A stretch of 64,000 nt of DNA from Candidatus Peribacteraceae bacterium (GTDB lineage Bacteria > Patescibacteriota > Gracilibacteria > Peribacterales > Peribacteraceae). The notes under the pieces are model-generated. The model searched no databases and had not been told where the DNA came from. It was given only the letters and a program-made list of their open reading frames with translations. The first letter of the stretch is position 1, and every line of letters starts with the position of its first letter. The position numbers and the translations under genes are program-made. The stretch is from positions 3,329 to 67,328 of the forward strand of contig JAQTSD010000003.1 in the NCBI GenBank assembly GCA_028711445.1. Direction: 5' to 3'. This document shows positions 1 to 64,000 of the stretch, in pieces.

Positions 1-582
1 GGGGATACCCCTGTGATCTTCGCCGATGTCTCCCTCGACGAGTGGTACGCGCCGTACGTCAGTTACGTCGTGGAGGAGAAGATCGCCACGGGCTACGAGG
101 ATGAAACGGGCAAACCCAAGGGTGAATTCGGCGTGACGAACCCCGTCACGTACGCCGAGGTGCTCAAGATGGCGATGCAAGCTTCTGATGAAGCCTTCGA
201 CCTCAGGGGTCTGCCGCCCCCGCGCAACAAGTCTGCGCAAGGAACGTGGGCAGCGGCCTACGTCGCCAAGGCCGAAGCCCTGCAGCTCTCGGTCTTTGCT
301 CCCTCCCTCGACACGAACAGGCCCGCCACCCGCGGGGCGGTGATTCAGACGATTCTGGAGACGGTGGGGATTCCAACGGGAGCCAAAGCAAAAAGTTCCT
401 TCAGTGACCTGTCAAATGATCATCCTTACGCACCTGCAATCGTTGTAGCGACCACCTACGGGCTCGTCTCCGGCGATATGGATGCATCTGGAAATCCTCT
501 GAACACTTTCCGCCCCGACGAACCGATCAATCGTGCTGAAGTCGCCAAGATTATTGCGCTTGTCAAAGAGCTTCTGGAATAA
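1..582 (+). CDS. S-layer homology (SLH) domain protein, C-terminal fragment (5' end outside window)
   Basis: The frame is open from base 1 to TAA at 580-582. It has three SLH-type repeats (FADVSLDEWYAPYVSYVVEEKIATGY..., ...WAAAYVAKAEALQL..., FSDLSNDHPYAPAIVVATTYGLVSG...INRAEVAKIIA). Confidence 0.75.
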   Translation, partial: GDTPVIFADVSLDEWYAPYVSYVVEEKIATGYEDETGKPKGEFGVTNPVTYAEVLKMAMQASDEAFDLRGLPPPRNKSAQGTWAAAYVAKAEALQLSVFAPSLDTNRPATRGAVIQTILETVGIPTGAKAKSSFSDLSNDHPYAPAIVVATTYGLVSGDMDASGNPLNTFRPDEPINRAEVAKIIALVKELLE

Positions 583-632
583 AAAATCCCTTCGTAATCC
601 ACCGGCTTTGCCGGTGAGACATCGGTGGCGCC

Positions 633-657
633 CAAACCCTTCGACAGGCTCAGGACA
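633..657. repeat. Half-copy of the palindromic repeat family (core CTTCGACAGGCTCAG)
   Basis: The exact 15-mer cttcgacaggctcag at 639-653 recurs at 39029-39043 and 54588-54602. This copy is intergenic between convergent genes. Confidence 0.7.
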
Positions 658-701
658 GGCAGTGGCGCGCCAGCTTCCCGGATAACTCTCTCAGTTCTGA
701 C

Positions 702-722
702 AAGCCCCTTCCGGGGGCTTTT
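702..722 (+). terminator. Intrinsic-terminator-like hairpin between convergent genes
   Basis: AAGCCCC (702-708) pairs with GGGGCTT (714-720) around a 5-nt loop and is followed by TT. It lies between the SLH gene stop (582) and the minus-strand operon stop (785). Confidence 0.5.
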
Positions 723-784
723 CCCCATGCTACCGGCTCTGCCGGTAGTCATAACTCATGGGGGCATCTCGAAACAAGTTGGTC

Positions 785-2419
785 TCACAGTTTGGCGCTC
801 GTCGTACACTTCTCAACCAGATCAGTGCGGCCGACGAATTGCCCGTTTGTGTATGGGAAACAGTCATTGGTGAGATCGATCTTAAGCACGCGTTCCAATC
901 GGGCATTGCATGGACGCGTAAGACATGATCTCCGGAGCCAGTATGCAAGACCCCGCGTAAAGTTCCGTACCCCCTTATCGAGAGAGTTACCGTTTTTTGA
1001 GAATTCACTTACGGTCGAGCGGAGAGGGGACAGTTGTGCCATGACGAGCTCCAGTGCTTCCGATGCGATGGGTACCATAGTGCCCTCTTCGCGTTCCTGC
1101 ACACGATCCCACTTCTTCGTCACCGCGCGTGCAAGACGGTTGATCCAACCAACAAAGAAGTCATTCCTCTGCGGGTCGTTGAGCGCTTCCCTATATTTTT
1201 CCGGACGGTCCGGCAAAAATTCTTCAGGGAACTTGTATTGGTCGGGGTAAGGACGCTGTTGTCCCCAGTCGTCACGCAATTGGAGATATTCCCGCAGCAA
1301 TTTCTGATCGTTAAAGTCAAAAGAGAACGGGCCGGTGAGTTCCCATTTCGCTGCTCCTGCGGGCCACTTGGGCGGCCAGTCCTCTTCTGCCGGCTGGTTG
1401 TCCGCATTCCATCCGTCGGAGACCGCACAGCCCAGACGTATACGATGCACACGCTTGTCACTTTTCGCCTGACCGTACCATGCGGATTCGGCAGGAAGCG
1501 AGCGACCCATGAATTTTTCCAGTTTCATGATGCGGGTTTTTAACTGTTCGGAGTCCTCGATCATTTTGTCACGGTCTTCAGTTAACTTTTCAAGGGCAGT
1601 TGTTTCCGCGTCCACTGCTTCATCAATCGTTGAATCGCTTAAGCCAAGGCCGGCGTATCGGGAGAGGACACTTAAGTCGCATCCATAACCAACGGCGATC
1701 GGGTTCGACGTGGTACCGCTTCCCACGGTCGAGGGTGGCAGGTAGTCGGAGTGAAACGGGCATGTCTTCACTTCAGGACAGGCATCATCAGGATCACACA
1801 GTTCCCCTTGTGCATTTTTCGTGTTTGCGATGCAGCACCATTCAGTTGGGTCGAAGATGCGCCGTTGCCACCATTCAGCATCGACATAGGTGTTGTCGTT
1901 ACCGTGCTCCACGAGTTTCTGATATTCATCATTCAGGAAGTAGAGCACACGCGAAAGCAGACCAATAGCAGTCAACTGTTTCTCATCAAAGGCCTGTTCA
2001 ATTTTACATTGTACTTGCCCCATTTTCGCCTCGAGGATGGCGAGATCGATCTCCAGACAGGGAGTGACTTCAATGAGATCGCGCTCCTGGGCTGTGATGC
2101 GGATTTTTGTGTCAGCAATCATTGCGACAGGGGTAAAAGCTGTCTCCAGCCAATGCCAGAAGGAGTACCAGCCTGTGGTTCTTGGGAGCATCATTGCTCT
2201 ATCGATGCCCGCCTGCGCCCGCTCAAGCACTGCACCGACGAAATGGTCAGAGATCGGCTCGAGGGAATCCAGGAGTTCTTCGATAGCGGGAATCGTTCCT
2301 CCATTACATTCGTAGCGAGAGGCAGCCAAAACGGGAGTCCTTCCCAAGATGGACCACATCAGCAGGATAGCAGTCAAGAAGAGAAGGGGGCGGCCGACAG
2401 GCGGATGGTGGAAGATCAT
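785..2419 (-). CDS. Hypothetical secreted protein (operon gene 5 of 5), no recognised family
   Basis: Long ORF. The ATG at 2419-2417 overlaps the upstream TGA (2418-2416) as ATGA; the track's GTG at 2440 is an alternative start. The N-terminus has a hydrophobic signal or anchor (RPLLFLTAILLMWSILG). Cys residues are scattered and long helical segments are present. Confidence 0.7.
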   Translation of the reverse strand: MIFHHPPVGRPLLFLTAILLMWSILGRTPVLAASRYECNGGTIPAIEELLDSLEPISDHFVGAVLERAQAGIDRAMMLPRTTGWYSFWHWLETAFTPVAMIADTKIRITAQERDLIEVTPCLEIDLAILEAKMGQVQCKIEQAFDEKQLTAIGLLSRVLYFLNDEYQKLVEHGNDNTYVDAEWWQRRIFDPTEWCCIANTKNAQGELCDPDDACPEVKTCPFHSDYLPPSTVGSGTTSNPIAVGYGCDLSVLSRYAGLGLSDSTIDEAVDAETTALEKLTEDRDKMIEDSEQLKTRIMKLEKFMGRSLPAESAWYGQAKSDKRVHRIRLGCAVSDGWNADNQPAEEDWPPKWPAGAAKWELTGPFSFDFNDQKLLREYLQLRDDWGQQRPYPDQYKFPEEFLPDRPEKYREALNDPQRNDFFVGWINRLARAVTKKWDRVQEREEGTMVPIASEALELVMAQLSPLRSTVSEFSKNGNSLDKGVRNFTRGLAYWLRRSCLTRPCNARLERVLKIDLTNDCFPYTNGQFVGRTDLVEKCTTSAKL

Positions 2420-4893
2420 GAGCCGTTGTAACGGGGGCACATTTCTTTGGGGAATTTGATCTTACCGATCTTCCCGGTGAGCAGGTTGGCGTCTCCTATG
2501 AGCTCACGGAAGGCCTCCCCTGCGTGCGTGAGATAATCAGCGAGCAAACGGGCGCCGATGCGGCGACCGACGGCCTGTCCGAGAGTGCGCAAGCCCAAAG
2601 TGGATTCAGCACGTTGGGCCACCTGATCGGTGATCCCAAAGCCGAGTTGGAAATACGATTCCGGAGCGAGCCCCAACTGTTTATTCGTATTGAAATCACA
2701 GCGGCTTGGTGGAAAGAGCAACGGTTGGCCATTCTGCTGACAGAGTGCGAGATCGAGATCGGCGGCGAGCTGGGCAGGACGATAAGCCGGGAAGGATGTC
2801 TCGGGGAGCGGGGGGATCGTGAGAACATCGCCGATGAGTGGATCTGCCGCCGTTTTTGCATCCCAGGGGAAAGCCTCGTCGCCACCGGTGAACGTCATGC
2901 GTCCGGGAAGGATGCGCTGATTTTCCAGGGACATCTCAATGCATTGCGCCACATAGCAAACATTGTTACCAATCGTGTTTTCGTAGCGCGCTTTGCACGC
3001 AGGTGAGCAAGCATGTGGAAGCGAATTGATAATGGAGCGCACGCGCGCATCCATATTATTGACAACGTCTTCACATTTTGTGGGGAGCCCGGCGATATTT
3101 TGCTTGCTCGCTTCAAAGATTTTCTTGGTCTCATTTTGAAGCTCCTGCAGCCACTGCTCACGCTCTGTGGCATTTGCCGGTGTGCCTTTTGTGCAGAATC
3201 CACCGAAGCGTTCGCAGCTGAAGTTTACGAGAATATTTGCGCAGTGTTCGATTGTGATGTCCGTCCCCGCGAAGTTGCCGTCTTCAGCGATTGCATTACA
3301 TTGAGCAAGGTATGCGGGCTTTTCTGTTGCGCAACAGTCTTTCAAATTTGAGTACGTCGATGCCCCTTCACACCATTGTTGTGCATGGATGAGCTCATGA
3401 AGCAGTAAGTAGGTGACATTGGCACTCTCTCCCCCTGCGGGGAGGCAGATAGGGATCACACCATTCCGATCTTTCGGATACGTCACGGCATAATCCTCCG
3501 AACAGTTTTGCTCAGGCTCACCAGCTCCATTGCAATAGATGTCCACAGCACAGTTGCCGCAATCAAACGGCGTCGTGATCTTCTCATCACGTTTCGTAGT
3601 GTCCTTTACCGGCTTGTTATCAATCAGTGGAGGATCGGATCTCCAGCCACCGATCATGCATGCATTCGGTCCCGATTCGGTGTGCGCCACGCGGAAACCA
3701 GCTGCTATATTTTGACTGTTACAGTGAGTGAGAGAAATAGCATTCTTTTTCTCTTCGGAAAGAGACGACGACGAAGAGCTACTTTCGTTTGCGGGACAGC
3801 GTTGGGTATCAAGCGGTCGGCAAAGGTAGCCTTCCGCGGAGAATGGGAGGGCACACAATTCTGCCCCCAGAGTATCCGTGCTTGATGGTTCCGAAGGGGG
3901 GAGTGGGTATGTACCGCCGAAAATCCCCTGTCGGATGCATACGGTGTTTCCTTCGGCAGGTGTGCTTGCAGAGCAATCGAGAGACGGGAGTATCGGTTCC
4001 ACGGGGAGCTCCCACTCGAGACCGATATCCTCCTCAAAGGGATTTTTGCTTGCGAACATCCAGAGGATGATCCCCTTATCTGATCGCCATGGCGGGAGGA
4101 GAACGATTTCACCGAAGCCGAGGGGAGGATCGAATGTCAGAGAAGCACGCACTTTCTGAAAGATTTTCTGCAGATCCTCTTCGATCGTGCACCAGCGGGC
4201 GTGCTGATATTGCAGTTCCGTCCCGTCCCCTTTCTCCATGGCGGGATCGCATGTTCCTTCCCGATTGACGAGTCCGAAGAGACCAAATTGATAGCGCCAG
4301 ACAGCAGCCGTAAGGTGTTCTGGCTGGTTGGAGTCATTATCATTCAGTTTGTCGAGGTGCTCTTGGAGAGTTTTCAGTTCACTCTTGGCGAGATCAGTGA
4401 AGGCCGGTCCGGCACGCATGCGACGTTCTGCAATGGGAGTACTTAGCCAGTCATTGCTTGATTGCCAGACGCGGACAATGCTCTGAAACTTCGGAAAGAT
4501 AGAAAGGATACGGCTCGGGTGGTCGCCAATTGGCATCTCATAGCCGCCTGCAATGAGCTGGAGATCGCGGCCCAGGGCACGCACGCGCTCCTCACGGAGC
4601 ACGGCAGCACGGATCTCTTTACGCAGCTGCTCGCAGGATTCATCGTCCAGTTTTCGGGAACTACACACGCTCGATCGGAATGATGTGGAATCATTTGAGG
4701 TGGCGATATCATCCGGGCTAAGACTTGGATTCGCGACGAAGGCTTTTGCAAGAAAAGCTTTCACCGTCTCTTGCGGGGAATCGTATTCCCACTGGACGGT
4801 CCCCCGTATCGTTTCATAGAGAGGCTTTGCTGTCGCGGTCGCGGGCAGCAGCATGAGGGCGATGCCGGCGGAGGGAAGGAGATATCTCATCAT
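2416..4893 (-). CDS. Hypothetical secreted Cys-rich protein with HExxH motif (operon gene 4 of 5)
   Basis: 825-aa ORF with signal peptide MMRYLLPSAGIALMLLPATATA. HELIH is encoded at 3385-3399 in the context TYLLLHELIHAQQW. The start overlaps the upstream stop as ATGA (4890-4893). Confidence 0.75.
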   Translation of the reverse strand: MMRYLLPSAGIALMLLPATATAKPLYETIRGTVQWEYDSPQETVKAFLAKAFVANPSLSPDDIATSNDSTSFRSSVCSSRKLDDESCEQLRKEIRAAVLREERVRALGRDLQLIAGGYEMPIGDHPSRILSIFPKFQSIVRVWQSSNDWLSTPIAERRMRAGPAFTDLAKSELKTLQEHLDKLNDNDSNQPEHLTAAVWRYQFGLFGLVNREGTCDPAMEKGDGTELQYQHARWCTIEEDLQKIFQKVRASLTFDPPLGFGEIVLLPPWRSDKGIILWMFASKNPFEEDIGLEWELPVEPILPSLDCSASTPAEGNTVCIRQGIFGGTYPLPPSEPSSTDTLGAELCALPFSAEGYLCRPLDTQRCPANESSSSSSSLSEEKKNAISLTHCNSQNIAAGFRVAHTESGPNACMIGGWRSDPPLIDNKPVKDTTKRDEKITTPFDCGNCAVDIYCNGAGEPEQNCSEDYAVTYPKDRNGVIPICLPAGGESANVTYLLLHELIHAQQWCEGASTYSNLKDCCATEKPAYLAQCNAIAEDGNFAGTDITIEHCANILVNFSCERFGGFCTKGTPANATEREQWLQELQNETKKIFEASKQNIAGLPTKCEDVVNNMDARVRSIINSLPHACSPACKARYENTIGNNVCYVAQCIEMSLENQRILPGRMTFTGGDEAFPWDAKTAADPLIGDVLTIPPLPETSFPAYRPAQLAADLDLALCQQNGQPLLFPPSRCDFNTNKQLGLAPESYFQLGFGITDQVAQRAESTLGLRTLGQAVGRRIGARLLADYLTHAGEAFRELIGDANLLTGKIGKIKFPKEMCPRYNGS

Positions 4894-5747
4894 TCGTTCT
4901 CGAAGTCACGGAGAGGTTCTTTGGCATTCCAGACGCGCGGTAAACAAGAGGCGGCGTCAGCCGCGAGAGCCAGGCCATTGCGGATGTCGAGGGAAGCGCG
5001 CTGCACACAAATCAATTCCATATCGATCGGTTGCAAGCGGTTGTAGCCGCTTACAAAGGTCAGTGTTTTGAGGAGAGCTGCCCGTGCGGTTACCAGTTCT
5101 TTTCGAATTCTAAAGCGTTCATCGTCATCCATGCCTCCGAGGATCGGGATCTCGATGACGACTTTTGGAACAGATAGGCCGAAGAGTACCCATTGGCGGT
5201 AGGCTTCTTGTCGCAGGATATAGGCTGGCAACAGATTGAGGCGTTCGACGAGTGCGCACTCGTACATACGCAGGTATTCAAGGAGGACTGTTCCCATGTC
5301 GAGCTGGTTCAAGCGGGAAAGGTTGGTCGAGTTTTTCCAAGAGGGAAGCTTCTTAGCGAGGGATTTGAGTTCCGAGCGCGGCGTGAGAAAACCGGCATAG
5401 TTTGTAGCTGTGCAGCGTGGGGAACGGCTTGGAGAACGAAGTGGACTGCTGTCTAAAACGAGTTCCCCCAAGTCCTCTTCAATTATCTTGCTGACGGTAG
5501 AATGGTAGGAGTTGGACCACTCATCCAATACATTTGCCGTATTGAGTTTTGGAGTATCGTGCAAAGACTTGAAATCAATGTCCTTGAAGAGTTCTCCTTC
5601 AAAGCGGGTACACGCAGCAAGAACCGGCAGTGCAGTGGCACTTCTGGATGCGTAGGCAACCGATCCTCCAATGATCGTCAATCCGATCATGAGCGACAGG
5701 GCCCAGAGACGGGAACGAAGGCCGAAAGAGAAGCGAGAGGGAATCAT
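4890..5747 (-). CDS. Hypothetical secreted/membrane-anchored protein (operon gene 3 of 5)
   Basis: 285-aa ORF with an N-terminal hydrophobic anchor (LWALSLMIGLTIIGGSVAYA). Only a 3-nt gap separates it from the upstream stop (5751-5753). Confidence 0.65.
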   Translation of the reverse strand: MIPSRFSFGLRSRLWALSLMIGLTIIGGSVAYASRSATALPVLAACTRFEGELFKDIDFKSLHDTPKLNTANVLDEWSNSYHSTVSKIIEEDLGELVLDSSPLRSPSRSPRCTATNYAGFLTPRSELKSLAKKLPSWKNSTNLSRLNQLDMGTVLLEYLRMYECALVERLNLLPAYILRQEAYRQWVLFGLSVPKVVIEIPILGGMDDDERFRIRKELVTARAALLKTLTFVSGYNRLQPIDMELICVQRASLDIRNGLALAADAASCLPRVWNAKEPLRDFENE

Positions 5748-5750
5748 GAT

Positions 5751-6683
5751 TTATGAATGCGCAGAAGAGGCAGCAGATGACGCGGCTGAGGAAGCGGAGG
5801 ATGCAGGATCCTCGTCTCTCGGACCGGGCAGATTGGTGTCAAAATCCGGTGGAAGCTCCTCGCAACTGGAGAGGAAGCAAGGAATACGTTGGAGCCAACC
5901 GAGGATTTGGGATGCGGAGCGGATATTGCCCGCAAGCGTCCAGCGGAACTCTTCGAGGAATTCATCGAAGACACCTGAAAATTGCAGGAGAGACCGGTAC
6001 GAGGCATCGTACTCAACGAGCATCTTCAGCGTCTCCTCTTCCTGCTGGAGCATTTCTCTAGCTGCCGACGTGCAGTACGTATAGACATCCACCTCTTGAC
6101 GCATTTCCTGCTTATTCGCCATTTGGCAGGGGGCGAACGTTTTGGTGGGAACAGGAATGCAGCCAGGGACAGAGATGGTCACTTCCTGTGGGGCACTGTC
6201 CGAAGGAACGCCAATCGATTTCTGTGCCAGTCTGCAAACCTGTTCCGTACGACACTGCAGTGCCCGGAAACTTACAGTGAGAGCGGGAATGAGACGTGAG
6301 GTAAGTACGCCCTTTGTTGCGAAAATGCCACGGCGAGGGAAGGAAGTGGCACTCACAAGATCCTGTTCAGCAGATGCGTCCATAGTGTCGTTATCTTGCG
6401 TTGTCCACGTGTCTGCAGAAAGATTCTGCCATGTGGTGTCCTCTACCTTGTACCAGGCGATGCCACTCTGATCGAACCACACTTCGCCGATAGCTGCATC
6501 TTTGGCTTTGGGACGTCCAAAAAGAGTGGTGCGATAGATGCGTTCTTCATGGAAGAGGGTGGCGTCTACCACCGCTCGACAGGCGTCGGCTCCCGTTACG
6601 GGAGCGGCAGTAGCATAAACGGCTGATGTCAGCCCCAAAAGAGTGACGAGAAGAGAGCCTGCAAGAGCGATGCGTTGCGTCAT
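5751..6683 (-). CDS. Hypothetical secreted protein (operon gene 2 of 5)
   Basis: 310-aa ORF with signal peptide MTQRIALAGSLLVTLLGLTSAVYA and a Ser/Ala-rich C-terminal tail (ASSASSAASSAASSAHS). It has an ATGA overlap with the upstream gene (6680-6683). Confidence 0.7.
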   Translation of the reverse strand: MTQRIALAGSLLVTLLGLTSAVYATAAPVTGADACRAVVDATLFHEERIYRTTLFGRPKAKDAAIGEVWFDQSGIAWYKVEDTTWQNLSADTWTTQDNDTMDASAEQDLVSATSFPRRGIFATKGVLTSRLIPALTVSFRALQCRTEQVCRLAQKSIGVPSDSAPQEVTISVPGCIPVPTKTFAPCQMANKQEMRQEVDVYTYCTSAAREMLQQEEETLKMLVEYDASYRSLLQFSGVFDEFLEEFRWTLAGNIRSASQILGWLQRIPCFLSSCEELPPDFDTNLPGPRDEDPASSASSAASSAASSAHS

Positions 6684-9600
6684 GTACCTGAGAAGGATGA
6701 ACTCGAACCGTCTGTAGGGATGGGGATGAGCGGAGAGGGGGAGGGAACGGCAAACGACGGGATGATGTCATTGCACCCTTGCTCATAGGGGAAGGCGGAG
6801 CTCGATGAACCTTTTTTGCACGCCGTGGAACGCAGCAGGCAGACACGGGCTTGTTCTATCGGATCATCGGAAGCGGGATCGGAACAAAAATCGGAATCGG
6901 GGGGAACGACGATTCCAGACCAGCTTACGGACCATCCGCTGCGCGGAAAAGTGTCGGTCTCGTTTAAGATTTGGCAAGCCCAGTCTTTGCCAGCGCACGA
7001 ATCTGCACCAAATCCCACTGCTGTTCCGGCTGTATCCAGATGGCCGGGATTCAGGCGGAACTTTCCAAGACTCGCAAGATCCTCTTTCAACAGGATAGCC
7101 GGACGTGAACCGAAGCGGGCGATCCGCTCGCGGAGATCGAACTCCGTGTGGACACATGTTTCGCTGTGTCGCGTATAGCAATCCTGCTCTGTGAGTGCTT
7201 TGAATGGTTCTCCGTCCTCCGGATCGCCAATCGTCATGCTTTTCCAAAAGAGGTTGTACTCCTTCCCCATGTTTGTGATGGAGGTTTTGATTTTCGCCAT
7301 TGTTGCCTGAATCTTTGAAAGCTCATCACTATCAATAGTATTGAAGGTGATGGAAGGTGGAGGAGCGCCTGTTTCTATCTTGGGGAAGAAGGCTTCTGCA
7401 TCATCTACGATGCTCGGAGTTTCGGGAAGAGGGGGGAGAATGGGGACTGAGACATTCTTCGCGTGGGGAAAGGGAGGAAGCAGCAACTCGGTTTTCAACT
7501 TGAGCTGGATCGGTCGGAGTACGGGGAGCTTGAGGGAGCCCGTGTGGAGTCGTAGCATTGTAAAATCAAAAGATGCATCTGCAAGACGAGGGACAGAGAG
7601 CTTCGGAAGGTCGGCAGCATCGAGGCCGGGTCGGTTCGGAAGCCAGGGGTCCAGGAGGGAGTAAATTGGAACGGTGAATCGTTCGGAGTGGCACCAGGGC
7701 ATACATTGTTCATCGTGGATCTGACGGTAGCGATCCTGGATCTTCTCCCAGTTTTTGCGGATAGTTGCAAACGTTGTGAGCTGCCCCTGGAATCTTTCGA
7801 AGTCACTCAGAACCTTGTCAGAAAGCCACTCACTGATTTGTGAGGCAATCTTCTTCTCATGCTCAAAGAGCTGACCGAGCATCTGTGCGAGTTCTGAGCG
7901 GAGTTTGCGCGTCTCGGTGATGGCGAGTGCATACTCTTCCAGCCGATTCACCAGCTTCTGTGCGCCGATGATATCCTCACTCGAACCGAGATTTTGCTGC
8001 ATTTTAATCCATTCACGCCATCCCTCTGCGTATGCACGGAACTCCGTTGCGGATCCCATGGGGACAGTGACAGGGAGCGGCTCCTGTTCGATAGTGGGCA
8101 GGAGTGAATACTTCAGAAAGAGTTTCACTTCATCGAGGAGGTCCGGACGCGCTTCAAGTTGCACTTCGATGGCTTCGAGACGCGGATCCGTAACGGAAGG
8201 GGAAATACGCTTGGGGGTGAAGAACGGGTCGAGAATATCAAGGCCTACGGACCATGTGGGAGGAAGGAGGATGCGAACGACAGGAGGAGTGAGGAGCACG
8301 TGCATCTGCGTTTCCTGCTGCTGCCACCACTCTGTGATGGTGCGCTTGGTCCCGCGGTCCGTGGAAACCGTGTCATCAAATGCTCGTAGCAGAGCTCCGG
8401 TGGAGAGCATATGCTTCGGATCAATTTGCGGCAGGGACAGAAGTTCCACCGGATCGGAAGGCTGATAGAGGGCGAGAGTGAGATCGTCGTTGTACTTATC
8501 CTTCATTACCTCTCCGTTTGTGAGAGAGAAGGCATTGGATATTCCCGTATCCCAAAGGTTATCGGGGTCGCTCGCTGTGCGATGGGTGGCGGGCCCATCG
8601 GAGTGGGAAGAGCCGTACTCACCTTTCCCTTTCTGCGTCTTGTCCATTTTCCAGAAGTTGCGGTCACCAGAGTAGTAGGCGGCGATGACGCAGTTCTTGT
8701 TGAAATTAGCCGCTTTCGTCGTGAGAAAATCCGTGTAGTCCGTATCGAAGAGGCTGTAACAGGAGACGGGAATGTCCGTTTTGTCCGCGTCATCGCTGGA
8801 GACGTACTTCGATTTCACTTTGTCGCGAGTGTAACTCGCGGTGTAGTGACGGTAGAACGATCGGTAGGCTTGACCGCGTTTCGATGGGCCTTTCGAGACG
8901 GAGATGCAGTTAGCACTGCAGCCTGCGGCCTTGCATGCATCCTTGCAGGCTTTCACTTCATTTCCCCACGGTGGGTAGAACTGCTTGCGTGGCTTCTCCT
9001 GTACTTCGCAGTTCGCTCCGTTGCAGGTTTCACAGTTCTTGAGGAGCATTACGGTGTCCCCTGACGTATCCCCCGCGCCGCTCTCGGGTCCGTAAATCGT
9101 TCCATTCATACTCTGGTGGGTGCAGCATTCGCGGGTGTCGGCGAGGATGTAATCCTCGTATGCCGGTTGAATTTCATCCTGGCATTTCGTGCATGGTTCT
9201 TCGTGGTATCGTGTGACTGAGCAAGAGGCCGAGTGCCAGACGCCGAGAGCATCCGAGCAACCGCCCGTCAGGGTTTCGCTCTTTTCGTAGTATCCGTAGA
9301 TCCAGTGCGTGTTGAGGTATCCGCAGAGGCCGCCGGTCGTATCAAGGGAGCCGCAGACGCTCCCATTCGACGGCATCTGCCCGCCTCCGCAACTGAATTC
9401 GATTTCCCCCCGCCCCGGCGGTTGCGGGTTATTGGGCGGATCATCATCACACTGAGGAGTGGCGATGTTTCCCAGCGGCCGCTGACACGGAAAGTATTTG
9501 TAGAAAGATGGCTCCCCGGGACGGCAGGAAGACCGGAACCCGCAAACGGAGGAAATATCTTTGATGCTCATAAGAGAGCCAGAGCCCTCTGCGCGTGCGG

Positions 9601-9907
9601 CCATCCCGGAACGGGGATTCCCCAAAGAGTTGCCCGTACGGCCGGGTACCCCCGAGACATTGGCGAACTTGCCATTCACGGAATCCTCGAAGTCCCATCC
9701 GCCACACTGCGCCTTCTTCAGGTCTTCCGGGATTTCTTGTTCAATGACAGTCTTGATGGCATCGAAGTCGCCCGGTTTTTCATTGGGGATGTTGTACGCT
9801 GCCGCCCAGACGGATTGAGTTCCGAGAGAAAACGCCGAAAAGACAATCAGCAAAGAGGGAACTCTCATAAGAGTGGCCATCCGATAGGGTGCGCTTCCCT
9901 CAAACAT
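6680..9907 (-). CDS. Large hypothetical secreted Cys-rich protein (operon gene 1 of 5)
   Basis: 1075-aa ORF. Possible starts are 9907, 9880 or 9868. A GAGGGAAG Shine-Dalgarno-like element (the last base of the first codon plus the next two codons and G of the fourth, ~9899-9906) lies ahead of the 9880 ATG. The signal peptide is MRVPSLLIVFSAFSLGTQSVWA. The first ~400 residues hold many Cys clusters (CTKC, CETCNGANC, CKDACKAAGCSANC), followed by long helical regions. Confidence 0.75.
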   Translation of the reverse strand: MFEGSAPYRMATLMRVPSLLIVFSAFSLGTQSVWAAAYNIPNEKPGDFDAIKTVIEQEIPEDLKKAQCGGWDFEDSVNGKFANVSGVPGRTGNSLGNPRSGMAARAEGSGSLMSIKDISSVCGFRSSCRPGEPSFYKYFPCQRPLGNIATPQCDDDPPNNPQPPGRGEIEFSCGGGQMPSNGSVCGSLDTTGGLCGYLNTHWIYGYYEKSETLTGGCSDALGVWHSASCSVTRYHEEPCTKCQDEIQPAYEDYILADTRECCTHQSMNGTIYGPESGAGDTSGDTVMLLKNCETCNGANCEVQEKPRKQFYPPWGNEVKACKDACKAAGCSANCISVSKGPSKRGQAYRSFYRHYTASYTRDKVKSKYVSSDDADKTDIPVSCYSLFDTDYTDFLTTKAANFNKNCVIAAYYSGDRNFWKMDKTQKGKGEYGSSHSDGPATHRTASDPDNLWDTGISNAFSLTNGEVMKDKYNDDLTLALYQPSDPVELLSLPQIDPKHMLSTGALLRAFDDTVSTDRGTKRTITEWWQQQETQMHVLLTPPVVRILLPPTWSVGLDILDPFFTPKRISPSVTDPRLEAIEVQLEARPDLLDEVKLFLKYSLLPTIEQEPLPVTVPMGSATEFRAYAEGWREWIKMQQNLGSSEDIIGAQKLVNRLEEYALAITETRKLRSELAQMLGQLFEHEKKIASQISEWLSDKVLSDFERFQGQLTTFATIRKNWEKIQDRYRQIHDEQCMPWCHSERFTVPIYSLLDPWLPNRPGLDAADLPKLSVPRLADASFDFTMLRLHTGSLKLPVLRPIQLKLKTELLLPPFPHAKNVSVPILPPLPETPSIVDDAEAFFPKIETGAPPPSITFNTIDSDELSKIQATMAKIKTSITNMGKEYNLFWKSMTIGDPEDGEPFKALTEQDCYTRHSETCVHTEFDLRERIARFGSRPAILLKEDLASLGKFRLNPGHLDTAGTAVGFGADSCAGKDWACQILNETDTFPRSGWSVSWSGIVVPPDSDFCSDPASDDPIEQARVCLLRSTACKKGSSSSAFPYEQGCNDIIPSFAVPSPSPLIPIPTDGSSSSFSGT

Positions 9908-10128
9908 CGGCGCTCAGTGTACCTTGAAGCCCGTCATAATGCGGTTCAACAGCGGTTGACTCACGAGCTCTTATGTACTCATTACTCTTCGAAAGATAGT
10001 GCGCTATAAAATATCCATTCATGCAATTTCAATCAGTTGACCCACAACCGCAAGTGGTGGACGATCGTCCACGGTTCGCCATCGGCACGCAACGATCGGA
10101 CCTCCTCTACTTCCATTCCCCCTCTTCT

Positions 10129-10986
10129 ATGTTCTCTCTCAATCGCGTGCATATCATCGGCTATCAAACACAGCCATTGCAGGTACGTACAACGCCCGGC
10201 GGAGCGAGTGTTGTCGACCTGAATCTTGTCGTACCGTACGGTTTCAAGTCTCCTCAGGGCGAGGCGCTTACAGGCAAAGGATTCCACGTCGTCACACTGT
10301 GGGGTCCCATGGCGGAAGTAGCAGGCCAATATATAAAGCCTGGATCGCAGGTGTTCGTTTCCGGCCGACTCCAGACGGATAGTTGGGAAGACGAGAAAAC
10401 CAAAGAGAAACGTAGTAAAACCAAGATCGTCGCACTCGACATGATTCTCCTCGATCCGAAGGACGGCCAACGACCGGCACCGAAGAATGCATCCTCTCTG
10501 CTCGCTCTCCTCAATCGCGCTGATGTCATCGGCAATGTGACGAAGGATCCGGAAATCCGTACGACAACGAACGGGCAGCAGGTGCTCACGCTCGGTGTGG
10601 CGACCAATGAACGATGGCGTGAGAAAGCAACGGGGGCCGATCGCGAGCGCACGGAGTTCCACAATGTCGTCATTTGGGGTGCCCTCGCGCAGGAAGTTGC
10701 CTCCGCAGTAAAGAAAGGTCAGCGCCTCCATGTCTCCGGCAGGGTGCAGACCAGAAGTTGGGAGACGCAGCAGGGTTCCAAACGCACAACTACCGAAATC
10801 ATCGCCGAGTCTGTCTCTCTGCTTGGGGTCGCCAATCCGGCGGCACTCGAATCCGTCCAGGCGGATGCCGCTCCACGTTCCCGGCAGGAAGATGAATCCG
10901 CAGTCGTGCATGATGAAGCCCCGGCAGATACTATCCCCGCCGTACAGTATGCATCGGAGATCAAGGTGGAGGATTTGCCGTTTTAA
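10129..10986 (+). CDS. ssb: Single-stranded DNA-binding protein with two tandem OB folds
   Basis: There are two SSB-like OB modules: LNRVHIIGYQTQPLQVRTT...VFVSGRLQTDSWED and LNRADVIGNVTKDPEIRTTTNGQQVLTLGVATNERW...FHNVVIWGALAQEV...LHVSGRVQTRSWE. The tail ends in the acidic tip EDLPF. I prefer the ATG at 10129 over the track start 10021. Confidence 0.85.
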   Translation: MFSLNRVHIIGYQTQPLQVRTTPGGASVVDLNLVVPYGFKSPQGEALTGKGFHVVTLWGPMAEVAGQYIKPGSQVFVSGRLQTDSWEDEKTKEKRSKTKIVALDMILLDPKDGQRPAPKNASSLLALLNRADVIGNVTKDPEIRTTTNGQQVLTLGVATNERWREKATGADRERTEFHNVVIWGALAQEVASAVKKGQRLHVSGRVQTRSWETQQGSKRTTTEIIAESVSLLGVANPAALESVQADAAPRSRQEDESAVVHDEAPADTIPAVQYASEIKVEDLPF

Positions 10987-11001
10987 AGTTCCCTCGTACT
11001 T

Positions 11002-11033
11002 CCGTAGCCGGGGTTCATGAACCCCGGCTACGG
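11002..11033. terminator. Perfect 14-bp-stem hairpin downstream of ssb
   Basis: CCGTAGCCGGGGTT-CATG-AACCCCGGCTACGG is a perfect palindrome. It starts 16 nt after the ssb stop and also lies downstream of the minus-strand murB/small-ORF unit. Confidence 0.6.
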
Positions 11034-11070
11034 AGAACAGAGATACTATAGGAGAAATGACCGCGTTCAC

Positions 11071-11262
11071 TCAGCGGGCTGAGTTCCTCTTCTCCGGAGA
11101 GATGCAGTGTTTTGTTTGTTGGAGAAACAGGTCGTGGCGGCGTTTGAGAGCTTCCTGAATAGCCTGTTGCGTGATGGGGGATGGGGTTTCTCTGTCTTTT
11201 CCCTCAGGGGGATGCCGTGAGAGCATCGATGGTTTTTCTCTCGCGTAACTCCGCATACACAT
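11071..11262 (-). CDS. Possible small basic protein (63 aa), unknown function
   Basis: The ORF fills the gap between the murB stop (11302) and the bidirectional hairpin. No family recognised. It could be noncoding. Confidence 0.25.
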   Translation of the reverse strand: MCMRSYAREKPSMLSRHPPEGKDRETPSPITQQAIQEALKRRHDLFLQQTKHCISPEKRNSAR

Positions 11263-11301
11263 GGTCTATCACGACACGGATGCCCAAGCCAATAATTCCG
11301 T

Positions 11302-12171
11302 TCATGTGAGTACTCGGCCGGTCTCGTCGATCAACCGCATCTCCAATTCCAGAGGCGCACCCGTTTTCCTGCGGATGATTTGTACGAGATTAAAGGCATC
11401 TGCGTATGTGGCGTCGCCAGTATTGACGAGGAAGTTTGCATGCTTCGGACTCGTCTCCACCCCACCCACCCGAAAACCGCGCAACTGTGCCTGATCGATG
11501 ATCTGCCATGCCGGTGTTCCGTCTGACAGAGCCTTGAAGCATGATCCCGCAGTCATCCTGAAGGGCTGCGTTCCCTGGCGTTTCGTAAGGAGAGAGCGGA
11601 TTTCTTGAGTTATCTCCTCCTGCGGGCGGGATGGAGGGGCAAGGTGCGCGCTCCAAAGAATAATGGGAGATGGACTGTACTTGAAGACACTGTCACGGTA
11701 GCTGAACGCACATTCCTCCTTCGGAAATGTGCGCCACGAACCATCGAGAAAAGCCGTGACGGATTCAACGAAGTGGCCGATCCAAAAACCTTTCGGCCCC
11801 TGACCCGCATTGCCGAAGAGAGCGCCGCCGAGTGTTCCGGGAATCCCCGTGAGCGCGGAAAGATCCAGATCGTGCTGCGCGAGAGCATTCACGATATACC
11901 CGACCGACCGACCAACTTCCACTTCCACCCGGTTGCCGTCGACGGACAGATGATCCGCCACAATGCGCACAACCAATGCGTTGATCAGAGAGTCTGCGAA
12001 GATGGTGTTCGATCCAGCGCCGAGAACGAGGAGCGGTACCTTCTTCTTCCGTGCGAATTGCCACGCTTCTTCCACATCACTCTTCGTCTTGAGCTCTGCG
12101 TAGTACCGCGCGGAGCCGCCGATATGCATCGTCGTCTTCAACTTAAGCGACTCATGTTCCTTCACGTTCAT
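11302..12171 (-). CDS. murB: UDP-N-acetylenolpyruvoylglucosamine reductase
   Basis: N-terminal MurB FAD-binding pattern (LKTTMHIGGSARYY...VPLLVLGAGSNTIFAD). Length is 289 aa. Confidence 0.85.
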   Translation of the reverse strand: MNVKEHESLKLKTTMHIGGSARYYAELKTKSDVEEAWQFARKKKVPLLVLGAGSNTIFADSLINALVVRIVADHLSVDGNRVEVEVGRSVGYIVNALAQHDLDLSALTGIPGTLGGALFGNAGQGPKGFWIGHFVESVTAFLDGSWRTFPKEECAFSYRDSVFKYSPSPIILWSAHLAPPSRPQEEITQEIRSLLTKRQGTQPFRMTAGSCFKALSDGTPAWQIIDQAQLRGFRVGGVETSPKHANFLVNTGDATYADAFNLVQIIRRKTGAPLELEMRLIDETGRVLT

Positions 12172-12179
12172 AGCAAGTC

Positions 12180-12644
12180 TTATTTTGACAGCAAATGTGC
12201 AATCTTCTCCATACTGTCAGCGACTTTTTGGCCACGCGAACCCCGATGAACGCGTGTGAGGATGCTGGCAAGCAGGGAAAGGAAAAGAAGGCCCCCTGCG
12301 ACGATAAAGAGCTCCGTCCTGCCGAGCGTTCCGTAGAACGGCTGGAGAGCAAGCTGCACGACGGCGAAGCAGAAGACGCCGAAGAGCGTACCGACGCCGA
12401 GTGTTACGAGGATCAGATGCGTGCGATTTTCCTGCGAATCCTGCGCGGCGCTGGCGATGGACGTAAGGAGCTCGCTATGGATGATGATGGGGGTCTCGCC
12501 CCACTGCTTGAAGAGCGGGAGGATCTTACGTTGGAGGATGAGCATGACGAATGTGCGGAAAGACACCGCAGTCTTGCCTTCGATCACGGCGCGGGTGTTC
12601 TCGGTTTTGAGGGTGACTTCGATATCAGGAGAGAGGAGCGTCAT
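12180..12644 (-). CDS. Hypothetical membrane protein
   Basis: 154-aa ORF with two C-terminal hydrophobic spans (LILVTLGVGTLFGVFCFAVV, LFIVAGGLLFLSLLASIL). It is tightly packed between gltX and murB. Confidence 0.55.
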   Translation of the reverse strand: MTLLSPDIEVTLKTENTRAVIEGKTAVSFRTFVMLILQRKILPLFKQWGETPIIIHSELLTSIASAAQDSQENRTHLILVTLGVGTLFGVFCFAVVQLALQPFYGTLGRTELFIVAGGLLFLSLLASILTRVHRGSRGQKVADSMEKIAHLLSK

Positions 12645-12689
12645 AGGAGGAGTGTAGGACGGGAGGCTCTGAAGCGCCAGATTGCCGAT

Positions 12690-14162
12690 TCATTGTGTTA
12701 TCAACCGCCTCGCCGCCTCCAGCCGTGCAATCGTCACGTCTTTCCCGAGCGCCGCGGCCACTTCATAAGCGCCGGGGCTGTAAGGCAGGCCCGTGAGAGC
12801 GGCTCTCAACGGCCAGAGGACCTGGCCGATCTTCCAACCGTTTCCTTCTGCGAGCTTTTTCAATGTCTCCGAGAGGACACTCTCGGTCCATTCATCCGTG
12901 AGGACACCGTCGAGCGTGTTCGAGAGCTCTTCAAGAATCTTCGGAAGGATCTCATGTGATACTTTCTGCTTGGCGTTTGCCAGTAGGTCGACGGAAGGGG
13001 TCGGCTCTTCGTAGAAGAAACTCAGGAGCGCAGGAGCCTCGGAGAAGAAGGTCACGCGTTCCTGAATGAGCCTCGTTTTCGCTGTGAAATCCTTATCCCG
13101 GGAGGCGGGAGGATATTTCTCTGCGACGACGGGGAGGACTCTCTTCGCAAACTCGGCGGCAGGGAGCCTGCGAATCCACTGTCCTTGCAGCCAATCAAGC
13201 TTTTCAGTGTCGAAGATCGCCCCCGCCTTTTGCATGCGATCAAGAGAGAATGCTTCGATGAGATCTTCAAGAGTGAAGATTTCCTGGGTCGTGCCGGGAT
13301 TCCACCCAAGCAGCGCGATGAAGTTCACAAATGCTTCCGGGAGGTAGCCTTTCTGGACGTATTCCTCGACCGAGACGGCACTCTGACGCTTGCTCAGCTT
13401 CGTGCGATCTTTATTCAGCAGGAGCGGCACGTGCGCGTAGCGCGGCGGTTTCCAGCCGAGATACTGGAAGAGGAGCAGGTGTTTCGGAGTGGAGCTCAGC
13501 CACTCCTCGCCGCGAATGACGACAGAGATGTCCATGAAGTGATCATCGACGACGTGTGCGAGGTGATACGTCGGGAAGCCGTCGCTCTTGAGGAGCACTT
13601 GGTCGTCGATCGTATGCCCTTGGAAGGACATAGGCCCGCGGATCTCGTCTTCGTAGGCGATTATTTCATTTCGGGGAACTTTCAATCGAAGCACGTGAGG
13701 TTCTCCGGAAGTGATGCGACGTTGCACCTCTTCGTCCTTCAGTTTTATACATGTACGGTCGTACATGGGGGCCTGCTTGCGTGCTTCCTGCTCCGTACGC
13801 ATCTTCTCAAGGCGCTTCGGCGAGCAAAAACAAACGTAGGCATGGCCGCTCTTCAGGAGTTCCTGGGCGTGGTGTCGATAGAGCGCGAGTCTTTCAGATT
13901 GGATGTATGGACCGCGTGTACCCTTTTGCGTGATCAGACCTTTCTCCAGCATCACTCCTTCATCTGGGTGGATACCGGCCCAGTGGAGAGCCGTAAGCAT
14001 GTTTTCGACGGCATCCGGGACGGAGCGCTCACGATCGGTATCTTCGATGCGAACGATGAATGTTCCTTTCGATTGCTTGGCAAGCAGGTAGGCAGAGAGC
14101 GCTGTGCGTAATCCCCCAACATGAAGATATCCGGTAGGCGAGGGGGCGAAACGAGTGCGCAT
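12690..14162 (-). CDS. gltX: Glutamate--tRNA ligase
   Basis: Class I signature RFAPSPTGYLHVGGLRTAL and a KLSKRQ (KMSKS-type) motif. The ATG at 14162 gives the canonical MRTRFAPSPTG N-terminus; the track's GTG at 14207 is an alternative start. Confidence 0.9.
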   Translation of the reverse strand: MRTRFAPSPTGYLHVGGLRTALSAYLLAKQSKGTFIVRIEDTDRERSVPDAVENMLTALHWAGIHPDEGVMLEKGLITQKGTRGPYIQSERLALYRHHAQELLKSGHAYVCFCSPKRLEKMRTEQEARKQAPMYDRTCIKLKDEEVQRRITSGEPHVLRLKVPRNEIIAYEDEIRGPMSFQGHTIDDQVLLKSDGFPTYHLAHVVDDHFMDISVVIRGEEWLSSTPKHLLLFQYLGWKPPRYAHVPLLLNKDRTKLSKRQSAVSVEEYVQKGYLPEAFVNFIALLGWNPGTTQEIFTLEDLIEAFSLDRMQKAGAIFDTEKLDWLQGQWIRRLPAAEFAKRVLPVVAEKYPPASRDKDFTAKTRLIQERVTFFSEAPALLSFFYEEPTPSVDLLANAKQKVSHEILPKILEELSNTLDGVLTDEWTESVLSETLKKLAEGNGWKIGQVLWPLRAALTGLPYSPGAYEVAAALGKDVTIARLEAARRLITQ

Positions 14163-14168
14163 CAAGCG

Positions 14169-14254
14169 GATGGGAAAGGCAAAAGAGAAAATGGGAAGAC
14201 TCTGCACGCATTCTACCCGCTTTTTGCATTCTGCATTTTCAATTTTCCATTCAC
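14169..14254. repeat. A/T-tract oligo-repeat region (GGAAAAT / CATTTTC family) in the gltX leader
   Basis: The plus strand reads atgggaaaggcaaaagagaaaatgggaag (14169-14198) followed by tttttgcattctgcattttcaattttccattcac (14221-14254). The same motif family occurs at 17165-17196 and 18547-18647. Confidence 0.6.
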
Positions 14255-14862
14255 TTCACTACCTCCATTGTGAATGTCACCGGCTCGAGAGGCTTGTCGG
14301 AAGGATTGCGGGGAACGGAAACAATCGCATCGACGACATCCATACCCTTCGTCACATGACCAAAAACAGTGTGATGACCCGTGAGCCACGGGGTGCCACC
14401 TTCCTTCTGGACGATGAAAAACTGACTGCCATTCGTATTCGGGCCGCTGTTTGCCATGGCGATGACTCCTCTGTCCATTGGGAGATTGTTGCCGACGATT
14501 TCATCTTCAAACTCTCCACCGAAGATACTCTCGCCACCCGTACCATTCCCGTTCGGGTCGCCGCCCTGAATCATAAAATCAGGAATCACGCGATGGAATG
14601 TCAGACCGTCGTAATAGCCAGCCTCTGAGAGCGCTACGAAGTTCGTGACGGTTTTGGGGGCGCTGTCCGCGTCGAGTTCAATCGTGATATCGCCCTCCGA
14701 TGTTTTGAGGACAACCATGTGCTTGCCGGTAAGCATTTCACCATTGAATGTCACAGAGGATTGCTGGGAACCATTGGCAGGCGGCGGAGTCGCTTGCGGA
14801 TTTTGGGGCGTGCACCCGATCAAAATAGCTAAAGCGAAAAGGGGAATGAGAAATTTGTACAT
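14251..14862 (-). CDS. Peptidyl-prolyl cis-trans isomerase, cyclophilin type, probable lipoprotein
   Basis: Cyclophilin core ([15 protein letters not shown]...[19 protein letters not shown]) with a lipobox-like LAILIGC near the N-terminus. Confidence 0.9.
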
Positions 14863-14892
14863 AGGCGGTAGAGCGCAGACACGGTAGTGATG

Positions 14893-15945
14893 TTATTCGC
14901 CCGGCGCAAGATGGCGAGCAATGACTTTTGCGATTTGTAAAGCGGCGTCGGGATGTGAGAGTGATCGCATCTTGACTCCCATAGTCTGGCGCAACACGGA
15001 ATCCTGTGCGAGGGAACGGAGAGTTGGTAAAAGGACTTTCTCCATATCTCTTTGTTGGATGACCGTACAGCCGCCAGATCCTTCCGCCTTGAGCGCATTT
15101 GCATACTGATGATCATGTGCTGCCCCGCGAAGGGGGACAAGGACGGAGGGGATACCATTTGCACTGAGTTCCGCGATTGCACTCGCCCCTGCTCGACTGA
15201 GAGAGAATGCGGAGGCTGCATAAAGGTGACGGATTTCCTCGTGAGCGAATGCGCGTGTCCAATATCCGCTTCTCTGTCCTTGTACTCCTGCCTTGCCATG
15301 ACCTGTGAGATGGATAATGTCGCAGAATGTCAGGAGTTCATTGAAATGGGTTCGAACGAATGCATTGAGTGTTTCTGCGCCTTGGCTACCGCCCATGATG
15401 AGTAGAATCGGGCGATTGCCCGAGAGACCTGTCAGAAGCAGCCCATCGGCTCTCTTTCCTGCATCGACGCCGGGCCGTATCGGATTACCGGTGATGTGTA
15501 CCTGTGCTTTGTGCTTGGCGGCATCCGGAAAGCCGAGACAGATGTCCGTCGCCCAGTGTCCGACAAGCCAATTGGCATATCCACTTACCACATCCGACTC
15601 ATGCAGAACAATAGGGATTCCCATGCTGTGGGCGGCGAAACACACGGGGAGACTCACGTATCCCCCCTTCGAGAATATCGCTTGTGGGTGGAGGGTTTCG
15701 AGAAGCACGAGAGAGCGGCGGTACGCATGGAAGAATCTCCACGGGAAACGTAAGGAGAGGCGGGGGGCGTCGAGACAAGTGGGATGAATGCCCTCCTTCA
15801 TAAGAAAGGTTTCATCCTCCCCATTTCGAGAGCAGACGAAATGAATAGTGGACAAGGGATTCAAATTCGTCAGTGCCCGGGCTACAGCCACCGCGGGGGC
15901 GATGTGTCCGATAGAACCGCCGCCGACGAAGAGCAGCAATGCCAT
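14893..15945 (-). CDS. murG: Undecaprenyldiphospho-muramoylpentapeptide beta-N-acetylglucosaminyltransferase
   Basis: GGGSIGHIAPAVAVARAL N-terminal motif. Length is 350 aa and it directly follows ftsW. Confidence 0.85.
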   Translation of the reverse strand: MALLLFVGGGSIGHIAPAVAVARALTNLNPLSTIHFVCSRNGEDETFLMKEGIHPTCLDAPRLSLRFPWRFFHAYRRSLVLLETLHPQAIFSKGGYVSLPVCFAAHSMGIPIVLHESDVVSGYANWLVGHWATDICLGFPDAAKHKAQVHITGNPIRPGVDAGKRADGLLLTGLSGNRPILLIMGGSQGAETLNAFVRTHFNELLTFCDIIHLTGHGKAGVQGQRSGYWTRAFAHEEIRHLYAASAFSLSRAGASAIAELSANGIPSVLVPLRGAAHDHQYANALKAEGSGGCTVIQQRDMEKVLLPTLRSLAQDSVLRQTMGVKMRSLSHPDAALQIAKVIARHLAPGE

Positions 15946-17148
15946 TTACATTTGGGAAGGGCGGGCACCGAAGAAAGGGAACTTCAACTTGCTGTGTGAG
16001 CGGCGTGCAATGGCCGCTTCGTGCGTAGAGTGCATGGAAATATTGAGGAGGATCCCTACTCCTGCCAGGAGTGCGATGAGGGAGGAGCCTCCATAACTAA
16101 TGAAGGGGAGAGTAATGCCTGTCAGAGGAAAGAGGGAGAGATTTACAGCAATGTTGATAAGTGTCTGGAAGCCGATCCACGTCGTGATGCCTGTTGCTAC
16201 CATGAAACCGAAGCGATCCGGGGCCTCACGAGCGATCCGATATCCGCGGACAATAAAGATTGTGTACATCGTCAGGATGATGAGGAGCCGTAAAAATCCA
16301 AGCTCCTCCGCCATTGCAGCGAAGATCGTATCTGCCTGCACTTCAGGTAAATAGCCGAACTTCTGCACGGACTTCCCGTATCCCACTCCGAAAATTCCGC
16401 CGCTCCCCACTGCGATGAGAGCCTGTTTAATTTGGAACCCAATTGTCTCCGCGATAGCGATATTGTCAGGGCTGAAGAACGCCTGAAAGCGGTTACGGAT
16501 GTATTCTTGGCTTAAGATGATCGGAAGCCCGAGAACAGAGGCGAGTGTCGAGCCGAGTAGCACATGAAAAATGTTTCCTCCGGCGATGAAGAACATAATA
16601 ACCGCAATGGACAGCAGAACGAGGAATGAGCCGAGATCCGGCTGCAGTGCGACGAGCATGGTGCTTACCATTAAGAGGATAGCGAAGGGGACGAATCCCT
16701 CTTTGAATGTTCCGACAAGCTGCTCACGTTTTTGCAGCCACACGGCGAGATAAAAAATGAGCGCAAGCTTCATGAATTCCGATGGTTGCAAGGAAATGAA
16801 CCCGACGCGCAGCCAACTGCGTGCCGTTCCGTACTCTGCGCGCAGCCCCGGGATGAACACAGCGAGGAGCAAGAAGAATGTTGCGATGAAAACAGGGAGC
16901 GCGAGCTTCTCCCACATGTGGTAGGGAAGGATCATGGTTCCTCCCATAATCACAAAACCAAGGAGAACATGTCGGAAACTGCGCCAGAGGTAGAAGGAGT
17001 TACTCGCGCCGTCGAGTAATCCTTGTCCTGTGAGGCGCTGTGTAATTTGGTAGCTCTCGAATACGCTCACACTCGCGATCATCGCGAGTCCGAAGAGCGT
17101 GAGGGCGATGGTCACGCCGAAGAGCAGCAGATCCATCCGTCGAAGCAT
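15946..17148 (-). CDS. ftsW: FtsW/RodA/SpoVE-family peptidoglycan polymerase
   Basis: Multi-pass SEDS-like membrane protein (SLQPSEFMKLALIFYLA..., PLTGITLPFISYGGSSL). It abuts murG with no gap. Confidence 0.85.
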   Translation of the reverse strand: MLRRMDLLLFGVTIALTLFGLAMIASVSVFESYQITQRLTGQGLLDGASNSFYLWRSFRHVLLGFVIMGGTMILPYHMWEKLALPVFIATFFLLLAVFIPGLRAEYGTARSWLRVGFISLQPSEFMKLALIFYLAVWLQKREQLVGTFKEGFVPFAILLMVSTMLVALQPDLGSFLVLLSIAVIMFFIAGGNIFHVLLGSTLASVLGLPIILSQEYIRNRFQAFFSPDNIAIAETIGFQIKQALIAVGSGGIFGVGYGKSVQKFGYLPEVQADTIFAAMAEELGFLRLLIILTMYTIFIVRGYRIAREAPDRFGFMVATGITTWIGFQTLINIAVNLSLFPLTGITLPFISYGGSSLIALLAGVGILLNISMHSTHEAAIARRSHSKLKFPFFGARPSQM

Positions 17149-17164
17149 GGGCTTACGAGCTTAG

Positions 17165-17196
17165 TGGAAAATGGAAAATTGGAAATGGAAAATGGA
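17165..17196. repeat. Tandem TGGAAA(A)(T) oligo-repeat, 17-48 nt upstream of the ftsW start
   Basis: tggaaaatggaaaattggaaatggaaaatgga is about 4.5 tandem units of 6-8 nt. The ftsW coding strand reads CCATTTTCC-type pyrimidine tracts. Confidence 0.7.
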
Positions 17197-17223
17197 TCCG
17201 CACCGGTCGCCTATCTAAAGAGA

Positions 17224-17586
17224 TTACAGCACAATCGCCTGCGAATACCCATGGGGCCCCGCTATGGTAACGACCAAGGCCCGCCATTTGCGTGTTTGCA
17301 ATGCATTGATCATCAGGGTTGCATGATCCTGAGGGCTCAGGGGACTTTCTCTCAGGATTTCAGCGATAACACTTCCACTCCCGATCACGCCACGGGCAGT
17401 GTCTGTGGCAAAGCCGTTGCCCGCCCACGTTGCCTTGGCATCACTTACAATATCCAGCGGCTGTTTCCAAATTACCTGCTCCGCAGCCTCGTTATTCTCT
17501 CATACCTCTCCGGCAGGGGGCTCGAATTCAGCACTCACGTAAAAGCTGTCATCGTTCCCCTCCTGCGGCGTGCATTCTGTTGTCAT
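17224..17586 (-). pseudogene. Unannotated coding-like frame interrupted by one in-frame TGA (17500-17502)
   Basis: My hand translation gives MTTECTPQEGNDDSFYVSAEFEPPAGEV-TGA-ENNEAAEQVIWKQPLDIVSDAKATWAGNGFATDTARGVIGSGSVIAEILRESPLSPQDHATLMINALQTRKWRALVVTIAGPHGYSQAIVL-TAA. It occupies an otherwise empty 513-nt gap and is in the same frame as the upstream GT2 gene. Confidence 0.35.
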
Positions 17587-17661
17587 GGGCGTGTGGGAAA
17601 ATATGCGACTACACGATACTCCTTCTCGGGGGAATATCTTTCGGTGAATCATCAAAATCGT

Positions 17662-18534
17662 TTATTGAGCGCTGCGCATTCCTCGTAGAAAAGCTCTCCG
17701 ATGGGTACCTGCCATGGTCGGCAGTAGCGCGCCGATGGCATAGGTGAATTTCTTCCAGCCCTCCGGCAAGCGGTCGAATCGCGAGACGAGACGTTTCATG
17801 CTGACGGCGGATGCTCCAAGGGTTTCCATGCGGGCAAGGGACTGCTCCAAGGTTATGTGATGATGGTGCAAAGCCTGCGCATCCGGTTCGTAGTAGAGCT
17901 GCACATCAGCGTCTCGTAGGCGCATTCCCCACTCGATATCCTCCCAACCGTAGAGGGATGCCTCTTTTAGAAATGGGTGTGTGCGTGCGATGAATGTGGG
18001 CAGGCTGATGTGGCTTGTGTAGGTGAAGAGATGTTGCTGGTCGCGTGGGACGAATGCGTGGGCGTATGATCGGAGGAACGGATAACCGAATTGCCAGCCG
18101 GACGTCTCGAGCCAGCGCATCACGGGAGTGATGCCAATGGCAGGATCCCACGTAGTGAAGCCGAGAACGGCGATAGCGGACTTCGTGCCGATTCCCTCTT
18201 CACGCAGGAGGCGGCGGTGTGCGATGAGGTGGTGTTCACATGCGTCTTCTCGCAGGAATGTGTCATCGCCGATGAACAAACATAGCGAACTGGTCGCTTG
18301 TGCAATGCCACGGTTACGAGCAACTCCCTGTTGGCTCTTCTCCACCTCCAGGAAGGTGATCGGGACACGGAAGCATTTCTCCGCCCGGAGGGCGGCTGTC
18401 TGTTCGTCATAGCCGTCGCTCACGACAATGACCTCGAGATCTTCGCGCACAGTTTGTCTGTCGAGGTGTCGCAGACACTCACGGAGGATATCCGTGCGCT
18501 TGTAAGTGGGAATGATGACGGAGAGGGAAGGCAC
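17662..18534 (-). CDS. Glycosyltransferase family 2
   Basis: N-terminal GT-A signature LSVIIPTYKRTDILRECLRHL ... VIVVSDG. Confidence 0.8.
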   Translation of the reverse strand: MPSLSVIIPTYKRTDILRECLRHLDRQTVREDLEVIVVSDGYDEQTAALRAEKCFRVPITFLEVEKSQQGVARNRGIAQATSSLCLFIGDDTFLREDACEHHLIAHRRLLREEGIGTKSAIAVLGFTTWDPAIGITPVMRWLETSGWQFGYPFLRSYAHAFVPRDQQHLFTYTSHISLPTFIARTHPFLKEASLYGWEDIEWGMRLRDADVQLYYEPDAQALHHHHITLEQSLARMETLGASAVSMKRLVSRFDRLPEGWKKFTYAIGALLPTMAGTHRRAFLRGMRSAQ

Positions 18535-18546
18535 GGGCGAGCGGAA

Positions 18547-18647
18547 GGAAAAATGAAAATTAAAAATTGAAAATTACCGTGAGTATGTCAGAGTGCATAG
18601 TCTACAGGGGATTTTGCATTTTGCAGTTCGCATTTTCCATTGTTTTC
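18547..18647. repeat. Mirror-arranged A-tract / T-tract oligo-repeats in the divergent GT2-tsaB intergenic region
   Basis: The plus strand reads ggaaaaatgaaaattaaaaattgaaaattacc (18547-18578), with a 7-nt period, then attttgcattttgcagttcgcattttccattgttttc (18611-18647), which ends at the tsaB ATG. Each gene therefore has the T-rich version on its own coding strand. Confidence 0.7.
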
Positions 18648-19259
18648 ATGCGCGCACTCTTCCTCGATATCGCCAGTCATACCGGCCTCCTTGCCTGCGT
18701 TCAGGATGATGGCGTTCGCAGTATTCGTATGATCGATCAACGCATTCGCGATCACGATTTGGTCATGCTCGCGGAAGAATCTCTCACAGAGGCGAAGTGG
18801 CAGTACCGTGATCTCACTCATTTGGCGTGCGTCACGGGTCCGGGCGGGTTCACGAGTCTGCGGGTGGGTGCTGCATTCATCAACACCCTCGCGGATCAGC
18901 TGAAGATTCCGGTTGCGGGGATTCACCTGAGCGATCTATGTGCGGCAAGAAGTGCCGCAAAAGACGATTTCCTCTGGTTGCACTCGACGAAAGCGCAAGA
19001 GCTCTTTGTCAGGGGTTTCGGATCATTCGCTCCCCTCTGGTCGGCGCCGATCCTACTCATACTTTCGGATGCCGTTCGGTGCGTTCCTGCGGGTGCTCCG
19101 TGGGTGGGGGAACTATTGCCGGCACAGCGCGACGCGCTCGTACCTCTTCACCTTCAGGAAGCGAGTATGCTTTCTCTTCCCGATATCCTTCCTACATTTC
19201 TGAAGTGTCAACCTTTCCGCTTGAAACCTGTCCAGCCGTGGTATGGAAGAAGCGGCTGA
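18648..19259 (+). CDS. tsaB: tRNA threonylcarbamoyladenosine biosynthesis protein TsaB (YeaZ family)
   Basis: LFLDIASHTGLLAC... and a GPGGFTSLRVGAAFINTLA motif. The ATG at 18648 is preferred over the track start 18567. Confidence 0.75.
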   Translation: MRALFLDIASHTGLLACVQDDGVRSIRMIDQRIRDHDLVMLAEESLTEAKWQYRDLTHLACVTGPGGFTSLRVGAAFINTLADQLKIPVAGIHLSDLCAARSAAKDDFLWLHSTKAQELFVRGFGSFAPLWSAPILLILSDAVRCVPAGAPWVGELLPAQRDALVPLHLQEASMLSLPDILPTFLKCQPFRLKPVQPWYGRSG

Positions 19260-19307
19260 TTTCTGCGTAGTGCTCCAATCTCTGCTATCCTTGGGACCCG
19301 TCAAACG

Positions 19308-22043
19308 ATGTCCATCCTCGACACTCTCAACCGGCTGCTCGGTGATCCCAACGAGCGCGAACTCAAAAAGATTCGTCCGATTGTTGCGGAAGTGAAGCGC
19401 GTCTTTCAGTCGGATGCCATCCGTGCTCTCACGGTAGAAGATCTGCCACGTAAGACGGAGGAATTTCGCAAGCGGCTACGGGAAGGGATGACGACGGATC
19501 AACTTCTTCCTGAGGCGTTCGCGGTTGCAGTACGAGCATGTGAGCTCATCAAGGGGCGTACGGCACAGATGGGAAAACAAACGTTCGTATGGGATATGGT
19601 ACCGTTCGATGTGCAGATACTCGGCGGCGTTACGCTCCATCGTGGGAACATCTCCGAGATGAAAACAGGAGAGGGCAAGACACTTGTCTGTACCTTGCCG
19701 GTGTACCTGAATGCCCTCACAGGCAAAGGAGTTCATGTCGTTACGGTGAATGATTATCTCGCGAAACGTGATGCATTCTGGATGGGTATGCTCTACACAG
19801 CGCTTGGTCTCACTGTGGGGAATGTCGTTCATGAGAAGAGCACACAGGAACGTCGTGAAGCGTACGCATCCGATGTCACCTATGGTACGAACAACGAGTT
19901 CGGCTTCGATTACTTGCGCGACAACATGGCACCCTCCGTCGCGCATCAAGTGCAGCGCGACCTTCACTATGCCATCGTGGACGAGGTCGACTCTATTCTC
20001 ATCGACGAGGCCCGTACGCCGCTTATCATCAGTCAGCCGGGAGAAGAGTCTACGGACAAATACTTACGCTATGCGCAGCTCGTACGGATGCTCGAGGAAA
20101 ATGTGCACTATAACAAAGATGAGAAGCAACGCGTCGCCACGCTCACGGAAGATGGAATCAAGAAGATGGAGGAGCTTCTCGGATTGGAGAATATTTACAC
20201 GGATAAAGGGTTCGAGGAGGTACACCACATCGAACAGGCATTGCGTGCGCATGCAATTTATCAACGTGATGTGGATTATGTCTCAAAGGATGGGGAAATC
20301 ATCATTGTCGATGAGTTCACGGGTCGTCTCATGCCTGGCCGACGCTACTCACATGGTCTCCATCAGGCGATCGAGGCAAAGGAAGGGGTGGAGGTGCAAC
20401 GCGAGTCGCGGACGCTTGCGACCATTACATTCCAGAACTATTTCCGTCTCTATAAGAAGCTCTCCGGCATGACGGGGACAGCGAAGACGGAGGAAGAGGA
20501 ATTTGAATCTATTTATAAACTGCGGACAATCGTTATCCCGACAAATAAACCGATGATTCGCACGGATAAATCCGACGCGATCTACCGGACAGTGGCTGCA
20601 AAATTCAAAGCAGTGGCGAAAATTGCAAAGGAGAAGTATGCCAGCGGACAACCGGTTCTCATCGGTACGACATCCATCGAGAAGTCCGAGGTTATGAGCT
20701 TGCTTCTCAAGGAAGAGGGAGTTCCTCATCAGGTGCTCAATGCGAAGCATCACGAAAAGGAAGCAGAAATTGTCGCACAGGCCGGCCAAAAGGGGGCCGT
20801 CACGATTGCGACGAATATGGCGGGTCGCGGAACAGATATCAAGCTCGGTCCTGAGGTATCTTCTCTCGGTGGGCTCTGTATCCTCGGTACGGAACGCCAC
20901 GAAGCGCGGCGTATCGACAACCAGCTCCGCGGTCGTGCCGGACGCCAAGGTGATCCCGGCGAGAGTTTGTTCTTTGTTTCCATGGAAGATGATCTCATGC
21001 GCCTCTTTGGTGGCGAGCGTCTAAAATCAATGATGGAGCGTCTTCATGTACCCGATGACGTTCCTCTCGAAAATGGCATGGTCTCGCGTTCTATCGAAGG
21101 GGCGCAGAAGAAGGTGGAGGGTTATCATTTCGACACCCGTCGGCATGTTGTGCAGTACGACGATGTGATGAATAAGCATCGTGAGATCATCTACAAGCGT
21201 CGACAGAAAATTCTTCTTAAGCTTGCAGAAAGCGAGGCAGAGCTCACAGATGAGACGGCAAAAGCGGAAGATCTTGCTGCTCAGCCACTTCATACTGATG
21301 TTATGCGGGCCATCAAAGAGCAAGTGGAAGGGCTCATAGCAGTGCACGCATCCAGCGTTGACCCCGAGCAATGGAACATCCGCGAAATTCGTGAATCGAT
21401 CATTGCATTCCATCCTGCATTCGAAAAAGCGGTCATGGCAGAGAAACTACGTTCATTCAATGAACGTGAGAATCTGCAGCGATCCCTCGAAACCCTTCTC
21501 CTCTCATTCTATGAGAAGAAGTGCGAGAAGGAGAACCCGCATACGATTGCTCTTGCTGAACGCATCGTCACGCTTCGGTCCATCGATACGCATTGGATGG
21601 ATCACATCGATGACATGGCGCATTTGCGAGAGCAGGTGGCCTTCTCCGGTTATGCGCAGCGTGATCCACTTGTTGAGTACAAAGATCAGGGTTTCCGGCG
21701 TTTTCAGCAGCTCATCGTTACCATCGACGCAACGATTGCTCGCACGCTCTTGCAAGTGGACTTCGCGCAATTTGCGCCGCGTACGTACCTGCGACGTATG
21801 CAGGAGGAAGTTGAGAATATTCAGACGAATGAATCGCAGATCGAAGAACAGCTCCAGCGGACGGGAGTGGATTCCCGCTCAGATGCCCCGAAAGAGGGGG
21901 AAAATCCTCTCGTCATGCGTGCTCCGCAGAAATCTCAGAATTCATCACAAAGTCAGCGGGCGATGCCGAAAGTCGGGCGCAACGATCCTTGCCCGTGTGG
22001 GAGCGGGAAGAAATATAAGAAATGTCATGGAAAGAAGGAATGA
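19308..22043 (+). CDS. secA: Preprotein translocase ATPase SecA
   Basis: 911 aa with canonical SecA motifs ([41 protein letters not shown]) and a C-terminal zinc-binding tail [14 protein letters not shown]. Confidence 0.97.
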
Positions 22044-22096
22044 AGCAGCCATTAGCCATCCCGAATCTTCTTCTTTCGTGCTAGCATAGGTTCCCC

Positions 22097-23068
22097 ATGC
22101 TCCGGAATCCGGACATTGTCGGTCACGCGGATCAGATTGCTCAATTGCAGGCGGATCTTGCCGCCGGCAACGTCGCTCATGCATATCTCTTCTCAGGAAG
22201 TCGACATCTTGGGAAGATGACTGTCGCGCGATGGTTTACATTACAGCTATTGTGTGACGGAGTTGCGCCGGAATCGCATGAACAGGTGAGCGGACAGGTG
22301 GTACGTCTTGTACATCCCGATCTGCTCGTCCTCGATCAGCTGTGGATGGAGGGTACGTGCGAAGATTGGGAGGTCATTGCGAGATCCTCCAATGCTTCGC
22401 AGCAGGAACGTGCGAAGAATGGTGCCAAGACGGACACGATTGGTATTGATGATGTCCGTGCGTTGCAAGAACGTCTCTACGAGACTGGTACAAGCAAATG
22501 GCGTTGCTGCATTATCCGTTCCATTGAACGGATGCAGGATCCGGCAGCCAGCGCCTTTCTAAAGATTCTCGAAGAGCCACCACCCGGTCTCGTCTTTCTC
22601 CTTACGACACAAGCATTCCCATCTCTTCTTCCTACGATCATCTCCCGTTCACGCGTACTTCATTTCCATCATCTGCCGAGTCGGGATATCGCAGGGCTTC
22701 TCGGCGAGATGGCAGAGGATGATATCCACTTCATCCTCCATCTGGCACAAGGGGTACCAGGGATTGCTTTTCAATTGAAAGAGAGCCCCGATGCCCTGCG
22801 CACCCAGCGACTCATGCACTCAAAAGCCCAATCATTCTGGCAGTCGAAATCTCTGCGGGAACGGATGCAACTCCTCACGCCGGTTCATGAGCGCGGAGAA
22901 GAGGCTCAGCTCTTTCTCACGCACCTTGCCCTTGCTTTACGTGAGCAGATGCCGAAAGTTCCGATAACGCAGTCTCATGCCCTCACTGATCTCATCAGGG
23001 GATTGGGGACAAATGCGCATCGGCAACTCATTGCTCAGAGATTTGCCCTACAAGTGACTTCACGATAG
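22097..23068 (+). CDS. holB: DNA polymerase III subunit delta'
   Basis: AHAYLFSGSRHLGKMTVA degenerate P-loop and FLKILEEPPPGLVFLLTT clamp-loader motif. Confidence 0.8.
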   Translation: MLRNPDIVGHADQIAQLQADLAAGNVAHAYLFSGSRHLGKMTVARWFTLQLLCDGVAPESHEQVSGQVVRLVHPDLLVLDQLWMEGTCEDWEVIARSSNASQQERAKNGAKTDTIGIDDVRALQERLYETGTSKWRCCIIRSIERMQDPAASAFLKILEEPPPGLVFLLTTQAFPSLLPTIISRSRVLHFHHLPSRDIAGLLGEMAEDDIHFILHLAQGVPGIAFQLKESPDALRTQRLMHSKAQSFWQSKSLRERMQLLTPVHERGEEAQLFLTHLALALREQMPKVPITQSHALTDLIRGLGTNAHRQLIAQRFALQVTSR

Positions 23069-23112
23069 TCACTCGGCTCCTTGCCCGCTATCGAAGCCAA
23101 TGCTAGCCTTCT

Positions 23113-23883
23113 TTGCCGTTGATTTACGTTTTTGTCCTCTTCGGCTCTCTCTTTGTCATCCTCCTCATTTTGGGGATGCGTCTGCTACTTAAAAATCGTG
23201 CCGTACGTAAGTTTGTACGAAGCATCCGTGCGCGCGTGCAATCTGCAGAGGATCGCGGAGCTGTCCTCATTGAGGAAACCTACATTCCTCGTCCAAAGAA
23301 AAGCCCCCGCACATCGGCGGTGGAGCTTCAGCAGGTGCGTTCACTCGTGCGACTTGCGGAAAAAGCTTTCGCTCAGTCGAAAGTGGAGGAGGCTGAGAGG
23401 CTCCTCATCCAAGCGCTCACTATCAGTCCGAATGCCTATGATGTCCGAGCACAGTTGGCCAAGCTCTATCTTGTGACGGAACGGGAACCGAAAGCGGAAG
23501 CGATGTATAGAGAGCTTTTGCCGTATTGCGATGATGTGTCTTTTCACGCGAATCTCGGGCTTGCTTACTATCGTCAAGCAAAGTATATCGAGGCCTGTCA
23601 GGCGTATCAGGAGGCACTCAATCGGGATCCCAAGAGCGCGGAACGTTCAGCGGCACTCGGTCGAGCATGCATTGCCGCGCATCGATTCAAGGAGGCGGTT
23701 CCACTCCTTGAGAAGGCGACAACGCGCCTCTGTCGTGATATCGAATTACTTCATCTTCTTGCGGAGTGTCATCTGCAGCTTGGAGATGTTGTGAAGGCTG
23801 AGGAAGTCTATCGGCGTATCAATAAACTTGAGCCATACAATGAAGAGGTGAAGGCAAAATTGAGCACGTTGGCACAAGGATGA
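23113..23883 (+). CDS. Membrane-anchored tetratricopeptide-repeat protein
   Basis: TTG start. It has an N-terminal TM (IYVFVLFGSLFVILLILG) followed by TPR-like repeats (AYDVRAQLAKLYL, ANLGLAYYRQAKYIEACQAYQEALNRDP...). Confidence 0.75.
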   Translation: MPLIYVFVLFGSLFVILLILGMRLLLKNRAVRKFVRSIRARVQSAEDRGAVLIEETYIPRPKKSPRTSAVELQQVRSLVRLAEKAFAQSKVEEAERLLIQALTISPNAYDVRAQLAKLYLVTEREPKAEAMYRELLPYCDDVSFHANLGLAYYRQAKYIEACQAYQEALNRDPKSAERSAALGRACIAAHRFKEAVPLLEKATTRLCRDIELLHLLAECHLQLGDVVKAEEVYRRINKLEPYNEEVKAKLSTLAQG

Positions 23884-23897
23884 CAGGAGGAGGATAC

Positions 23898-23926
23898 AAA
23901 AGGGGGCGGCTGAAGCCGCCCCCTTT
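23898..23926. terminator. Bidirectional intrinsic terminator
   Basis: AAAAGGGGGCGGC-TGAA-GCCGCCCCCTTT lies between the convergent TPR gene (stop 23883) and the surface-protein gene (stop 23946). A/T runs flank both sides. Confidence 0.8.
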
Positions 23927-23945
23927 GAAAGCATACTGTTGAAGC

Positions 23946-25757
23946 CTATTTCAAGCCGCGTTTCACCATCCTCGCCGCCCGTCGAGCAGATGCTCGGTCG
24001 AGAGCTGCCTGCCTAGCTGCCTTTCTTGCGGCCACTCTGCTCTGAAGGCCGGAAGGGCCTCCAACGGGAGTGGAAATAACAGGCGTGGAGTTTTTCGGGG
24101 CAGTTGGAGTGGAAGCAAGCTTGGAAGCGGTGGAAGCTGAACGCCGACCACCTCCGCCACCAGAAGACGTGCCGGAAGTCGCAGCTGTGGCAGCAGTCGT
24201 GGCGACAGTGAAGGTCCAGTTGGTGTTGTTGCCGCTATCGGTGCAGCCCGTGGTGCAGGCGAGGGGGGTGACGTGAGCGTTATTTGAATCTTTTACGTCG
24301 AGGTAACTCGTGGAACGGGGCCCGTTTGAGGCGAGGATCTTGAAAGCGGTTCCCGAAACTCCAGAACGCAAGCTCAGAAGATTCCCGTCGGTACCTTTGA
24401 GGATCAAATCAGCTGCGATGAAGATTCCTTCGGTCGGATAAATGGTGAGCGTGTAAGCTGAAGTGACACTCTTTGTCAGCTTGTTGACAAGGAAGGAGCC
24501 ACTCATCGTTTGGTTCGTACCGTCGAGAGTCATCGTTCCGGCAGATTGTGAAAAGGTAGCCAAACGATTGACCGTGACATTCCCCGCAAGAAATGCGTTA
24601 CCGATGGCCATCGACGCTTGAGCGGCATCGGCGAGTGTCACATTTCCGTCGATGTTCATATCGAGGGAGTTGCTTGCGGTATCGAGATTTCCCAAGGTGA
24701 TGACAAGAGCACCCGAGCAACGGAGTATTCCGCCAGCAACAGTGATGTCGTCACTCGTTCCGCCTCCCGAATTATTGATAGTTAAGTTGTAGAGGGACTG
24801 ACCGTCGATATCGAGAGCCTGATCGGCCGAGCCGTTCAGGGTGAGGGTTCCTCCTGAGACTGTAAGTGTTGCTGCATCTCCGACCGAGATATTTCCAGCG
24901 ACCGCCCAGTTGGATTCCGTGACCATTGTTGCTTGTGCGGCATTGGCAATGGTGACGTTCCCTTCCACATTCAATCGGTTGTTGTTCGTATCAAGATCGA
25001 GGTTACCCAGGGTGATCGTGAGCGAACCTGAGAGGGCAAGACCTCCATTGACGTTCACATGAACGTCATCGTTTGTTGTCCCTCCGGCGTTATTCAGTGT
25101 GAGATTCTGGAAGACCTTCGTCACGTTCGCCCCAATCGTGAAGTTCTGGTCGATGTTGCCGTTCAGGGTGAGGGTGCCAGTAGACGAGAATTGAGGAACA
25201 ACGGTGCCACCCTTGGTGACGGAGAGCGAACCGGAGAGGGTTGTGGTGTTCTGAAGACCTGTAACGTAGCCTCCTGTCTGCGTGAAGTTTCCGAGGATCG
25301 TCACCGCAGCGTTTCCTCCGATGAGCTTTCCGCTTCCCATCTTTACGCCGCCGACTCCGATGGAGAGCGTGCCCGTTCCCTGCAAGAGAGAGCCTGTCCA
25401 GACGTTATTGATGACGAGGCCGGCGATCGAGACGGCGCTGCGAATGCGGACTTGCGCTCCGCTGGAGAAGAGGACGACCGTATCGCTCGCTCCAGGAATG
25501 CCGGCACCGGCCGGCCCTTTGGGGATGGAAGCCCAGTTGGTTGCCGACTCCCAACGACCGAGTTCGGTAGCTGCCCCTGCCCAGTAGTACGTCGCAGCTT
25601 GTGCGGGAACGCTCATCAGGAAGAAAAGCGCGAGACCGATGGCAAGAAAAATTGCTGCGCGTAGCAAATACTTGTCAGAGGATAAAAAGTATTCCATATA
25701 GTCTGAGAGGAACAGAATATTGGAGGGATATTCCCACTTTTGCTTCTTCTGATGCAA
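23946..25757 (-). CDS. Secreted repeat-rich beta-helix-like surface protein (adhesin-like)
   Basis: Signal or anchor LLRAAIFLAIGLALFFLMSVPAQA, then ATYYWAG...W...NW. There are about 2.5 internal repeats of ~105 aa (TLTLNG..DQ...NLT[LI]NN.GG.T.DD...SG.L.ITLGNLD...). The tail is Thr/Ala/Gly-rich and then basic. An alternative start is at 25697. Confidence 0.7.
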   Translation of the reverse strand: MHQKKQKWEYPSNILFLSDYMEYFLSSDKYLLRAAIFLAIGLALFFLMSVPAQAATYYWAGAATELGRWESATNWASIPKGPAGAGIPGASDTVVLFSSGAQVRIRSAVSIAGLVINNVWTGSLLQGTGTLSIGVGGVKMGSGKLIGGNAAVTILGNFTQTGGYVTGLQNTTTLSGSLSVTKGGTVVPQFSSTGTLTLNGNIDQNFTIGANVTKVFQNLTLNNAGGTTNDDVHVNVNGGLALSGSLTITLGNLDLDTNNNRLNVEGNVTIANAAQATMVTESNWAVAGNISVGDAATLTVSGGTLTLNGSADQALDIDGQSLYNLTINNSGGGTSDDITVAGGILRCSGALVITLGNLDTASNSLDMNIDGNVTLADAAQASMAIGNAFLAGNVTVNRLATFSQSAGTMTLDGTNQTMSGSFLVNKLTKSVTSAYTLTIYPTEGIFIAADLILKGTDGNLLSLRSGVSGTAFKILASNGPRSTSYLDVKDSNNAHVTPLACTTGCTDSGNNTNWTFTVATTAATAATSGTSSGGGGGRRSASTASKLASTPTAPKNSTPVISTPVGGPSGLQSRVAARKAARQAALDRASARRAARMVKRGLK

Positions 25758-25838
25758 TTTGTTGGGCTTTCCTGTATCGGCAAAAGAGTACGTATTAACA
25801 ATGGTTGGCAGAGGCTGTCCATTCTTTTTCTTAATCTT

Positions 25839-26117
25839 TTAATCTTCTTCTATTTCCACGGTAACATCCTCTTCCACAGTTGCCTGGCAGCCAAGACGCT
25901 CAGGAGGGGTAATGCCAAAATTGCGCTCATTGTCATTTATTGGGCTGACGTGAGAGCTTTCCTTTACCTTGCAACGGCATGTGCCGCAGAATCCCATGCC
26001 GCCGCAGGCAGCTTCCATGGGAATACCTGCCTCGAGGGCAATTTTGAGAATCGTATCGCCTTTTTGTCCTTCCACTTCTCTCTTCTGTCCAGAGACAATG
26101 AATGTCACTTTCGGCAT
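25839..26117 (-). CDS. 2Fe-2S ferredoxin
   Basis: 92 aa with the CGGMGFCGTCRC cluster-binding motif. It is divergent from sufC. Confidence 0.8.
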   Translation of the reverse strand: MPKVTFIVSGQKREVEGQKGDTILKIALEAGIPMEAACGGMGFCGTCRCKVKESSHVSPINDNERNFGITPPERLGCQATVEEDVTVEIEED

Positions 26118-26218
26118 GGAGAAAGTATGGATCGTTTGGCTGATGGTAGCCAGTTTTTTTTAAGAAAACGTGGCCATCTTCTTCCGTATGCTGAATACTG
26201 CGGGCATCGATAGTTTCT

Positions 26219-27013
26219 ATGGTGCGGACGCCCCCACTCCTTACCGTCACACAACTCCACGCTTCCGTGGCAGGTCATCCGATTCTCCATGGAGTCGATT
26301 TGGTCGTTCGTGCCGGAGAAATCCACGTCATTATGGGGCCGAATGGTGCGGGGAAATCCACATTTGTACATGCATTGATGGGTCATCCGTCCGTTTCGGT
26401 GACGAAAGGAAAGGCTCTCTTCCGTGGGAGCAATCTCTTCGACCTGTCCCCCGACGAGCGTGCCGGAACAGGCCTTTTTCTTGCGTTTCAATATCCGCGG
26501 GAAATTGCAGGTGTGACTTTGGGGTCGTTGCTCTTCAGCGCGTACCGTGCGCTGACTCCCGATCAGGTGGTAGGCAAAGAGAGAATGACACCGGTGAAGT
26601 TTCGTGCGCATTGCGAACATAAAGCCCGAGAACTTCATATGAACAGCGCATTCCTCGAACGGCCAGTCAATGTCGGATTCTCCGGTGGAGAGAAAAAGAA
26701 AGCGGAGATTCTCCAGCTGGCTGTTCTGCGACCAACCTTGGCCCTACTCGATGAGACGGATTCCGGTCTCGACATCGATGCGCTCAAGGCGATCTCTCAA
26801 GGGGTGCAGTCTCTACGAGGCAAGCGGTTCTCCGCACTTCTCGTTACACATTACGCCCGTATTCTCCATCATCTGAAACCCGACAAAGTGCATATTATGA
26901 TTGCCGGATCCATCGTCGAGAGCGGCGGCGTTGCACTTGCCAGACGGCTCGAACGCGAAGGGTATGCGAGATATGGAAAGAAAGAGGAGAGTGCCGTGCG
27001 CATGAAGCTCTAG
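26219..27013 (+). CDS. sufC: Fe-S cluster assembly ATPase SufC
   Basis: IMGPNGAGKSTFVHALMGHP Walker A, FSGGEKKKAEILQLAVL signature, LALLDETDSGLDIDAL Walker B. Confidence 0.9.
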   Translation: MVRTPPLLTVTQLHASVAGHPILHGVDLVVRAGEIHVIMGPNGAGKSTFVHALMGHPSVSVTKGKALFRGSNLFDLSPDERAGTGLFLAFQYPREIAGVTLGSLLFSAYRALTPDQVVGKERMTPVKFRAHCEHKARELHMNSAFLERPVNVGFSGGEKKKAEILQLAVLRPTLALLDETDSGLDIDALKAISQGVQSLRGKRFSALLVTHYARILHHLKPDKVHIMIAGSIVESGGVALARRLEREGYARYGKKEESAVRMKL

Positions 27014-27055
27014 AACAAACTACAATGGTCCGGGACGCTCACCTTTTCTTTTCAT

Positions 27056-27844
27056 ATGTTCAAGGTACGATATATCCCCCTTCCCCCCTTATCTATGGAA
27101 GAGCAGAACCTCCACATTCATCCGCCTGTGATCACGCTCCTTGTCGTGACACTGCTTATCGGTGGTTTCTACCTCACTGGTAAATACCTTGAGAAACAGG
27201 ATCTCACCCCCGTTATGATTTCCGTGGACGCCGATGGCAAAGCCGCGGCAATTCCGGATATCGCTGTCGTGAGTTTCGGTGTGCAGACCGGACGCCAAAG
27301 TTCGGCGCAACAAGCCATGAAGATTCTCACGGGTAAGATGAATGACATCATCGCCGTGGTGAAGCAGCAGGGCATTGAGGACAAGGATGTTTCCACTGCC
27401 TCTCTCTCGCTCTATCCCGCGTACGATTGGGACGAAGGCCGACAGATTCCACGCGGGTTCGAAGCGTCGCAGAATCTGCAGGTGAAAGTGCGCGATCTCG
27501 ATAAGATTGGTGCGATTCTCTCTGCTGTGACGACGGCCGGTGCCAATCAGGTAGGAGGCGTCAATTTCACTATTGATGACGCAGAGACGCTCAAGGCTAT
27601 GGCACGCGAGAAAGCCATTCAAAAAGCTGAGGCCAAGGCGCAGCAATTGGCAACACAGCTCGGTATGAAGATTAAGAAACTGAAAGCATTCTCCGAGGGC
27701 GGGGGGTACGTTCCGCCCATGCCCTATACAAAAGCGAATGTGATGATGGACTCGGCCGGTGGCCGTGCGTTGGAGGAGATGGCTGTGCCGGTCGGGGAGC
27801 AGGAAATCACCGTGAATGTCACGATGACGTACGAGATGGAGTGA
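27056..27844 (+). CDS. SIMPL/DUF541-domain protein (membrane-anchored)
   Basis: N-terminal TM, then a SIMPL-like pattern (ASLSLYPAYDW..., GFEASQNLQVKVRDLDKIGAIL, GANQVGGVNFTIDD..., ARTKAIQKA-like KAIQKAEAKAQQLA). Confidence 0.7.
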   Translation: MFKVRYIPLPPLSMEEQNLHIHPPVITLLVVTLLIGGFYLTGKYLEKQDLTPVMISVDADGKAAAIPDIAVVSFGVQTGRQSSAQQAMKILTGKMNDIIAVVKQQGIEDKDVSTASLSLYPAYDWDEGRQIPRGFEASQNLQVKVRDLDKIGAILSAVTTAGANQVGGVNFTIDDAETLKAMAREKAIQKAEAKAQQLATQLGMKIKKLKAFSEGGGYVPPMPYTKANVMMDSAGGRALEEMAVPVGEQEITVNVTMTYEME

Positions 27845-27892
27845 CTTTTCAATGGATATGGAAAGAGGCCGCTCGCATGTCGGGCGGTTTCT

Positions 27893-28300
27893 CTATGTGA
27901 AAAAAAGCGTACCGATTTCCTTGTGTGCTATGACGAGGACACTTCCGACGGTCACAAGCAGGAGGCCAAGGATCGTGGGCAAATCTATCTTCTCACCGAC
28001 AATGGTGGCATTGAAGATCACTGCGGCAATCGGGGCAGCGGCAATCCACAGAGCGATAACGATGAGAAAATTGCCGAAGGATGCGTTTCCCCAATGGAAA
28101 CCGAGACCGTAGAGCATGTTGATGATAATCGGAACCCAGAGGTACTTGATCTGCGCTATGAACATGCCGATGACAGGAGATGCGTATGGCAGGCCGAGGA
28201 AGGTACCACTCAAAGGAATCTTTCCAAGGAAGAATCCGTACCACGAGATAATGAGTTGTGCGCCAAGGAAGAAAATGACGACAAAAAACTTGGTGAGCAT
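27893..28300 (-). CDS. Small multi-pass membrane protein (DMT/SMR-like), function unknown
   Basis: 135 aa with about four hydrophobic spans. It is the last gene of the minus-strand exporter operon. Confidence 0.5.
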   Translation of the reverse strand: MLTKFFVVIFFLGAQLIISWYGFFLGKIPLSGTFLGLPYASPVIGMFIAQIKYLWVPIIINMLYGLGFHWGNASFGNFLIVIALWIAAAPIAAVIFNATIVGEKIDLPTILGLLLVTVGSVLVIAHKEIGTLFFT

Positions 28301-28371
28301 ATTCTCTTTCTACGCCTATGCGCACTCTTCCCGCAAGGAGCGGGCATAGGAATCAACTGTAAATCTGCAGG

Positions 28372-28485
28372 TCAACCTTCTTCGTCGTCTTCCTCAAGTA
28401 GTGCACAGGTGCACGGATTGTCATCGCATCCGCACCCGTCGCAGTCAGTGCAGATCTTCTCGCCGCAGATCTCACATTTCGTCAT
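28372..28485 (-). CDS. Tiny Cys-rich acidic protein or peptide (37-66 aa depending on start)
   Basis: MTKCEICGEKICTDCDGCGCDDNPCTCALLEEDDEEG has 9 Cys in 24 residues. The track ORF extends to 28572 and overlaps the permease stop by 8 nt. ATG options are at 28485, 28497 and 28527. Confidence 0.4.
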   Translation of the reverse strand: MTKCEICGEKICTDCDGCGCDDNPCTCALLEEDDEEG

Positions 28486-28564
28486 GAGAGAGGGCATGGG
28501 GAGAGGGGGAAAAGGAGGACTTACCATTTTCCCCGATGAGAGGAGCGAGTGCAAGAGGAGGGCA

Positions 28565-29785
28565 CTATTCAAATCGCAGAGCCTCGATGGGGTGCAGCTT
28601 AGCCGCGCTCTGGGCCGGATATATCCCGAAGACGAGGCCTGTGCCGACAGCCATACCGAGCGAGAGCAGGATGGATCCGGGGGTTAGGGCGAAAGAGAGA
28701 TCGCCGATGAAACGTGAGGCGATGCGCGTAAGGACGAAGCCGAGGAACCCGCCGCCGGCAATGCCGATAAGTCCGCCAAGGAGCGTCAAAGTGACGGCTT
28801 CGAGGAGGAATTGCAGCAGAATGTCCCGTCGTCTCGCCCCCACCGCTTTGCGTAGACCGATTTCCTTCGTCCGTTCCGTGACGGAGACGAGCATGATATT
28901 CATGATGCCGATGCCGCCGACGAGGAGCGAGATCCCCGCGATGAGGCCGAGGAAGATTGTGATGGAGAGTGTGACAGTCCCAAGGATATCCATCGCTTGC
29001 GAGAACGACCGGGCGATGAAGTCATCCTTTTTCGGATCGTCATTCGGATTATCGATCTTATGCCGCTGGCGCAGGAGAGACTTGATGTCTTCGGCCGTCA
29101 GATCGGCATTACCTATGGTTTGCAGGGAAATGTAATCGACATACAAACCCTTGTTCGCCATCGTTTTCGCAACGGTGAATGGGACGTAGATCGGTGTGTC
29201 CATCTGCGTACCCATGGCACCGCCGAGGGCTTTGAGGACGCCGACCACAGTGAATTTCCGCTCACCGACACTGATGCGCTTCCCCAGCGGGTTGGCGTTG
29301 CCGAAAAGATTCTCGGCAGTCTTACTTCCCAGAACAGCCACGCTCTTTCCACCTTTCAGATCACCGTCCGTGAGCAATCGTCCGAGTTCGAGTTTCATGG
29401 ACCAGTTCGTGAAAATTTCCTTGGATGCTCCGAGGATCATGGGACTCAATTCTTCCGTTCCGTATGTCACCTTCTTCGCGACAAAAATGACAGCGACCAC
29501 ATTCTTCACCGTGGAGAGCCTGGCGATAGCTTCCGCGTCCGCTTCGGTGAGTGTATTCGTTTCCTTGCCGAATTGTTCCAGTCCCTTCGATTGGATTTCA
29601 AATGTATTGCCGCTAAAGGTGCTTACCTGATCTAAGATGAACCGTTGGAAGGTGGCGCCGATTGAGACCATGAGCACGACGGACCCGACGCCGATGACGA
29701 TGCCGAGAGTCGTGAGGAGTGAACGCGTCGTGTTGCGCGTGAGTCCTTCGAATGCCGAATGGGCGGTGTCGGAGAGAGTCATCAT
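28565..29785 (-). CDS. ABC transporter permease, FtsX/MacB type (paralog 2)
   Basis: MacB-type N-terminal TM plus periplasmic domain and a C-terminal FtsX module (GGIGIMNIMLVSVTERTKEIGLRKAVGARRRDILLQFLLEA). Confidence 0.9.
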   Translation of the reverse strand: MMTLSDTAHSAFEGLTRNTTRSLLTTLGIVIGVGSVVLMVSIGATFQRFILDQVSTFSGNTFEIQSKGLEQFGKETNTLTEADAEAIARLSTVKNVVAVIFVAKKVTYGTEELSPMILGASKEIFTNWSMKLELGRLLTDGDLKGGKSVAVLGSKTAENLFGNANPLGKRISVGERKFTVVGVLKALGGAMGTQMDTPIYVPFTVAKTMANKGLYVDYISLQTIGNADLTAEDIKSLLRQRHKIDNPNDDPKKDDFIARSFSQAMDILGTVTLSITIFLGLIAGISLLVGGIGIMNIMLVSVTERTKEIGLRKAVGARRRDILLQFLLEAVTLTLLGGLIGIAGGGFLGFVLTRIASRFIGDLSFALTPGSILLSLGMAVGTGLVFGIYPAQSAAKLHPIEALRFE

Positions 29786-31020
29786 TCGTAACGGAGAGCT
29801 TCGATGGGGTTCAGGCGGGAGGCCTTGCGGGCCGGGTAGATGCCGAAAGCCAGGCCGGTTCCCGCCGCCATGAGGAGCGAGGCGACGATGGCAATCGGAT
29901 TCACGGCGAAGACGTAGTTTTCGAGGAAGCGTTTGGCGATACCGACGATGAGTGCGTTGACTCCGAGGCCGGCTGCGAGACCAACGAGACCTCCGAGGAA
30001 CGTGAGCGCGACGGCCTCGATGAGGAATTGCAGCAGTATGTCGCGTCCTTGGGCACCGAGTGCCTTGCGCAGGCCGATCTCGCGTGTCCGTTCCGTGACG
30101 GCGACGAGCATGATATTCATGATGCCGATGCCGCCGACGAGGAGCGAGATCGCGGCGATCATCGTGATGAACAGCGTAAGACTGATGGAGACCGTGCCGA
30201 GGATTTCCTGTGCTTGCGCGGCCGAGCGCACGAGGAAATCATCGTTATCCGTAGGGACTCCCGTCGTAGGGGGGACGATCTTGTGCCGGCGGCGCAGCAG
30301 CCACTGGATATCATCGATCGCGTCCGCACTGTCCCCTGTCGACTGCATCGTCACCATGTCCACGTATGTACGCTGAGAGACGATATGTGCGGTGTGGAAG
30401 GGGATGATGACACGCTCATCCATGTTCTGGAAGAACTGCGATCCGACGGGCGCCAACACGCCAATGACTGTGTACTTGTGATCGCCAATGCCAATGCGTT
30501 TGCCGATTGGACTCTGGTTGGAGAAGAGGTCGCGAGCCGTGTCCGTGCCGAGCACGGCAACGAAGCGCCCTTCGAGCTCATCTTGGGCGTCATGAAAACG
30601 CCCCTCGGCAATAGTGACAACTTGATTGGTATAGGTCTCGGGGGTTGTTCCGCCCACGCGCGTATCCGTCTGTTCCGTTCCGTAGGTGGTTTTTCCTTCC
30701 ATGAAAATGATCGGAGAGATGTTCGTGACGGTTTGCAGGCGTTTCAGGGCTTCGACATCGGAGATTTTTAAGCTGTCGAAGTCGGGATTCAGCGTCGCCG
30801 CTCCCTGTTCCGGGCCGTTCTTGCCGGGCCACAATGCGATGGTCTTGGGTCCAAGCACGCTGATCTGTCCGAGGATGACACTCTCCATGCTCTTGCCGAC
30901 GCTCGTCATGAGGACGACCGCCCCCACGCCAATGATGATGCCAAGCATCGTAAGTAAAGCGCGGGACCGATTCCGCGTCACCCCCTTAAGCGCGGTGGTG
31001 GAGAGATCGTGGAGTCGCAT
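29782..31020 (-). CDS. ABC transporter permease, FtsX/MacB type (paralog 1)
   Basis: Same architecture as its neighbour (GGIGIMNIMLVAVTERTREIGLRKALGAQGRDILLQFLIEA). It has a 4-nt overlap with the next permease. Confidence 0.9.
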   Translation of the reverse strand: MRLHDLSTTALKGVTRNRSRALLTMLGIIIGVGAVVLMTSVGKSMESVILGQISVLGPKTIALWPGKNGPEQGAATLNPDFDSLKISDVEALKRLQTVTNISPIIFMEGKTTYGTEQTDTRVGGTTPETYTNQVVTIAEGRFHDAQDELEGRFVAVLGTDTARDLFSNQSPIGKRIGIGDHKYTVIGVLAPVGSQFFQNMDERVIIPFHTAHIVSQRTYVDMVTMQSTGDSADAIDDIQWLLRRRHKIVPPTTGVPTDNDDFLVRSAAQAQEILGTVSISLTLFITMIAAISLLVGGIGIMNIMLVAVTERTREIGLRKALGAQGRDILLQFLIEAVALTFLGGLVGLAAGLGVNALIVGIAKRFLENYVFAVNPIAIVASLLMAAGTGLAFGIYPARKASRLNPIEALRYE

Positions 31021-31029
31021 GGGAGGCGG

Positions 31030-31770
31030 TTACTTGATCTGATTGCCACGCTTTGCGATGCGCCGCGTGAATGTGCGGTCGTCAGAAACGACATGGCCGT
31101 CATGGAGACGGATGATGCGCTCCGCGTGCTCGGCTGTCGCTTGTTCGTGTGTGACGAGGATGATCGTGTGGCCGGCTCGATGCAGATTCTGGAGGATTTC
31201 CATCACATGTGTTCCGGATGCCGAGTCGAGATTGCCCGTGGGTTCGTCTGCAAAGATGATCTCGGGTGTTGTTACGAGTGCCCGAGCAATTGCTACACGT
31301 TGCTGTTGTCCTCCGGAGAGCTGATTCGAAAGGTAGGTCGCGCGGTCCTTCAGGCCGACGGACTCGATTGCTTTCATTGCCTTGTCCCTTCGTTCGGAAA
31401 CTCGCGTGGTGCTGTTGTAGAGCAGCGGCAGCATCACATTGTCGAAGACGGAAGTACGTGGCAAAAGGTTGAATGATTGAAAGACGAAGCTCACGCTCGT
31501 TGAGCGGATGCGTGCAAGCTCGTCTTCTGTCTTCTCCTCCGTGGAAGCGCCCTTGAAGTGGTAGTGGCCACTCGTGGGCACATCAAGGAAGCCGAGGATA
31601 TGCATGAGCGTGGACTTCCCCGACCCGGACGGTCCCATGATGGCTACGAATTCTCCATTGGAGATGGAGAGATTGATGTTATAGAGCACCGGCGTCTCCA
31701 CTTCGTCGTTCACGTAGGATTTGTTCAGGCCAACCAATTCGATGAGAGGGGTGGATTCGGAGGAAGCCAT
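31030..31770 (-). CDS. ABC transporter ATP-binding protein (MacB/LolD-type)
   Basis: [15 protein letters not shown] Walker [16 protein letters not shown] signature, [12 protein letters not shown] Walker B. Confidence 0.92.
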
Positions 31771-31772
31771 GA

Positions 31773-33506
31773 TTACTTCTTGATGAGGACGACGACTGTT
31801 TCGCCTTCTTCCAGTCCATCGATGATCTCGACATCCGTGTCCGATTCCATGCCGGTCTTCACCGGTTTCTCGATCACTTCGCCGTTATCCAAAATACGGA
31901 CGATCTTCTCTCCCGCATCGTTCTGCAGGACCGACCGAACCGGAGCGAGCAGCACAGAGAGCCTTTCCCCTGTCACAATCTCCGCATCTCCGGTCATACC
32001 AATCTTGAGATCTTCATGTGGGTAGACGAATCCGAGAACCACGCGGTACTTCGAGACGCCGTCGATGTCGGTGGCTGCAGGATCGATCTCTTGGACTCGT
32101 AGTGCAAATTTCGCCCCAGGGAATGCATCCAACTCGATTGAACCGGATTGCGAAAGTTTCACTTTGGGAATGTCCACTTCCGACGTATACATCTCGATGC
32201 GATACGGGGACGTGCCGAGCATATTGATTGCTCCGACGGTTCCGGTTGTGTATTCGCCGATCTTGAAATCTACTTTTGTAATTGTTCCCTCGACCGGAGC
32301 ACGCAGGATGGCGTCTTCCAGGTTGGCTTTGGCACGCTGAAGTGCGGCATAAGCCGAATTCACAGAAGCGCGGGCGGCATCGATTTGTGTTTTCCTTGCA
32401 CCAGCTTTCGTGAGGCCCAGTTGTGCTTGTTGGGTTCTGAGTGACGTCTCGTATGTGAGGATATCAGAGAGAGCCGCTTGCTTGGCACCTTCGGCGGCTG
32501 CCAGAGCGGCTTCTGCAGTGGCGATTTGCGTATCGAAGCTGGCTGATGCATCCCGCAGGTCCTTGATGGCGGAGTCGAGAGTGCCAAGTGCCGTCTGTGT
32601 GTTGGTGCTCTGAGTAGCAAGTGTTGTTTTATGAGCCTCCCGCACTGTAAGAGTGAAGCCTCCAGCTAGCGTCATATTCGAGATCACGCCATATGCGCGT
32701 GTGATCGTATCTGCCGTGCGTCCGACGGCACTGCGTGTCTGATCGAGGAAGCTCAGGGTCTGCCTATAGTCGGTAAATGTAGGGCGGATGTTCATCCGTA
32801 CGGCGTCAATAGCAGCTTCTGCGTCTTTGCGCGCACCGGCGACGAAAGTGAATTCAATGGGCTGTGTGGTGTTCAGAATGTTCTGTACCGCAGGATCCTG
32901 GATAACACCATCATAGACTTTGAGTGCGGTTTCGGCGACCGTAAGCTGCCGGTCAATCGTACTTGAGGATGTACCGAAGTAACCGGACAAGCTCGTCTTT
33001 GCTTCTTGTGTAAGCGAGTCCAATTTCGCTTGCTCGTTTTTCAGTTTGTCTTCTGCCGTAGCAAGTGCTGTTTTTGCCGCATCGAGTGCTGCCTTCTTAT
33101 TTTCGACTTGTGCTTCCGCGATGGCGATATCTTCCGGACGGGATCCTTCCTCCAATTCACGGAGACTCGCCTGAGCGGAGGAGAGTTGAGCTGCAGCGCT
33201 GGAGACATCTGCCTGCAGCGCGTCCGCTTTGAGGCGGGCGAGCTCCTGTCCGATAGCGACATGATCACCCTCTTTCACGAGGATTTTCGCTACCACTCCC
33301 GTTGTGGGAAAGGTCAATGTGAGGTCACGATCCGAGGTGACAGCACCTACAGCTTCCACTTTTTGCACGAGATCACCGAGTCGTATCGTATCAGTGATAT
33401 ACGTGGGGGCTTGGGGTTGTGAGAGGTAGTACGTCAGCCCGCCAACGGGCACGACGATAAGCAGAATGATAATGATTTTGCCGTAGTGCCGCTTTAGAAA
33501 AGACAT
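31773..33506 (-). CDS. HlyD-family periplasmic adaptor with very long coiled-coil hairpin
   Basis: N-terminal TM (IIIILLIVVPVGGL), a lipoyl/barrel-like start (GAVTSDRDLTLTFPTTGVVAKILVKEGDHV), several hundred residues of Ala/Gln/Leu-rich coiled coil, and a C-terminal beta-barrel region. The ATG at 33506 is preferred over 33617. Confidence 0.8.
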   Translation of the reverse strand: MSFLKRHYGKIIIILLIVVPVGGLTYYLSQPQAPTYITDTIRLGDLVQKVEAVGAVTSDRDLTLTFPTTGVVAKILVKEGDHVAIGQELARLKADALQADVSSAAAQLSSAQASLRELEEGSRPEDIAIAEAQVENKKAALDAAKTALATAEDKLKNEQAKLDSLTQEAKTSLSGYFGTSSSTIDRQLTVAETALKVYDGVIQDPAVQNILNTTQPIEFTFVAGARKDAEAAIDAVRMNIRPTFTDYRQTLSFLDQTRSAVGRTADTITRAYGVISNMTLAGGFTLTVREAHKTTLATQSTNTQTALGTLDSAIKDLRDASASFDTQIATAEAALAAAEGAKQAALSDILTYETSLRTQQAQLGLTKAGARKTQIDAARASVNSAYAALQRAKANLEDAILRAPVEGTITKVDFKIGEYTTGTVGAINMLGTSPYRIEMYTSEVDIPKVKLSQSGSIELDAFPGAKFALRVQEIDPAATDIDGVSKYRVVLGFVYPHEDLKIGMTGDAEIVTGERLSVLLAPVRSVLQNDAGEKIVRILDNGEVIEKPVKTGMESDTDVEIIDGLEEGETVVVLIKK

Positions 33507-33690
33507 CAATCGGGAGGAGAAAATGAGCGAAGAAGATACCAGAATTTTTGGCTTCTGAGATGAGTTCTCCGATGTTTCCTGAGTGTAGTACTCCACATCA
33601 ATAATTATATATGTCAATTACCCATAAATCAAGCATATTTAAGCCGATATTTGGCTATCGAATGAGAAATTCGTTACACTTTTTACTCAC

Positions 33691-35094
33691 ATGCCGTCTC
33701 GTTCTTCCATCGACAGGGTCCGCCAAAAGATGCGAGATCGTCCCGGGTCTACTGCGTATCTCACGGGAGAGAAGCAGATGCTCGACGAGGCGCTCATTCA
33801 CCATATAAGCGAAGAGAAGCATGAACCGCAGTGGATGCTTGAGTTGCGACTCAGGAGTTTACGGCTTTTCCGTAAATCTTCTTCTCCTTCGTGGGGACCG
33901 GATCTTTCTGCTTTACGGCTGGATGATTTGCTTTACTACGTGCATCCGGGTGGGCAGCAGACGGGCGAATGGGAAAAGGTGCCGGCTCACATTCGGAAAA
34001 TCTATGACCATCTTGGTGTCCCGACATCGGAACAGCGCATTCTCGCGGGGGCAGGAGCACAGTATGAGAGCGCCGTCATTTACCATCGATTGAAAGAGCG
34101 GTGGGAGCGCGAGGGAGTGATTTTCCTCTCGATGGATGATGCGGTCCGAGAGCATCCGGACCTCGTGCAAACATATTTCATGCAGTGCATTCCGCCTACA
34201 ACACACCACTTCGCTGCATTGCATTTCGCAGTGTGGTCCGGAGGAACCTTTCTCTACGTCCCCGCGGGCGTGCAGGTACGCGAACCGTTGCAGGCGTACT
34301 TCCGCATGAATGCCCCGCATATGGGCCAGTTTGAGCACACGCTTGTCATTGTGGAGGAGGGGGCGAGCGTGCACTACATCGAGGGATGTTCTGCCCCGCA
34401 GTACGGATCGTCTTCGCTTCATGCAGGTGCGGTGGAGATCTTTGCGAAGCGCGGATCAACCGTACGCTATTCCTCCGTGGAGAATTGGAGCCGCAATACC
34501 TTGAATCTGAACACGAAGCGGGCGCTCGTGGACAGTGATGCCACGATGGAATGGGTCGGGGGGAACCTGGGCAGCGGCATCACGATGCTCTATCCGTGCT
34601 CCATATTGCGAGGCGAGGGTGCGCGTTGCGATCACTTTGGACTTGCTTTTGCCGATGGAAACCAGTGGCAGGATGTCGGCGCAAAAGTTTTCCATCTTGC
34701 ACCGAAAACATCGAGCACGGTGATCTCAAAATCCGTGAGTGTGCGCGGGGGGACCACGGTTTACCGTGGGAAGATCGAAGTCGCGCCGCAGGCGCGTGAT
34801 TCCATGGCGAGTGTCCGGTGCGAGGCGCTCCTCCTCGATGCGCATAGCCACGCGGAAACGGTGCCCGATATCCGCGTCCGAAACGTAACGGCTACCGTCT
34901 CGCATGAGGCCAAGGTGGGCAAGCTCTCGGAGGATGATCTCTTCTACCTTACATCGCGCGGTCTTCCCGAGGAACAGGCACAAGCGATGATCGTGAACGG
35001 GTTCCTCGAGCCGATCGTGCGGCTCCTTCCGCTCGAGTATGCCGTGGAGATGAACCGGCTTATTGAGCTGGAGATGGCGGGGGCTGTGGGGTAG
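33691..35094 (+). CDS. sufB: Fe-S cluster assembly scaffold SufB
   Basis: EPQWMLELRLRSL N-terminal motif and a SufB/D beta-helix core (HTLVIVEEGASVHYIEGCSAP, GNLGSGITMLYP, VSHEAKVGKLSEDDLFYLTSRGL). Confidence 0.9.
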   Translation: MPSRSSIDRVRQKMRDRPGSTAYLTGEKQMLDEALIHHISEEKHEPQWMLELRLRSLRLFRKSSSPSWGPDLSALRLDDLLYYVHPGGQQTGEWEKVPAHIRKIYDHLGVPTSEQRILAGAGAQYESAVIYHRLKERWEREGVIFLSMDDAVREHPDLVQTYFMQCIPPTTHHFAALHFAVWSGGTFLYVPAGVQVREPLQAYFRMNAPHMGQFEHTLVIVEEGASVHYIEGCSAPQYGSSSLHAGAVEIFAKRGSTVRYSSVENWSRNTLNLNTKRALVDSDATMEWVGGNLGSGITMLYPCSILRGEGARCDHFGLAFADGNQWQDVGAKVFHLAPKTSSTVISKSVSVRGGTTVYRGKIEVAPQARDSMASVRCEALLLDAHSHAETVPDIRVRNVTATVSHEAKVGKLSEDDLFYLTSRGLPEEQAQAMIVNGFLEPIVRLLPLEYAVEMNRLIELEMAGAVG

Positions 35095-35138
35095 CGGCAA
35101 AAGGCGACAAATGGCTGCTTGAAGGCCGATAGGAATCA

Positions 35139-35166
35139 TTGACTTTCAATGAAAATAGTTTAAAAT
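35139..35166 (+). promoter_or_regulatory. Sigma-70-like promoter for the 35281 gene
   Basis: TTGACT (35139-35144), a 16-nt spacer, then TAAAAT (35161-35166). Confidence 0.55.
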
Positions 35167-35189
35167 ATTTGACTTTGCTCTTTCACAGC

Positions 35190-35240
35190 ATCGCCTCCAC
35201 AGCTTTGTGCAGCTTCGCATGAGGCGATAGAGAGCTGTGG
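35190..35240 (+). promoter_or_regulatory. Structured 5' leader with interleaved inverted repeats (pseudoknot or alternative hairpins)
   Basis: ATCGCCTC (35190-97) pairs with GAGGCGAT (35221-28). CCACAGCT (35197-204) pairs with AGCTGTGG (35233-40). The arms interleave in the order 1-2-1'-2'. A GAAGGAG Shine-Dalgarno follows 7-13 nt before the ATG. Confidence 0.4.
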
Positions 35241-35280
35241 TGGATCCCAAAACAATTCTCTTTTCCCGAAGGAGTCTCGC

Positions 35281-36021
35281 ATGAGACGCTCGACATTGGT
35301 TTTTTGTGTTCTGTTCACGTTCTTTGTGAACACGATGGCGCTCGCTGCGCCGTCGAATCCTCCCGCGAAGTCACCCCCTAACAAGAAGGTCGCTTCGCAA
35401 ACGGTTGCTGCGGTGGCCCCCACGCTTCCCGCCCCCGCAACACCCATTCCGCAGGCGGTAACCATTTCGGGGGCGACTATCCTCCAGGTGGTTCCCCCAT
35501 CGAACATGGCAACCAAGGAGGACATTCGGGACCTTGCCGCAAAGATCAATGTGATCAAGGAAGACGTTGCCGGCCTTCGTAGGAAGGTCGACGGCGTCGA
35601 TGGCAAGCTTGATCTGTTGCTCAAGACGGTCGGTCCCGACTCCGGCTGGGCGAAAACCCAGAAGGCGAAGGGTGCCCAGACGAAGCATCTGAGCGAGCAG
35701 GCCAAGAAAGACAAGACGAATGGATTCGTCGAATTGGAAAGGCCAACCAAATACGGAGTGCAGTATTTCCGGCGGATCAATGGACACGAGGAGGCATGGA
35801 TGCCTGCGAATGTCACAGTCGACTGGAATAGCCAGACCGGCGAAACGGATTGGGACTGGGTGCGCGTCCACGACAGTGGACCGGGTACCCTCGTCTCCAC
35901 CTGGAATCACGGGTACGTCGAAGGGTGGTTCATCGTCGGGCGCTGCGTCAACGGCGCAACCCCTGTGGCCACCCGCAACGAAGTCGCTGAAATCGAGAAG
36001 CGGCTTCGCAATCTCCGCTAG
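35281..36021 (+). CDS. Hypothetical secreted protein with coiled-coil segment
   Basis: Signal peptide MRRSTLVFCVLFTFFVNTMALA, a Pro/Ala-rich linker, a coiled coil (IRDLAAKINVIKEDVAGLRRKVDGVDGKLDLLLK) and a Trp-rich C-terminal domain. It has a good SD. No family recognised. Confidence 0.7.
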   Translation: MRRSTLVFCVLFTFFVNTMALAAPSNPPAKSPPNKKVASQTVAAVAPTLPAPATPIPQAVTISGATILQVVPPSNMATKEDIRDLAAKINVIKEDVAGLRRKVDGVDGKLDLLLKTVGPDSGWAKTQKAKGAQTKHLSEQAKKDKTNGFVELERPTKYGVQYFRRINGHEEAWMPANVTVDWNSQTGETDWDWVRVHDSGPGTLVSTWNHGYVEGWFIVGRCVNGATPVATRNEVAEIEKRLRNLR

Positions 36022-36066
36022 TTTCTCCACCATAGCGCTCCATCCATCAATACCAATGATGGGTGG

Positions 36067-36100
36067 CCACCCTTCTCCCTTAGCGGAGAGGGGTGGTTTG
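36067..36100 (+). terminator. Intrinsic terminator after the 35281 gene
   Basis: CCACCCTTCTCC (36067-78) pairs with GGAGAGGGGTGG (36085-96), with one G-U pair, and is followed by TTTG. Confidence 0.65.
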
Positions 36101-36126
36101 CTATATACAAATATTTATAGTATAAT
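36098..36126 (+). promoter_or_regulatory. Sigma-70-like promoter for the 36151 gene
   Basis: TTGCTA (36098-103), a 17-nt AT-rich spacer, then a perfect TATAAT (36121-126). The leader is short and has no SD. Confidence 0.6.
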
Positions 36127-36150
36127 AAAACTGTTACCACACACACTCAT

Positions 36151-37221
36151 ATGGGTCGTTTCATCGGTCGGATTCGGGAGCGTCTCGCAGAACGGCGGAA
36201 TGCAGGTTCCTCCGCACAGGAGGAGACGGATCAGGTCGTGTTATCCACCGAGGAGCAACTTCAGAAACTCAAGGAGCAATCCAAGCCTGGGCCGGAAACG
36301 CCGAAGCAGCCGCTCAATGTGAGGATGCTTCCTCTTAATGAGGGTTGGCATCAGTATGATATTCCGGATATCGGCCAGACGGTGAAGCTCCGCTATCCGT
36401 CCGAGAACGGAGATGCGGAACTCCGGCTCGATACCAACGAATCCCTGAGGATGGCAGGAAACACCCTTCAAATGCAGCGGCTCGACGGCCGTATCGTCAT
36501 CAGTGCGCATAAAGAACTTGCCGGCGTCACGCTCACTGTGGGCGCTGACGGATTCACAGAACAGTCCATTGCGGTTCCGGAGGCGAAGGAAACATCAGAG
36601 TCGACAGAATCAGCGCAGCACGAGCTGCGTGAAACCGAAGAGAAGAAAGAAGAGCAGCAGCCCGGAGTGCTCTTCGTCGACAAAGTGGGGGATCGGGAGT
36701 TCCTCCTTCCTAAGGAGAATGCGCAACTCTTCATCCGGTACGATCAGGCGGATAATCAAGGATCCATGGTGGGGTGGTACGACATGCAGCCGGATGTTCT
36801 CAGGAGCGAGCACGAGTACTTTGTTGTCGATGGCCGCAATCAGCCATTTTTGCATCTCAGTGTTCAGCCGAAATTCACGGGTGATATCCAACTCTGGCGA
36901 AATAATCGTCAGGAGGTTATCCACGTCGGGCCCAAAGACGCAGGAGTGGATCAGTCGCCGGAGCACACGTTGGAACGCACAAAGGGTCTCCTTGAGTGGT
37001 TGGAGAATCAATCGTCCGACGAGGATGTGATCCGATGCGAACAAGCACACGGCTACGAACGCGATCAACATGGCGGACGCCCATTAAACACGGTTCTTTC
37101 GGAAGCACTTGAACAGAAAGATGCCGTGCAAGCTGTGGAAAAAATACTTCAGGGTAAAGAAGACAAACTCAAGAAGCTGACGTCCACAACAGGCGCTTCC
37201 GAAGGGAAGGAGATCAATTGA
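36151..37221 (+). CDS. Hypothetical cytoplasmic protein (356 aa), no recognised family
   Basis: Long ORF with its own promoter, an acidic/Glu-rich middle and no hydrophobic segments. Confidence 0.65.
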   Translation: MGRFIGRIRERLAERRNAGSSAQEETDQVVLSTEEQLQKLKEQSKPGPETPKQPLNVRMLPLNEGWHQYDIPDIGQTVKLRYPSENGDAELRLDTNESLRMAGNTLQMQRLDGRIVISAHKELAGVTLTVGADGFTEQSIAVPEAKETSESTESAQHELRETEEKKEEQQPGVLFVDKVGDREFLLPKENAQLFIRYDQADNQGSMVGWYDMQPDVLRSEHEYFVVDGRNQPFLHLSVQPKFTGDIQLWRNNRQEVIHVGPKDAGVDQSPEHTLERTKGLLEWLENQSSDEDVIRCEQAHGYERDQHGGRPLNTVLSEALEQKDAVQAVEKILQGKEDKLKKLTSTTGASEGKEIN

Positions 37222-37555
37222 GTACTATGGTTCCGCACATGCGTGCTGAAAAGATTTTCCTTTCTCGTATGAGTCTGCTTCGGATGACGGTCTCGGAGAT
37301 ACCACGATCCTTCAAGCGTTGGATGGCCGCCTCGCGCCCCTTTATATCCGTACTATTCGCTGCCTCGCGGAAGTCGGATTCCCTCGAGAGCAAGTCAGCG
37401 TATTCTTCAACGAAGGAGCCAATGGGCACGCACTCACCTCCTTTTGCGGGAGAGGAGAGTGTCCCCATCGCTTCCTGGATAGCGACAGAGACGTGCACGC
37501 ACCTGTCTCGTTGGGAGTCTGACGGTGGGGCCGGTTGTTCGATCACGGAGGACAT
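37214..37555 (-). CDS. Possible small hypothetical protein (113 aa)
   Basis: The minus-strand ORF (MSSVIEQ...FVEEYADLLSRESDFREAA...AIQRLKDRGISETVIRSRL) reads more protein-like than the Ser-rich plus-strand ORF 37218-37637. The third-codon positions of the two frames coincide, so composition cannot discriminate between them. Confidence 0.35.
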   Translation of the reverse strand: MSSVIEQPAPPSDSQRDRCVHVSVAIQEAMGTLSSPAKGGECVPIGSFVEEYADLLSRESDFREAANSTDIKGREAAIQRLKDRGISETVIRSRLIRERKIFSARMCGTIVLN

Positions 37556-37673
37556 ACGGGCGAATGGGAGTATAGTGATATATCGCAATATTGCAAGTAA
37601 TATGCAAGTCATGGAGCATGAGTGGAGTTTCCGCTAGGATCATGGCACTTCGGTACTCACAAATCGCTTCCTT

Positions 37674-38582
37674 ATGCGAAAAAGTAAGATACCTTCGGCT
37701 GGCTATACCTTCTCGAAGATGACGGGTACCGATCTTCGTCGCGTGCCAGGGGCATCTTTGGCTTCTCAGAAATGCCGCTGTTCGATTTTGCATATTTTCA
37801 AGGGGTCGACTCTCCGTCGCTCGGTCGATATCACGATGAGGGATCCGCACTCTGCGCTCTGTATCTTCATGGAAGAGCGATCGAAGGCGGTGATTCATCT
37901 TCTCCTCTCGTCGAAAGTGACCAATGCGTCTCATGTGACGAAAGTATATCTTGCCGAGAGCTCTCATCTTACGATCATCGTGCTCGATGAGTCCTCCGGA
38001 GGAGCCGTCACGCAGGAGTGCCACCTTGAAAAAGGTGCAAGAGTGCAGTGGATCTGCGCTTCGGTCGGAAAAGGGAGGGTGACACACGATTTTAACTCAG
38101 AGATGCCCGTGCGAGGCGGTGTGTGCGATGTCCGGTGGTTGTTTTCTGCAAATAGAGAAGATCATTTTCACCTCTCCGCGTATCTCGATCTGGCGGGGGC
38201 GAAGAATCAGGGAACCGTCGACATGCGTGGCATCGCTGCGGGCAAGGCGCATGTGACCTGCGACGGGTCCGTCTCCGTACAGCGCACAGCGAAAGGGTCC
38301 GAGACACACCTCATGCAGCGTGCGCTCATACTCGGAGAGAAGGCGGACATCCGGATGGTGCCGAAGCTTGCGGTTCATACACGTGACACGGAAGCGACTC
38401 ACAGTGCGTCGGCCCTGCGGATCACCGACGACGCACTCTTCTACCTCCAAAGCAGAGGTATTGCGCCTGCCAAAGCACGGAAGATGTATGCAGAGGGATT
38501 TCTGAGAGAGGCTTTGATGGGACTGGAAGACGAGAAGACGAGGGAGGGGATCTTGAGGAGGCTGACGGAGAAGGTGAAGTGA
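37674..38582 (+). CDS. sufD: Fe-S cluster assembly protein SufD-like (SufB/SufD family)
   Basis: Beta-helix repeat region and a C-terminal motif typical of SufD (HSASALRITDDALFYLQSRGIAPAKARKMYAEGFL). Confidence 0.75.
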   Translation: MRKSKIPSAGYTFSKMTGTDLRRVPGASLASQKCRCSILHIFKGSTLRRSVDITMRDPHSALCIFMEERSKAVIHLLLSSKVTNASHVTKVYLAESSHLTIIVLDESSGGAVTQECHLEKGARVQWICASVGKGRVTHDFNSEMPVRGGVCDVRWLFSANREDHFHLSAYLDLAGAKNQGTVDMRGIAAGKAHVTCDGSVSVQRTAKGSETHLMQRALILGEKADIRMVPKLAVHTRDTEATHSASALRITDDALFYLQSRGIAPAKARKMYAEGFLREALMGLEDEKTREGILRRLTEKVK

Positions 38583-38660
38583 GACAGTCCATTTTTATCG
38601 CAGCGCGTTGCGCTGAGCGCGGGGTCAAGCTGTTTGGCAGAAGAGGCGTACCATGAGCGT

Positions 38661-38990
38661 ATGGAGCGATATTTCGTCTACATGCTTCGTTGCATGGATG
38701 GGACGTACTACGTCGGGATCACGAATGACGTGGAGAAGCGCGTTGAGCAACATCAGGATGGGTGGGACCCGAAGGCGTACACACACCGCCGCCGTCCGGT
38801 GGGGCTGGTCTACAGCGCAGAATTTTCCGAGGTGACGGATGCGATTGCCTTCGAGAAACAAGTGAAGGGGTGGGGGAGGGAGAAGAAGGAGACGTTGATG
38901 CGGAGGGAATATGAGAAGTTGCCGGGGTTGTCGATGAATTCCTTGAAGAAGAAAGAACTTCGGGACAAGCAAAAGGGCGTGTCACCCTGA
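38661..38990 (+). CDS. GIY-YIG nuclease-family protein (UPF0213-like)
   Basis: YFVYMLRCMDGTYYVGITNDVEKRVEQH is the GIY-YIG motif. The track start is TTG at 38634. The last five codons (GVSP-stop) lie inside the repeat element. Confidence 0.8.
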   Translation: MERYFVYMLRCMDGTYYVGITNDVEKRVEQHQDGWDPKAYTHRRRPVGLVYSAEFSEVTDAIAFEKQVKGWGREKKETLMRREYEKLPGLSMNSLKKKELRDKQKGVSP

Positions 38991-39080
38991 GCTTGTCGAA
39001 GGGTCGACACGCCCCCTCCGTGTTCATGCTTCGACAGGCTCAGCATGACACGGAGGGGCACGGACGCGTGCGTGACACGC
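38977..39080. repeat. Nested palindromic repeat element (REP/MITE-like), full copy
   Basis: ctgagcttgtcgaag (38987-39001) and cttcgacaggctcag (39029-39043) form a 15-bp imperfect inverted repeat. The outer pair is ggcgtgtcac / gtgacacgc and the inner pair is cctccgtgt / acacggagg. Both 15-mers recur exactly at 54547-54602. Confidence 0.8.
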
Positions 39081-39134
39081 TTTGTGTGGACAGGCGGGGT
39101 GTATCCATAGGATTTCATTATTGCCAGGTATTTT

Positions 39135-39162
39135 TTGACAAATATCTATAATTGTGTATATT
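39135..39162 (+). promoter_or_regulatory. Near-consensus sigma-70-like promoter with no downstream plus-strand ORF
   Basis: TTGACA (39135-140), a 16-nt spacer, then TATATT (39157-162), preceded by TG. Confidence 0.5.
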
Positions 39163-39168
39163 GAGTAA

Positions 39169-39320
39169 GTCTGATCAGCCTACGATTGATATATTTCGTC
39201 GATCGCAGGCTGGACAGTCTGGTTCTTGGTCAACAGCCGCAAGGCTGAAGGGAACGTCCGGTTTGTCTGGCAAGGAGGCCTCTTCGTAACTTCACGTCGA
39301 GGCCTCCAAATATTTCTTTG
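39169..39320 (+). ncRNA. Candidate ~150-nt structured small RNA (family unknown)
   Basis: It is bounded by the promoter above and by a GGAGGCCTC...GAGGCCTCC hairpin (39274-39307) followed by a T-rich run. Internal helices include a 14-bp stem CAGCCTACGATTGA/TCGATCGCAGGCTG and a CAGCC-GCAA-GGCTG GNRA hairpin enclosed by GACAGTCTGG/CCGGTTTGTC. Confidence 0.35.
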
Positions 39321-39343
39321 TGACAGCGAAAGTTCTCAATGGT

Positions 39344-39598
39344 TTACGACCAAGCCCCAATTGTGTAACCGATCAAAACGGAAATGGGCAAAGTGATTAA
39401 CCAGAATATTTTTGTTCGTAGTGATTTACCGCTTGCATATTGAAAAATGAAACCAGCAAGTAATAAGCCAAGTCCAATTTGTTGTGTGCGTGGCTCTACG
39501 CCTGAGCGGAAGAGTATTAATGTGCCCAGCATATCTAGAACAAGCCCATAATCTGTACAGACTAATTCGTCTATAAGTTGGAGAGTCCAGTGTCTCAT
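39344..39598 (-). CDS. Small hydrophobic protein (84 aa) in AT-rich islet
   Basis: ORF with 2-3 hydrophobic spans (LGLLLAGFIFQYA, IFWLITLPISVLIGYTIGAW). A TATAAT ends 6 nt before the ATG, so the mRNA may be leaderless. Local G+C is about one third in the lines I counted. Confidence 0.4.
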   Translation of the reverse strand: MRHWTLQLIDELVCTDYGLVLDMLGTLILFRSGVEPRTQQIGLGLLLAGFIFQYASGKSLRTKIFWLITLPISVLIGYTIGAWS

Positions 39599-39680
39599 AT
39601 GAAAATTATAAACCTTTCGCGAAGCGCGGGTCTCGTGGGCCCCAACGCTGGAGCGACTCCATATAGGAAAAAGAGAGCCC

Positions 39681-39711
39681 GTGAGAGAAAAACCGCAGGT
39701 TTGTCTCTCAC
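39681..39711 (-). terminator. Terminator of the 16S rRNA transcription unit
   Basis: A 13-bp hairpin GTGAGAGAAAAACC-GCA-GGTTTGTCTCTCAC. On the minus strand it is followed by GGGCTCTCTTTTTCC. It lies immediately after the trailer arm of the processing stem. Confidence 0.6.
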
Positions 39712-39719
39712 GAAATCTT

Positions 39720-39747
39720 CACAGCATTGCAGAGTAGAGAAGTCTTC
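39720..39747 (-). other. 16S rRNA trailer arm of the leader-trailer (RNase III-type) processing stem
   Basis: cacagcattgcagagtagagaagtcttc is the reverse complement of 41464-41499, apart from one mismatch and an 8-nt bulge. Confidence 0.75.
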
Positions 39748-39879
39748 CGGGCCGTACAGTCCTCTCGAAGAGGGTGCAGGTTGCTCTCCCGGGCAATCAA
39801 TAGCATGTCGGCAGATGAGCAACGCCGTTGCATGCGCCCCTCGCGATCCGAAGATCGTTAGGGCCAGGTATTCCCTGGT

Positions 39880-41392
<1,513 letters not shown>

Positions 41393-41463
41393 AAGAGCTC
41401 TTGGCTCTCATAAACTTAAAAGAAAATTAAGAGATTTGCCGTGCTTGCTGCGAAAAAATCGCA

Positions 41464-41499
41464 GAAGACGGCCACACTTCTCTACTCTGCGATGCTGTG
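41464..41499 (-). other. 16S rRNA leader arm of the processing stem
   Basis: gaagacGGCCACACttctctactctgcgatgctgtg is complementary to 39720-39747. It lies about 72 nt upstream of the mature 5' end. Confidence 0.75.
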
Positions 41500-41516
41500 A
41501 ATGAGCTGTGCTCATT

Positions 41517-41558
41517 CACCCTGAGCGAGTCCTGCGGATGCGGGACGAGTCGAAGGGT
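41517..41558. repeat. Degenerate relative of the palindromic repeat family inside the rRNA leader
   Basis: caCCCTGAGCgagtcctgcggatgcgggacgaGTCGAAGGGtg shares the CCTGAGC...GTCGAAGGG ends with the 38977 and 54547 copies. An adjacent perfect hairpin GTGAATGAG-CTGTG-CTCATTCAC is at 41497-41519. Confidence 0.4.
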
Positions 41559-41635
41559 GAAGGAACATGGCCTCCGCGACTGGCGGAGATGGAAAATGCT
41601 CCTCCCGTACGAATGGCGTGCGAGAGAGCTGACCT

Positions 41636-41663
41636 ATCTTAAGCGCCCTATAAGCAGGGTCAA
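41636..41663 (-). promoter_or_regulatory. Candidate 16S rRNA promoter
   Basis: On the minus strand: TTGACC (41663-41658), a 16-nt spacer, then TAAGAT (41641-41636), about 245 nt upstream of the mature 16S 5' end. Confidence 0.35.
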
Positions 41664-41771
41664 GCGAAAAAGCGTCTTTGCCACCTTTGTCCGGGCGATT
41701 TTGATGGCGCCAAAATGCCGATGCATCCCATGACGTGCCAATCCCACCTGTTGAGCTTTCCTATTTTGACC

Positions 41772-42647
41772 TTAGCTTTGTCGATGGCGAACAATGATCT
41801 CCGCGAGCATGCCGAAGAGGACGATCTGCAGGCCTGTGAGGAGCAAGAGCAGTCCTGAATCCGATACGTTCGCATCGCGGATAACGGTCGTGACGATCAT
41901 TGCAGTGCCGGAGAGCATGAGAAGTCCTCCAGGCCATCCGAAGAAGCGCACAGGTCGGAAGTAGGTGGTAACGCGGATGACGAGGCCGAGGAAGTTGACG
42001 AAATTACTGAGACCATTCCAGCCGCCCATGGAACTCTTTCCTACGCGCTTGAAGTAGTCGATGGGGACGAATTCCACGAGGTAGCCAGAGGTGAGGGAGG
42101 CGAGGGTCAAGGTGAGGGTGAAGGAGAAGCCGCGTGGGTAGAGGTGCATGAATTCCATGCCGAGCGCGTGCTTGAAGACGCGCATGCCGGAGTTGTTATC
42201 GGGGATGTGCATGCCTGTGAGAGTGTTGGCAAGGAAGGCGAGGATCATCTTCGCTGGACGTCGCAGAAGAGGGATCTTCGCACCCGTTTTCGTGCGGGCA
42301 CCCACCACCATGTCCGCACCGGTAGCCTTCAAGTGTGCGATGAGTTTCGGGAAATCCTCAATGGGATAGGTGCCGTCCGCGTCGACTGTCGCGATGATGT
42401 CTCCCTTTGCCTGCCGCAGGCCGACTTTCATCGCCGTGCCATAGCCGCGGTTCTGCTGATTCCGAAAGATGCGGAGCATCGGGAGATGCAATCCTTCAAT
42501 GATGCCGCGCGAGCCGTCCGTACTGCCATCGTCGATGACGATGATCTCAAACTCGTCGCCTGTTTGAGCAAGAGAGCGCTGCGCGCGGAGGATCGTATCC
42601 TCGATGGCGCGCTCTTCAGAGAAGACGGGGATGAGGAGCGAAAGCAT
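41772..42647 (-). CDS. GT2 polyprenyl-phosphate glycosyltransferase (DPM1/ArnC-like) with C-terminal TM segments
   Basis: LSLLIPVFSEERAIEDTI...FEIIVIDDGSTDGS...DADGTYP GT-A motifs plus two C-terminal hydrophobic spans. The ATG at 42647 avoids an overlap with the upstream gene; the track start is 42773. Confidence 0.8.
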   Translation of the reverse strand: MLSLLIPVFSEERAIEDTILRAQRSLAQTGDEFEIIVIDDGSTDGSRGIIEGLHLPMLRIFRNQQNRGYGTAMKVGLRQAKGDIIATVDADGTYPIEDFPKLIAHLKATGADMVVGARTKTGAKIPLLRRPAKMILAFLANTLTGMHIPDNNSGMRVFKHALGMEFMHLYPRGFSFTLTLTLASLTSGYLVEFVPIDYFKRVGKSSMGGWNGLSNFVNFLGLVIRVTTYFRPVRFFGWPGGLLMLSGTAMIVTTVIRDANVSDSGLLLLLTGLQIVLFGMLAEIIVRHRQS

Positions 42648-42654
42648 CGAAGAA

Positions 42655-44004
42655 TTAGGGGGATTGACGGAGGGAGCATACCTCGAATTCCGTCTCCCGT
42701 AAGCCTTTTCTCTTGCTCGTTTTCGATAGTTCCTTCCAGCCCTTTCGCAGCAGATTGAAGACGGGCCCGACAAGTTTCAAAGGGAGGTGCTCGATGGCCC
42801 AACGGGAGATCCGAAGTGCACCGATGGCGAAGAACATTCTCAGGCACCATTCGATGAAGATCCGCGCAGAGGGGATGGAGGTTGGGCGGTAGCCGTAGTC
42901 CGGTGCGACTGGCATCCACCGCATGCGGATAAAGGAGCCGCGTTTCTTGAAGTCGAGCATATGGCTGTGCATGGCGAGTGCCTCATCAAGAGGGGTGTCA
43001 GTGAGTGCAAGGAGATCTCGTGAGCGCATGTCCTCCAAGATTTCCATGGCACGCGCCGACCGTGCAAGAATCACAGAGTAGCCACCACGCTTGGATTCGT
43101 ACTTCGGCGACCACGCGTCCCCTACGGAGATGTCCGTGAGCTCGTTGGTGAAGTCAACAAGTTGCAAGCTGCTTCGTGTGATGAAGAAGGGGATCAGGTA
43201 GTTATAGTGGAATTTCTCGGCTGTGAGCACGCGGCCGTCTTTGAGGGTGATTTCTAGATGTCCAGGCCACTCGCCCGCACGGTAGCGCAGGCGCGTGATC
43301 TCCTTCTCCGAGGAGACGCCGTGGGATCGAAGAAAGCTCCGGATCGCATCGAATGTCATCTGCGTGCCCATGTAGGGGCCGAGGACGAAAGTAATATTTC
43401 TAACGGCTGGATGTTTGATGCGCTGGAGCTTGCGGATGGAGGCAACTTGATCGGGGAGACCAACATATGCCAGTGGACCCTCTTCCTTCTCCAGCGTCCC
43501 GAGGATGGTATTCACCGGTGTGACGCTGTAGACGCTCTGCGCGCAACGCATTACTTCCTCCTTCGTTCGTGCGATCACCGGCTCGGCCCGGTACGGAACG
43601 GAAGCGCCAACTTGAAGGCACACGGCACCAACAATTTGTTTCGTCTCCAAAAGATGGATAAGGATGGCGGAGATTACGCCACCAGATGCACCTGCGCGCC
43701 GGATACTCTTGTCTGTCGCATGTCCGACGAAGCTCCCCTCCGTCACTCCCGAGAGCCAGTTCCCCGGAAGTTTTCCGAACACGAAGCGGTTCAAGTCTGG
43801 GTAGGGACACGCGAGAGCGGGACAGGCGCGAAATGCCGCCTCCGGCACCTGACCGGATTTCTCTGTTCGGATGGGGAGCACGATGCCGTGATCTTCTCTG
43901 AACGCGAGTGTCCCATCCGAGATTCCCACACAGCTGCCGCACTGGGTACAGAGATTGCAATCGAGGACGTCTCGCCGGAGGTGATCCCACCATTGATCAC
44001 TCAT
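42655..44004 (-). CDS. Coenzyme F420 hydrogenase/dehydrogenase beta-subunit-like (FrhB family) Fe-S flavoprotein
   Basis: An N-terminal CxxCxxC-type cluster (CNLCTQCGSCVGIS) followed by an FrhB-like core (HATDKSIRRAGASGGVISAILIHLLETKQIVGAV). The ATG at 44004 is preferred over 44088. Confidence 0.65.
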   Translation of the reverse strand: MSDQWWDHLRRDVLDCNLCTQCGSCVGISDGTLAFREDHGIVLPIRTEKSGQVPEAAFRACPALACPYPDLNRFVFGKLPGNWLSGVTEGSFVGHATDKSIRRAGASGGVISAILIHLLETKQIVGAVCLQVGASVPYRAEPVIARTKEEVMRCAQSVYSVTPVNTILGTLEKEEGPLAYVGLPDQVASIRKLQRIKHPAVRNITFVLGPYMGTQMTFDAIRSFLRSHGVSSEKEITRLRYRAGEWPGHLEITLKDGRVLTAEKFHYNYLIPFFITRSSLQLVDFTNELTDISVGDAWSPKYESKRGGYSVILARSARAMEILEDMRSRDLLALTDTPLDEALAMHSHMLDFKKRGSFIRMRWMPVAPDYGYRPTSIPSARIFIEWCLRMFFAIGALRISRWAIEHLPLKLVGPVFNLLRKGWKELSKTSKRKGLRETEFEVCSLRQSP

Positions 44005-44743
44005 ATTTTTTACGACAGAGAAACGTGCGTCTGAGGCAGAAAATGCGTTTGAACCATTCTGGGGAAATCCTCTCCAGCCACTTTCCAAATTTGATGAACC
44101 ACCGGGGACCGGCTGGGATGAGCACGAACGTGCGTTCCGTTCTCAGTTGCCAGCCAGCGTCGCGCAGCATTCGGAGAATTTCCCGGCGCGGGATCATGCG
44201 GTGCGGCCCTTCGCCGTGATGCAAATGCAGGATCGGAGCGAGTGCGTGCAACGGCTCCCATAACACGTTTGGTGTTGTCAGGACGAGCAGCGCCCCCGGT
44301 TTGGCGAGCCGTGCGAGCTCTTGGGCGAACGCATGCGGGTCGGGCATGTGTTCGAGCGTCTCGTAACTCAGGATCACATCGAAGCTTCCCTTGGGGTGCG
44401 GGAGGGGAAATCCCTTGAGGACTTCCACGTCGGCGTGCAGGCCGGCTTTTTGCAGTTCCTCGCGCGCGAGCCGCTCAAAGCGGGGCGACATGGCCACGCA
44501 CATGAAGCGTGCGGTAGGGTACTTCTTCAGGAAGAAGGAGGTCCCCTTTGCGGTGCGGCAGTCGATATCGAGCACGCAAGCGTGATCGGGGATGGCGAAG
44601 AGCGGAGCGGAGTCGGTAAAACGACGAAAGTAGGAATCCGTGTGCTCGTTTACATCGTCATACTCGAGGGTCGAGTCCCAGTGTGCTGCCACGTCCGCGA
44701 GAGTCCATGGTTTCATCGGGGGCAGTGTAGCGGATTGTCTCAA
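43997..44743 (-). CDS. Class I SAM-dependent methyltransferase
   Basis: VLDIDCRTAKG (motif I) and FDVILSYETLEHMPDP. Confidence 0.8.
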   Translation of the reverse strand: MRQSATLPPMKPWTLADVAAHWDSTLEYDDVNEHTDSYFRRFTDSAPLFAIPDHACVLDIDCRTAKGTSFFLKKYPTARFMCVAMSPRFERLAREELQKAGLHADVEVLKGFPLPHPKGSFDVILSYETLEHMPDPHAFAQELARLAKPGALLVLTTPNVLWEPLHALAPILHLHHGEGPHRMIPRREILRMLRDAGWQLRTERTFVLIPAGPRWFIKFGKWLERISPEWFKRIFCLRRTFLCRKKYE

Positions 44744-44840
44744 GTGAGTGTTTATATATCCTTCAAAACGCCGCGGCCACGAAGGGCCGCTGCTTGAGGG
44801 AAATAGAACCCAGCAGCACCCCTTCGTGGGTGCGGGGTTC

Positions 44841-45719
44841 TCAGCCAGTCCCTTGAATCCAGTAGAAAAATCCGGGTATGCCGGAGAGAAAAATCATGAG
44901 GAAGATGAGCAGGGAGAATGCGACGATCTGTCCGGAAGCGAGACCGAAGGGGAGGAGGAGCGTGAGCAGCGCTGCGTCGCGCGTGCCGAGGCCCGATGGG
45001 GCGATGGGAAGGAGCGCGACGATCCCTGCAATTGTGAGAGCGGCAACGAGGAGCAAAGCCGAAAGGTCGATGCCGATGCTCCGTGCGATGAGGATGGTCC
45101 AGACGAAGTAGAGAGTCCAGCTTAAGGTGGTCCAAAGCATGATGTACGTTATCATTGCCGGAGTGCGCAACATCTTCAGAAACGACAGCCACTGAACTGC
45201 CGCCATTTTCCCCGAAAGTGCCCAGAGAATCAGGCTTGCTATGCCGACTCCGACAAGGCCGATCAGTGCCCACATGCTGCCAAAGAGTAATGCGACAGCC
45301 CACATGGCAATGCATGTGATGGCTGCGGCGTCGGCGAGACGATCAGTGATCGAAAGCGTGAGAGCTGTGCCTGCATGCATGCCGCGTCCGCGCAGATAAG
45401 CCGCCCGGCCAAGCTCGCCGAGCTTGGCGGGTGTGATGAGCGCGAGAAAAACGCCGACGTTATAGAGCCTCCAGGACTGATGAAAAGTTGGGCTTGCTCC
45501 GCATAAGCGGACGAGCAGGTGCCAGCGGGCGGCTTTGGTTAGGTACGAGAGAATGACGATGACGAATGCCGCCGCGATCATGAAGAGATTCGCGTGACGG
45601 AGCACCTCCAGGAGCGCGACTCGATCGATGCGCATGAGGATCCACATGAAGAGAAGGACGCCGATGATTTTGAGGAACCCAAGAAGGATCCGGAAATTGA
45701 AGCGCGGCATCGCCGGCAT
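44841..45719 (-). CDS. Flippase-like membrane protein (lysylphosphatidylglycerol-synthase TM-region / UPF0104 family)
   Basis: Multi-pass membrane protein starting MPAMPRFNFRILLGFLKIIGVLLFMWILMRID. Its start is uncertain (45710-45920); it is divergent from and overlaps the start of the GT-C gene. Confidence 0.6.
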   Translation of the reverse strand: MPAMPRFNFRILLGFLKIIGVLLFMWILMRIDRVALLEVLRHANLFMIAAAFVIVILSYLTKAARWHLLVRLCGASPTFHQSWRLYNVGVFLALITPAKLGELGRAAYLRGRGMHAGTALTLSITDRLADAAAITCIAMWAVALLFGSMWALIGLVGVGIASLILWALSGKMAAVQWLSFLKMLRTPAMITYIMLWTTLSWTLYFVWTILIARSIGIDLSALLLVAALTIAGIVALLPIAPSGLGTRDAALLTLLLPFGLASGQIVAFSLLIFLMIFLSGIPGFFYWIQGTG

Positions 45720-45744
45720 GGTAAACTCTCCCGTTGGTTCCGTC

Positions 45745-47436
45745 ATGCAGCGCGAACGATTTCCCATCGGCCACTTCCTTCTCGTGTGTGGATGCTTGGT
45801 ACTCCTCGTCGCGGTCTGGCTGATCCCGGTTGCGTTTACGGGGTTCTCCTTCACGATCCCCGCACTCCTCTCCGCACGTAACTTCGCTGCGACGGGCATC
45901 TTCAGCGTTACCGATTCCATCGGGCGGGTCCTCTCGCCCTCGCTCCTGCCGATGCTCGGTGCACTGAATTCCTCCGATGGGCGCCTGAGTGATGTGCTGT
46001 ATGCAGCTCTCTCTCACTGGATTCCGTTCAGCTCAACTTTTGCGTGGACGCTCACGGGAGCAGTGCTCATGGCGGCGGCGCTGGCGCTCTTCTGGCTCGC
46101 CGCCGTGCGCGTCTTCGGCAAGCGCATCGCGTGGATCGCTCTGGTCCTTTCTGCGCTCACGCCACTCTACTGGCAGCAGGCGCTTATGGCGGACCCGTAC
46201 AAGTTTGCCTTCCTTTTCTTCTTCGCATCCTTCGCTGCCTTCGTCTGGATCGCTCCGCGCTCGCGTCTCCTCGCCGTGCTCATCGCTGGCATCTTCTTCG
46301 GACTCTCGGTGAGTGCCAAAGACGTCTTTCTTACGTTCCTTCCGTGGTTTGTTCTCGCATACATCTGGATGGAGCGGCATCGGTGGAAGAATGCACTCAC
46401 GGAAATTATCCTTTTTTCAATTCTTGCCGGCGGCATCTATCTGCTGCCGTACATGGGTGACATACGCACGCTTGGTTATCCCGCAAATCACAATCTTGCG
46501 CGCCTCTGGCCGGGAGCACGCGATCTTGCGAATGGGACGTATCTGCACCTCTATCCCGATCCGTACACGTACCACTTCGACCGCGAACGATTCGATACAG
46601 AGCACTTGAAGGAGGTCGCCTCCCAACCGCTCATCACTCGCCTACAGAACGGGAAGACACTTCTCAATTATGGTCTCGTGTCCGGCACTCTCCTCTCCAT
46701 CGGAAACGGCGCGTGGCTGCTGCTCAACAGTCTCCCATCCTTTGCCCAACAAGGGCGCATGGGCGGCATCGTATTCTGGCTCTTCTTGATCCCCGGTCTC
46801 GTCGTACTCTGGAAGAGAGATCGCAGACTCACGATTCTTTTGGGGGGATTGATCGTGAGCTCCTACTTCATCGTCTCCTTCGTACTCCACTACGAGAGGG
46901 AACACCTCATGGACGTCGTGTGGGCGGTCGAGCTCTTTGTGGCCGTGGGCATCCTTGTCGTGAGCGAAATGGTTGCCGCATCCTCCAAACGCATCTCCTC
47001 GGGAAAGCTGGCTGCTCTCATTGCCGGTATTCTCTGTGTGCAGCTCGTCCAAGCGAATCGCTTCGAGTTTGCAGAACTCTATAGAAGGACATCCGTGCCG
47101 CAGGTCTTCGTGCAAGCAGAGATGGCGAAGGGATTGTCTGAGGATGCCGTCGTCGCCCTTCCGCTTCATACCGACACCATCTCCACGCTTGCATATATGA
47201 GTGGGCGAACATTCGTGCGCTTCGATGAAGCGACGGTGAAGCGACTCCTTACCGAGCGGCGCCTTGCGGAGGCGTTCAAGACGTACGGCATCACGCATGT
47301 TCTCGGTTATGCGCAAGACACGGAGGCCGCGGTGAAGAGACAGATGCCTTCTGTCGTCATTCTCGTGCCTGCGGTCACGGGAGAGAAAGTGGCGGTCTCG
47401 CCGTTCCTCAACTATCTGTTGCACACAGTCCGATAG
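45745..47436 (+). CDS. GT-C fold glycosyltransferase (ArnT/PMT family 39/83-like)
   Basis: ~560 aa with an N-terminal half holding many TM segments and a soluble C-terminal domain. I prefer the ATG at 45745 (MQRERFPIGHFLLVCGCLVLL). Confidence 0.55.
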   Translation: MQRERFPIGHFLLVCGCLVLLVAVWLIPVAFTGFSFTIPALLSARNFAATGIFSVTDSIGRVLSPSLLPMLGALNSSDGRLSDVLYAALSHWIPFSSTFAWTLTGAVLMAAALALFWLAAVRVFGKRIAWIALVLSALTPLYWQQALMADPYKFAFLFFFASFAAFVWIAPRSRLLAVLIAGIFFGLSVSAKDVFLTFLPWFVLAYIWMERHRWKNALTEIILFSILAGGIYLLPYMGDIRTLGYPANHNLARLWPGARDLANGTYLHLYPDPYTYHFDRERFDTEHLKEVASQPLITRLQNGKTLLNYGLVSGTLLSIGNGAWLLLNSLPSFAQQGRMGGIVFWLFLIPGLVVLWKRDRRLTILLGGLIVSSYFIVSFVLHYEREHLMDVVWAVELFVAVGILVVSEMVAASSKRISSGKLAALIAGILCVQLVQANRFEFAELYRRTSVPQVFVQAEMAKGLSEDAVVALPLHTDTISTLAYMSGRTFVRFDEATVKRLLTERRLAEAFKTYGITHVLGYAQDTEAAVKRQMPSVVILVPAVTGEKVAVSPFLNYLLHTVR

Positions 47437-47478
47437 AGTATGCAGGTCACTGCCTTGTAGAGTGTTCGTTCTGGTTCC

Positions 47479-48945
47479 ATGCTCTTCACCTCTCCCTCCT
47501 ACCTTCTCTTCTTTCCGGCGGTCGCCGTCGCGTACTTCGCGCTGCCGCAGAGGTTTCGCTGGGTGCTCCTGCTCGTTGCGAGTTACTTCTTCTACGCAAG
47601 CTGGAAGCCGATCTACGCGCTTCTGCTCCTCTGCTCGACGATCGTGAACTTCCTGGCGGCCCTTGCGATGGGGCGGGAGACGGATCGGAAGCTGCGATTG
47701 GAGTATCTCTGGCTTGCCATCGCAATGAATGTGGCACTTCTGCTCTTTTTCAAGTACTTCAACTTCATCAATGACGAGCTGAGATCGCTGTTCGGATTCG
47801 CCGGATTCCCGTACGACATCCCGTCCCTCAAGATCCTCCTGCCTCTCGGGATATCCTTCTATACTTTCCAGTTTCTGGGGTACCTCATCGATGTCTATCG
47901 CGGCTCGGTTGCTCCCGAGCGGCACTTCGGCGTCTTCGCCGTATTCTCCTCGTTCTTTCCGCAACTCATTGCGGGTCCGATTGCGCGAGCGGGAAATCTC
48001 CTGCCACAGTTCCGGACCGTTCATCTCCTCGAGTACAGGCGTATCGTCGACAGTTTGTTGCTCATCCTGTGGGGATTTTTTAAGAAAGTGGTGATCGCGG
48101 ACAACCTCGCCGTCGCGGTGAATACCGTCTACGACCATCCGGAGCGTTTCACGGGTCTCCCGCTCATAGTGACTACCGTCTTCTTTGCTTTTCAGATCTA
48201 CTGCGACTTCTCGGGGTACAGCGACATCGCGGTCGGCTCGGCGCAGGTGATGGGCTTCTCGCTCACAGACAACTTCCAACGGCCGTACGCCGCGCGATCG
48301 ATTCGCGACTTCTGGCGTCGTTGGCACATCAGTCTCTCCTTGTGGTTCCGTGATTACATCTACATTCCGCTCGGAGGAAATCGCGTCTCGCCGTCGCGTC
48401 GCTCTCTCAATCTCATGGCCGTCTTCCTCCTCTGCGGATTGTGGCATGGTGCTGCGTGGACATTCGTTGTGTGGGGGGCACTCCATGGTTTCTATCAGGT
48501 ATGGGGAGTGATGACTCGCTCGATGCGCGAACAACTGGCTCAGGTGTCTGGGCTTATGCGATTTCCGCGCTTGCTGGGCGCATGGCAGGTTACCTGCACC
48601 TTCTTTCTTGTAGCTCTTGCATGGGTCTTCTTCCGGGCCGCGACGTTTACAGATGCCGCCTACATCTTCACGCATTTCACAAAGGGGCTTGCCGATCAGC
48701 TCAGCAGTTTCGCTGGTCTGCGCGAGATACTGGGGAATCTCAGTATGTCCAAGACGCTCTTCGTTGGATCGATCCTGTCCATCGTTCTCCTGGAGGGGGT
48801 GCAGTGGTTGCAACAACGCGAAGGCGTGCGGCACGGCTTCCATCACATGCCGAAGGTTCTGCGATGGTCTGTGTATTACATCCTCATCTTTGCCATCCTC
48901 TTCGCTGGTCGCTTCGAGAGCCCGTTCATCTACTTCCAATTCTAA
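47479..48945 (+). CDS. MBOAT-family membrane O-acyltransferase (AlgI/DltB-like)
   Basis: MLFTSPSYLLFFP... N-terminus and the catalytic-His region FWRRWHISLSLWFRDYIYIPLGGNR. Confidence 0.9.
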   Translation: MLFTSPSYLLFFPAVAVAYFALPQRFRWVLLLVASYFFYASWKPIYALLLLCSTIVNFLAALAMGRETDRKLRLEYLWLAIAMNVALLLFFKYFNFINDELRSLFGFAGFPYDIPSLKILLPLGISFYTFQFLGYLIDVYRGSVAPERHFGVFAVFSSFFPQLIAGPIARAGNLLPQFRTVHLLEYRRIVDSLLLILWGFFKKVVIADNLAVAVNTVYDHPERFTGLPLIVTTVFFAFQIYCDFSGYSDIAVGSAQVMGFSLTDNFQRPYAARSIRDFWRRWHISLSLWFRDYIYIPLGGNRVSPSRRSLNLMAVFLLCGLWHGAAWTFVVWGALHGFYQVWGVMTRSMREQLAQVSGLMRFPRLLGAWQVTCTFFLVALAWVFFRAATFTDAAYIFTHFTKGLADQLSSFAGLREILGNLSMSKTLFVGSILSIVLLEGVQWLQQREGVRHGFHHMPKVLRWSVYYILIFAILFAGRFESPFIYFQF

Positions 48946-48949
48946 GTTC

Positions 48950-49933
48950 GTGCCTGCGCGTTCTCTCTTTCACTCGGCTGTCTCCTTCCTCATCGGGTTC
49001 GGCGTGTTGTTCGCCGCATGTTCGGCGTACTACGAAGTGCGCGTCATCCGATCGGATAATCTCCTGAAGCAATTTGCGTACGTGCGGCAGGAATCGCTCC
49101 AGCCCGAAGTGGTCTTCTTCGGCGACTCGCACCCGGCCATGGATGTGCGGACGGACGCGATGGGGGGGCGGTACTTCAATTTCGCCTTTCCTTCGTTCAA
49201 TCTCCGCGAGGCGTACCTCAAGGTACAGTTTATTCTGCAACACAAGCCACGAGTGCGTGCATTCGTCGTCCCCGCCGATGATCATATCTTCAGCGTCTAT
49301 CGGTCGGAGGATCGCAACTTCGCCCCCATGCTCCATCTGGTGACCCTTCGAGATGTGTGGCAGGTGTACCAGTTCCGTCCGCTCGATATGCTGACTTCGC
49401 TGGCGACGTACGTCGCACCGCTTTCGAATCCCATTCATCGCCAGGAATTCGTGCGTGTTCTCAAAAAAGATATCTCATCGCTTTTCACAGGGGAGCTCCT
49501 GCAGCGCGATCTCTTCTGGGATGGCCATTGTCAGCTTACCTTGCGCGAAGGAAAAGAGTGGTCGACCCTTCCGGAAGGGCAACGCGAGGAGACCGCGGCC
49601 AGCAGGGTGCAGGTGCAACTTCAAGACCCCCTCGTCAATCAGGAACTGGTACGCGCTCTGCGCTCGCTCCTCGCGCTTGCCGAGGAGCACGGAGTGGCGG
49701 TGATCGGCGTTCGCTATCCGATTGTCAGGGAATACCAGGATCGCGCCCGGCTCATGGACATCGCCTCGGTGCGCGCCGTGCAGTCGAAGCTCCCGTTTCG
49801 CGCGATTCTCGATTACCAGCAGCTCTACGATGACCGGCAGAATCTCTTCCAGGATGAAGATCATCTGAACGAAACAGGCGCAATCCTCTTCTCGCGGCGC
49901 CTTGCGAGAGATCTGGAAGCGCTTCTTCCGTGA
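48950..49933 (+). CDS. Membrane-anchored partner of the MBOAT (SGNH/AlgJ/DltD-like), GTG start
   Basis: A GTG at 48950 lies 2 nt after the MBOAT stop. It has an N-terminal TM (AVSFLIGFGVLFAA) and FFGDSH block-I-like and DEDHLNETG block-V-like motifs. The track ORF start 48617 overlaps the MBOAT and is rejected. Confidence 0.55.
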   Translation: MPARSLFHSAVSFLIGFGVLFAACSAYYEVRVIRSDNLLKQFAYVRQESLQPEVVFFGDSHPAMDVRTDAMGGRYFNFAFPSFNLREAYLKVQFILQHKPRVRAFVVPADDHIFSVYRSEDRNFAPMLHLVTLRDVWQVYQFRPLDMLTSLATYVAPLSNPIHRQEFVRVLKKDISSLFTGELLQRDLFWDGHCQLTLREGKEWSTLPEGQREETAASRVQVQLQDPLVNQELVRALRSLLALAEEHGVAVIGVRYPIVREYQDRARLMDIASVRAVQSKLPFRAILDYQQLYDDRQNLFQDEDHLNETGAILFSRRLARDLEALLP

Positions 49934-49936
49934 TGT

Positions 49937-51160
49937 TCATCGATAGAGCGCAAGGTGGGCTTCCACTTGCTTCTCGAGGGAGAAGTATTCTTCAACCCGT
50001 CGTTTGCCGGCTTGCCCCATCCGTTGCGCGAGTGCCGTGTCTTTGAGGAGGAGAGAAAGATGATTGGCAAAGGCCAAGATGTTGCGTGGGTCGCAGACGA
50101 AACCGGTCTCTCCGTCTTTGACGATCTCCGGCGTGCCGCCGAAGATGGTGCCGACGACGGGCTTTGCGAGTGTCATTGCTTCGAGATTCATGAGATTGAA
50201 CGTGTCGAGGCAGAGCGACGGCGTCGTCACGAGATCGGCCGCTGCGAAGGCATGCAGCGTGTCCGTGCGATTCAACCAGCCGATACATCGGCAGTGTTCT
50301 CTTATCTGTGTTTCCACTCCGGAGGAGTCGAGCAGCCCCCGCCATCGAGCTTCCTCTCCGATGACGAGCAAGAATGCCTCCGGCACGGTGCGCAGAACTT
50401 CTGCGAGTGCCTGGAGGAGTTCGCGTGCCCCCTTGTCTTCGCTCAAGCGTCCACCGAAGAGAATTACTTTCTCCCCTTGAAGACGATGAAGTGCGCGGAA
50501 ATGCCCGCGGTCTTCTGCGGACACCTGCCACTTCTGCGCATCGATGCCATGATGGATCACTGCTACGTTTGTGACCCCATTTGTTTCGAGTGCGGACTTG
50601 AGGGCGAAGCTCACGGCGATCACGCGCCGTACGTTTGTGCGCAGGACTTGCCGAATCCGCCAGTTTCGCAGAGGATTCCATTGCAGCTTAACGGCGCGGA
50701 TGTGGTCCATCCATGTGAGGCGCGGGTCCTTGCCTTGTGAATCGAGGTAGCGCCTGGTCGCGAGTCTCGCGAAAGCGAAACCGAAGACGTCATGCATGGT
50801 GATGAACACTTTCGGTGTGAAGGCGCGGGCGATTGCGAGCGCGTCGTAGGTGAGATATTGATGGATATTGTGTGCATGAACGACATCCGGGCGGATGCGA
50901 GCCATCTCCTTTCGGAGCATGCGCGAGACCGATGGCATCTTCAGGCAGCGATAGTGCCGAAGCGCCGTACGATAGGAGACGGGGAGGCTCGTGACATTTC
51001 CTTCTCGTAAGATGCTCGGAGAGATTTCCCTGCGGTGGGAGGTGAGAATGGCGACGTCATGCCCTGCTCGTGCATATCCCTCGGCGAGATTTTTGACGAC
51101 GGAGGAAACGCTGCTTGCACCTCGTGGCGGATAGTCGTCATTGAGCAGCAGGATCTTCAT
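49937..51160 (-). CDS. Glycosyltransferase family 4 (GT-B)
   Basis: MKILLLNDDYPP... start (ATGA overlap with the upstream deacetylase stop) and the C-terminal E-x7-E region (TPSLCLDTFNLMNLEAMTLAKPVVGT...GGTPEIVKDGETG). Confidence 0.85.
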   Translation of the reverse strand: MKILLLNDDYPPRGASSVSSVVKNLAEGYARAGHDVAILTSHRREISPSILREGNVTSLPVSYRTALRHYRCLKMPSVSRMLRKEMARIRPDVVHAHNIHQYLTYDALAIARAFTPKVFITMHDVFGFAFARLATRRYLDSQGKDPRLTWMDHIRAVKLQWNPLRNWRIRQVLRTNVRRVIAVSFALKSALETNGVTNVAVIHHGIDAQKWQVSAEDRGHFRALHRLQGEKVILFGGRLSEDKGARELLQALAEVLRTVPEAFLLVIGEEARWRGLLDSSGVETQIREHCRCIGWLNRTDTLHAFAAADLVTTPSLCLDTFNLMNLEAMTLAKPVVGTIFGGTPEIVKDGETGFVCDPRNILAFANHLSLLLKDTALAQRMGQAGKRRVEEYFSLEKQVEAHLALYR

Positions 51161-51915
51161 GTTTTCAGTGGGAAGAGGTCTTCCACGAGTTCGCCGTTGG
51201 TGCGCATGCGCAGGTGCTGTCGGTGCGATGCGACAAGAACGAGGAAATGTTCCAGGTCCTTCCATAAATTATAGTGCGTGAGTTCCCAGCTGTGGCCCCA
51301 AAGATGGAAGAACGGAGAGTCGTTCTCCAGTGCTTCCAGGAAGAGTGTCTCTGCGAGAGATCGGAAGCTTCGAAGGGCAAGAAGCGGGATGCGGAGCGTC
51401 CTCAATTGAGACCACGAAGTACGCAACTGCCCGAAGGGGTCGAGCATATGCCACCAATGCGTGAATTTCCGGCGCACCGGGAACGGGTAGATATGGAGAC
51501 TCGTGGGAAGCAGAAAGGGGGAGGTTCCGGAGAATGCGTACCGTTCGGTCGTTCGGGCACCTGTAAATCCGGATTCCTTTACGAGAGAGACGACGGCCGG
51601 ATCCACGTCGCCTTTCGGATAGCAAAACATGTTGCAGGGTTTCTTCGTACGGTCTTCCACCCATCGCTTGCTGTCGGCAATTTCCCTCCGTGCTTCATCA
51701 CGGGGGATGTGCGCGAGGCGGGGATGATTGAGTGTGTGAGCGCCGATTTCGTGCGTCGCGCTCAGCGTACGTATCTCCTCTTTCGTGAGCATGTGCTCAT
51801 CATGCTGCGCGGCCGGGCAGACATAGAACGTCCCGCGCATGCCATGCTGGTCGAGCAACGCTCCAAGCCTAATGTCGGAGGCATAGCCGTCGTCCCACGA
51901 AGTCGTGAAAATCAT
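51157..51915 (-). CDS. Polysaccharide deacetylase (NodB homology domain)
   Basis: IFTTSWDDGY..., IGAHTLNHPRL and CYPKGD motifs. Confidence 0.8.
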   Translation of the reverse strand: MIFTTSWDDGYASDIRLGALLDQHGMRGTFYVCPAAQHDEHMLTKEEIRTLSATHEIGAHTLNHPRLAHIPRDEARREIADSKRWVEDRTKKPCNMFCYPKGDVDPAVVSLVKESGFTGARTTERYAFSGTSPFLLPTSLHIYPFPVRRKFTHWWHMLDPFGQLRTSWSQLRTLRIPLLALRSFRSLAETLFLEALENDSPFFHLWGHSWELTHYNLWKDLEHFLVLVASHRQHLRMRTNGELVEDLFPLKT

Positions 51916-53126
51916 CGGGAGTATTGGAATGAAGTTTCAAGGATATCGCCGATGTGTTGCCAGAGAAAATGTGCATGCACGCGTGCCGCTCCGGCCTGCC
52001 CCATCGCTTCCGCTTTGCTTGGGTCGGAGCAAAGCTTCTCCATCCGGTCTTCGAGTGCGCTCTCGTCACGGGGATCGACGAGAAATCCTTCCTTGCCATT
52101 CGTCACTGCATCTTTCGTACCTCCGAAGCATGAAGCGATCACAGGCTTCCCGCAGTACATCGCTTCGATGACGGAAGTAGAGAATCCTTGATAGATCATG
52201 GGATCGACGAAAACCGAGCAATGCTGGAGAAGTCCGGGAATGCGCTCGTGCGGGATCTCCCCGAAAGAGAAGATATGTTCGCGATCACGTGTCATACTCT
52301 TCTCCAATTCTTTGGTGAGCTGTTTCGACCCTCTCCCCACGATCCAGAGCTCGATATCCCCCCGGGATTTTCGCAGTTCTTCGAATGCGGCAAGCAGGTG
52401 GAAGAGACCCTTGCGTCTCGCGATACGTCCGATGAAGAGGAAGACGAATCGCTGTGTCGATCGTGGCGGGGGTTGAGCAACCTTGAAGAGTTCCTCTTCC
52501 ACGCCGTTGAAAAGCAGTATGGTCTTTGCCGAGAGCTTCTTATTCCACTCGTCGAACGTATCTTTGCCTTGGCAGAAAACGAGATCCGCGCGATCGGTGT
52601 GATGTTTCAAAGGAAAGAGGACGAACCAGAAATCGGTGAGTAGCGAACAGATGCGGTACCAGAAAGGTTTCCCGCGATTCTCCCATCCTTCTTCTTCATC
52701 TTTGCGCTCCCGGTCGTACGCCCAATCTCCGCTCGTGAGGAGCTTCAAGACATCGGTGGTATCAGGAGAGAGGACGCGCACGGCGAGGCGCGCTCCGAGC
52801 TTGAAACGGTGGAAAGGAGTGCGTGCGGAGTCGAGGAGATAGATCCAATCGAATCGCATCGTCATGCGCAAGCGCAGTGCGGTCAAGAAGCAGCGCAGCG
52901 CGAGAGGCTTGCTCAAGTTATGCATGTTGAATTGCGCGATAGCGTGCAACACGATGCCTTTCACACGCAAAGTCTTCTCAGTCTCGCGGTGGAGATGCAC
53001 GTACGTTGCGATCACGTGGACTTCGTGCCCGCGTCGTGCGAGCTCTCGGGCCGTGTTCCACACGACGGTATGCAGGCCGCTTGCTGGGCTGTCCGTGAAC
53101 GCGTGGGTGGGCAGGAGGATGCGCAT
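51912..53126 (-). CDS. Glycosyltransferase family 4 (GT-B)
   Basis: MRILLPTHAF...GLHTVVWNTARELARRGHEVHV and a C-terminal GFSTSVIEAMYCGKPVIAS...VTNGKEGFLV. The ATG at 53126 is preferred over 53213. Confidence 0.85.
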   Translation of the reverse strand: MRILLPTHAFTDSPASGLHTVVWNTARELARRGHEVHVIATYVHLHRETEKTLRVKGIVLHAIAQFNMHNLSKPLALRCFLTALRLRMTMRFDWIYLLDSARTPFHRFKLGARLAVRVLSPDTTDVLKLLTSGDWAYDRERKDEEEGWENRGKPFWYRICSLLTDFWFVLFPLKHHTDRADLVFCQGKDTFDEWNKKLSAKTILLFNGVEEELFKVAQPPPRSTQRFVFLFIGRIARRKGLFHLLAAFEELRKSRGDIELWIVGRGSKQLTKELEKSMTRDREHIFSFGEIPHERIPGLLQHCSVFVDPMIYQGFSTSVIEAMYCGKPVIASCFGGTKDAVTNGKEGFLVDPRDESALEDRMEKLCSDPSKAEAMGQAGAARVHAHFLWQHIGDILETSFQYSR

Positions 53127-53231
53127 AGGGAACGTTGCGGGAGTATACCTTCGAAGATTCGGGAGATGTAGGAATTGAAGAAGCTTCTTATGGAGCAATT
53201 TGCACATCATCATGTGTTACACTCTTGCACG

Positions 53232-54509
53232 ATGAAGAAGAGCAGCACCCCGTCGAAGAGGTCTTTCTTGTCCGGCAAACGTGCGTTTTATTGGCTTGTA
53301 CTGATCGGGATTGTGCTTGTATGTCTTGAGCTCACCATGTGGGTTGCGCTCAGCCTGCTACGCGGCGGGGTCGCCACGTATGATCGTCTGCACGATGAGC
53401 GATCAGTTCTTCTGGATATCGAGCTCGGCGAGATTCGCGCAAGCAGTGGAGCGGCAACGTCAGACGAAACGCGTATTCTTCATCCGTATGTTGGGTACGT
53501 TCACGGCAACAAGATGCCCGAACTCCTCGTCCCCAAAGATGCGAAGAATACTTTTACCATCGTGGTCGTTGGAGGATCTGTGGCGCGGAATATCGGAAAG
53601 ATCCATCCGGATGGACCAGATGCGCTGATGGCGGAACTCAAAAATCTTCCGCAGCTTGAGGGGAAAACCATTCGCTTTCTCAATCTTGCGGGGGATGGCT
53701 ACCGGCAGCCGCAGCAGCTGCTCCTGGCAAATTACCTCCTCACGCTCGGCGCGAAAATTGATCTCTTTGTCAATCTCGATGGGTTCAATGAACTCTATGT
53801 GCCGGAGAACAATCGCCAGCTCGGGGGCTTCCAAACGTATCCGGAATTGTGGACGTCGCGGATGAGCTGGCTGATGCGCAAGTCACAGTCCACATCGGAA
53901 CGACTCTTCGATATTTTGATGCTTCAGCGGTTTCGATTGGCTTCCGTCATGCAGCGTGCCCCTCTCAAATACAGCATGACGGCCAATTTCTTCTGGTCGG
54001 TGCTTGAAACAATGCTGCGCAAGCAGGTTCTCTCATCTGCGGTGCGTCCCGGGGAAGCGATTCAGCGCATGAAGGAGACCTATGGCCCGGTTACGGCATC
54101 CGGTGCGGACATCGGTGGTGCTGCGCTCACGGAGTCTGCCGAGATTTGGGAACGAAGTTCGTCACTTCTTTCCGCACTCGCCTCCTCACAGGGAATCGCA
54201 TACTTTCACTTCTTGCAACCGAATCAGTACTTCCCCAAGTCGAAGCCGATGGGAGAAGAGGAACGAGCAAAAGCGATCGGGGATTTCTTTTGGAAGGGGA
54301 TCGTGGAGAACGGCTACCCGCTTTTGCAGCAGGCGGGAATGCGTTTGCAGCGAAAGGGTGTTCATTTTTACGACATGACGCTTGTCTTCAAGGATATCTC
54401 AGAGCCTCTCTACATCGACAATATCGGTCACTTCGATCGGCACGGCGAAGCCATTCTCGGGAAAGCGATGGGAGAGAAGATCGTGGAGGTACTGAAGGAG
54501 CGGCCATGA
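53232..54509 (+). CDS. Hypothetical membrane-anchored protein, possibly SGNH/DltD-like acyl-transfer accessory
   Basis: N-terminal TM (FYWLVLIGIVLVCLELTMWVAL). It has IVVVGGSVARNIG and C-terminal DNIGHFDRHGEAILG (DxxH-like) motifs. The family assignment is tentative. Confidence 0.5.
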   Translation: MKKSSTPSKRSFLSGKRAFYWLVLIGIVLVCLELTMWVALSLLRGGVATYDRLHDERSVLLDIELGEIRASSGAATSDETRILHPYVGYVHGNKMPELLVPKDAKNTFTIVVVGGSVARNIGKIHPDGPDALMAELKNLPQLEGKTIRFLNLAGDGYRQPQQLLLANYLLTLGAKIDLFVNLDGFNELYVPENNRQLGGFQTYPELWTSRMSWLMRKSQSTSERLFDILMLQRFRLASVMQRAPLKYSMTANFFWSVLETMLRKQVLSSAVRPGEAIQRMKETYGPVTASGADIGGAALTESAEIWERSSSLLSALASSQGIAYFHFLQPNQYFPKSKPMGEEERAKAIGDFFWKGIVENGYPLLQQAGMRLQRKGVHFYDMTLVFKDISEPLYIDNIGHFDRHGEAILGKAMGEKIVEVLKERP

Positions 54510-54546
54510 TAGGTAGATTGCATTAATAATCCACAAATGTGCCAGT

Positions 54547-54613
54547 CTGAGCTTGTCGAAGACTTGACCATTTGTGGCGTGTCGACCCTTCGACAGGCTC
54601 AGGGTGACACGCC
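54547..54613. repeat. Palindromic repeat element, full copy between convergent genes
   Basis: ctgagcttgtcgaag (54547-61), 26 nt, then cttcgacaggctcag (54588-602), plus the inner inverted pair ggcgtgtc / gacacgcc. It overlaps the last five codons of the 54599 gene. Confidence 0.8.
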
Positions 54614-55837
54614 ATTACGTAACTTGTTGTTGGTTGCCAACACCTCCTCACACAAAAACCTGCCCGTCAGTTCCCCCACGATCCGGTGTCCGAGCGTATT
54701 CCAATGCCCCTTACCGGTGCCATTGAAACTGTGGAGGAATTGTTTACTTTGTTCTGCGTACGGCAGCAGTGGCTTTGTAAGGGGAAGGGCGGGGATTCCG
54801 TGGTCTTTCGCGAAGCGGACGATGCGATCTTCGGTGTACGTGAGGGATGGTGCACCGATGGAAGACGCGAATTGTGCACGAACGGATGGGTCCGGATGGA
54901 CGGAAATCGCTGAGCTGAAGACGATCATGGCGAAGCGCTTGCCGTGTGCGGACACTTCTTGATTCATTTCCAAGATGAGTGCCTCGGTGACCGCCCATGC
55001 ATCGCGCGTGGACGCGTCACTCGGTGGGAGGAACGACCACTCGGGGATGCCGGCTTCACTCCACCCCTCCTGCGCTGCGGGAGTGTTGTCGTGTTTGAAT
55101 GCAATGGGTTTGCCCTCGAAGCGCGCTCTCACGAATCCTTCTGCGGTATGCCAGAGCAAGCTCACGCCCTGGAGGAAGCGGGAGTGGTTGACGACGGATG
55201 CCCACGCGGTCCGGAGCACGGAGCTCTGGCGGATGAACGTCGGGTCACGCAGGAAGCTTAAGTCCTCCGTGAGCGTCGTACCACGTACGGTGAAGTATGG
55301 TCGCAAGAGATCCCCCTCGAGAGTGCTGGAATTGTTGCGGATGTCGTTTCCTGCGAAGAATGCGAGAAGCACGATATCCGGATCGTATAACCAGACGCGG
55401 TTGCGAAGCATGAGCAGCTCTTGGGCGGTGCCGTAGCCTCCCACGCCGAAGTTGATCGACTCGATGGAGAAGTCGCCTTCGCACATGGCGATTTCCTGTC
55501 GCATGACGGACCAGAACGCCTCCGGCAGAGATACCTGGAATGCTTCCGTGAACGAATCCCCGAGTACGGCGATTCGCAGGGTTCCTGCCGGTTTTTGCAG
55601 GGAATGTTCGTCGTCATGCAGTCCTTCACTCGAGATGCGAACGAAGTTCATCCCCTCATCGCGATGCCATCCTTCAGCATGTGGACGAAGGGCGTATCCC
55701 ATAACATTGTCCATGTGGTACCAGGAGGGGGTTGCAATGCGAACAAGTCGCAGGGCAATCTCAATGAAGGCGATCATCATCGCACAAACGGCGACGAGCA
55801 GCGTGATCTTGGCCGCGAGGGGGGCGAAACGGCGCAT
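54599..55837 (-). CDS. SGNH/GDSL-family hydrolase or acyltransferase (AlgX/AlgJ-like), membrane-anchored
   Basis: N-terminal TM, a block I RIAVLGDSFTEA, a block II GVGGYG, and a C-terminal GHWNTLGH. It ends with GVSP-stop inside the repeat. Confidence 0.75.
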   Translation of the reverse strand: MRRFAPLAAKITLLVAVCAMMIAFIEIALRLVRIATPSWYHMDNVMGYALRPHAEGWHRDEGMNFVRISSEGLHDDEHSLQKPAGTLRIAVLGDSFTEAFQVSLPEAFWSVMRQEIAMCEGDFSIESINFGVGGYGTAQELLMLRNRVWLYDPDIVLLAFFAGNDIRNNSSTLEGDLLRPYFTVRGTTLTEDLSFLRDPTFIRQSSVLRTAWASVVNHSRFLQGVSLLWHTAEGFVRARFEGKPIAFKHDNTPAAQEGWSEAGIPEWSFLPPSDASTRDAWAVTEALILEMNQEVSAHGKRFAMIVFSSAISVHPDPSVRAQFASSIGAPSLTYTEDRIVRFAKDHGIPALPLTKPLLPYAEQSKQFLHSFNGTGKGHWNTLGHRIVGELTGRFLCEEVLATNNKLRNGVSP

Positions 55838-55916
55838 GGGGGTCGTTTAAGTCGAGTATACCTGACGATTATTCTCATTGCTTCGGGCAGCGGGGAGTCG
55901 TTACAGTCTCACTGAT

Positions 55917-57191
55917 ATGTTCACGGAAATCCGAAAATGCCGCATTTGCGGCAATACGCAACTCACCTCTCTGCTCGATCTTCATGAGCAGGCGCTTACG
56001 GGTGTCTTCCCTTCCTCTCCTGATCAGAAGGTGGAGACCGCTCCCGTGGAACTGGTGAAGTGCACAGGCAAGGGGACATGCGGTCTCGTGCAACTACGGC
56101 ACAGCGCCGCTCCTTCCGAAATGTATGGGATGAACTACGGGTATCGCTCCGGTCTCAATCAGTCGATGGTGCGGCATTTGCAGGGCATCGCCGATCAGGC
56201 ACTCGCGCTCGTGCACCCGTCTCCGGGCGATCTCATTGTGGATATCGGCAGCAACGATGCAACCCTTCTCAAGTGCTATCACGCCAGCAAGTACACACTC
56301 GTGGGGATCGATCCCACTGGCGTCAAATTCAAGAAGTACTATCCGGAAAACATCCGACTGATCGCCGACTTCTTCTCTGAAGGGCTCTTCCGCCGCGAAT
56401 TTCAAGATGTCCGACCGAAGATCATCACATCGATTGCAATGCTCTACGATCTGGAGGATCCGCAGTCGTTCATCAATGACATCGCGCGGGTCCTCGCGGA
56501 TGACGGCATCTGGATTTTCGAGCAAAGCTACCTGCCGTCCATGCTTGCTGCTTCGGCATACGACACAATCTGTCACGAACATCTCGAGTACTATGCCTTA
56601 GAACAAGTACTCCCAATGCTGAAGAGGGCGGGTCTGCACGCGATCGATGTCACACTCAATGATGCAAATGGCGGAAGCTTCCGTGTGGTTGCCGTGAAGG
56701 AGATGAATCCTGCTGCAGCTGCGCCATCTGTTGCAGGGCAGTGGGCGCGCGAGCGTGAAGAACATCTCGAGGATCTTACTGTCTACATGTGCTTTCGTGA
56801 GCGCGTCGAGCGGCATCGGGACGATCTTCGGGCGTTACTGCATCGTCTCAAAGGAGAAGGGAAAGTCGTCTTCGGACTGGGCGCCTCCACCAAAGGCAAT
56901 GTGCTGCTGCAGTACTGTGGGATCACTGCCGAAGATCTCCCCTTCATCGCGGAAGTGAATGAAGACAAATTCGGGAAATTCACGCCGCGAACGGCTATTC
57001 CCATCCTCCCGCAAGCGGAGGCGGATGCGCGCAAACCCGACTACTACCTTGTGCTTCCATGGCACTTCCGGGCGGGGATCACGAATGGGATGGCAGCGTT
57101 CTTGAAGAGCGGCGGGAAGCTCATCTTCCCGCTCCCGGAGCTCGCCGTCGTCGGTGAGGAGATCCTGCGCGCGTATGCTATTACCGTATGA
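55917..57191 (+). CDS. NDP-sugar C-methyltransferase-like SAM enzyme (zinc-ribbon + Methyltransf 13/14 architecture)
   Basis: N-terminal CRICGN...VKCTGKGTCGLVQL zinc ribbon, a SAM fold (LIVDIGSNDATLL) and a C-terminal C-methyltransferase-like domain (GKVVFGLGASTKGNVLLQY). Confidence 0.7.
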   Translation: MFTEIRKCRICGNTQLTSLLDLHEQALTGVFPSSPDQKVETAPVELVKCTGKGTCGLVQLRHSAAPSEMYGMNYGYRSGLNQSMVRHLQGIADQALALVHPSPGDLIVDIGSNDATLLKCYHASKYTLVGIDPTGVKFKKYYPENIRLIADFFSEGLFRREFQDVRPKIITSIAMLYDLEDPQSFINDIARVLADDGIWIFEQSYLPSMLAASAYDTICHEHLEYYALEQVLPMLKRAGLHAIDVTLNDANGGSFRVVAVKEMNPAAAAPSVAGQWAREREEHLEDLTVYMCFRERVERHRDDLRALLHRLKGEGKVVFGLGASTKGNVLLQYCGITAEDLPFIAEVNEDKFGKFTPRTAIPILPQAEADARKPDYYLVLPWHFRAGITNGMAAFLKSGGKLIFPLPELAVVGEEILRAYAITV

Positions 57192-58066
57192 TCGAGGTAC
57201 ATTACAGCGGCGGGCTGGGAAATGTCCTGTTTCAGTACTGCTTCGGCCGCATCCTTGCCTCACAACTTGGTTACGCCTTGGAGGCGAAGCCCGTTCCCGG
57301 ATTTCCTCATACGTCCGATTGCATCGACGGCCAGCGGTTCCCCGATGGTGAAATCGTGGTCCTCGAAGGACACCAGGCGGATCTCCCCGCACTCCTTGCA
57401 GATAAGCGCAATCGCAAAATCATCGTGAAGGGGTGTTTTCAGCGTTACGAATATTACCACCCTTTCCGCGAGCAGATCCGGATGTGGATGCAGCCGGCGT
57501 GTTCTGCAGAAGCGAAGCCAAATCCGCGTACGATCGCCATGCATGTGCGTCGCGGCGATTACCTGCGCGTCGAGGGGTATCCGCTTCCGTTCTCCTTCTA
57601 CGAAGATGTCTTGAAGCGTGCGGATTTCGACCATCTCGTCATCTGCACAGATGATCCAAGAGATTCTTTCCTTCGAAAGTTTCGGCACCATGATCCCGAG
57701 ATCAAGTCGGGGAACTTGCTGGAGGATTTCTGTTTTCTGAAATCCGCGAAGAAGATTGTCCTCTCACAGAGTACATACTCGTGGTGGGCGGCGTACCTCT
57801 CCGATGCGACGGAAATATATTTCCCCCGCTCACTCACGGGGCCGTTCAGCGCCTCTCGCCCCGACATCGACCTGGAAGTCCGCGAGCCGCGTTATATGTA
57901 CGTGCAGTGCCGGGAGCCGTATACATTCAGTTTTGGTGAACGGATGACACAACTGAAGAAATCCTTCCTGTATCATATCAAGCATCTCTTCGCACTCGTC
58001 ATCCCGGAAGCGTTGCGACAACGGGTGCGTAAAGTGAAGAAGGTTTCCCCCGTGCTCTTCCGATGA
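57188..58066 (+). CDS. Alpha-1,2-fucosyltransferase (GT11)
   Basis: GGLGNVLFQY, IAMHVRRGDY and SQSTYSWWAAYLS are the three GT11 motifs. Confidence 0.85.
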   Translation: MIEVHYSGGLGNVLFQYCFGRILASQLGYALEAKPVPGFPHTSDCIDGQRFPDGEIVVLEGHQADLPALLADKRNRKIIVKGCFQRYEYYHPFREQIRMWMQPACSAEAKPNPRTIAMHVRRGDYLRVEGYPLPFSFYEDVLKRADFDHLVICTDDPRDSFLRKFRHHDPEIKSGNLLEDFCFLKSAKKIVLSQSTYSWWAAYLSDATEIYFPRSLTGPFSASRPDIDLEVREPRYMYVQCREPYTFSFGERMTQLKKSFLYHIKHLFALVIPEALRQRVRKVKKVSPVLFR

Positions 58067-59001
58067 AGAAGAAAGTTCTCATTACTGGCGGTCACGGGAT
58101 GCTTGGGACTCTCGTCAGAGAGAGGCTTTCGGAGCGGGAATGGGTGGGGGAAGTGATCGCACCGAAGAGTACCGAGTGTGATCTCAGAGATCAGGGTGCA
58201 ACGCGCGCACTCTTTTGGGCCGTGAAACCTGCAATCGTTGTTCACTGTGCGGGAAATGTCGGAGGCATCGGCTACGCGAAAGATCATCCCGGGGAGTTTT
58301 TCTACGATAACCTCATGGTGGGGATCAATGCATTACATGTTTCTCATGAGGTGAGTGTGGAGAAGTTCGTCGGGATCGGTTCCGTCTGCGCGTACCCGGA
58401 GTTTGCATCCATTCCTTTGAAAGAGGAAACGCTCTGGGATGGCTATCCCCAGGAGGTGAATGCGCCGTACGGCATCGCGAAGAAGGCGATGCTCGTCGCC
58501 GGGCAGACGTATCGGGAGCAATACGGCTTCCATGCGATTCACCTGCTTCTTGTGAATCTCTACGGTCCGGGTGACAAGTTCGATCCGGTTCGTTCGCACG
58601 TGATCGCCGCGCTCATTCGGAAATTCTCGGAGGCCGTCGAGAGGAACGAAGCCACGGTGACGCTTTGGGGTGATGGCACGCCGACACGCGAATTTCTCTT
58701 CGCGGGGGATGCTGCAGATGCCATCGTTCTTGCCACGGAACGCTACGATGAACCCGCTCCGGTGAACATTGGGTCCGGGCAAGAGATCTCCATCAAGGAT
58801 CTTGCGGTGCTGATTGCACGTGAAACGGGGTACAAGGGGAAGATCGTATGGGACACCTCGAAGCCCAATGGGCAACCCCGTCGCTGTCTTGATACGATGA
58901 AAGCGAAGGAGAAGTTCGGTTTCAAGGCAAATATTTCGCTTCAGGATGGCATCAAACAAACAGTTGTATGGTATCGAAAACACCTTGCGTCGCTTCGTTA
59001 A
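58063..59001 (+). CDS. fcl: GDP-L-fucose synthase
   Basis: KVLITGGHGMLG Rossmann motif, catalytic YGIAKK and NLYGPGDKFD. It has a 4-nt overlap with the GT11 gene. Confidence 0.85.
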   Translation: MKKKVLITGGHGMLGTLVRERLSEREWVGEVIAPKSTECDLRDQGATRALFWAVKPAIVVHCAGNVGGIGYAKDHPGEFFYDNLMVGINALHVSHEVSVEKFVGIGSVCAYPEFASIPLKEETLWDGYPQEVNAPYGIAKKAMLVAGQTYREQYGFHAIHLLLVNLYGPGDKFDPVRSHVIAALIRKFSEAVERNEATVTLWGDGTPTREFLFAGDAADAIVLATERYDEPAPVNIGSGQEISIKDLAVLIARETGYKGKIVWDTSKPNGQPRRCLDTMKAKEKFGFKANISLQDGIKQTVVWYRKHLASLR

Positions 59002-59005
59002 TCTC

Positions 59006-60367
59006 TCACGCTCCTACATCCGTCGTTACGGGGTCGACAATCGATTCGGAGATCTGGGCTATATGTCTGGTGCGTCGCTCAATAATCCACATATTGATGA
59101 AGTGACTCACTTTCGACGAGAGAGTATTGGTGATGTGGTAGAGAATCACGGCGACGATCGCTGGCAGGCTTCTGAAGGTAGTGAGCCATACGATGATGCC
59201 GCAGGTAACCGCGAAGATCTGCGAAGTGATGGCGAAGGCGAGGGCATGGTGGATGCGGTAGTAACTTCCGAAGCCAACGGTGATACCGTCGATGCCTGCG
59301 ATGAGCATGAGCAGGTAGGTAGCTCTCGGTAACGCGAAGGCGGGGCCGTAGAGGAAAGTGAGGCCGGTGTTCCCCAACAACATAAGAGGGATGAGGATCA
59401 CGAAGGTGAGCAGCATGTTGGCAATGTTCCCCTTCCAGAACGCCCACGTCATATTCTTGGTATTCTTCGCGTAGAGATAAGGAAGGACACTGCTCATGAG
59501 ACGTCCAACATTACCTGAGAACATGAAGGCAATATTGATGTAGGAAATGAGGACGCGGAATTGGCCGATGGCCGTCGCCGATCCAAGTAGGCCCAAAAGG
59601 TACGTCGGAACGTAACCGGCGAGCTTCCCCATCTGTTTGTCAGCGGCAATCCACAGGCCGAGGGTGAAACCTTGATGCATCGAACTGGAAGATCCGCGCA
59701 AACTCGGGATGCTCGGCAACATCGAATCACCTTTGAGATAGTAGCGCCAAAGCAGCGGACTCAAGACCGCTTTTACTATCGCTGAGGCGACACGTCCGAG
59801 AACGAGGGCCGTGACGCTCACGTTCCAGAAGAGCATGAGCAGAGGAAGACAGATGTCGAGTGCATTCCAGACGATATCCACAACGGTGAGTGGAATGATT
59901 TTCCGCGCACCTTGGAGCGTGAGGGAGAGCAGATCGTGAATGGGCAGGCAGAAGAGTGTGAGAAGACCCAGCTGCACCCAAAATGCGATATCGTTCTCCG
60001 GAGAAAAGAAGCGAATAACGAACGGAGTGGCGACGAGTAGAAGGAGTGTGACCGGATAGACCCAGAAGAGTGCCACGCGCAGGAAGTAACGCATAACCCC
60101 CGCCACCTCCTCGGGTGATTTCCTTCCGTACGCTTCAGGGAGCAGAGTCGTCACGGAGTAATTCTGGCCAAGATCCGTGAGCATCCCGACGGTACCGATG
60201 ATGGTGAAGGTGAGAGCATAGAGACCGAGCAAGCGGGGACCCATGAGTCGCGCGATGATGATGCTCGAAACAAGCTGCATGCCCATGATCGCGAATGTAC
60301 CGACTTGGAGCGTGGCCACATCGCGGACGAACGGCATGCGGAGATGACGGAAGAGAAAGCTACGCAT
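59006..60367 (-). CDS. Oligosaccharide flippase (Wzx / polysaccharide biosynthesis protein family)
   Basis: ~450 aa with about 12-14 TM segments and a typical MOP-superfamily layout. Start options are 60367, 60337 and 60418. Confidence 0.7.
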   Translation of the reverse strand: MRSFLFRHLRMPFVRDVATLQVGTFAIMGMQLVSSIIIARLMGPRLLGLYALTFTIIGTVGMLTDLGQNYSVTTLLPEAYGRKSPEEVAGVMRYFLRVALFWVYPVTLLLLVATPFVIRFFSPENDIAFWVQLGLLTLFCLPIHDLLSLTLQGARKIIPLTVVDIVWNALDICLPLLMLFWNVSVTALVLGRVASAIVKAVLSPLLWRYYLKGDSMLPSIPSLRGSSSSMHQGFTLGLWIAADKQMGKLAGYVPTYLLGLLGSATAIGQFRVLISYINIAFMFSGNVGRLMSSVLPYLYAKNTKNMTWAFWKGNIANMLLTFVILIPLMLLGNTGLTFLYGPAFALPRATYLLMLIAGIDGITVGFGSYYRIHHALAFAITSQIFAVTCGIIVWLTTFRSLPAIVAVILYHITNTLSSKVSHFINMWIIERRTRHIAQISESIVDPVTTDVGA

Positions 60368-61121
60368 GATCAGGAGCGGGAGAGCGCATCTTTGCCCAAA
60401 GATAACGATCGTTCTCACGGAACGTTTCCACCTGTCGGAATCCCACCTCCATGAGGGTGGATTTTAGTTCTGCGTCCGTGAAACAGGCGCCGTACACGGT
60501 GTCGTATGGACGGAGCCATGGCAGCGGGAGCCATCCGCGCCAGAGTGTCAGCGCCAAATAGAAGGAAGCGAAACCCTTAAACCACACCACGCGTCCGGGG
60601 GGATTCCCGGGAGCACCGCGGACTTGGATCTTCGCCAGCCCCCCAGACTTGAGGACGCGCAGAAGCTCGCAGAAGTATTTTCGAATCACCTCCTTCGAGG
60701 GGATATGCTGAAAGACCATGTAACTGAAGCAGAAATCGATGGAATGATCATGGACGGGCAGCAGGCCGGTGCCGGAAGCGAGGAGGAAATGGGCATTCAT
60801 GATGGAACGGTTCTCCTCCTTGGCGCGGTGAATCATCTCTTCGGAGATATCGATGCCGGTCACGGAGCCGAAGATATCGGCGAGCGCTCGCACGAGACGG
60901 CCGGTGCCGCAGCCGATGTCGAGCGCAGAGAGCGTCTTGGTATGTTCCGGAAAGAGCCCACAACTCTTCAGGTACGGGACGACCAACCGTGCGACATCCT
61001 TCTCCCCCTCACGGTAGTATTCCTCCTTTGTCCATTGTTCCTGTCCGCTCACGACCCAGTAGTAGGCGTTTTCGCGCGCGCGCTCATTCCATTGCCGGCG
61101 CATGCGTTCAGAGACGGTCAT
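60360..61121 (-). CDS. Class I SAM-dependent methyltransferase
   Basis: ALDIGCGTGRL motif I and FCFSYMVFQHIP. The ATG at 61121 forms an ATGA overlap with the upstream GT4 stop. Confidence 0.8.
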   Translation of the reverse strand: MTVSERMRRQWNERARENAYYWVVSGQEQWTKEEYYREGEKDVARLVVPYLKSCGLFPEHTKTLSALDIGCGTGRLVRALADIFGSVTGIDISEEMIHRAKEENRSIMNAHFLLASGTGLLPVHDHSIDFCFSYMVFQHIPSKEVIRKYFCELLRVLKSGGLAKIQVRGAPGNPPGRVVWFKGFASFYLALTLWRGWLPLPWLRPYDTVYGACFTDAELKSTLMEVGFRQVETFRENDRYLWAKMRSPAPDHA

Positions 61122-62257
61122 TGCGGTGAGTGTATCAGTTCGTAGATCTTTTCCGTTTCCTCTGTCATTTTTTGTGCGCCATGTTGCTCCGCCCACTTCC
61201 TGCACGCCTTCGGATCGATGCGGTGCTCATCGAGCACCCAGTGCATGCGCTCCGCGATCATTGCTGCATTGTGCGGGTCGACACGATAACCGCTCACCCC
61301 CTCGGAAATCGCTTCCTCCGCGCCGCTCTCGTTTGGGCCGATAGAGGGGATGCCGTGAGCTGCGGCTTCGAGGTATACCAGGCCGAATCCTTCAAAGGTA
61401 TCGATGGTCGTCAGTGATGGCATGAGGTAGAGGTCCGCCGAGCGGTAGAGATCGGCAAGTCGTTCTTCGGAGACACTGCCGAGGAGAGTGACGCAATCCT
61501 CCAGCTTATGCTCGCAAATGCGCGCTCGCACTGTTTGGACATAGGAATCCTCCTTCGTGCCTTCGCCGACAATCGAGAGCATGAATGGCGAAGAACCGGG
61601 CGCGGAACGGTAGAGCGCACAGGCCTCAAGTGCTTCAAGTATGCCTTTGCGCGGCTTGATCCCGCCTACCAAGAGAATCTGCCGCTGAGCGGAATGTTGC
61701 GCAGCCTGATGTATGTCCTGTGTGAGCTCGATACCATTTTCGATTACATGAGTGCGTTCCGAGAAGGCTGCTGCGGCAGCGGGGCCGTACCACGAACCAA
61801 GCTCGCCTGCCACACGCTCCATTGTGTAGTGGCTTACGGTGATGAAGCGTGCGATGCGGCGGTAGTAACTGCCTGCGATGAGCCGCCACGGCCACGGGAG
61901 GTGGAGCGGACGGATGCCGTAGCTGCCGTGAATGGTGAGAATAGTCTTCTCCCTTACGGACTTTGGCAGGAACGGTACGGTCATGGCATACGGTTCCACG
62001 GTGAAGTGGATGATGTCATGCAGGTGACCTTGGAAGTACCGCCGCAGCGCGAGTGCAGAGAGAAGATTCTTCCAGGGATTGGTGAGGATGGAGAGCGGTG
62101 GCGGCAGAATGGAAACGCCGGCCGTCGCCGTGTCCCCAGCTGCGCAAACGATGTTCACGACATGTCCATGCAAACGGAGAGAACGCGCGAGAGAACGCGT
62201 GTATGCAGCCCAACCGTTTCTGCCGGAGATACTCTCGCAGACCAGTGCAATATTCAC
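61118..62257 (-). CDS. Glycosyltransferase family 4 (GT-B)
   Basis: GGIKPRKG..., a C-terminal MPSLTTIDTFEGFGLVYLEAAAHGIPSIG...EAISEGVSGY. Confidence 0.85.
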   Translation of the reverse strand: MNIALVCESISGRNGWAAYTRSLARSLRLHGHVVNIVCAAGDTATAGVSILPPPLSILTNPWKNLLSALALRRYFQGHLHDIIHFTVEPYAMTVPFLPKSVREKTILTIHGSYGIRPLHLPWPWRLIAGSYYRRIARFITVSHYTMERVAGELGSWYGPAAAAAFSERTHVIENGIELTQDIHQAAQHSAQRQILLVGGIKPRKGILEALEACALYRSAPGSSPFMLSIVGEGTKEDSYVQTVRARICEHKLEDCVTLLGSVSEERLADLYRSADLYLMPSLTTIDTFEGFGLVYLEAAAHGIPSIGPNESGAEEAISEGVSGYRVDPHNAAMIAERMHWVLDEHRIDPKACRKWAEQHGAQKMTEETEKIYELIHSPQ

Positions 62258-62307
62258 AGTAAAACGTTACCTTTTTTGCGGGCGCTAGGGTATCTTTTTC
62301 CGCGTTT

Positions 62308-63360
62308 ATGCCGCGAAAAAGAGCGCTCATTACAGGGATAACCGGACAGGACGGTTCGTATCTGGCCGAACTACTGCTGGAGAAGGGCTATGAAGTCCAC
62401 GGACTGGTACGCCGGTCTTCCACTTTCAACCGCGGGCGGATCGAGCACCTCTTCACCGATGCTCAGGTGGGGTCCAAGGATCTGGTTCTGCACTACGGTG
62501 ATCTGGGGGATTCCAACTCCCTCATCCGTGTTTTGCTCGCTGTTCGTCCCGAGGAGATTTACAACCTCGCGGCGCAGAGTCACGTGGATGTGAGTTTCGA
62601 CATCCCGGAGTACACCGGTGATATCACGGGTCTCGGCACTACGCGCTTACTCGAGGCGTTGCGGTCGAGCGGGCTCCCCGCGCGGTTTTACCAGGCAAGT
62701 TCCAGCGAGCTCTTCGGCAAAGCCGTGGAGACTCCGCAGAACGAACGCACGCCGTTCTACCCGCGCAGCCCCTATGGGTGTGCGAAAGCGTATGCGTTCT
62801 ACCTCACGAGGAACTATCGCGAAGGTTATGGTATGTATGCGGTGAACGGCATCCTCTTCAATCATGAATCGCCGCGGCGCGGCGAGAATTTTGTCACACG
62901 CAAGATCACCCTGAGTCTCGCAAACATCTACACGGGCAAGCAGGAGACGCTGCTTCTCGGCAATCTGGAGGCGCGGCGTGACTGGGGATATGCCAAGGAG
63001 TACGTCGAAGGGATGTGGCGCATGCTCCAACGCGAAACACCCGATGACTTCGTGCTTGCGACCGGCAAAGCTGCTTCCGTCCGCGATTTCCTCGAGCTAT
63101 GTCTTCGGCAGGCCGGTATCCCTTTTGTGCGCAGTGGCGAGGGGAAAGAGGAGAAGTATGTCGACACCAAAACAGGAAAGACGATCGTTGCCATCGATCC
63201 GGAGTACTATCGCCCTGCCGAAGTCGACTATCTCCTCGGCGATCCATCCAAGGCAAGACGGGAGCTTCCGTGGGAGGCCAAGACGCAACTCTCTGAGCTT
63301 GCCCAGCTCATGCTGGAGGCGGATTTCAAGGCGAAGGGAGTGAAGTTGCCGGTGTATTGA
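62308..63360 (+). CDS. gmd: GDP-mannose 4,6-dehydratase
   Basis: [36 protein letters not shown] and [10 protein letters not shown]. Confidence 0.95.
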
Positions 63361-63431
63361 AAGAAAGAAATGGAAAATTCGATGGGTATTCAGGTCAATT
63401 TTTGCCGCCTTTGTCCGGCGACAAAAGTGGT

Positions 63432-63544
63432 GCCCCGCCCGTACCGAACGTCGGTACATTCGGGCGGGCAAAACGCCGGTGCGCCAAAGCCTCTCCGCCC
63501 GGTTCTGTGCCTCCTCGTCGGCCCGTCCCGCACGTGCGGGACGG
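63432..63544. terminator. Two strong hairpins between the convergent gmd and dehydrogenase genes
   Basis: GCCCCGCCCG-TACCGA-ACG-TCGGTA-CATT-CGGGCGGGC (63432-63469) and the perfect palindrome CCGTCCCGCACGTGCGGGACGG (63523-63544). Confidence 0.5.
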
Positions 63545-63597
63545 AGCAGGACCTTCCTCTTCACCCCCCGCGGCGCGCCATCCCCCAACTAGTTGAT

Positions 63598-64000
63598 TTA
63601 TAGCGCCAGATACTTTCGTCCTGCCAGTTTTTGTGGATCCAACAGGGACTTGAGATCGTAGATCACGCCACCCTCCTTCGTCGCTTGTACGAACGCCTCT
63701 TCTCCAGCGGCGAGATACTCGCGGTGGGGGACGAGGAAGAGAATGGCGTCGTAGGGACCGGAACGAAACGATCCGGGGACGAATTCCAGCGCCTTCATTC
63801 TTTCCTCGTCGAAGGAGGGATCGTGTGCTTCGACGGAGCAGCCGGCTTGTTTCAGCCGTGCAATCACGTCGCCGGACTTGGAGTTGCGGTTGTCCGGCAC
63901 GTTCTCCTTGAAGGTAAGTCCGAGCACGAGGACACGTGCCGACTTCGGCTTCGGCAGCGCATGGAGCACTTCCTCCGCGACAAAGGTTGCCATTGAGTCA
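63598..64000 (-). CDS. UDP-glucose/GDP-mannose dehydrogenase-family protein, C-terminal part (5' end outside window)
   Basis: VLVLGLTFKENVPDNRNSKSGDVIARL... is the UDPG_MGDP_dh C-terminal domain. The frame stays open to the window edge. Confidence 0.8.
   Translation of the reverse strand, partial: DSMATFVAEEVLHALPKPKSARVLVLGLTFKENVPDNRNSKSGDVIARLKQAGCSVEAHDPSFDEERMKALEFVPGSFRSGPYDAILFLVPHREYLAAGEEAFVQATKEGGVIYDLKSLLDPQKLAGRKYLAL

Follow-up and report, generated by a model that had tools for sequence, protein, structure and literature searches.

Here we report a five-gene operon (genes A–E) that recurs across the Peregrinibacteria and whose products carry predicted Sec signals, are rich in conserved cysteines and fall outside known protein families. 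The five products may well be subunits of a single extracytoplasmic assembly, inherited vertically and restricted to Peregrinibacteria, a reading to which we assign a probability of roughly 45%. Members of the Candidate Phyla Radiation (CPR), the Peregrinibacteria are uncultivated and have reduced genomes, and their envelope and lifestyle are inferred from genomes only. The operon was analysed in a 64,000-nucleotide (nt) stretch of a Candidatus Peribacteraceae genome, referred to here as the window, following an earlier sequence-only reading of the same DNA.

The operon comprises five minus-strand open reading frames (ORFs); ATGA overlaps link them at three junctions and a 3-nt gap separates B from C, exactly as the sequence-only reading had described (Table 1). 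On a Logan contig, independent gene calling yielded the same five genes, and homologues of all five in dozens of genomes indicate that they are real genes. In at least 95% of loci the A–E junction distances lie between −8 and +10 nt, and most are 4-nt overlaps. Genes B to E of the window have no upstream sequence resembling a Shine–Dalgarno motif. The intergenic region between A and ssb contains no sigma-70 consensus, internal promoters and terminators of the operon are not more numerous than in shuffled sequence, and the GC content of the operon equals that of its surroundings. As far as gene arrangement can tell, A–E as a single, tightly coupled operon is supported.

Table 1 Features of the A–E operon, in window coordinates
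Feature	Position	Strand	Description
Gene A	6680..9907	-	1075 aa; ORF and translation
Gene B	5751..6683	-	310 aa; ORF and translation
Gene C	4890..5747	-	285 aa; ORF and translation
Gene D	2416..4893	-	825 aa; ORF and translation
Gene E	785..2419	-	544 aa from ATG at 2419; 551 aa from alternative GTG at 2440
A/B junction	6680..6683	-	ATGA stop/start overlap; 4-nt overlap in 40/67 species loci
B/C junction	5748..5750	-	3-nt spacer, TAA+ATC+ATG; −8 to +10 nt in 62/65 loci
C/D junction	4890..4893	-	ATGA overlap; 4-nt overlap in 41/66 loci
D/E junction	2416..2419	-	ATGA overlap; 4-nt overlap in 39/60 loci
A–ssb intergenic region	9908..10020	.	113 bp, divergent; presumed operon promoter region
Zincin-like, Cys-rich optional module of D	3019..3621	-	residues 425–625, ~200 aa
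HELIH motif of D	3385..3399	-	residues 499–503; from translation
E524 of D	3322..3324	-	Glu 21 residues after H503; at least 90% conserved

Our survey covered 74 species-level Peregrinibacteria genomes. All five genes occur in the same order in 58 of them, another 15 loci end inside the operon at contig ends, and one lacks B. Failure of the five genes ever to co-occur in related genomes had been set beforehand as a refuting outcome; the set proved complete and in order in 58 of the 59 genomes that reach past E. The genome lacking B is a metagenome-assembled genome. The operon is found once per contig and usually lies between ssb, divergently upstream of A in at least 57 of 65 loci, and dnaE; mur genes and a murB–murG–ftsW–secA block are also neighbours, and distant genomes have the same flanks. 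A single copy fixed in place next to ssb, dnaE and the murB–murG–ftsW–secA block suggests that the operon has a housekeeping function in envelope construction or maintenance and is not a variable accessory trait. The convergent SLH gene to which attention had been drawn earlier is present (13–582), but the association is not conserved: SLH follows the operon only here and in the Logan twin, whereas dnaE lies downstream in 49 of 56 loci. The SLH neighbour is thus incidental and specific to this genome. One lineage has a separate prepilin-like gene, with a weak N_methyl match, after E. No relative was found in phage or plasmid collections or in IMG/VR.

Manual reading of the N termini revealed, in each of the five proteins, the hallmarks of an SPase I signal (basic n-region, h-region and small-x-small site), with a single N-terminal hydrophobic segment preceding the cleavage site. 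The sites predicted by rule are VWA↓A in A, VYA↓T in B, AYA↓S in C, ATA↓K in D and LAA↓S in E. No further segment of transmembrane strength was found in A–E or in their homologues, and both earlier claims, a Sec-type signal on all five proteins and no additional span, are borne out. The signal segments are conserved among homologues, as are the AxA-type cleavage sites in D and E. None of the C termini carries an LPXTG motif or a hydrophobic segment, and in most lineages, including that of the window, cleavage of the signal peptide would leave A–E with no obvious anchor.

Cysteines number 33 in A, 8 in B, 5 in C, 31 in D and 14 in E, corresponding to 1.8–3.8% of residues versus 0–1.7% in most neighbouring cytoplasmic genes. 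The description of A and D as Cys-rich, with about 30 Cys in A, was accurate, and 23 of the 33 Cys in A lie within the first 406 residues. One neighbouring gene, TsaB-like, reaches 3.0% Cys. High Cys content is partly a lineage trait (PMC4736985). Conservation at 85% or above applies to 8/8 Cys in B, 5/5 in C, 22/31 in D, 8/14 in E and 14/33 in A. The odd number of conserved Cys in C is a possible hint of inter-subunit disulfides, to be taken as a lead only because Cys counts depend on the alignment.

Protein A consists of a signal peptide, a Cys-rich, β-rich N-terminal half (residues ~50–420) and a conserved C-terminal half, which contains a long helical hairpin (residues ~620–734). B has a signal peptide, its eight conserved Cys and a Ser/Ala-rich C-terminal tail; tails of this kind had been noted on two proteins and are present on A and B. 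C starts with a signal or anchor and contains its five conserved Cys. A canonical lipobox (L-[AS]-[GA]-C at the end of the h-region) occurs in 11 of 59 C homologues, which makes C a candidate membrane tether; the C protein of the window has no lipobox, reading IIGGSVAYA with no Cys there. D comprises a signal peptide, an N-terminal domain (residues ~40–330), an inserted zincin-like module and a C-terminal Cys-rich, helical part, and E has a signal peptide and eight conserved Cys. The variable, dispensable parts of these proteins are the N-terminal Cys-rich domain of A and the module of D, and the strongest constraint falls on a conserved core formed by the C-terminal half of A, B, C, the N- and C-terminal parts of D, and E.

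Scans of A–E with Pfam, NCBIfam, PHROGs and PADLOC yielded nothing meaningful, per-member Pfam scans of all five families yielded only a zincin signal in D, and PDB sequence-profile searches with the five families and the D module yielded nothing below E 0.09. The earlier judgement that the proteins belong to no known family was thus upheld in each of these resources. More specifically, A–E have no match to N_methyl, T2SS/T4P or MlaD/MCE families (Pfam and NCBIfam) or to the SLH domain (Pfam); no adhesin, lectin or repeat domain of known type was detected in A–E, and no hydrolase family in A, B, C or E. Comparison by hhalign found no paralogy among A–E beyond the signal peptides, and the window holds no paralogue of any of them. 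The 32 homologue clusters of A are all unnamed or hypothetical and lack Pfam domains, and for D only 280 relatives were found among 1.84 billion representatives. AF2 models reached a mean pLDDT of 61.5 for A and 66.4 for D, the latter with confident blocks at residues 40–330 and 420–620. Foldseek found no fold match for the A model (best E 2.2 against PDB and 0.25 against BFVD) or for the D model (best E 0.53 against PDB), an absence that is weaker than it sounds because models with pLDDT of 61–66 are only moderately confident. A resemblance of A to a class II fusogen or other viral glycoprotein was rejected, with no Foldseek match at E < 0.25 in PDB or BFVD, and TolC-like and pore-forming-toxin folds were rejected as well, with OprN, MtrE and LukGH appearing at a probability of at most 0.05. 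No paper on the A–E operon was found among the literature searched.

The zincin signal in D revises one element of the sequence-only reading, which had singled out a bare HExxH. The motif belongs to a conserved but optional Cys-rich module, which in orthologues falls just short of the Peptidase_M76 threshold. HExxH, the zinc-binding and catalytic motif of such peptidases, is kept in ~80% of D family members. E524, the candidate third zinc ligand, lies 21 residues after H503 on the next predicted helix in the AF2 model, a spacing that we take to be thermolysin-like (gluzincin). D modules produced recurrent sub-threshold matches to Peptidase_M76 (9 of 45 members), DUF6782, Peptidase_M91 and other zincin families. 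Peptidase_M76 is the best and most frequent Pfam match among D members and covers up to ~100 residues; its highest score, obtained with the orthologue L002, is 23.3 bits (E 6.1e-5), below the Pfam gathering threshold of 25.2 bits, and the D protein of the window has no match at E ≤ 1. A profile of the module found nothing in the PDB, and no peptidase appeared at E < 0.5 when the whole D model was searched with Foldseek. P0125 lacks the module, as do 6 of the 58 complete loci; a further ~14 loci, about a quarter of the rest, keep the module but have lost the motif. Module or HExxH is thus missing in about one-third of lineages, in which the remainder of D is retained.

The five proteins also share an evolutionary signature. 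Their pairwise-distance matrices correlate at 0.91–0.96, and correlations of 0.56–0.75 persist after housekeeping divergence is regressed out, as compared with residual correlations of −0.40 to 0.38 for control pairs that include a housekeeping gene. A–E therefore co-vary in evolutionary rate beyond the species signal, which could reflect a shared extracellular selective regime instead of contact. They evolve much faster than their neighbours (identities of 24–45% versus 40–82%), and their homologues track species divergence.

Conserved coupling, rate co-variation and the lipobox of some C homologues lead us to propose that A–E may form a stoichiometric extracellular assembly. The overlaps, together with internal genes that lack an evident Shine–Dalgarno sequence, indicate that one mRNA serves all five genes and is translated by termination–reinitiation coupling. 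Once exported by Sec and freed of their signal peptides, the products would undergo oxidative folding and come together either in the wall zone or on the outer face of the cytoplasmic membrane. C may act as the membrane tether, lipid-anchored in about one-fifth of lineages, and the long helical hairpins of A and D may act as spacers. Instead of supplying the core activity, the Atp23/M76-like module of D would serve to process or assemble a partner, for which the Cys-rich N-terminal half of A is a possible candidate. In sum, A–E would make up a complex at the membrane or wall that is exported by Sec, stabilised by disulfides and inherited vertically. A bolder form of this proposal, possible though rather doubtful, is a hitherto unseen five-subunit extracellular machine of novel folds. 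It would be an envelope organelle that defines the Peregrinibacteria, such as a structure that spans the wall or serves cell contact, with the conserved parts listed above as its core and, as accessories, an Atp23-like maturation protease and the Cys-rich N-terminal half of A.

The same proteins might instead form an apparatus for contact with, or attachment to, a partner or host cell: a multi-subunit adhesin suited to a presumed symbiotic lifestyle, in which the variable Cys-rich N-terminal half of A is the exposed binder and is matured by the protease module of D. Divergence far above that of the cytoplasmic neighbours also fits host-facing proteins, the dispensable parts are just this domain and the D module, and the prepilin-like gene after the operon in one lineage points the same way. 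Adhesin loci, however, are usually multi-copy, strain-variable and mobile, whereas this operon occurs once per contig, in a fixed housekeeping neighbourhood, and is kept in essentially every sampled species; known adhesin, lectin and repeat domains were not detected, and constraint is strongest on the core and not on the putative binder. We consider such an apparatus unlikely.

Quite improbable, in our estimate, is that A–E are independent secreted proteins, such as an exoprotease (D) with scavenging or lytic factors, that share an operon for co-regulation only and form no complex. The conserved AxA-type sites in D and E do suggest soluble mature proteins, D contains a peptidase-like module, and most lineages show no evident anchor. 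Nevertheless, strict gene order and, at all four junctions, 4-nt coupling have been kept over deep divergence, which exceeds what co-regulation needs, and the residual rate co-variation extends to all five proteins. About a third of lineages lack the peptidase module or its HExxH but keep the other parts of D, C homologues are lipid-anchored in 11 of 59 cases, and A, B, C and E have no detected hydrolase family. A mobile element, a prophage, a recently transferred island or ORFs that are not genes would be suggested by the lack of annotation only. The absence of phage, plasmid and IMG/VR matches, the negative PHROGs and PADLOC scans, a GC content equal to that of the surroundings, the same flanks in distant genomes and homologues that follow species divergence all speak against these origins, which the ordered occurrence of A–E in 58 of 74 species genomes practically refutes.

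The conserved set points to an undescribed cell-envelope assembly. At ~9 kb, the single-copy operon is estimated to occupy close to 1% of such a genome; near-universally retained and encoding only exported orphan proteins, it ranks with the clearest candidates for a structure of the surface or envelope that defines the lineage. It offers concrete targets, namely five families with their conserved cysteines, a likely tether in C and an optional protease module in D, and provides a clean genomic marker for the phylum. Should A–E prove to be independent secreted factors, the finding would shrink to a set of conserved hypothetical genes.

A comparison of the operon with known systems revealed partial likenesses. 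Mce operons consist of consecutive genes whose products carry an N-terminal signal or anchor and long helices and build one envelope-spanning hetero-oligomer. A–E likewise comprise several consecutive genes, each with an N-terminal signal or anchor, and include long helical regions, but lack an MlaD/MCE domain, adjacent permease and ATPase genes, and mutual paralogy. The P1 and P40/P90 operon of Mycoplasma pneumoniae encodes large, lineage-restricted surface proteins with C-terminal membrane anchors. It resembles A–E in being a compact operon without outside homologues in a reduced-genome, host-dependent bacterium, whereas A–E have five subunits, signal peptides only and many cysteines suited to disulfides, and show no sequence or fold relation to it. 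The neighbours of the operon (ssb, dnaE and mur genes) set it apart from type IV pilus and T2SS loci. The csc proteins contain domains of the WxL, LPXTG and DUF916 types and exist in numerous paralogous copies. Like A–E, the csc gene clusters, present in Lactobacillus plantarum and other Gram-positives, are conserved and encode several signal-peptide proteins of unknown function, for which a cell-surface complex was inferred from gene clustering (PMC1534035); A–E differ in lacking those domains (Pfam), in occurring once per contig and in having no homology to csc proteins.

The comparison with Peptidase M76/Atp23, a processing peptidase and assembly chaperone of the mitochondrial intermembrane space, concerns only residues 425–625 of D. 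Atp23, a disulfide-rich processing peptidase and chaperone of an oxidising compartment (PMC8452992, PMC5349226), has ten Cys that form five disulfides (PMC8452992). The D module shares with it an HExxH on a helix and a conserved Glu ~20 residues later on the next helix, a small Cys-rich domain (~12 conserved Cys in the module) and a site of action outside the cytoplasm. It differs in its sub-cut-off scores (best 23.3 against 25.2 bits, with no match for the D protein of the window), in the lack of a structural match of the D model in the PDB, in being an insertion in an otherwise unrelated 825-aa protein, and in its absence from 6 of 58 complete loci and loss of the motif in ~14 more. A further parallel is provided by the large extracellular Cys-rich proteins of Ca. 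Peribacter riflensis, which average 7.2% Cys and 1,655 aa, include a 14-gene cluster and are reported to be strain-variable (Anantharaman et al. 2016, PMC4736985). These share with A–E the lineage, signal peptides, elevated Cys content, the lack of a functional prediction and a proposed surface role; compared with their described averages, A–E contain 1.8–3.8% Cys and form a set of five genes, fixed in size and order, that is phylum-wide.

Five consecutive minus-strand genes, designated A–E in transcription order, form one coupled operon. ATGA overlaps join A to B, C to D and D to E, and B is separated from C by a 3-nt spacer (TAA-ATC-ATG). An earlier sequence-only reading by a model had reported these same three overlaps and 3-nt gap, and its five consecutive ORFs reappear in an independent assembly carrying the operon (Logan), in which the gene caller returned products of 1075, 310, 285, 825 and 544 amino acids. 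No Shine–Dalgarno-like sequence was seen upstream of B, C, D or E in the window, and coupling by reinitiation therefore fits; the GC content of the operon is uniform with its surroundings. Across the species-level loci (one per GTDB species), in which ORF starts were called mechanically, the distance from a stop codon to the start of the next gene is between −8 and +10 nt in 65 of 67 loci at A/B, 62 of 65 at B/C, 65 of 66 at C/D and 60 of 60 at D/E. The commonest arrangement is a 4-nt overlap at three of the four junctions and an 8-nt overlap at B/C.

Window coordinates of the operon genes and the HExxH motif of D
Feature	Position	Strand	Description
Gene A	6680-9907	minus	ORF, 1075 aa
Gene B	5751-6683	minus	ORF, 310 aa
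Gene C	4890-5747	minus	ORF, 285 aa
Gene D	2416-4893	minus	ORF, 825 aa
Gene E	785-2419	minus	ORF, 544 aa from ATG; 551 aa from GTG at 2440
HELIH motif	3385-3399	minus	D residues 499-503, translation

The operon and its housekeeping neighbourhood are conserved throughout the phylum. The homologues of A and D come from Peregrinibacteria, Peribacteria or Patescibacteria MAGs and are without exception unnamed or hypothetical, and the D family is compact: an exhaustive search of 1.84 billion representatives with a HMMER profile of D retrieved only 280 proteins. With one genome scanned for each GTDB species, 74 loci were recovered, nearly all labelled Peregrinibacteria, Peribacteria or generically Patescibacteria. 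Searches of their ORFs with the family profiles, a synteny check that the earlier reading had proposed, placed A-B-C-D-E in this order on one strand in 58 of the 74; 15 of the 74 end inside the operon at a contig end. The sole complete locus without a subunit is L068 (a MAG, 9860–14061), where A is followed directly by C and B went undetected even with the HMMER speed filters off and an E-value limit of 100. Upstream of the operon, at least 57 of 65 loci have a divergent ssb gene, and 49 of 56 have dnaE on the downstream side; beyond ssb, other loci have the order murB-x-gltX-PPIase-murG-ftsW-GT2-tsaB-secA, and that of the window is identical. No operon paralogue was found within the 64-kb window, and phage, plasmid and viral-contig collections held no relative of the operon proteins. 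The ORF at 13–582 (+) corresponds to the C-terminal SLH portion of a 946-aa protein; since an SLH gene follows the operon in this genome only, the previously drawn link between the two is incidental.

Two loci with the full operon bear other labels, Kiritimatiellales (L014, JAIPIN010000018.1) and Gracilibacteria (L052, CAVOCY010000019.1), which suggests mis-binning or differing taxonomy labels; GTDB puts these orders in class Gracilibacteria. The ssb product (10021–10986, +; 321 aa) has two SSB/OB domains and 64–73% identity across the phylum. Between gltX and murB, a 154-aa protein is encoded (12180–12644, −) whose counterparts have no Pfam domain on record; distant Peregrinibacteria carry a similar-sized gene there with 46–62% identity, and this too is possibly a lineage-specific conserved member of the cell-wall block. 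Between E and dnaE, one lineage carries a 149-aa gene that weakly matches prepilin N_methyl (L004, 19971–20420; L005, 11317–11766). Elsewhere, the window holds a complete bacterial 16S rRNA gene (39879–41392, −) and no 23S, 5S or tRNA gene was found in its 64 kb; the rRNA genes appear unlinked. Two adjacent MacB-type permeases (MacB_PCD and FtsX domains; 406 and 412 aa), adjoined by a 614-aa HlyD-like membrane-fusion protein (28565–33617, −), look like a tripartite-style exporter in a presumed single-membrane lineage. The region 45628–49933 has strongly negative AT skew (−0.20 to −0.23) and long ORFs overlapping on both strands (602 aa, +; 765 aa, −; 488 aa, +); neither the 602-aa nor the 765-aa ORF matches Pfam, and the N terminus of the 488-aa ORF resembles an MBOAT/AlgI-type membrane O-acyltransferase.

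The N termini show all five products to carry predicted Sec-type signals. In each, a single segment reaches transmembrane strength; it is N-terminal and followed by a small-x-small site (A, VWA/A; B, VYA/T; C, AYA/S; D, ATA/K; E, LAA/S). Nearly all homologues have the N-terminal hydrophobic segment and no second membrane segment recurs among them, as the sequence-only reading had described for the five proteins themselves. A canonical lipobox occurs in 11 of 59 C homologues, which in their lineages places at least C on the membrane's outer face. Cysteine makes up 1.8–3.8% of A–E, against 0–1.7% in most neighbouring cytoplasmic genes (3.0% in a TsaB-like gene). In fast MAFFT alignments of 66–81 homologues, 14 of 33 cysteines are conserved in A, 8 of 8 in B, 5 of 5 in C, 22 of 31 in D and 8 of 14 in E, as exported proteins with structural disulfides would be expected to show. 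Published Peribacteria genomes encode a proteome that is unusually rich in cysteine as a whole (1.67%), besides a distinct class of giant, far more cysteine-rich proteins (PMC4736985), so the richness of A–E is real yet partly a lineage trait. A further 603-aa ORF in the window (23946–25757, −) is probably another exported orphan, given that it has no Pfam match and that its N-terminal hydrophobic stretch closes with an AQA motif.

The HExxH of D, previously described as bare, sits in a module of about 200 residues (425–625) with about 12 conserved cysteines. The AlphaFold2 model is confident for this module, with helices at 493–509 and 517–537 (pLDDT 75–90). E524, a Glu in at least 90% of members, lies in the next helix, 21 residues past the second His; the third zinc ligand of thermolysin-type gluzincins has a comparable spacing. 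Among the modules of 45 genomes, the recurrent sub-threshold Pfam matches were to zincin families only: Peptidase_M76 (9/45), DUF6782 (6/45), Peptidase_M91 (6/45), and one or two each to PhageMetallopep, YgjP-like, MPTase-PolyVal, Tox-MPTase5 and eCIS_core. The L002 orthologue reached 23.3 bits, short of the 25.2 bits that the M76 cut-off requires, and that of L019 aligns to M76 profile positions 41–142 of 170. By these profile matches, the D module alone among A–E approaches a known family (M76), below the formal threshold, and we read it as a divergent Atp23-like zincin. Atp23 is a disulfide-rich processing peptidase with ten cysteines and five disulfides in an oxidising compartment, and the titles of the original reports call it a chaperone and assembly factor (PMC8452992, PMC5349226).

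The D module can be dispensed with: 6 of 58 complete loci lack it, as does a set of D variants of about 630–680 aa, and about 14 further loci retaining it have lost the exact HExxH. Lineage-specific insertions comprise a bacterial TSP3 (calcium-binding) repeat in one D module (L012, 11150–11851) and, in one E homologue, a DUF4215 domain, the Myxococcus Cys-rich repeat. In lineages without the D module, the N-terminal Cys-rich half of A is also weak (L070, L072, L075, L079) or absent (L081, A of 546 aa), except in L071. Together with B, C and E, the C-terminal half of A and the N- and C-terminal parts of D make up the conserved core. That the two accessory modules co-vary suggests a functional link between them, which we take as a lead, since a single clade may account for the pattern.

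In fast MAFFT alignments from 24 genomes, pairwise-distance matrices of A–E correlate at 0.91–0.96. Once the average divergence of five housekeeping neighbours was regressed out, the residual correlation was 0.56–0.75, against −0.40 to 0.38 for pairs with a housekeeping control. The tightest groupings are A, D and E, and B and C. These results support a shared constraint on A–E and do not prove contact. We favour a constitutive envelope role for the operon (probability about 0.45). The products would be made in fixed proportion and exported, fold oxidatively and assemble into a complex in the wall zone or close to the membrane, with C as putative tether and the long helices of A (620–734, 860–889) and D (84–143, 747–810) as possible spacers; the D module may mature or chaperone a partner. 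A host-contact adhesin is a less probable reading, kept alive by the faster evolution of A–E, with 24–45% identity against 40–82% for the neighbours; that the five are independent secreted enzymes we consider improbable, more so than an adhesin. The constitutive envelope role is preferred to both.

Pfam and NCBIfam (E ≤ 0.05), PHROGs (E ≤ 0.01) and PADLOC (E ≤ 0.1) returned no match for any of A–E, profiles of all five families found nothing in the PDB sequence set, and per-member Pfam scans of 26–59 homologues per family gave no recurrent match outside D. AlphaFold2 models built with family alignments for D and A were moderately confident (pLDDT 66.4 and 61.5), and Foldseek matched neither the D model (best E 0.53, PDB) nor the A model (best E 2.2, PDB; 0.25, BFVD). 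These results bear out the sequence-only reading, which could assign none of the five to a known family, and paralogy among A–E was ruled out by comparison of their families. None of the defining features of S-layer/SLH, pilus, Mce, sortase-substrate, phage or defence systems was found in the operon, in agreement with its reported dissimilarity to pilus and S-layer loci, and none of the papers searched describes it. The csc clusters, for which a cell-surface complex is likewise inferred from the genes, are a conceptual parallel and share no homology with it (PMC1534035). With structural models covering only A and D, we judge that the operon falls outside all kinds of system described so far.
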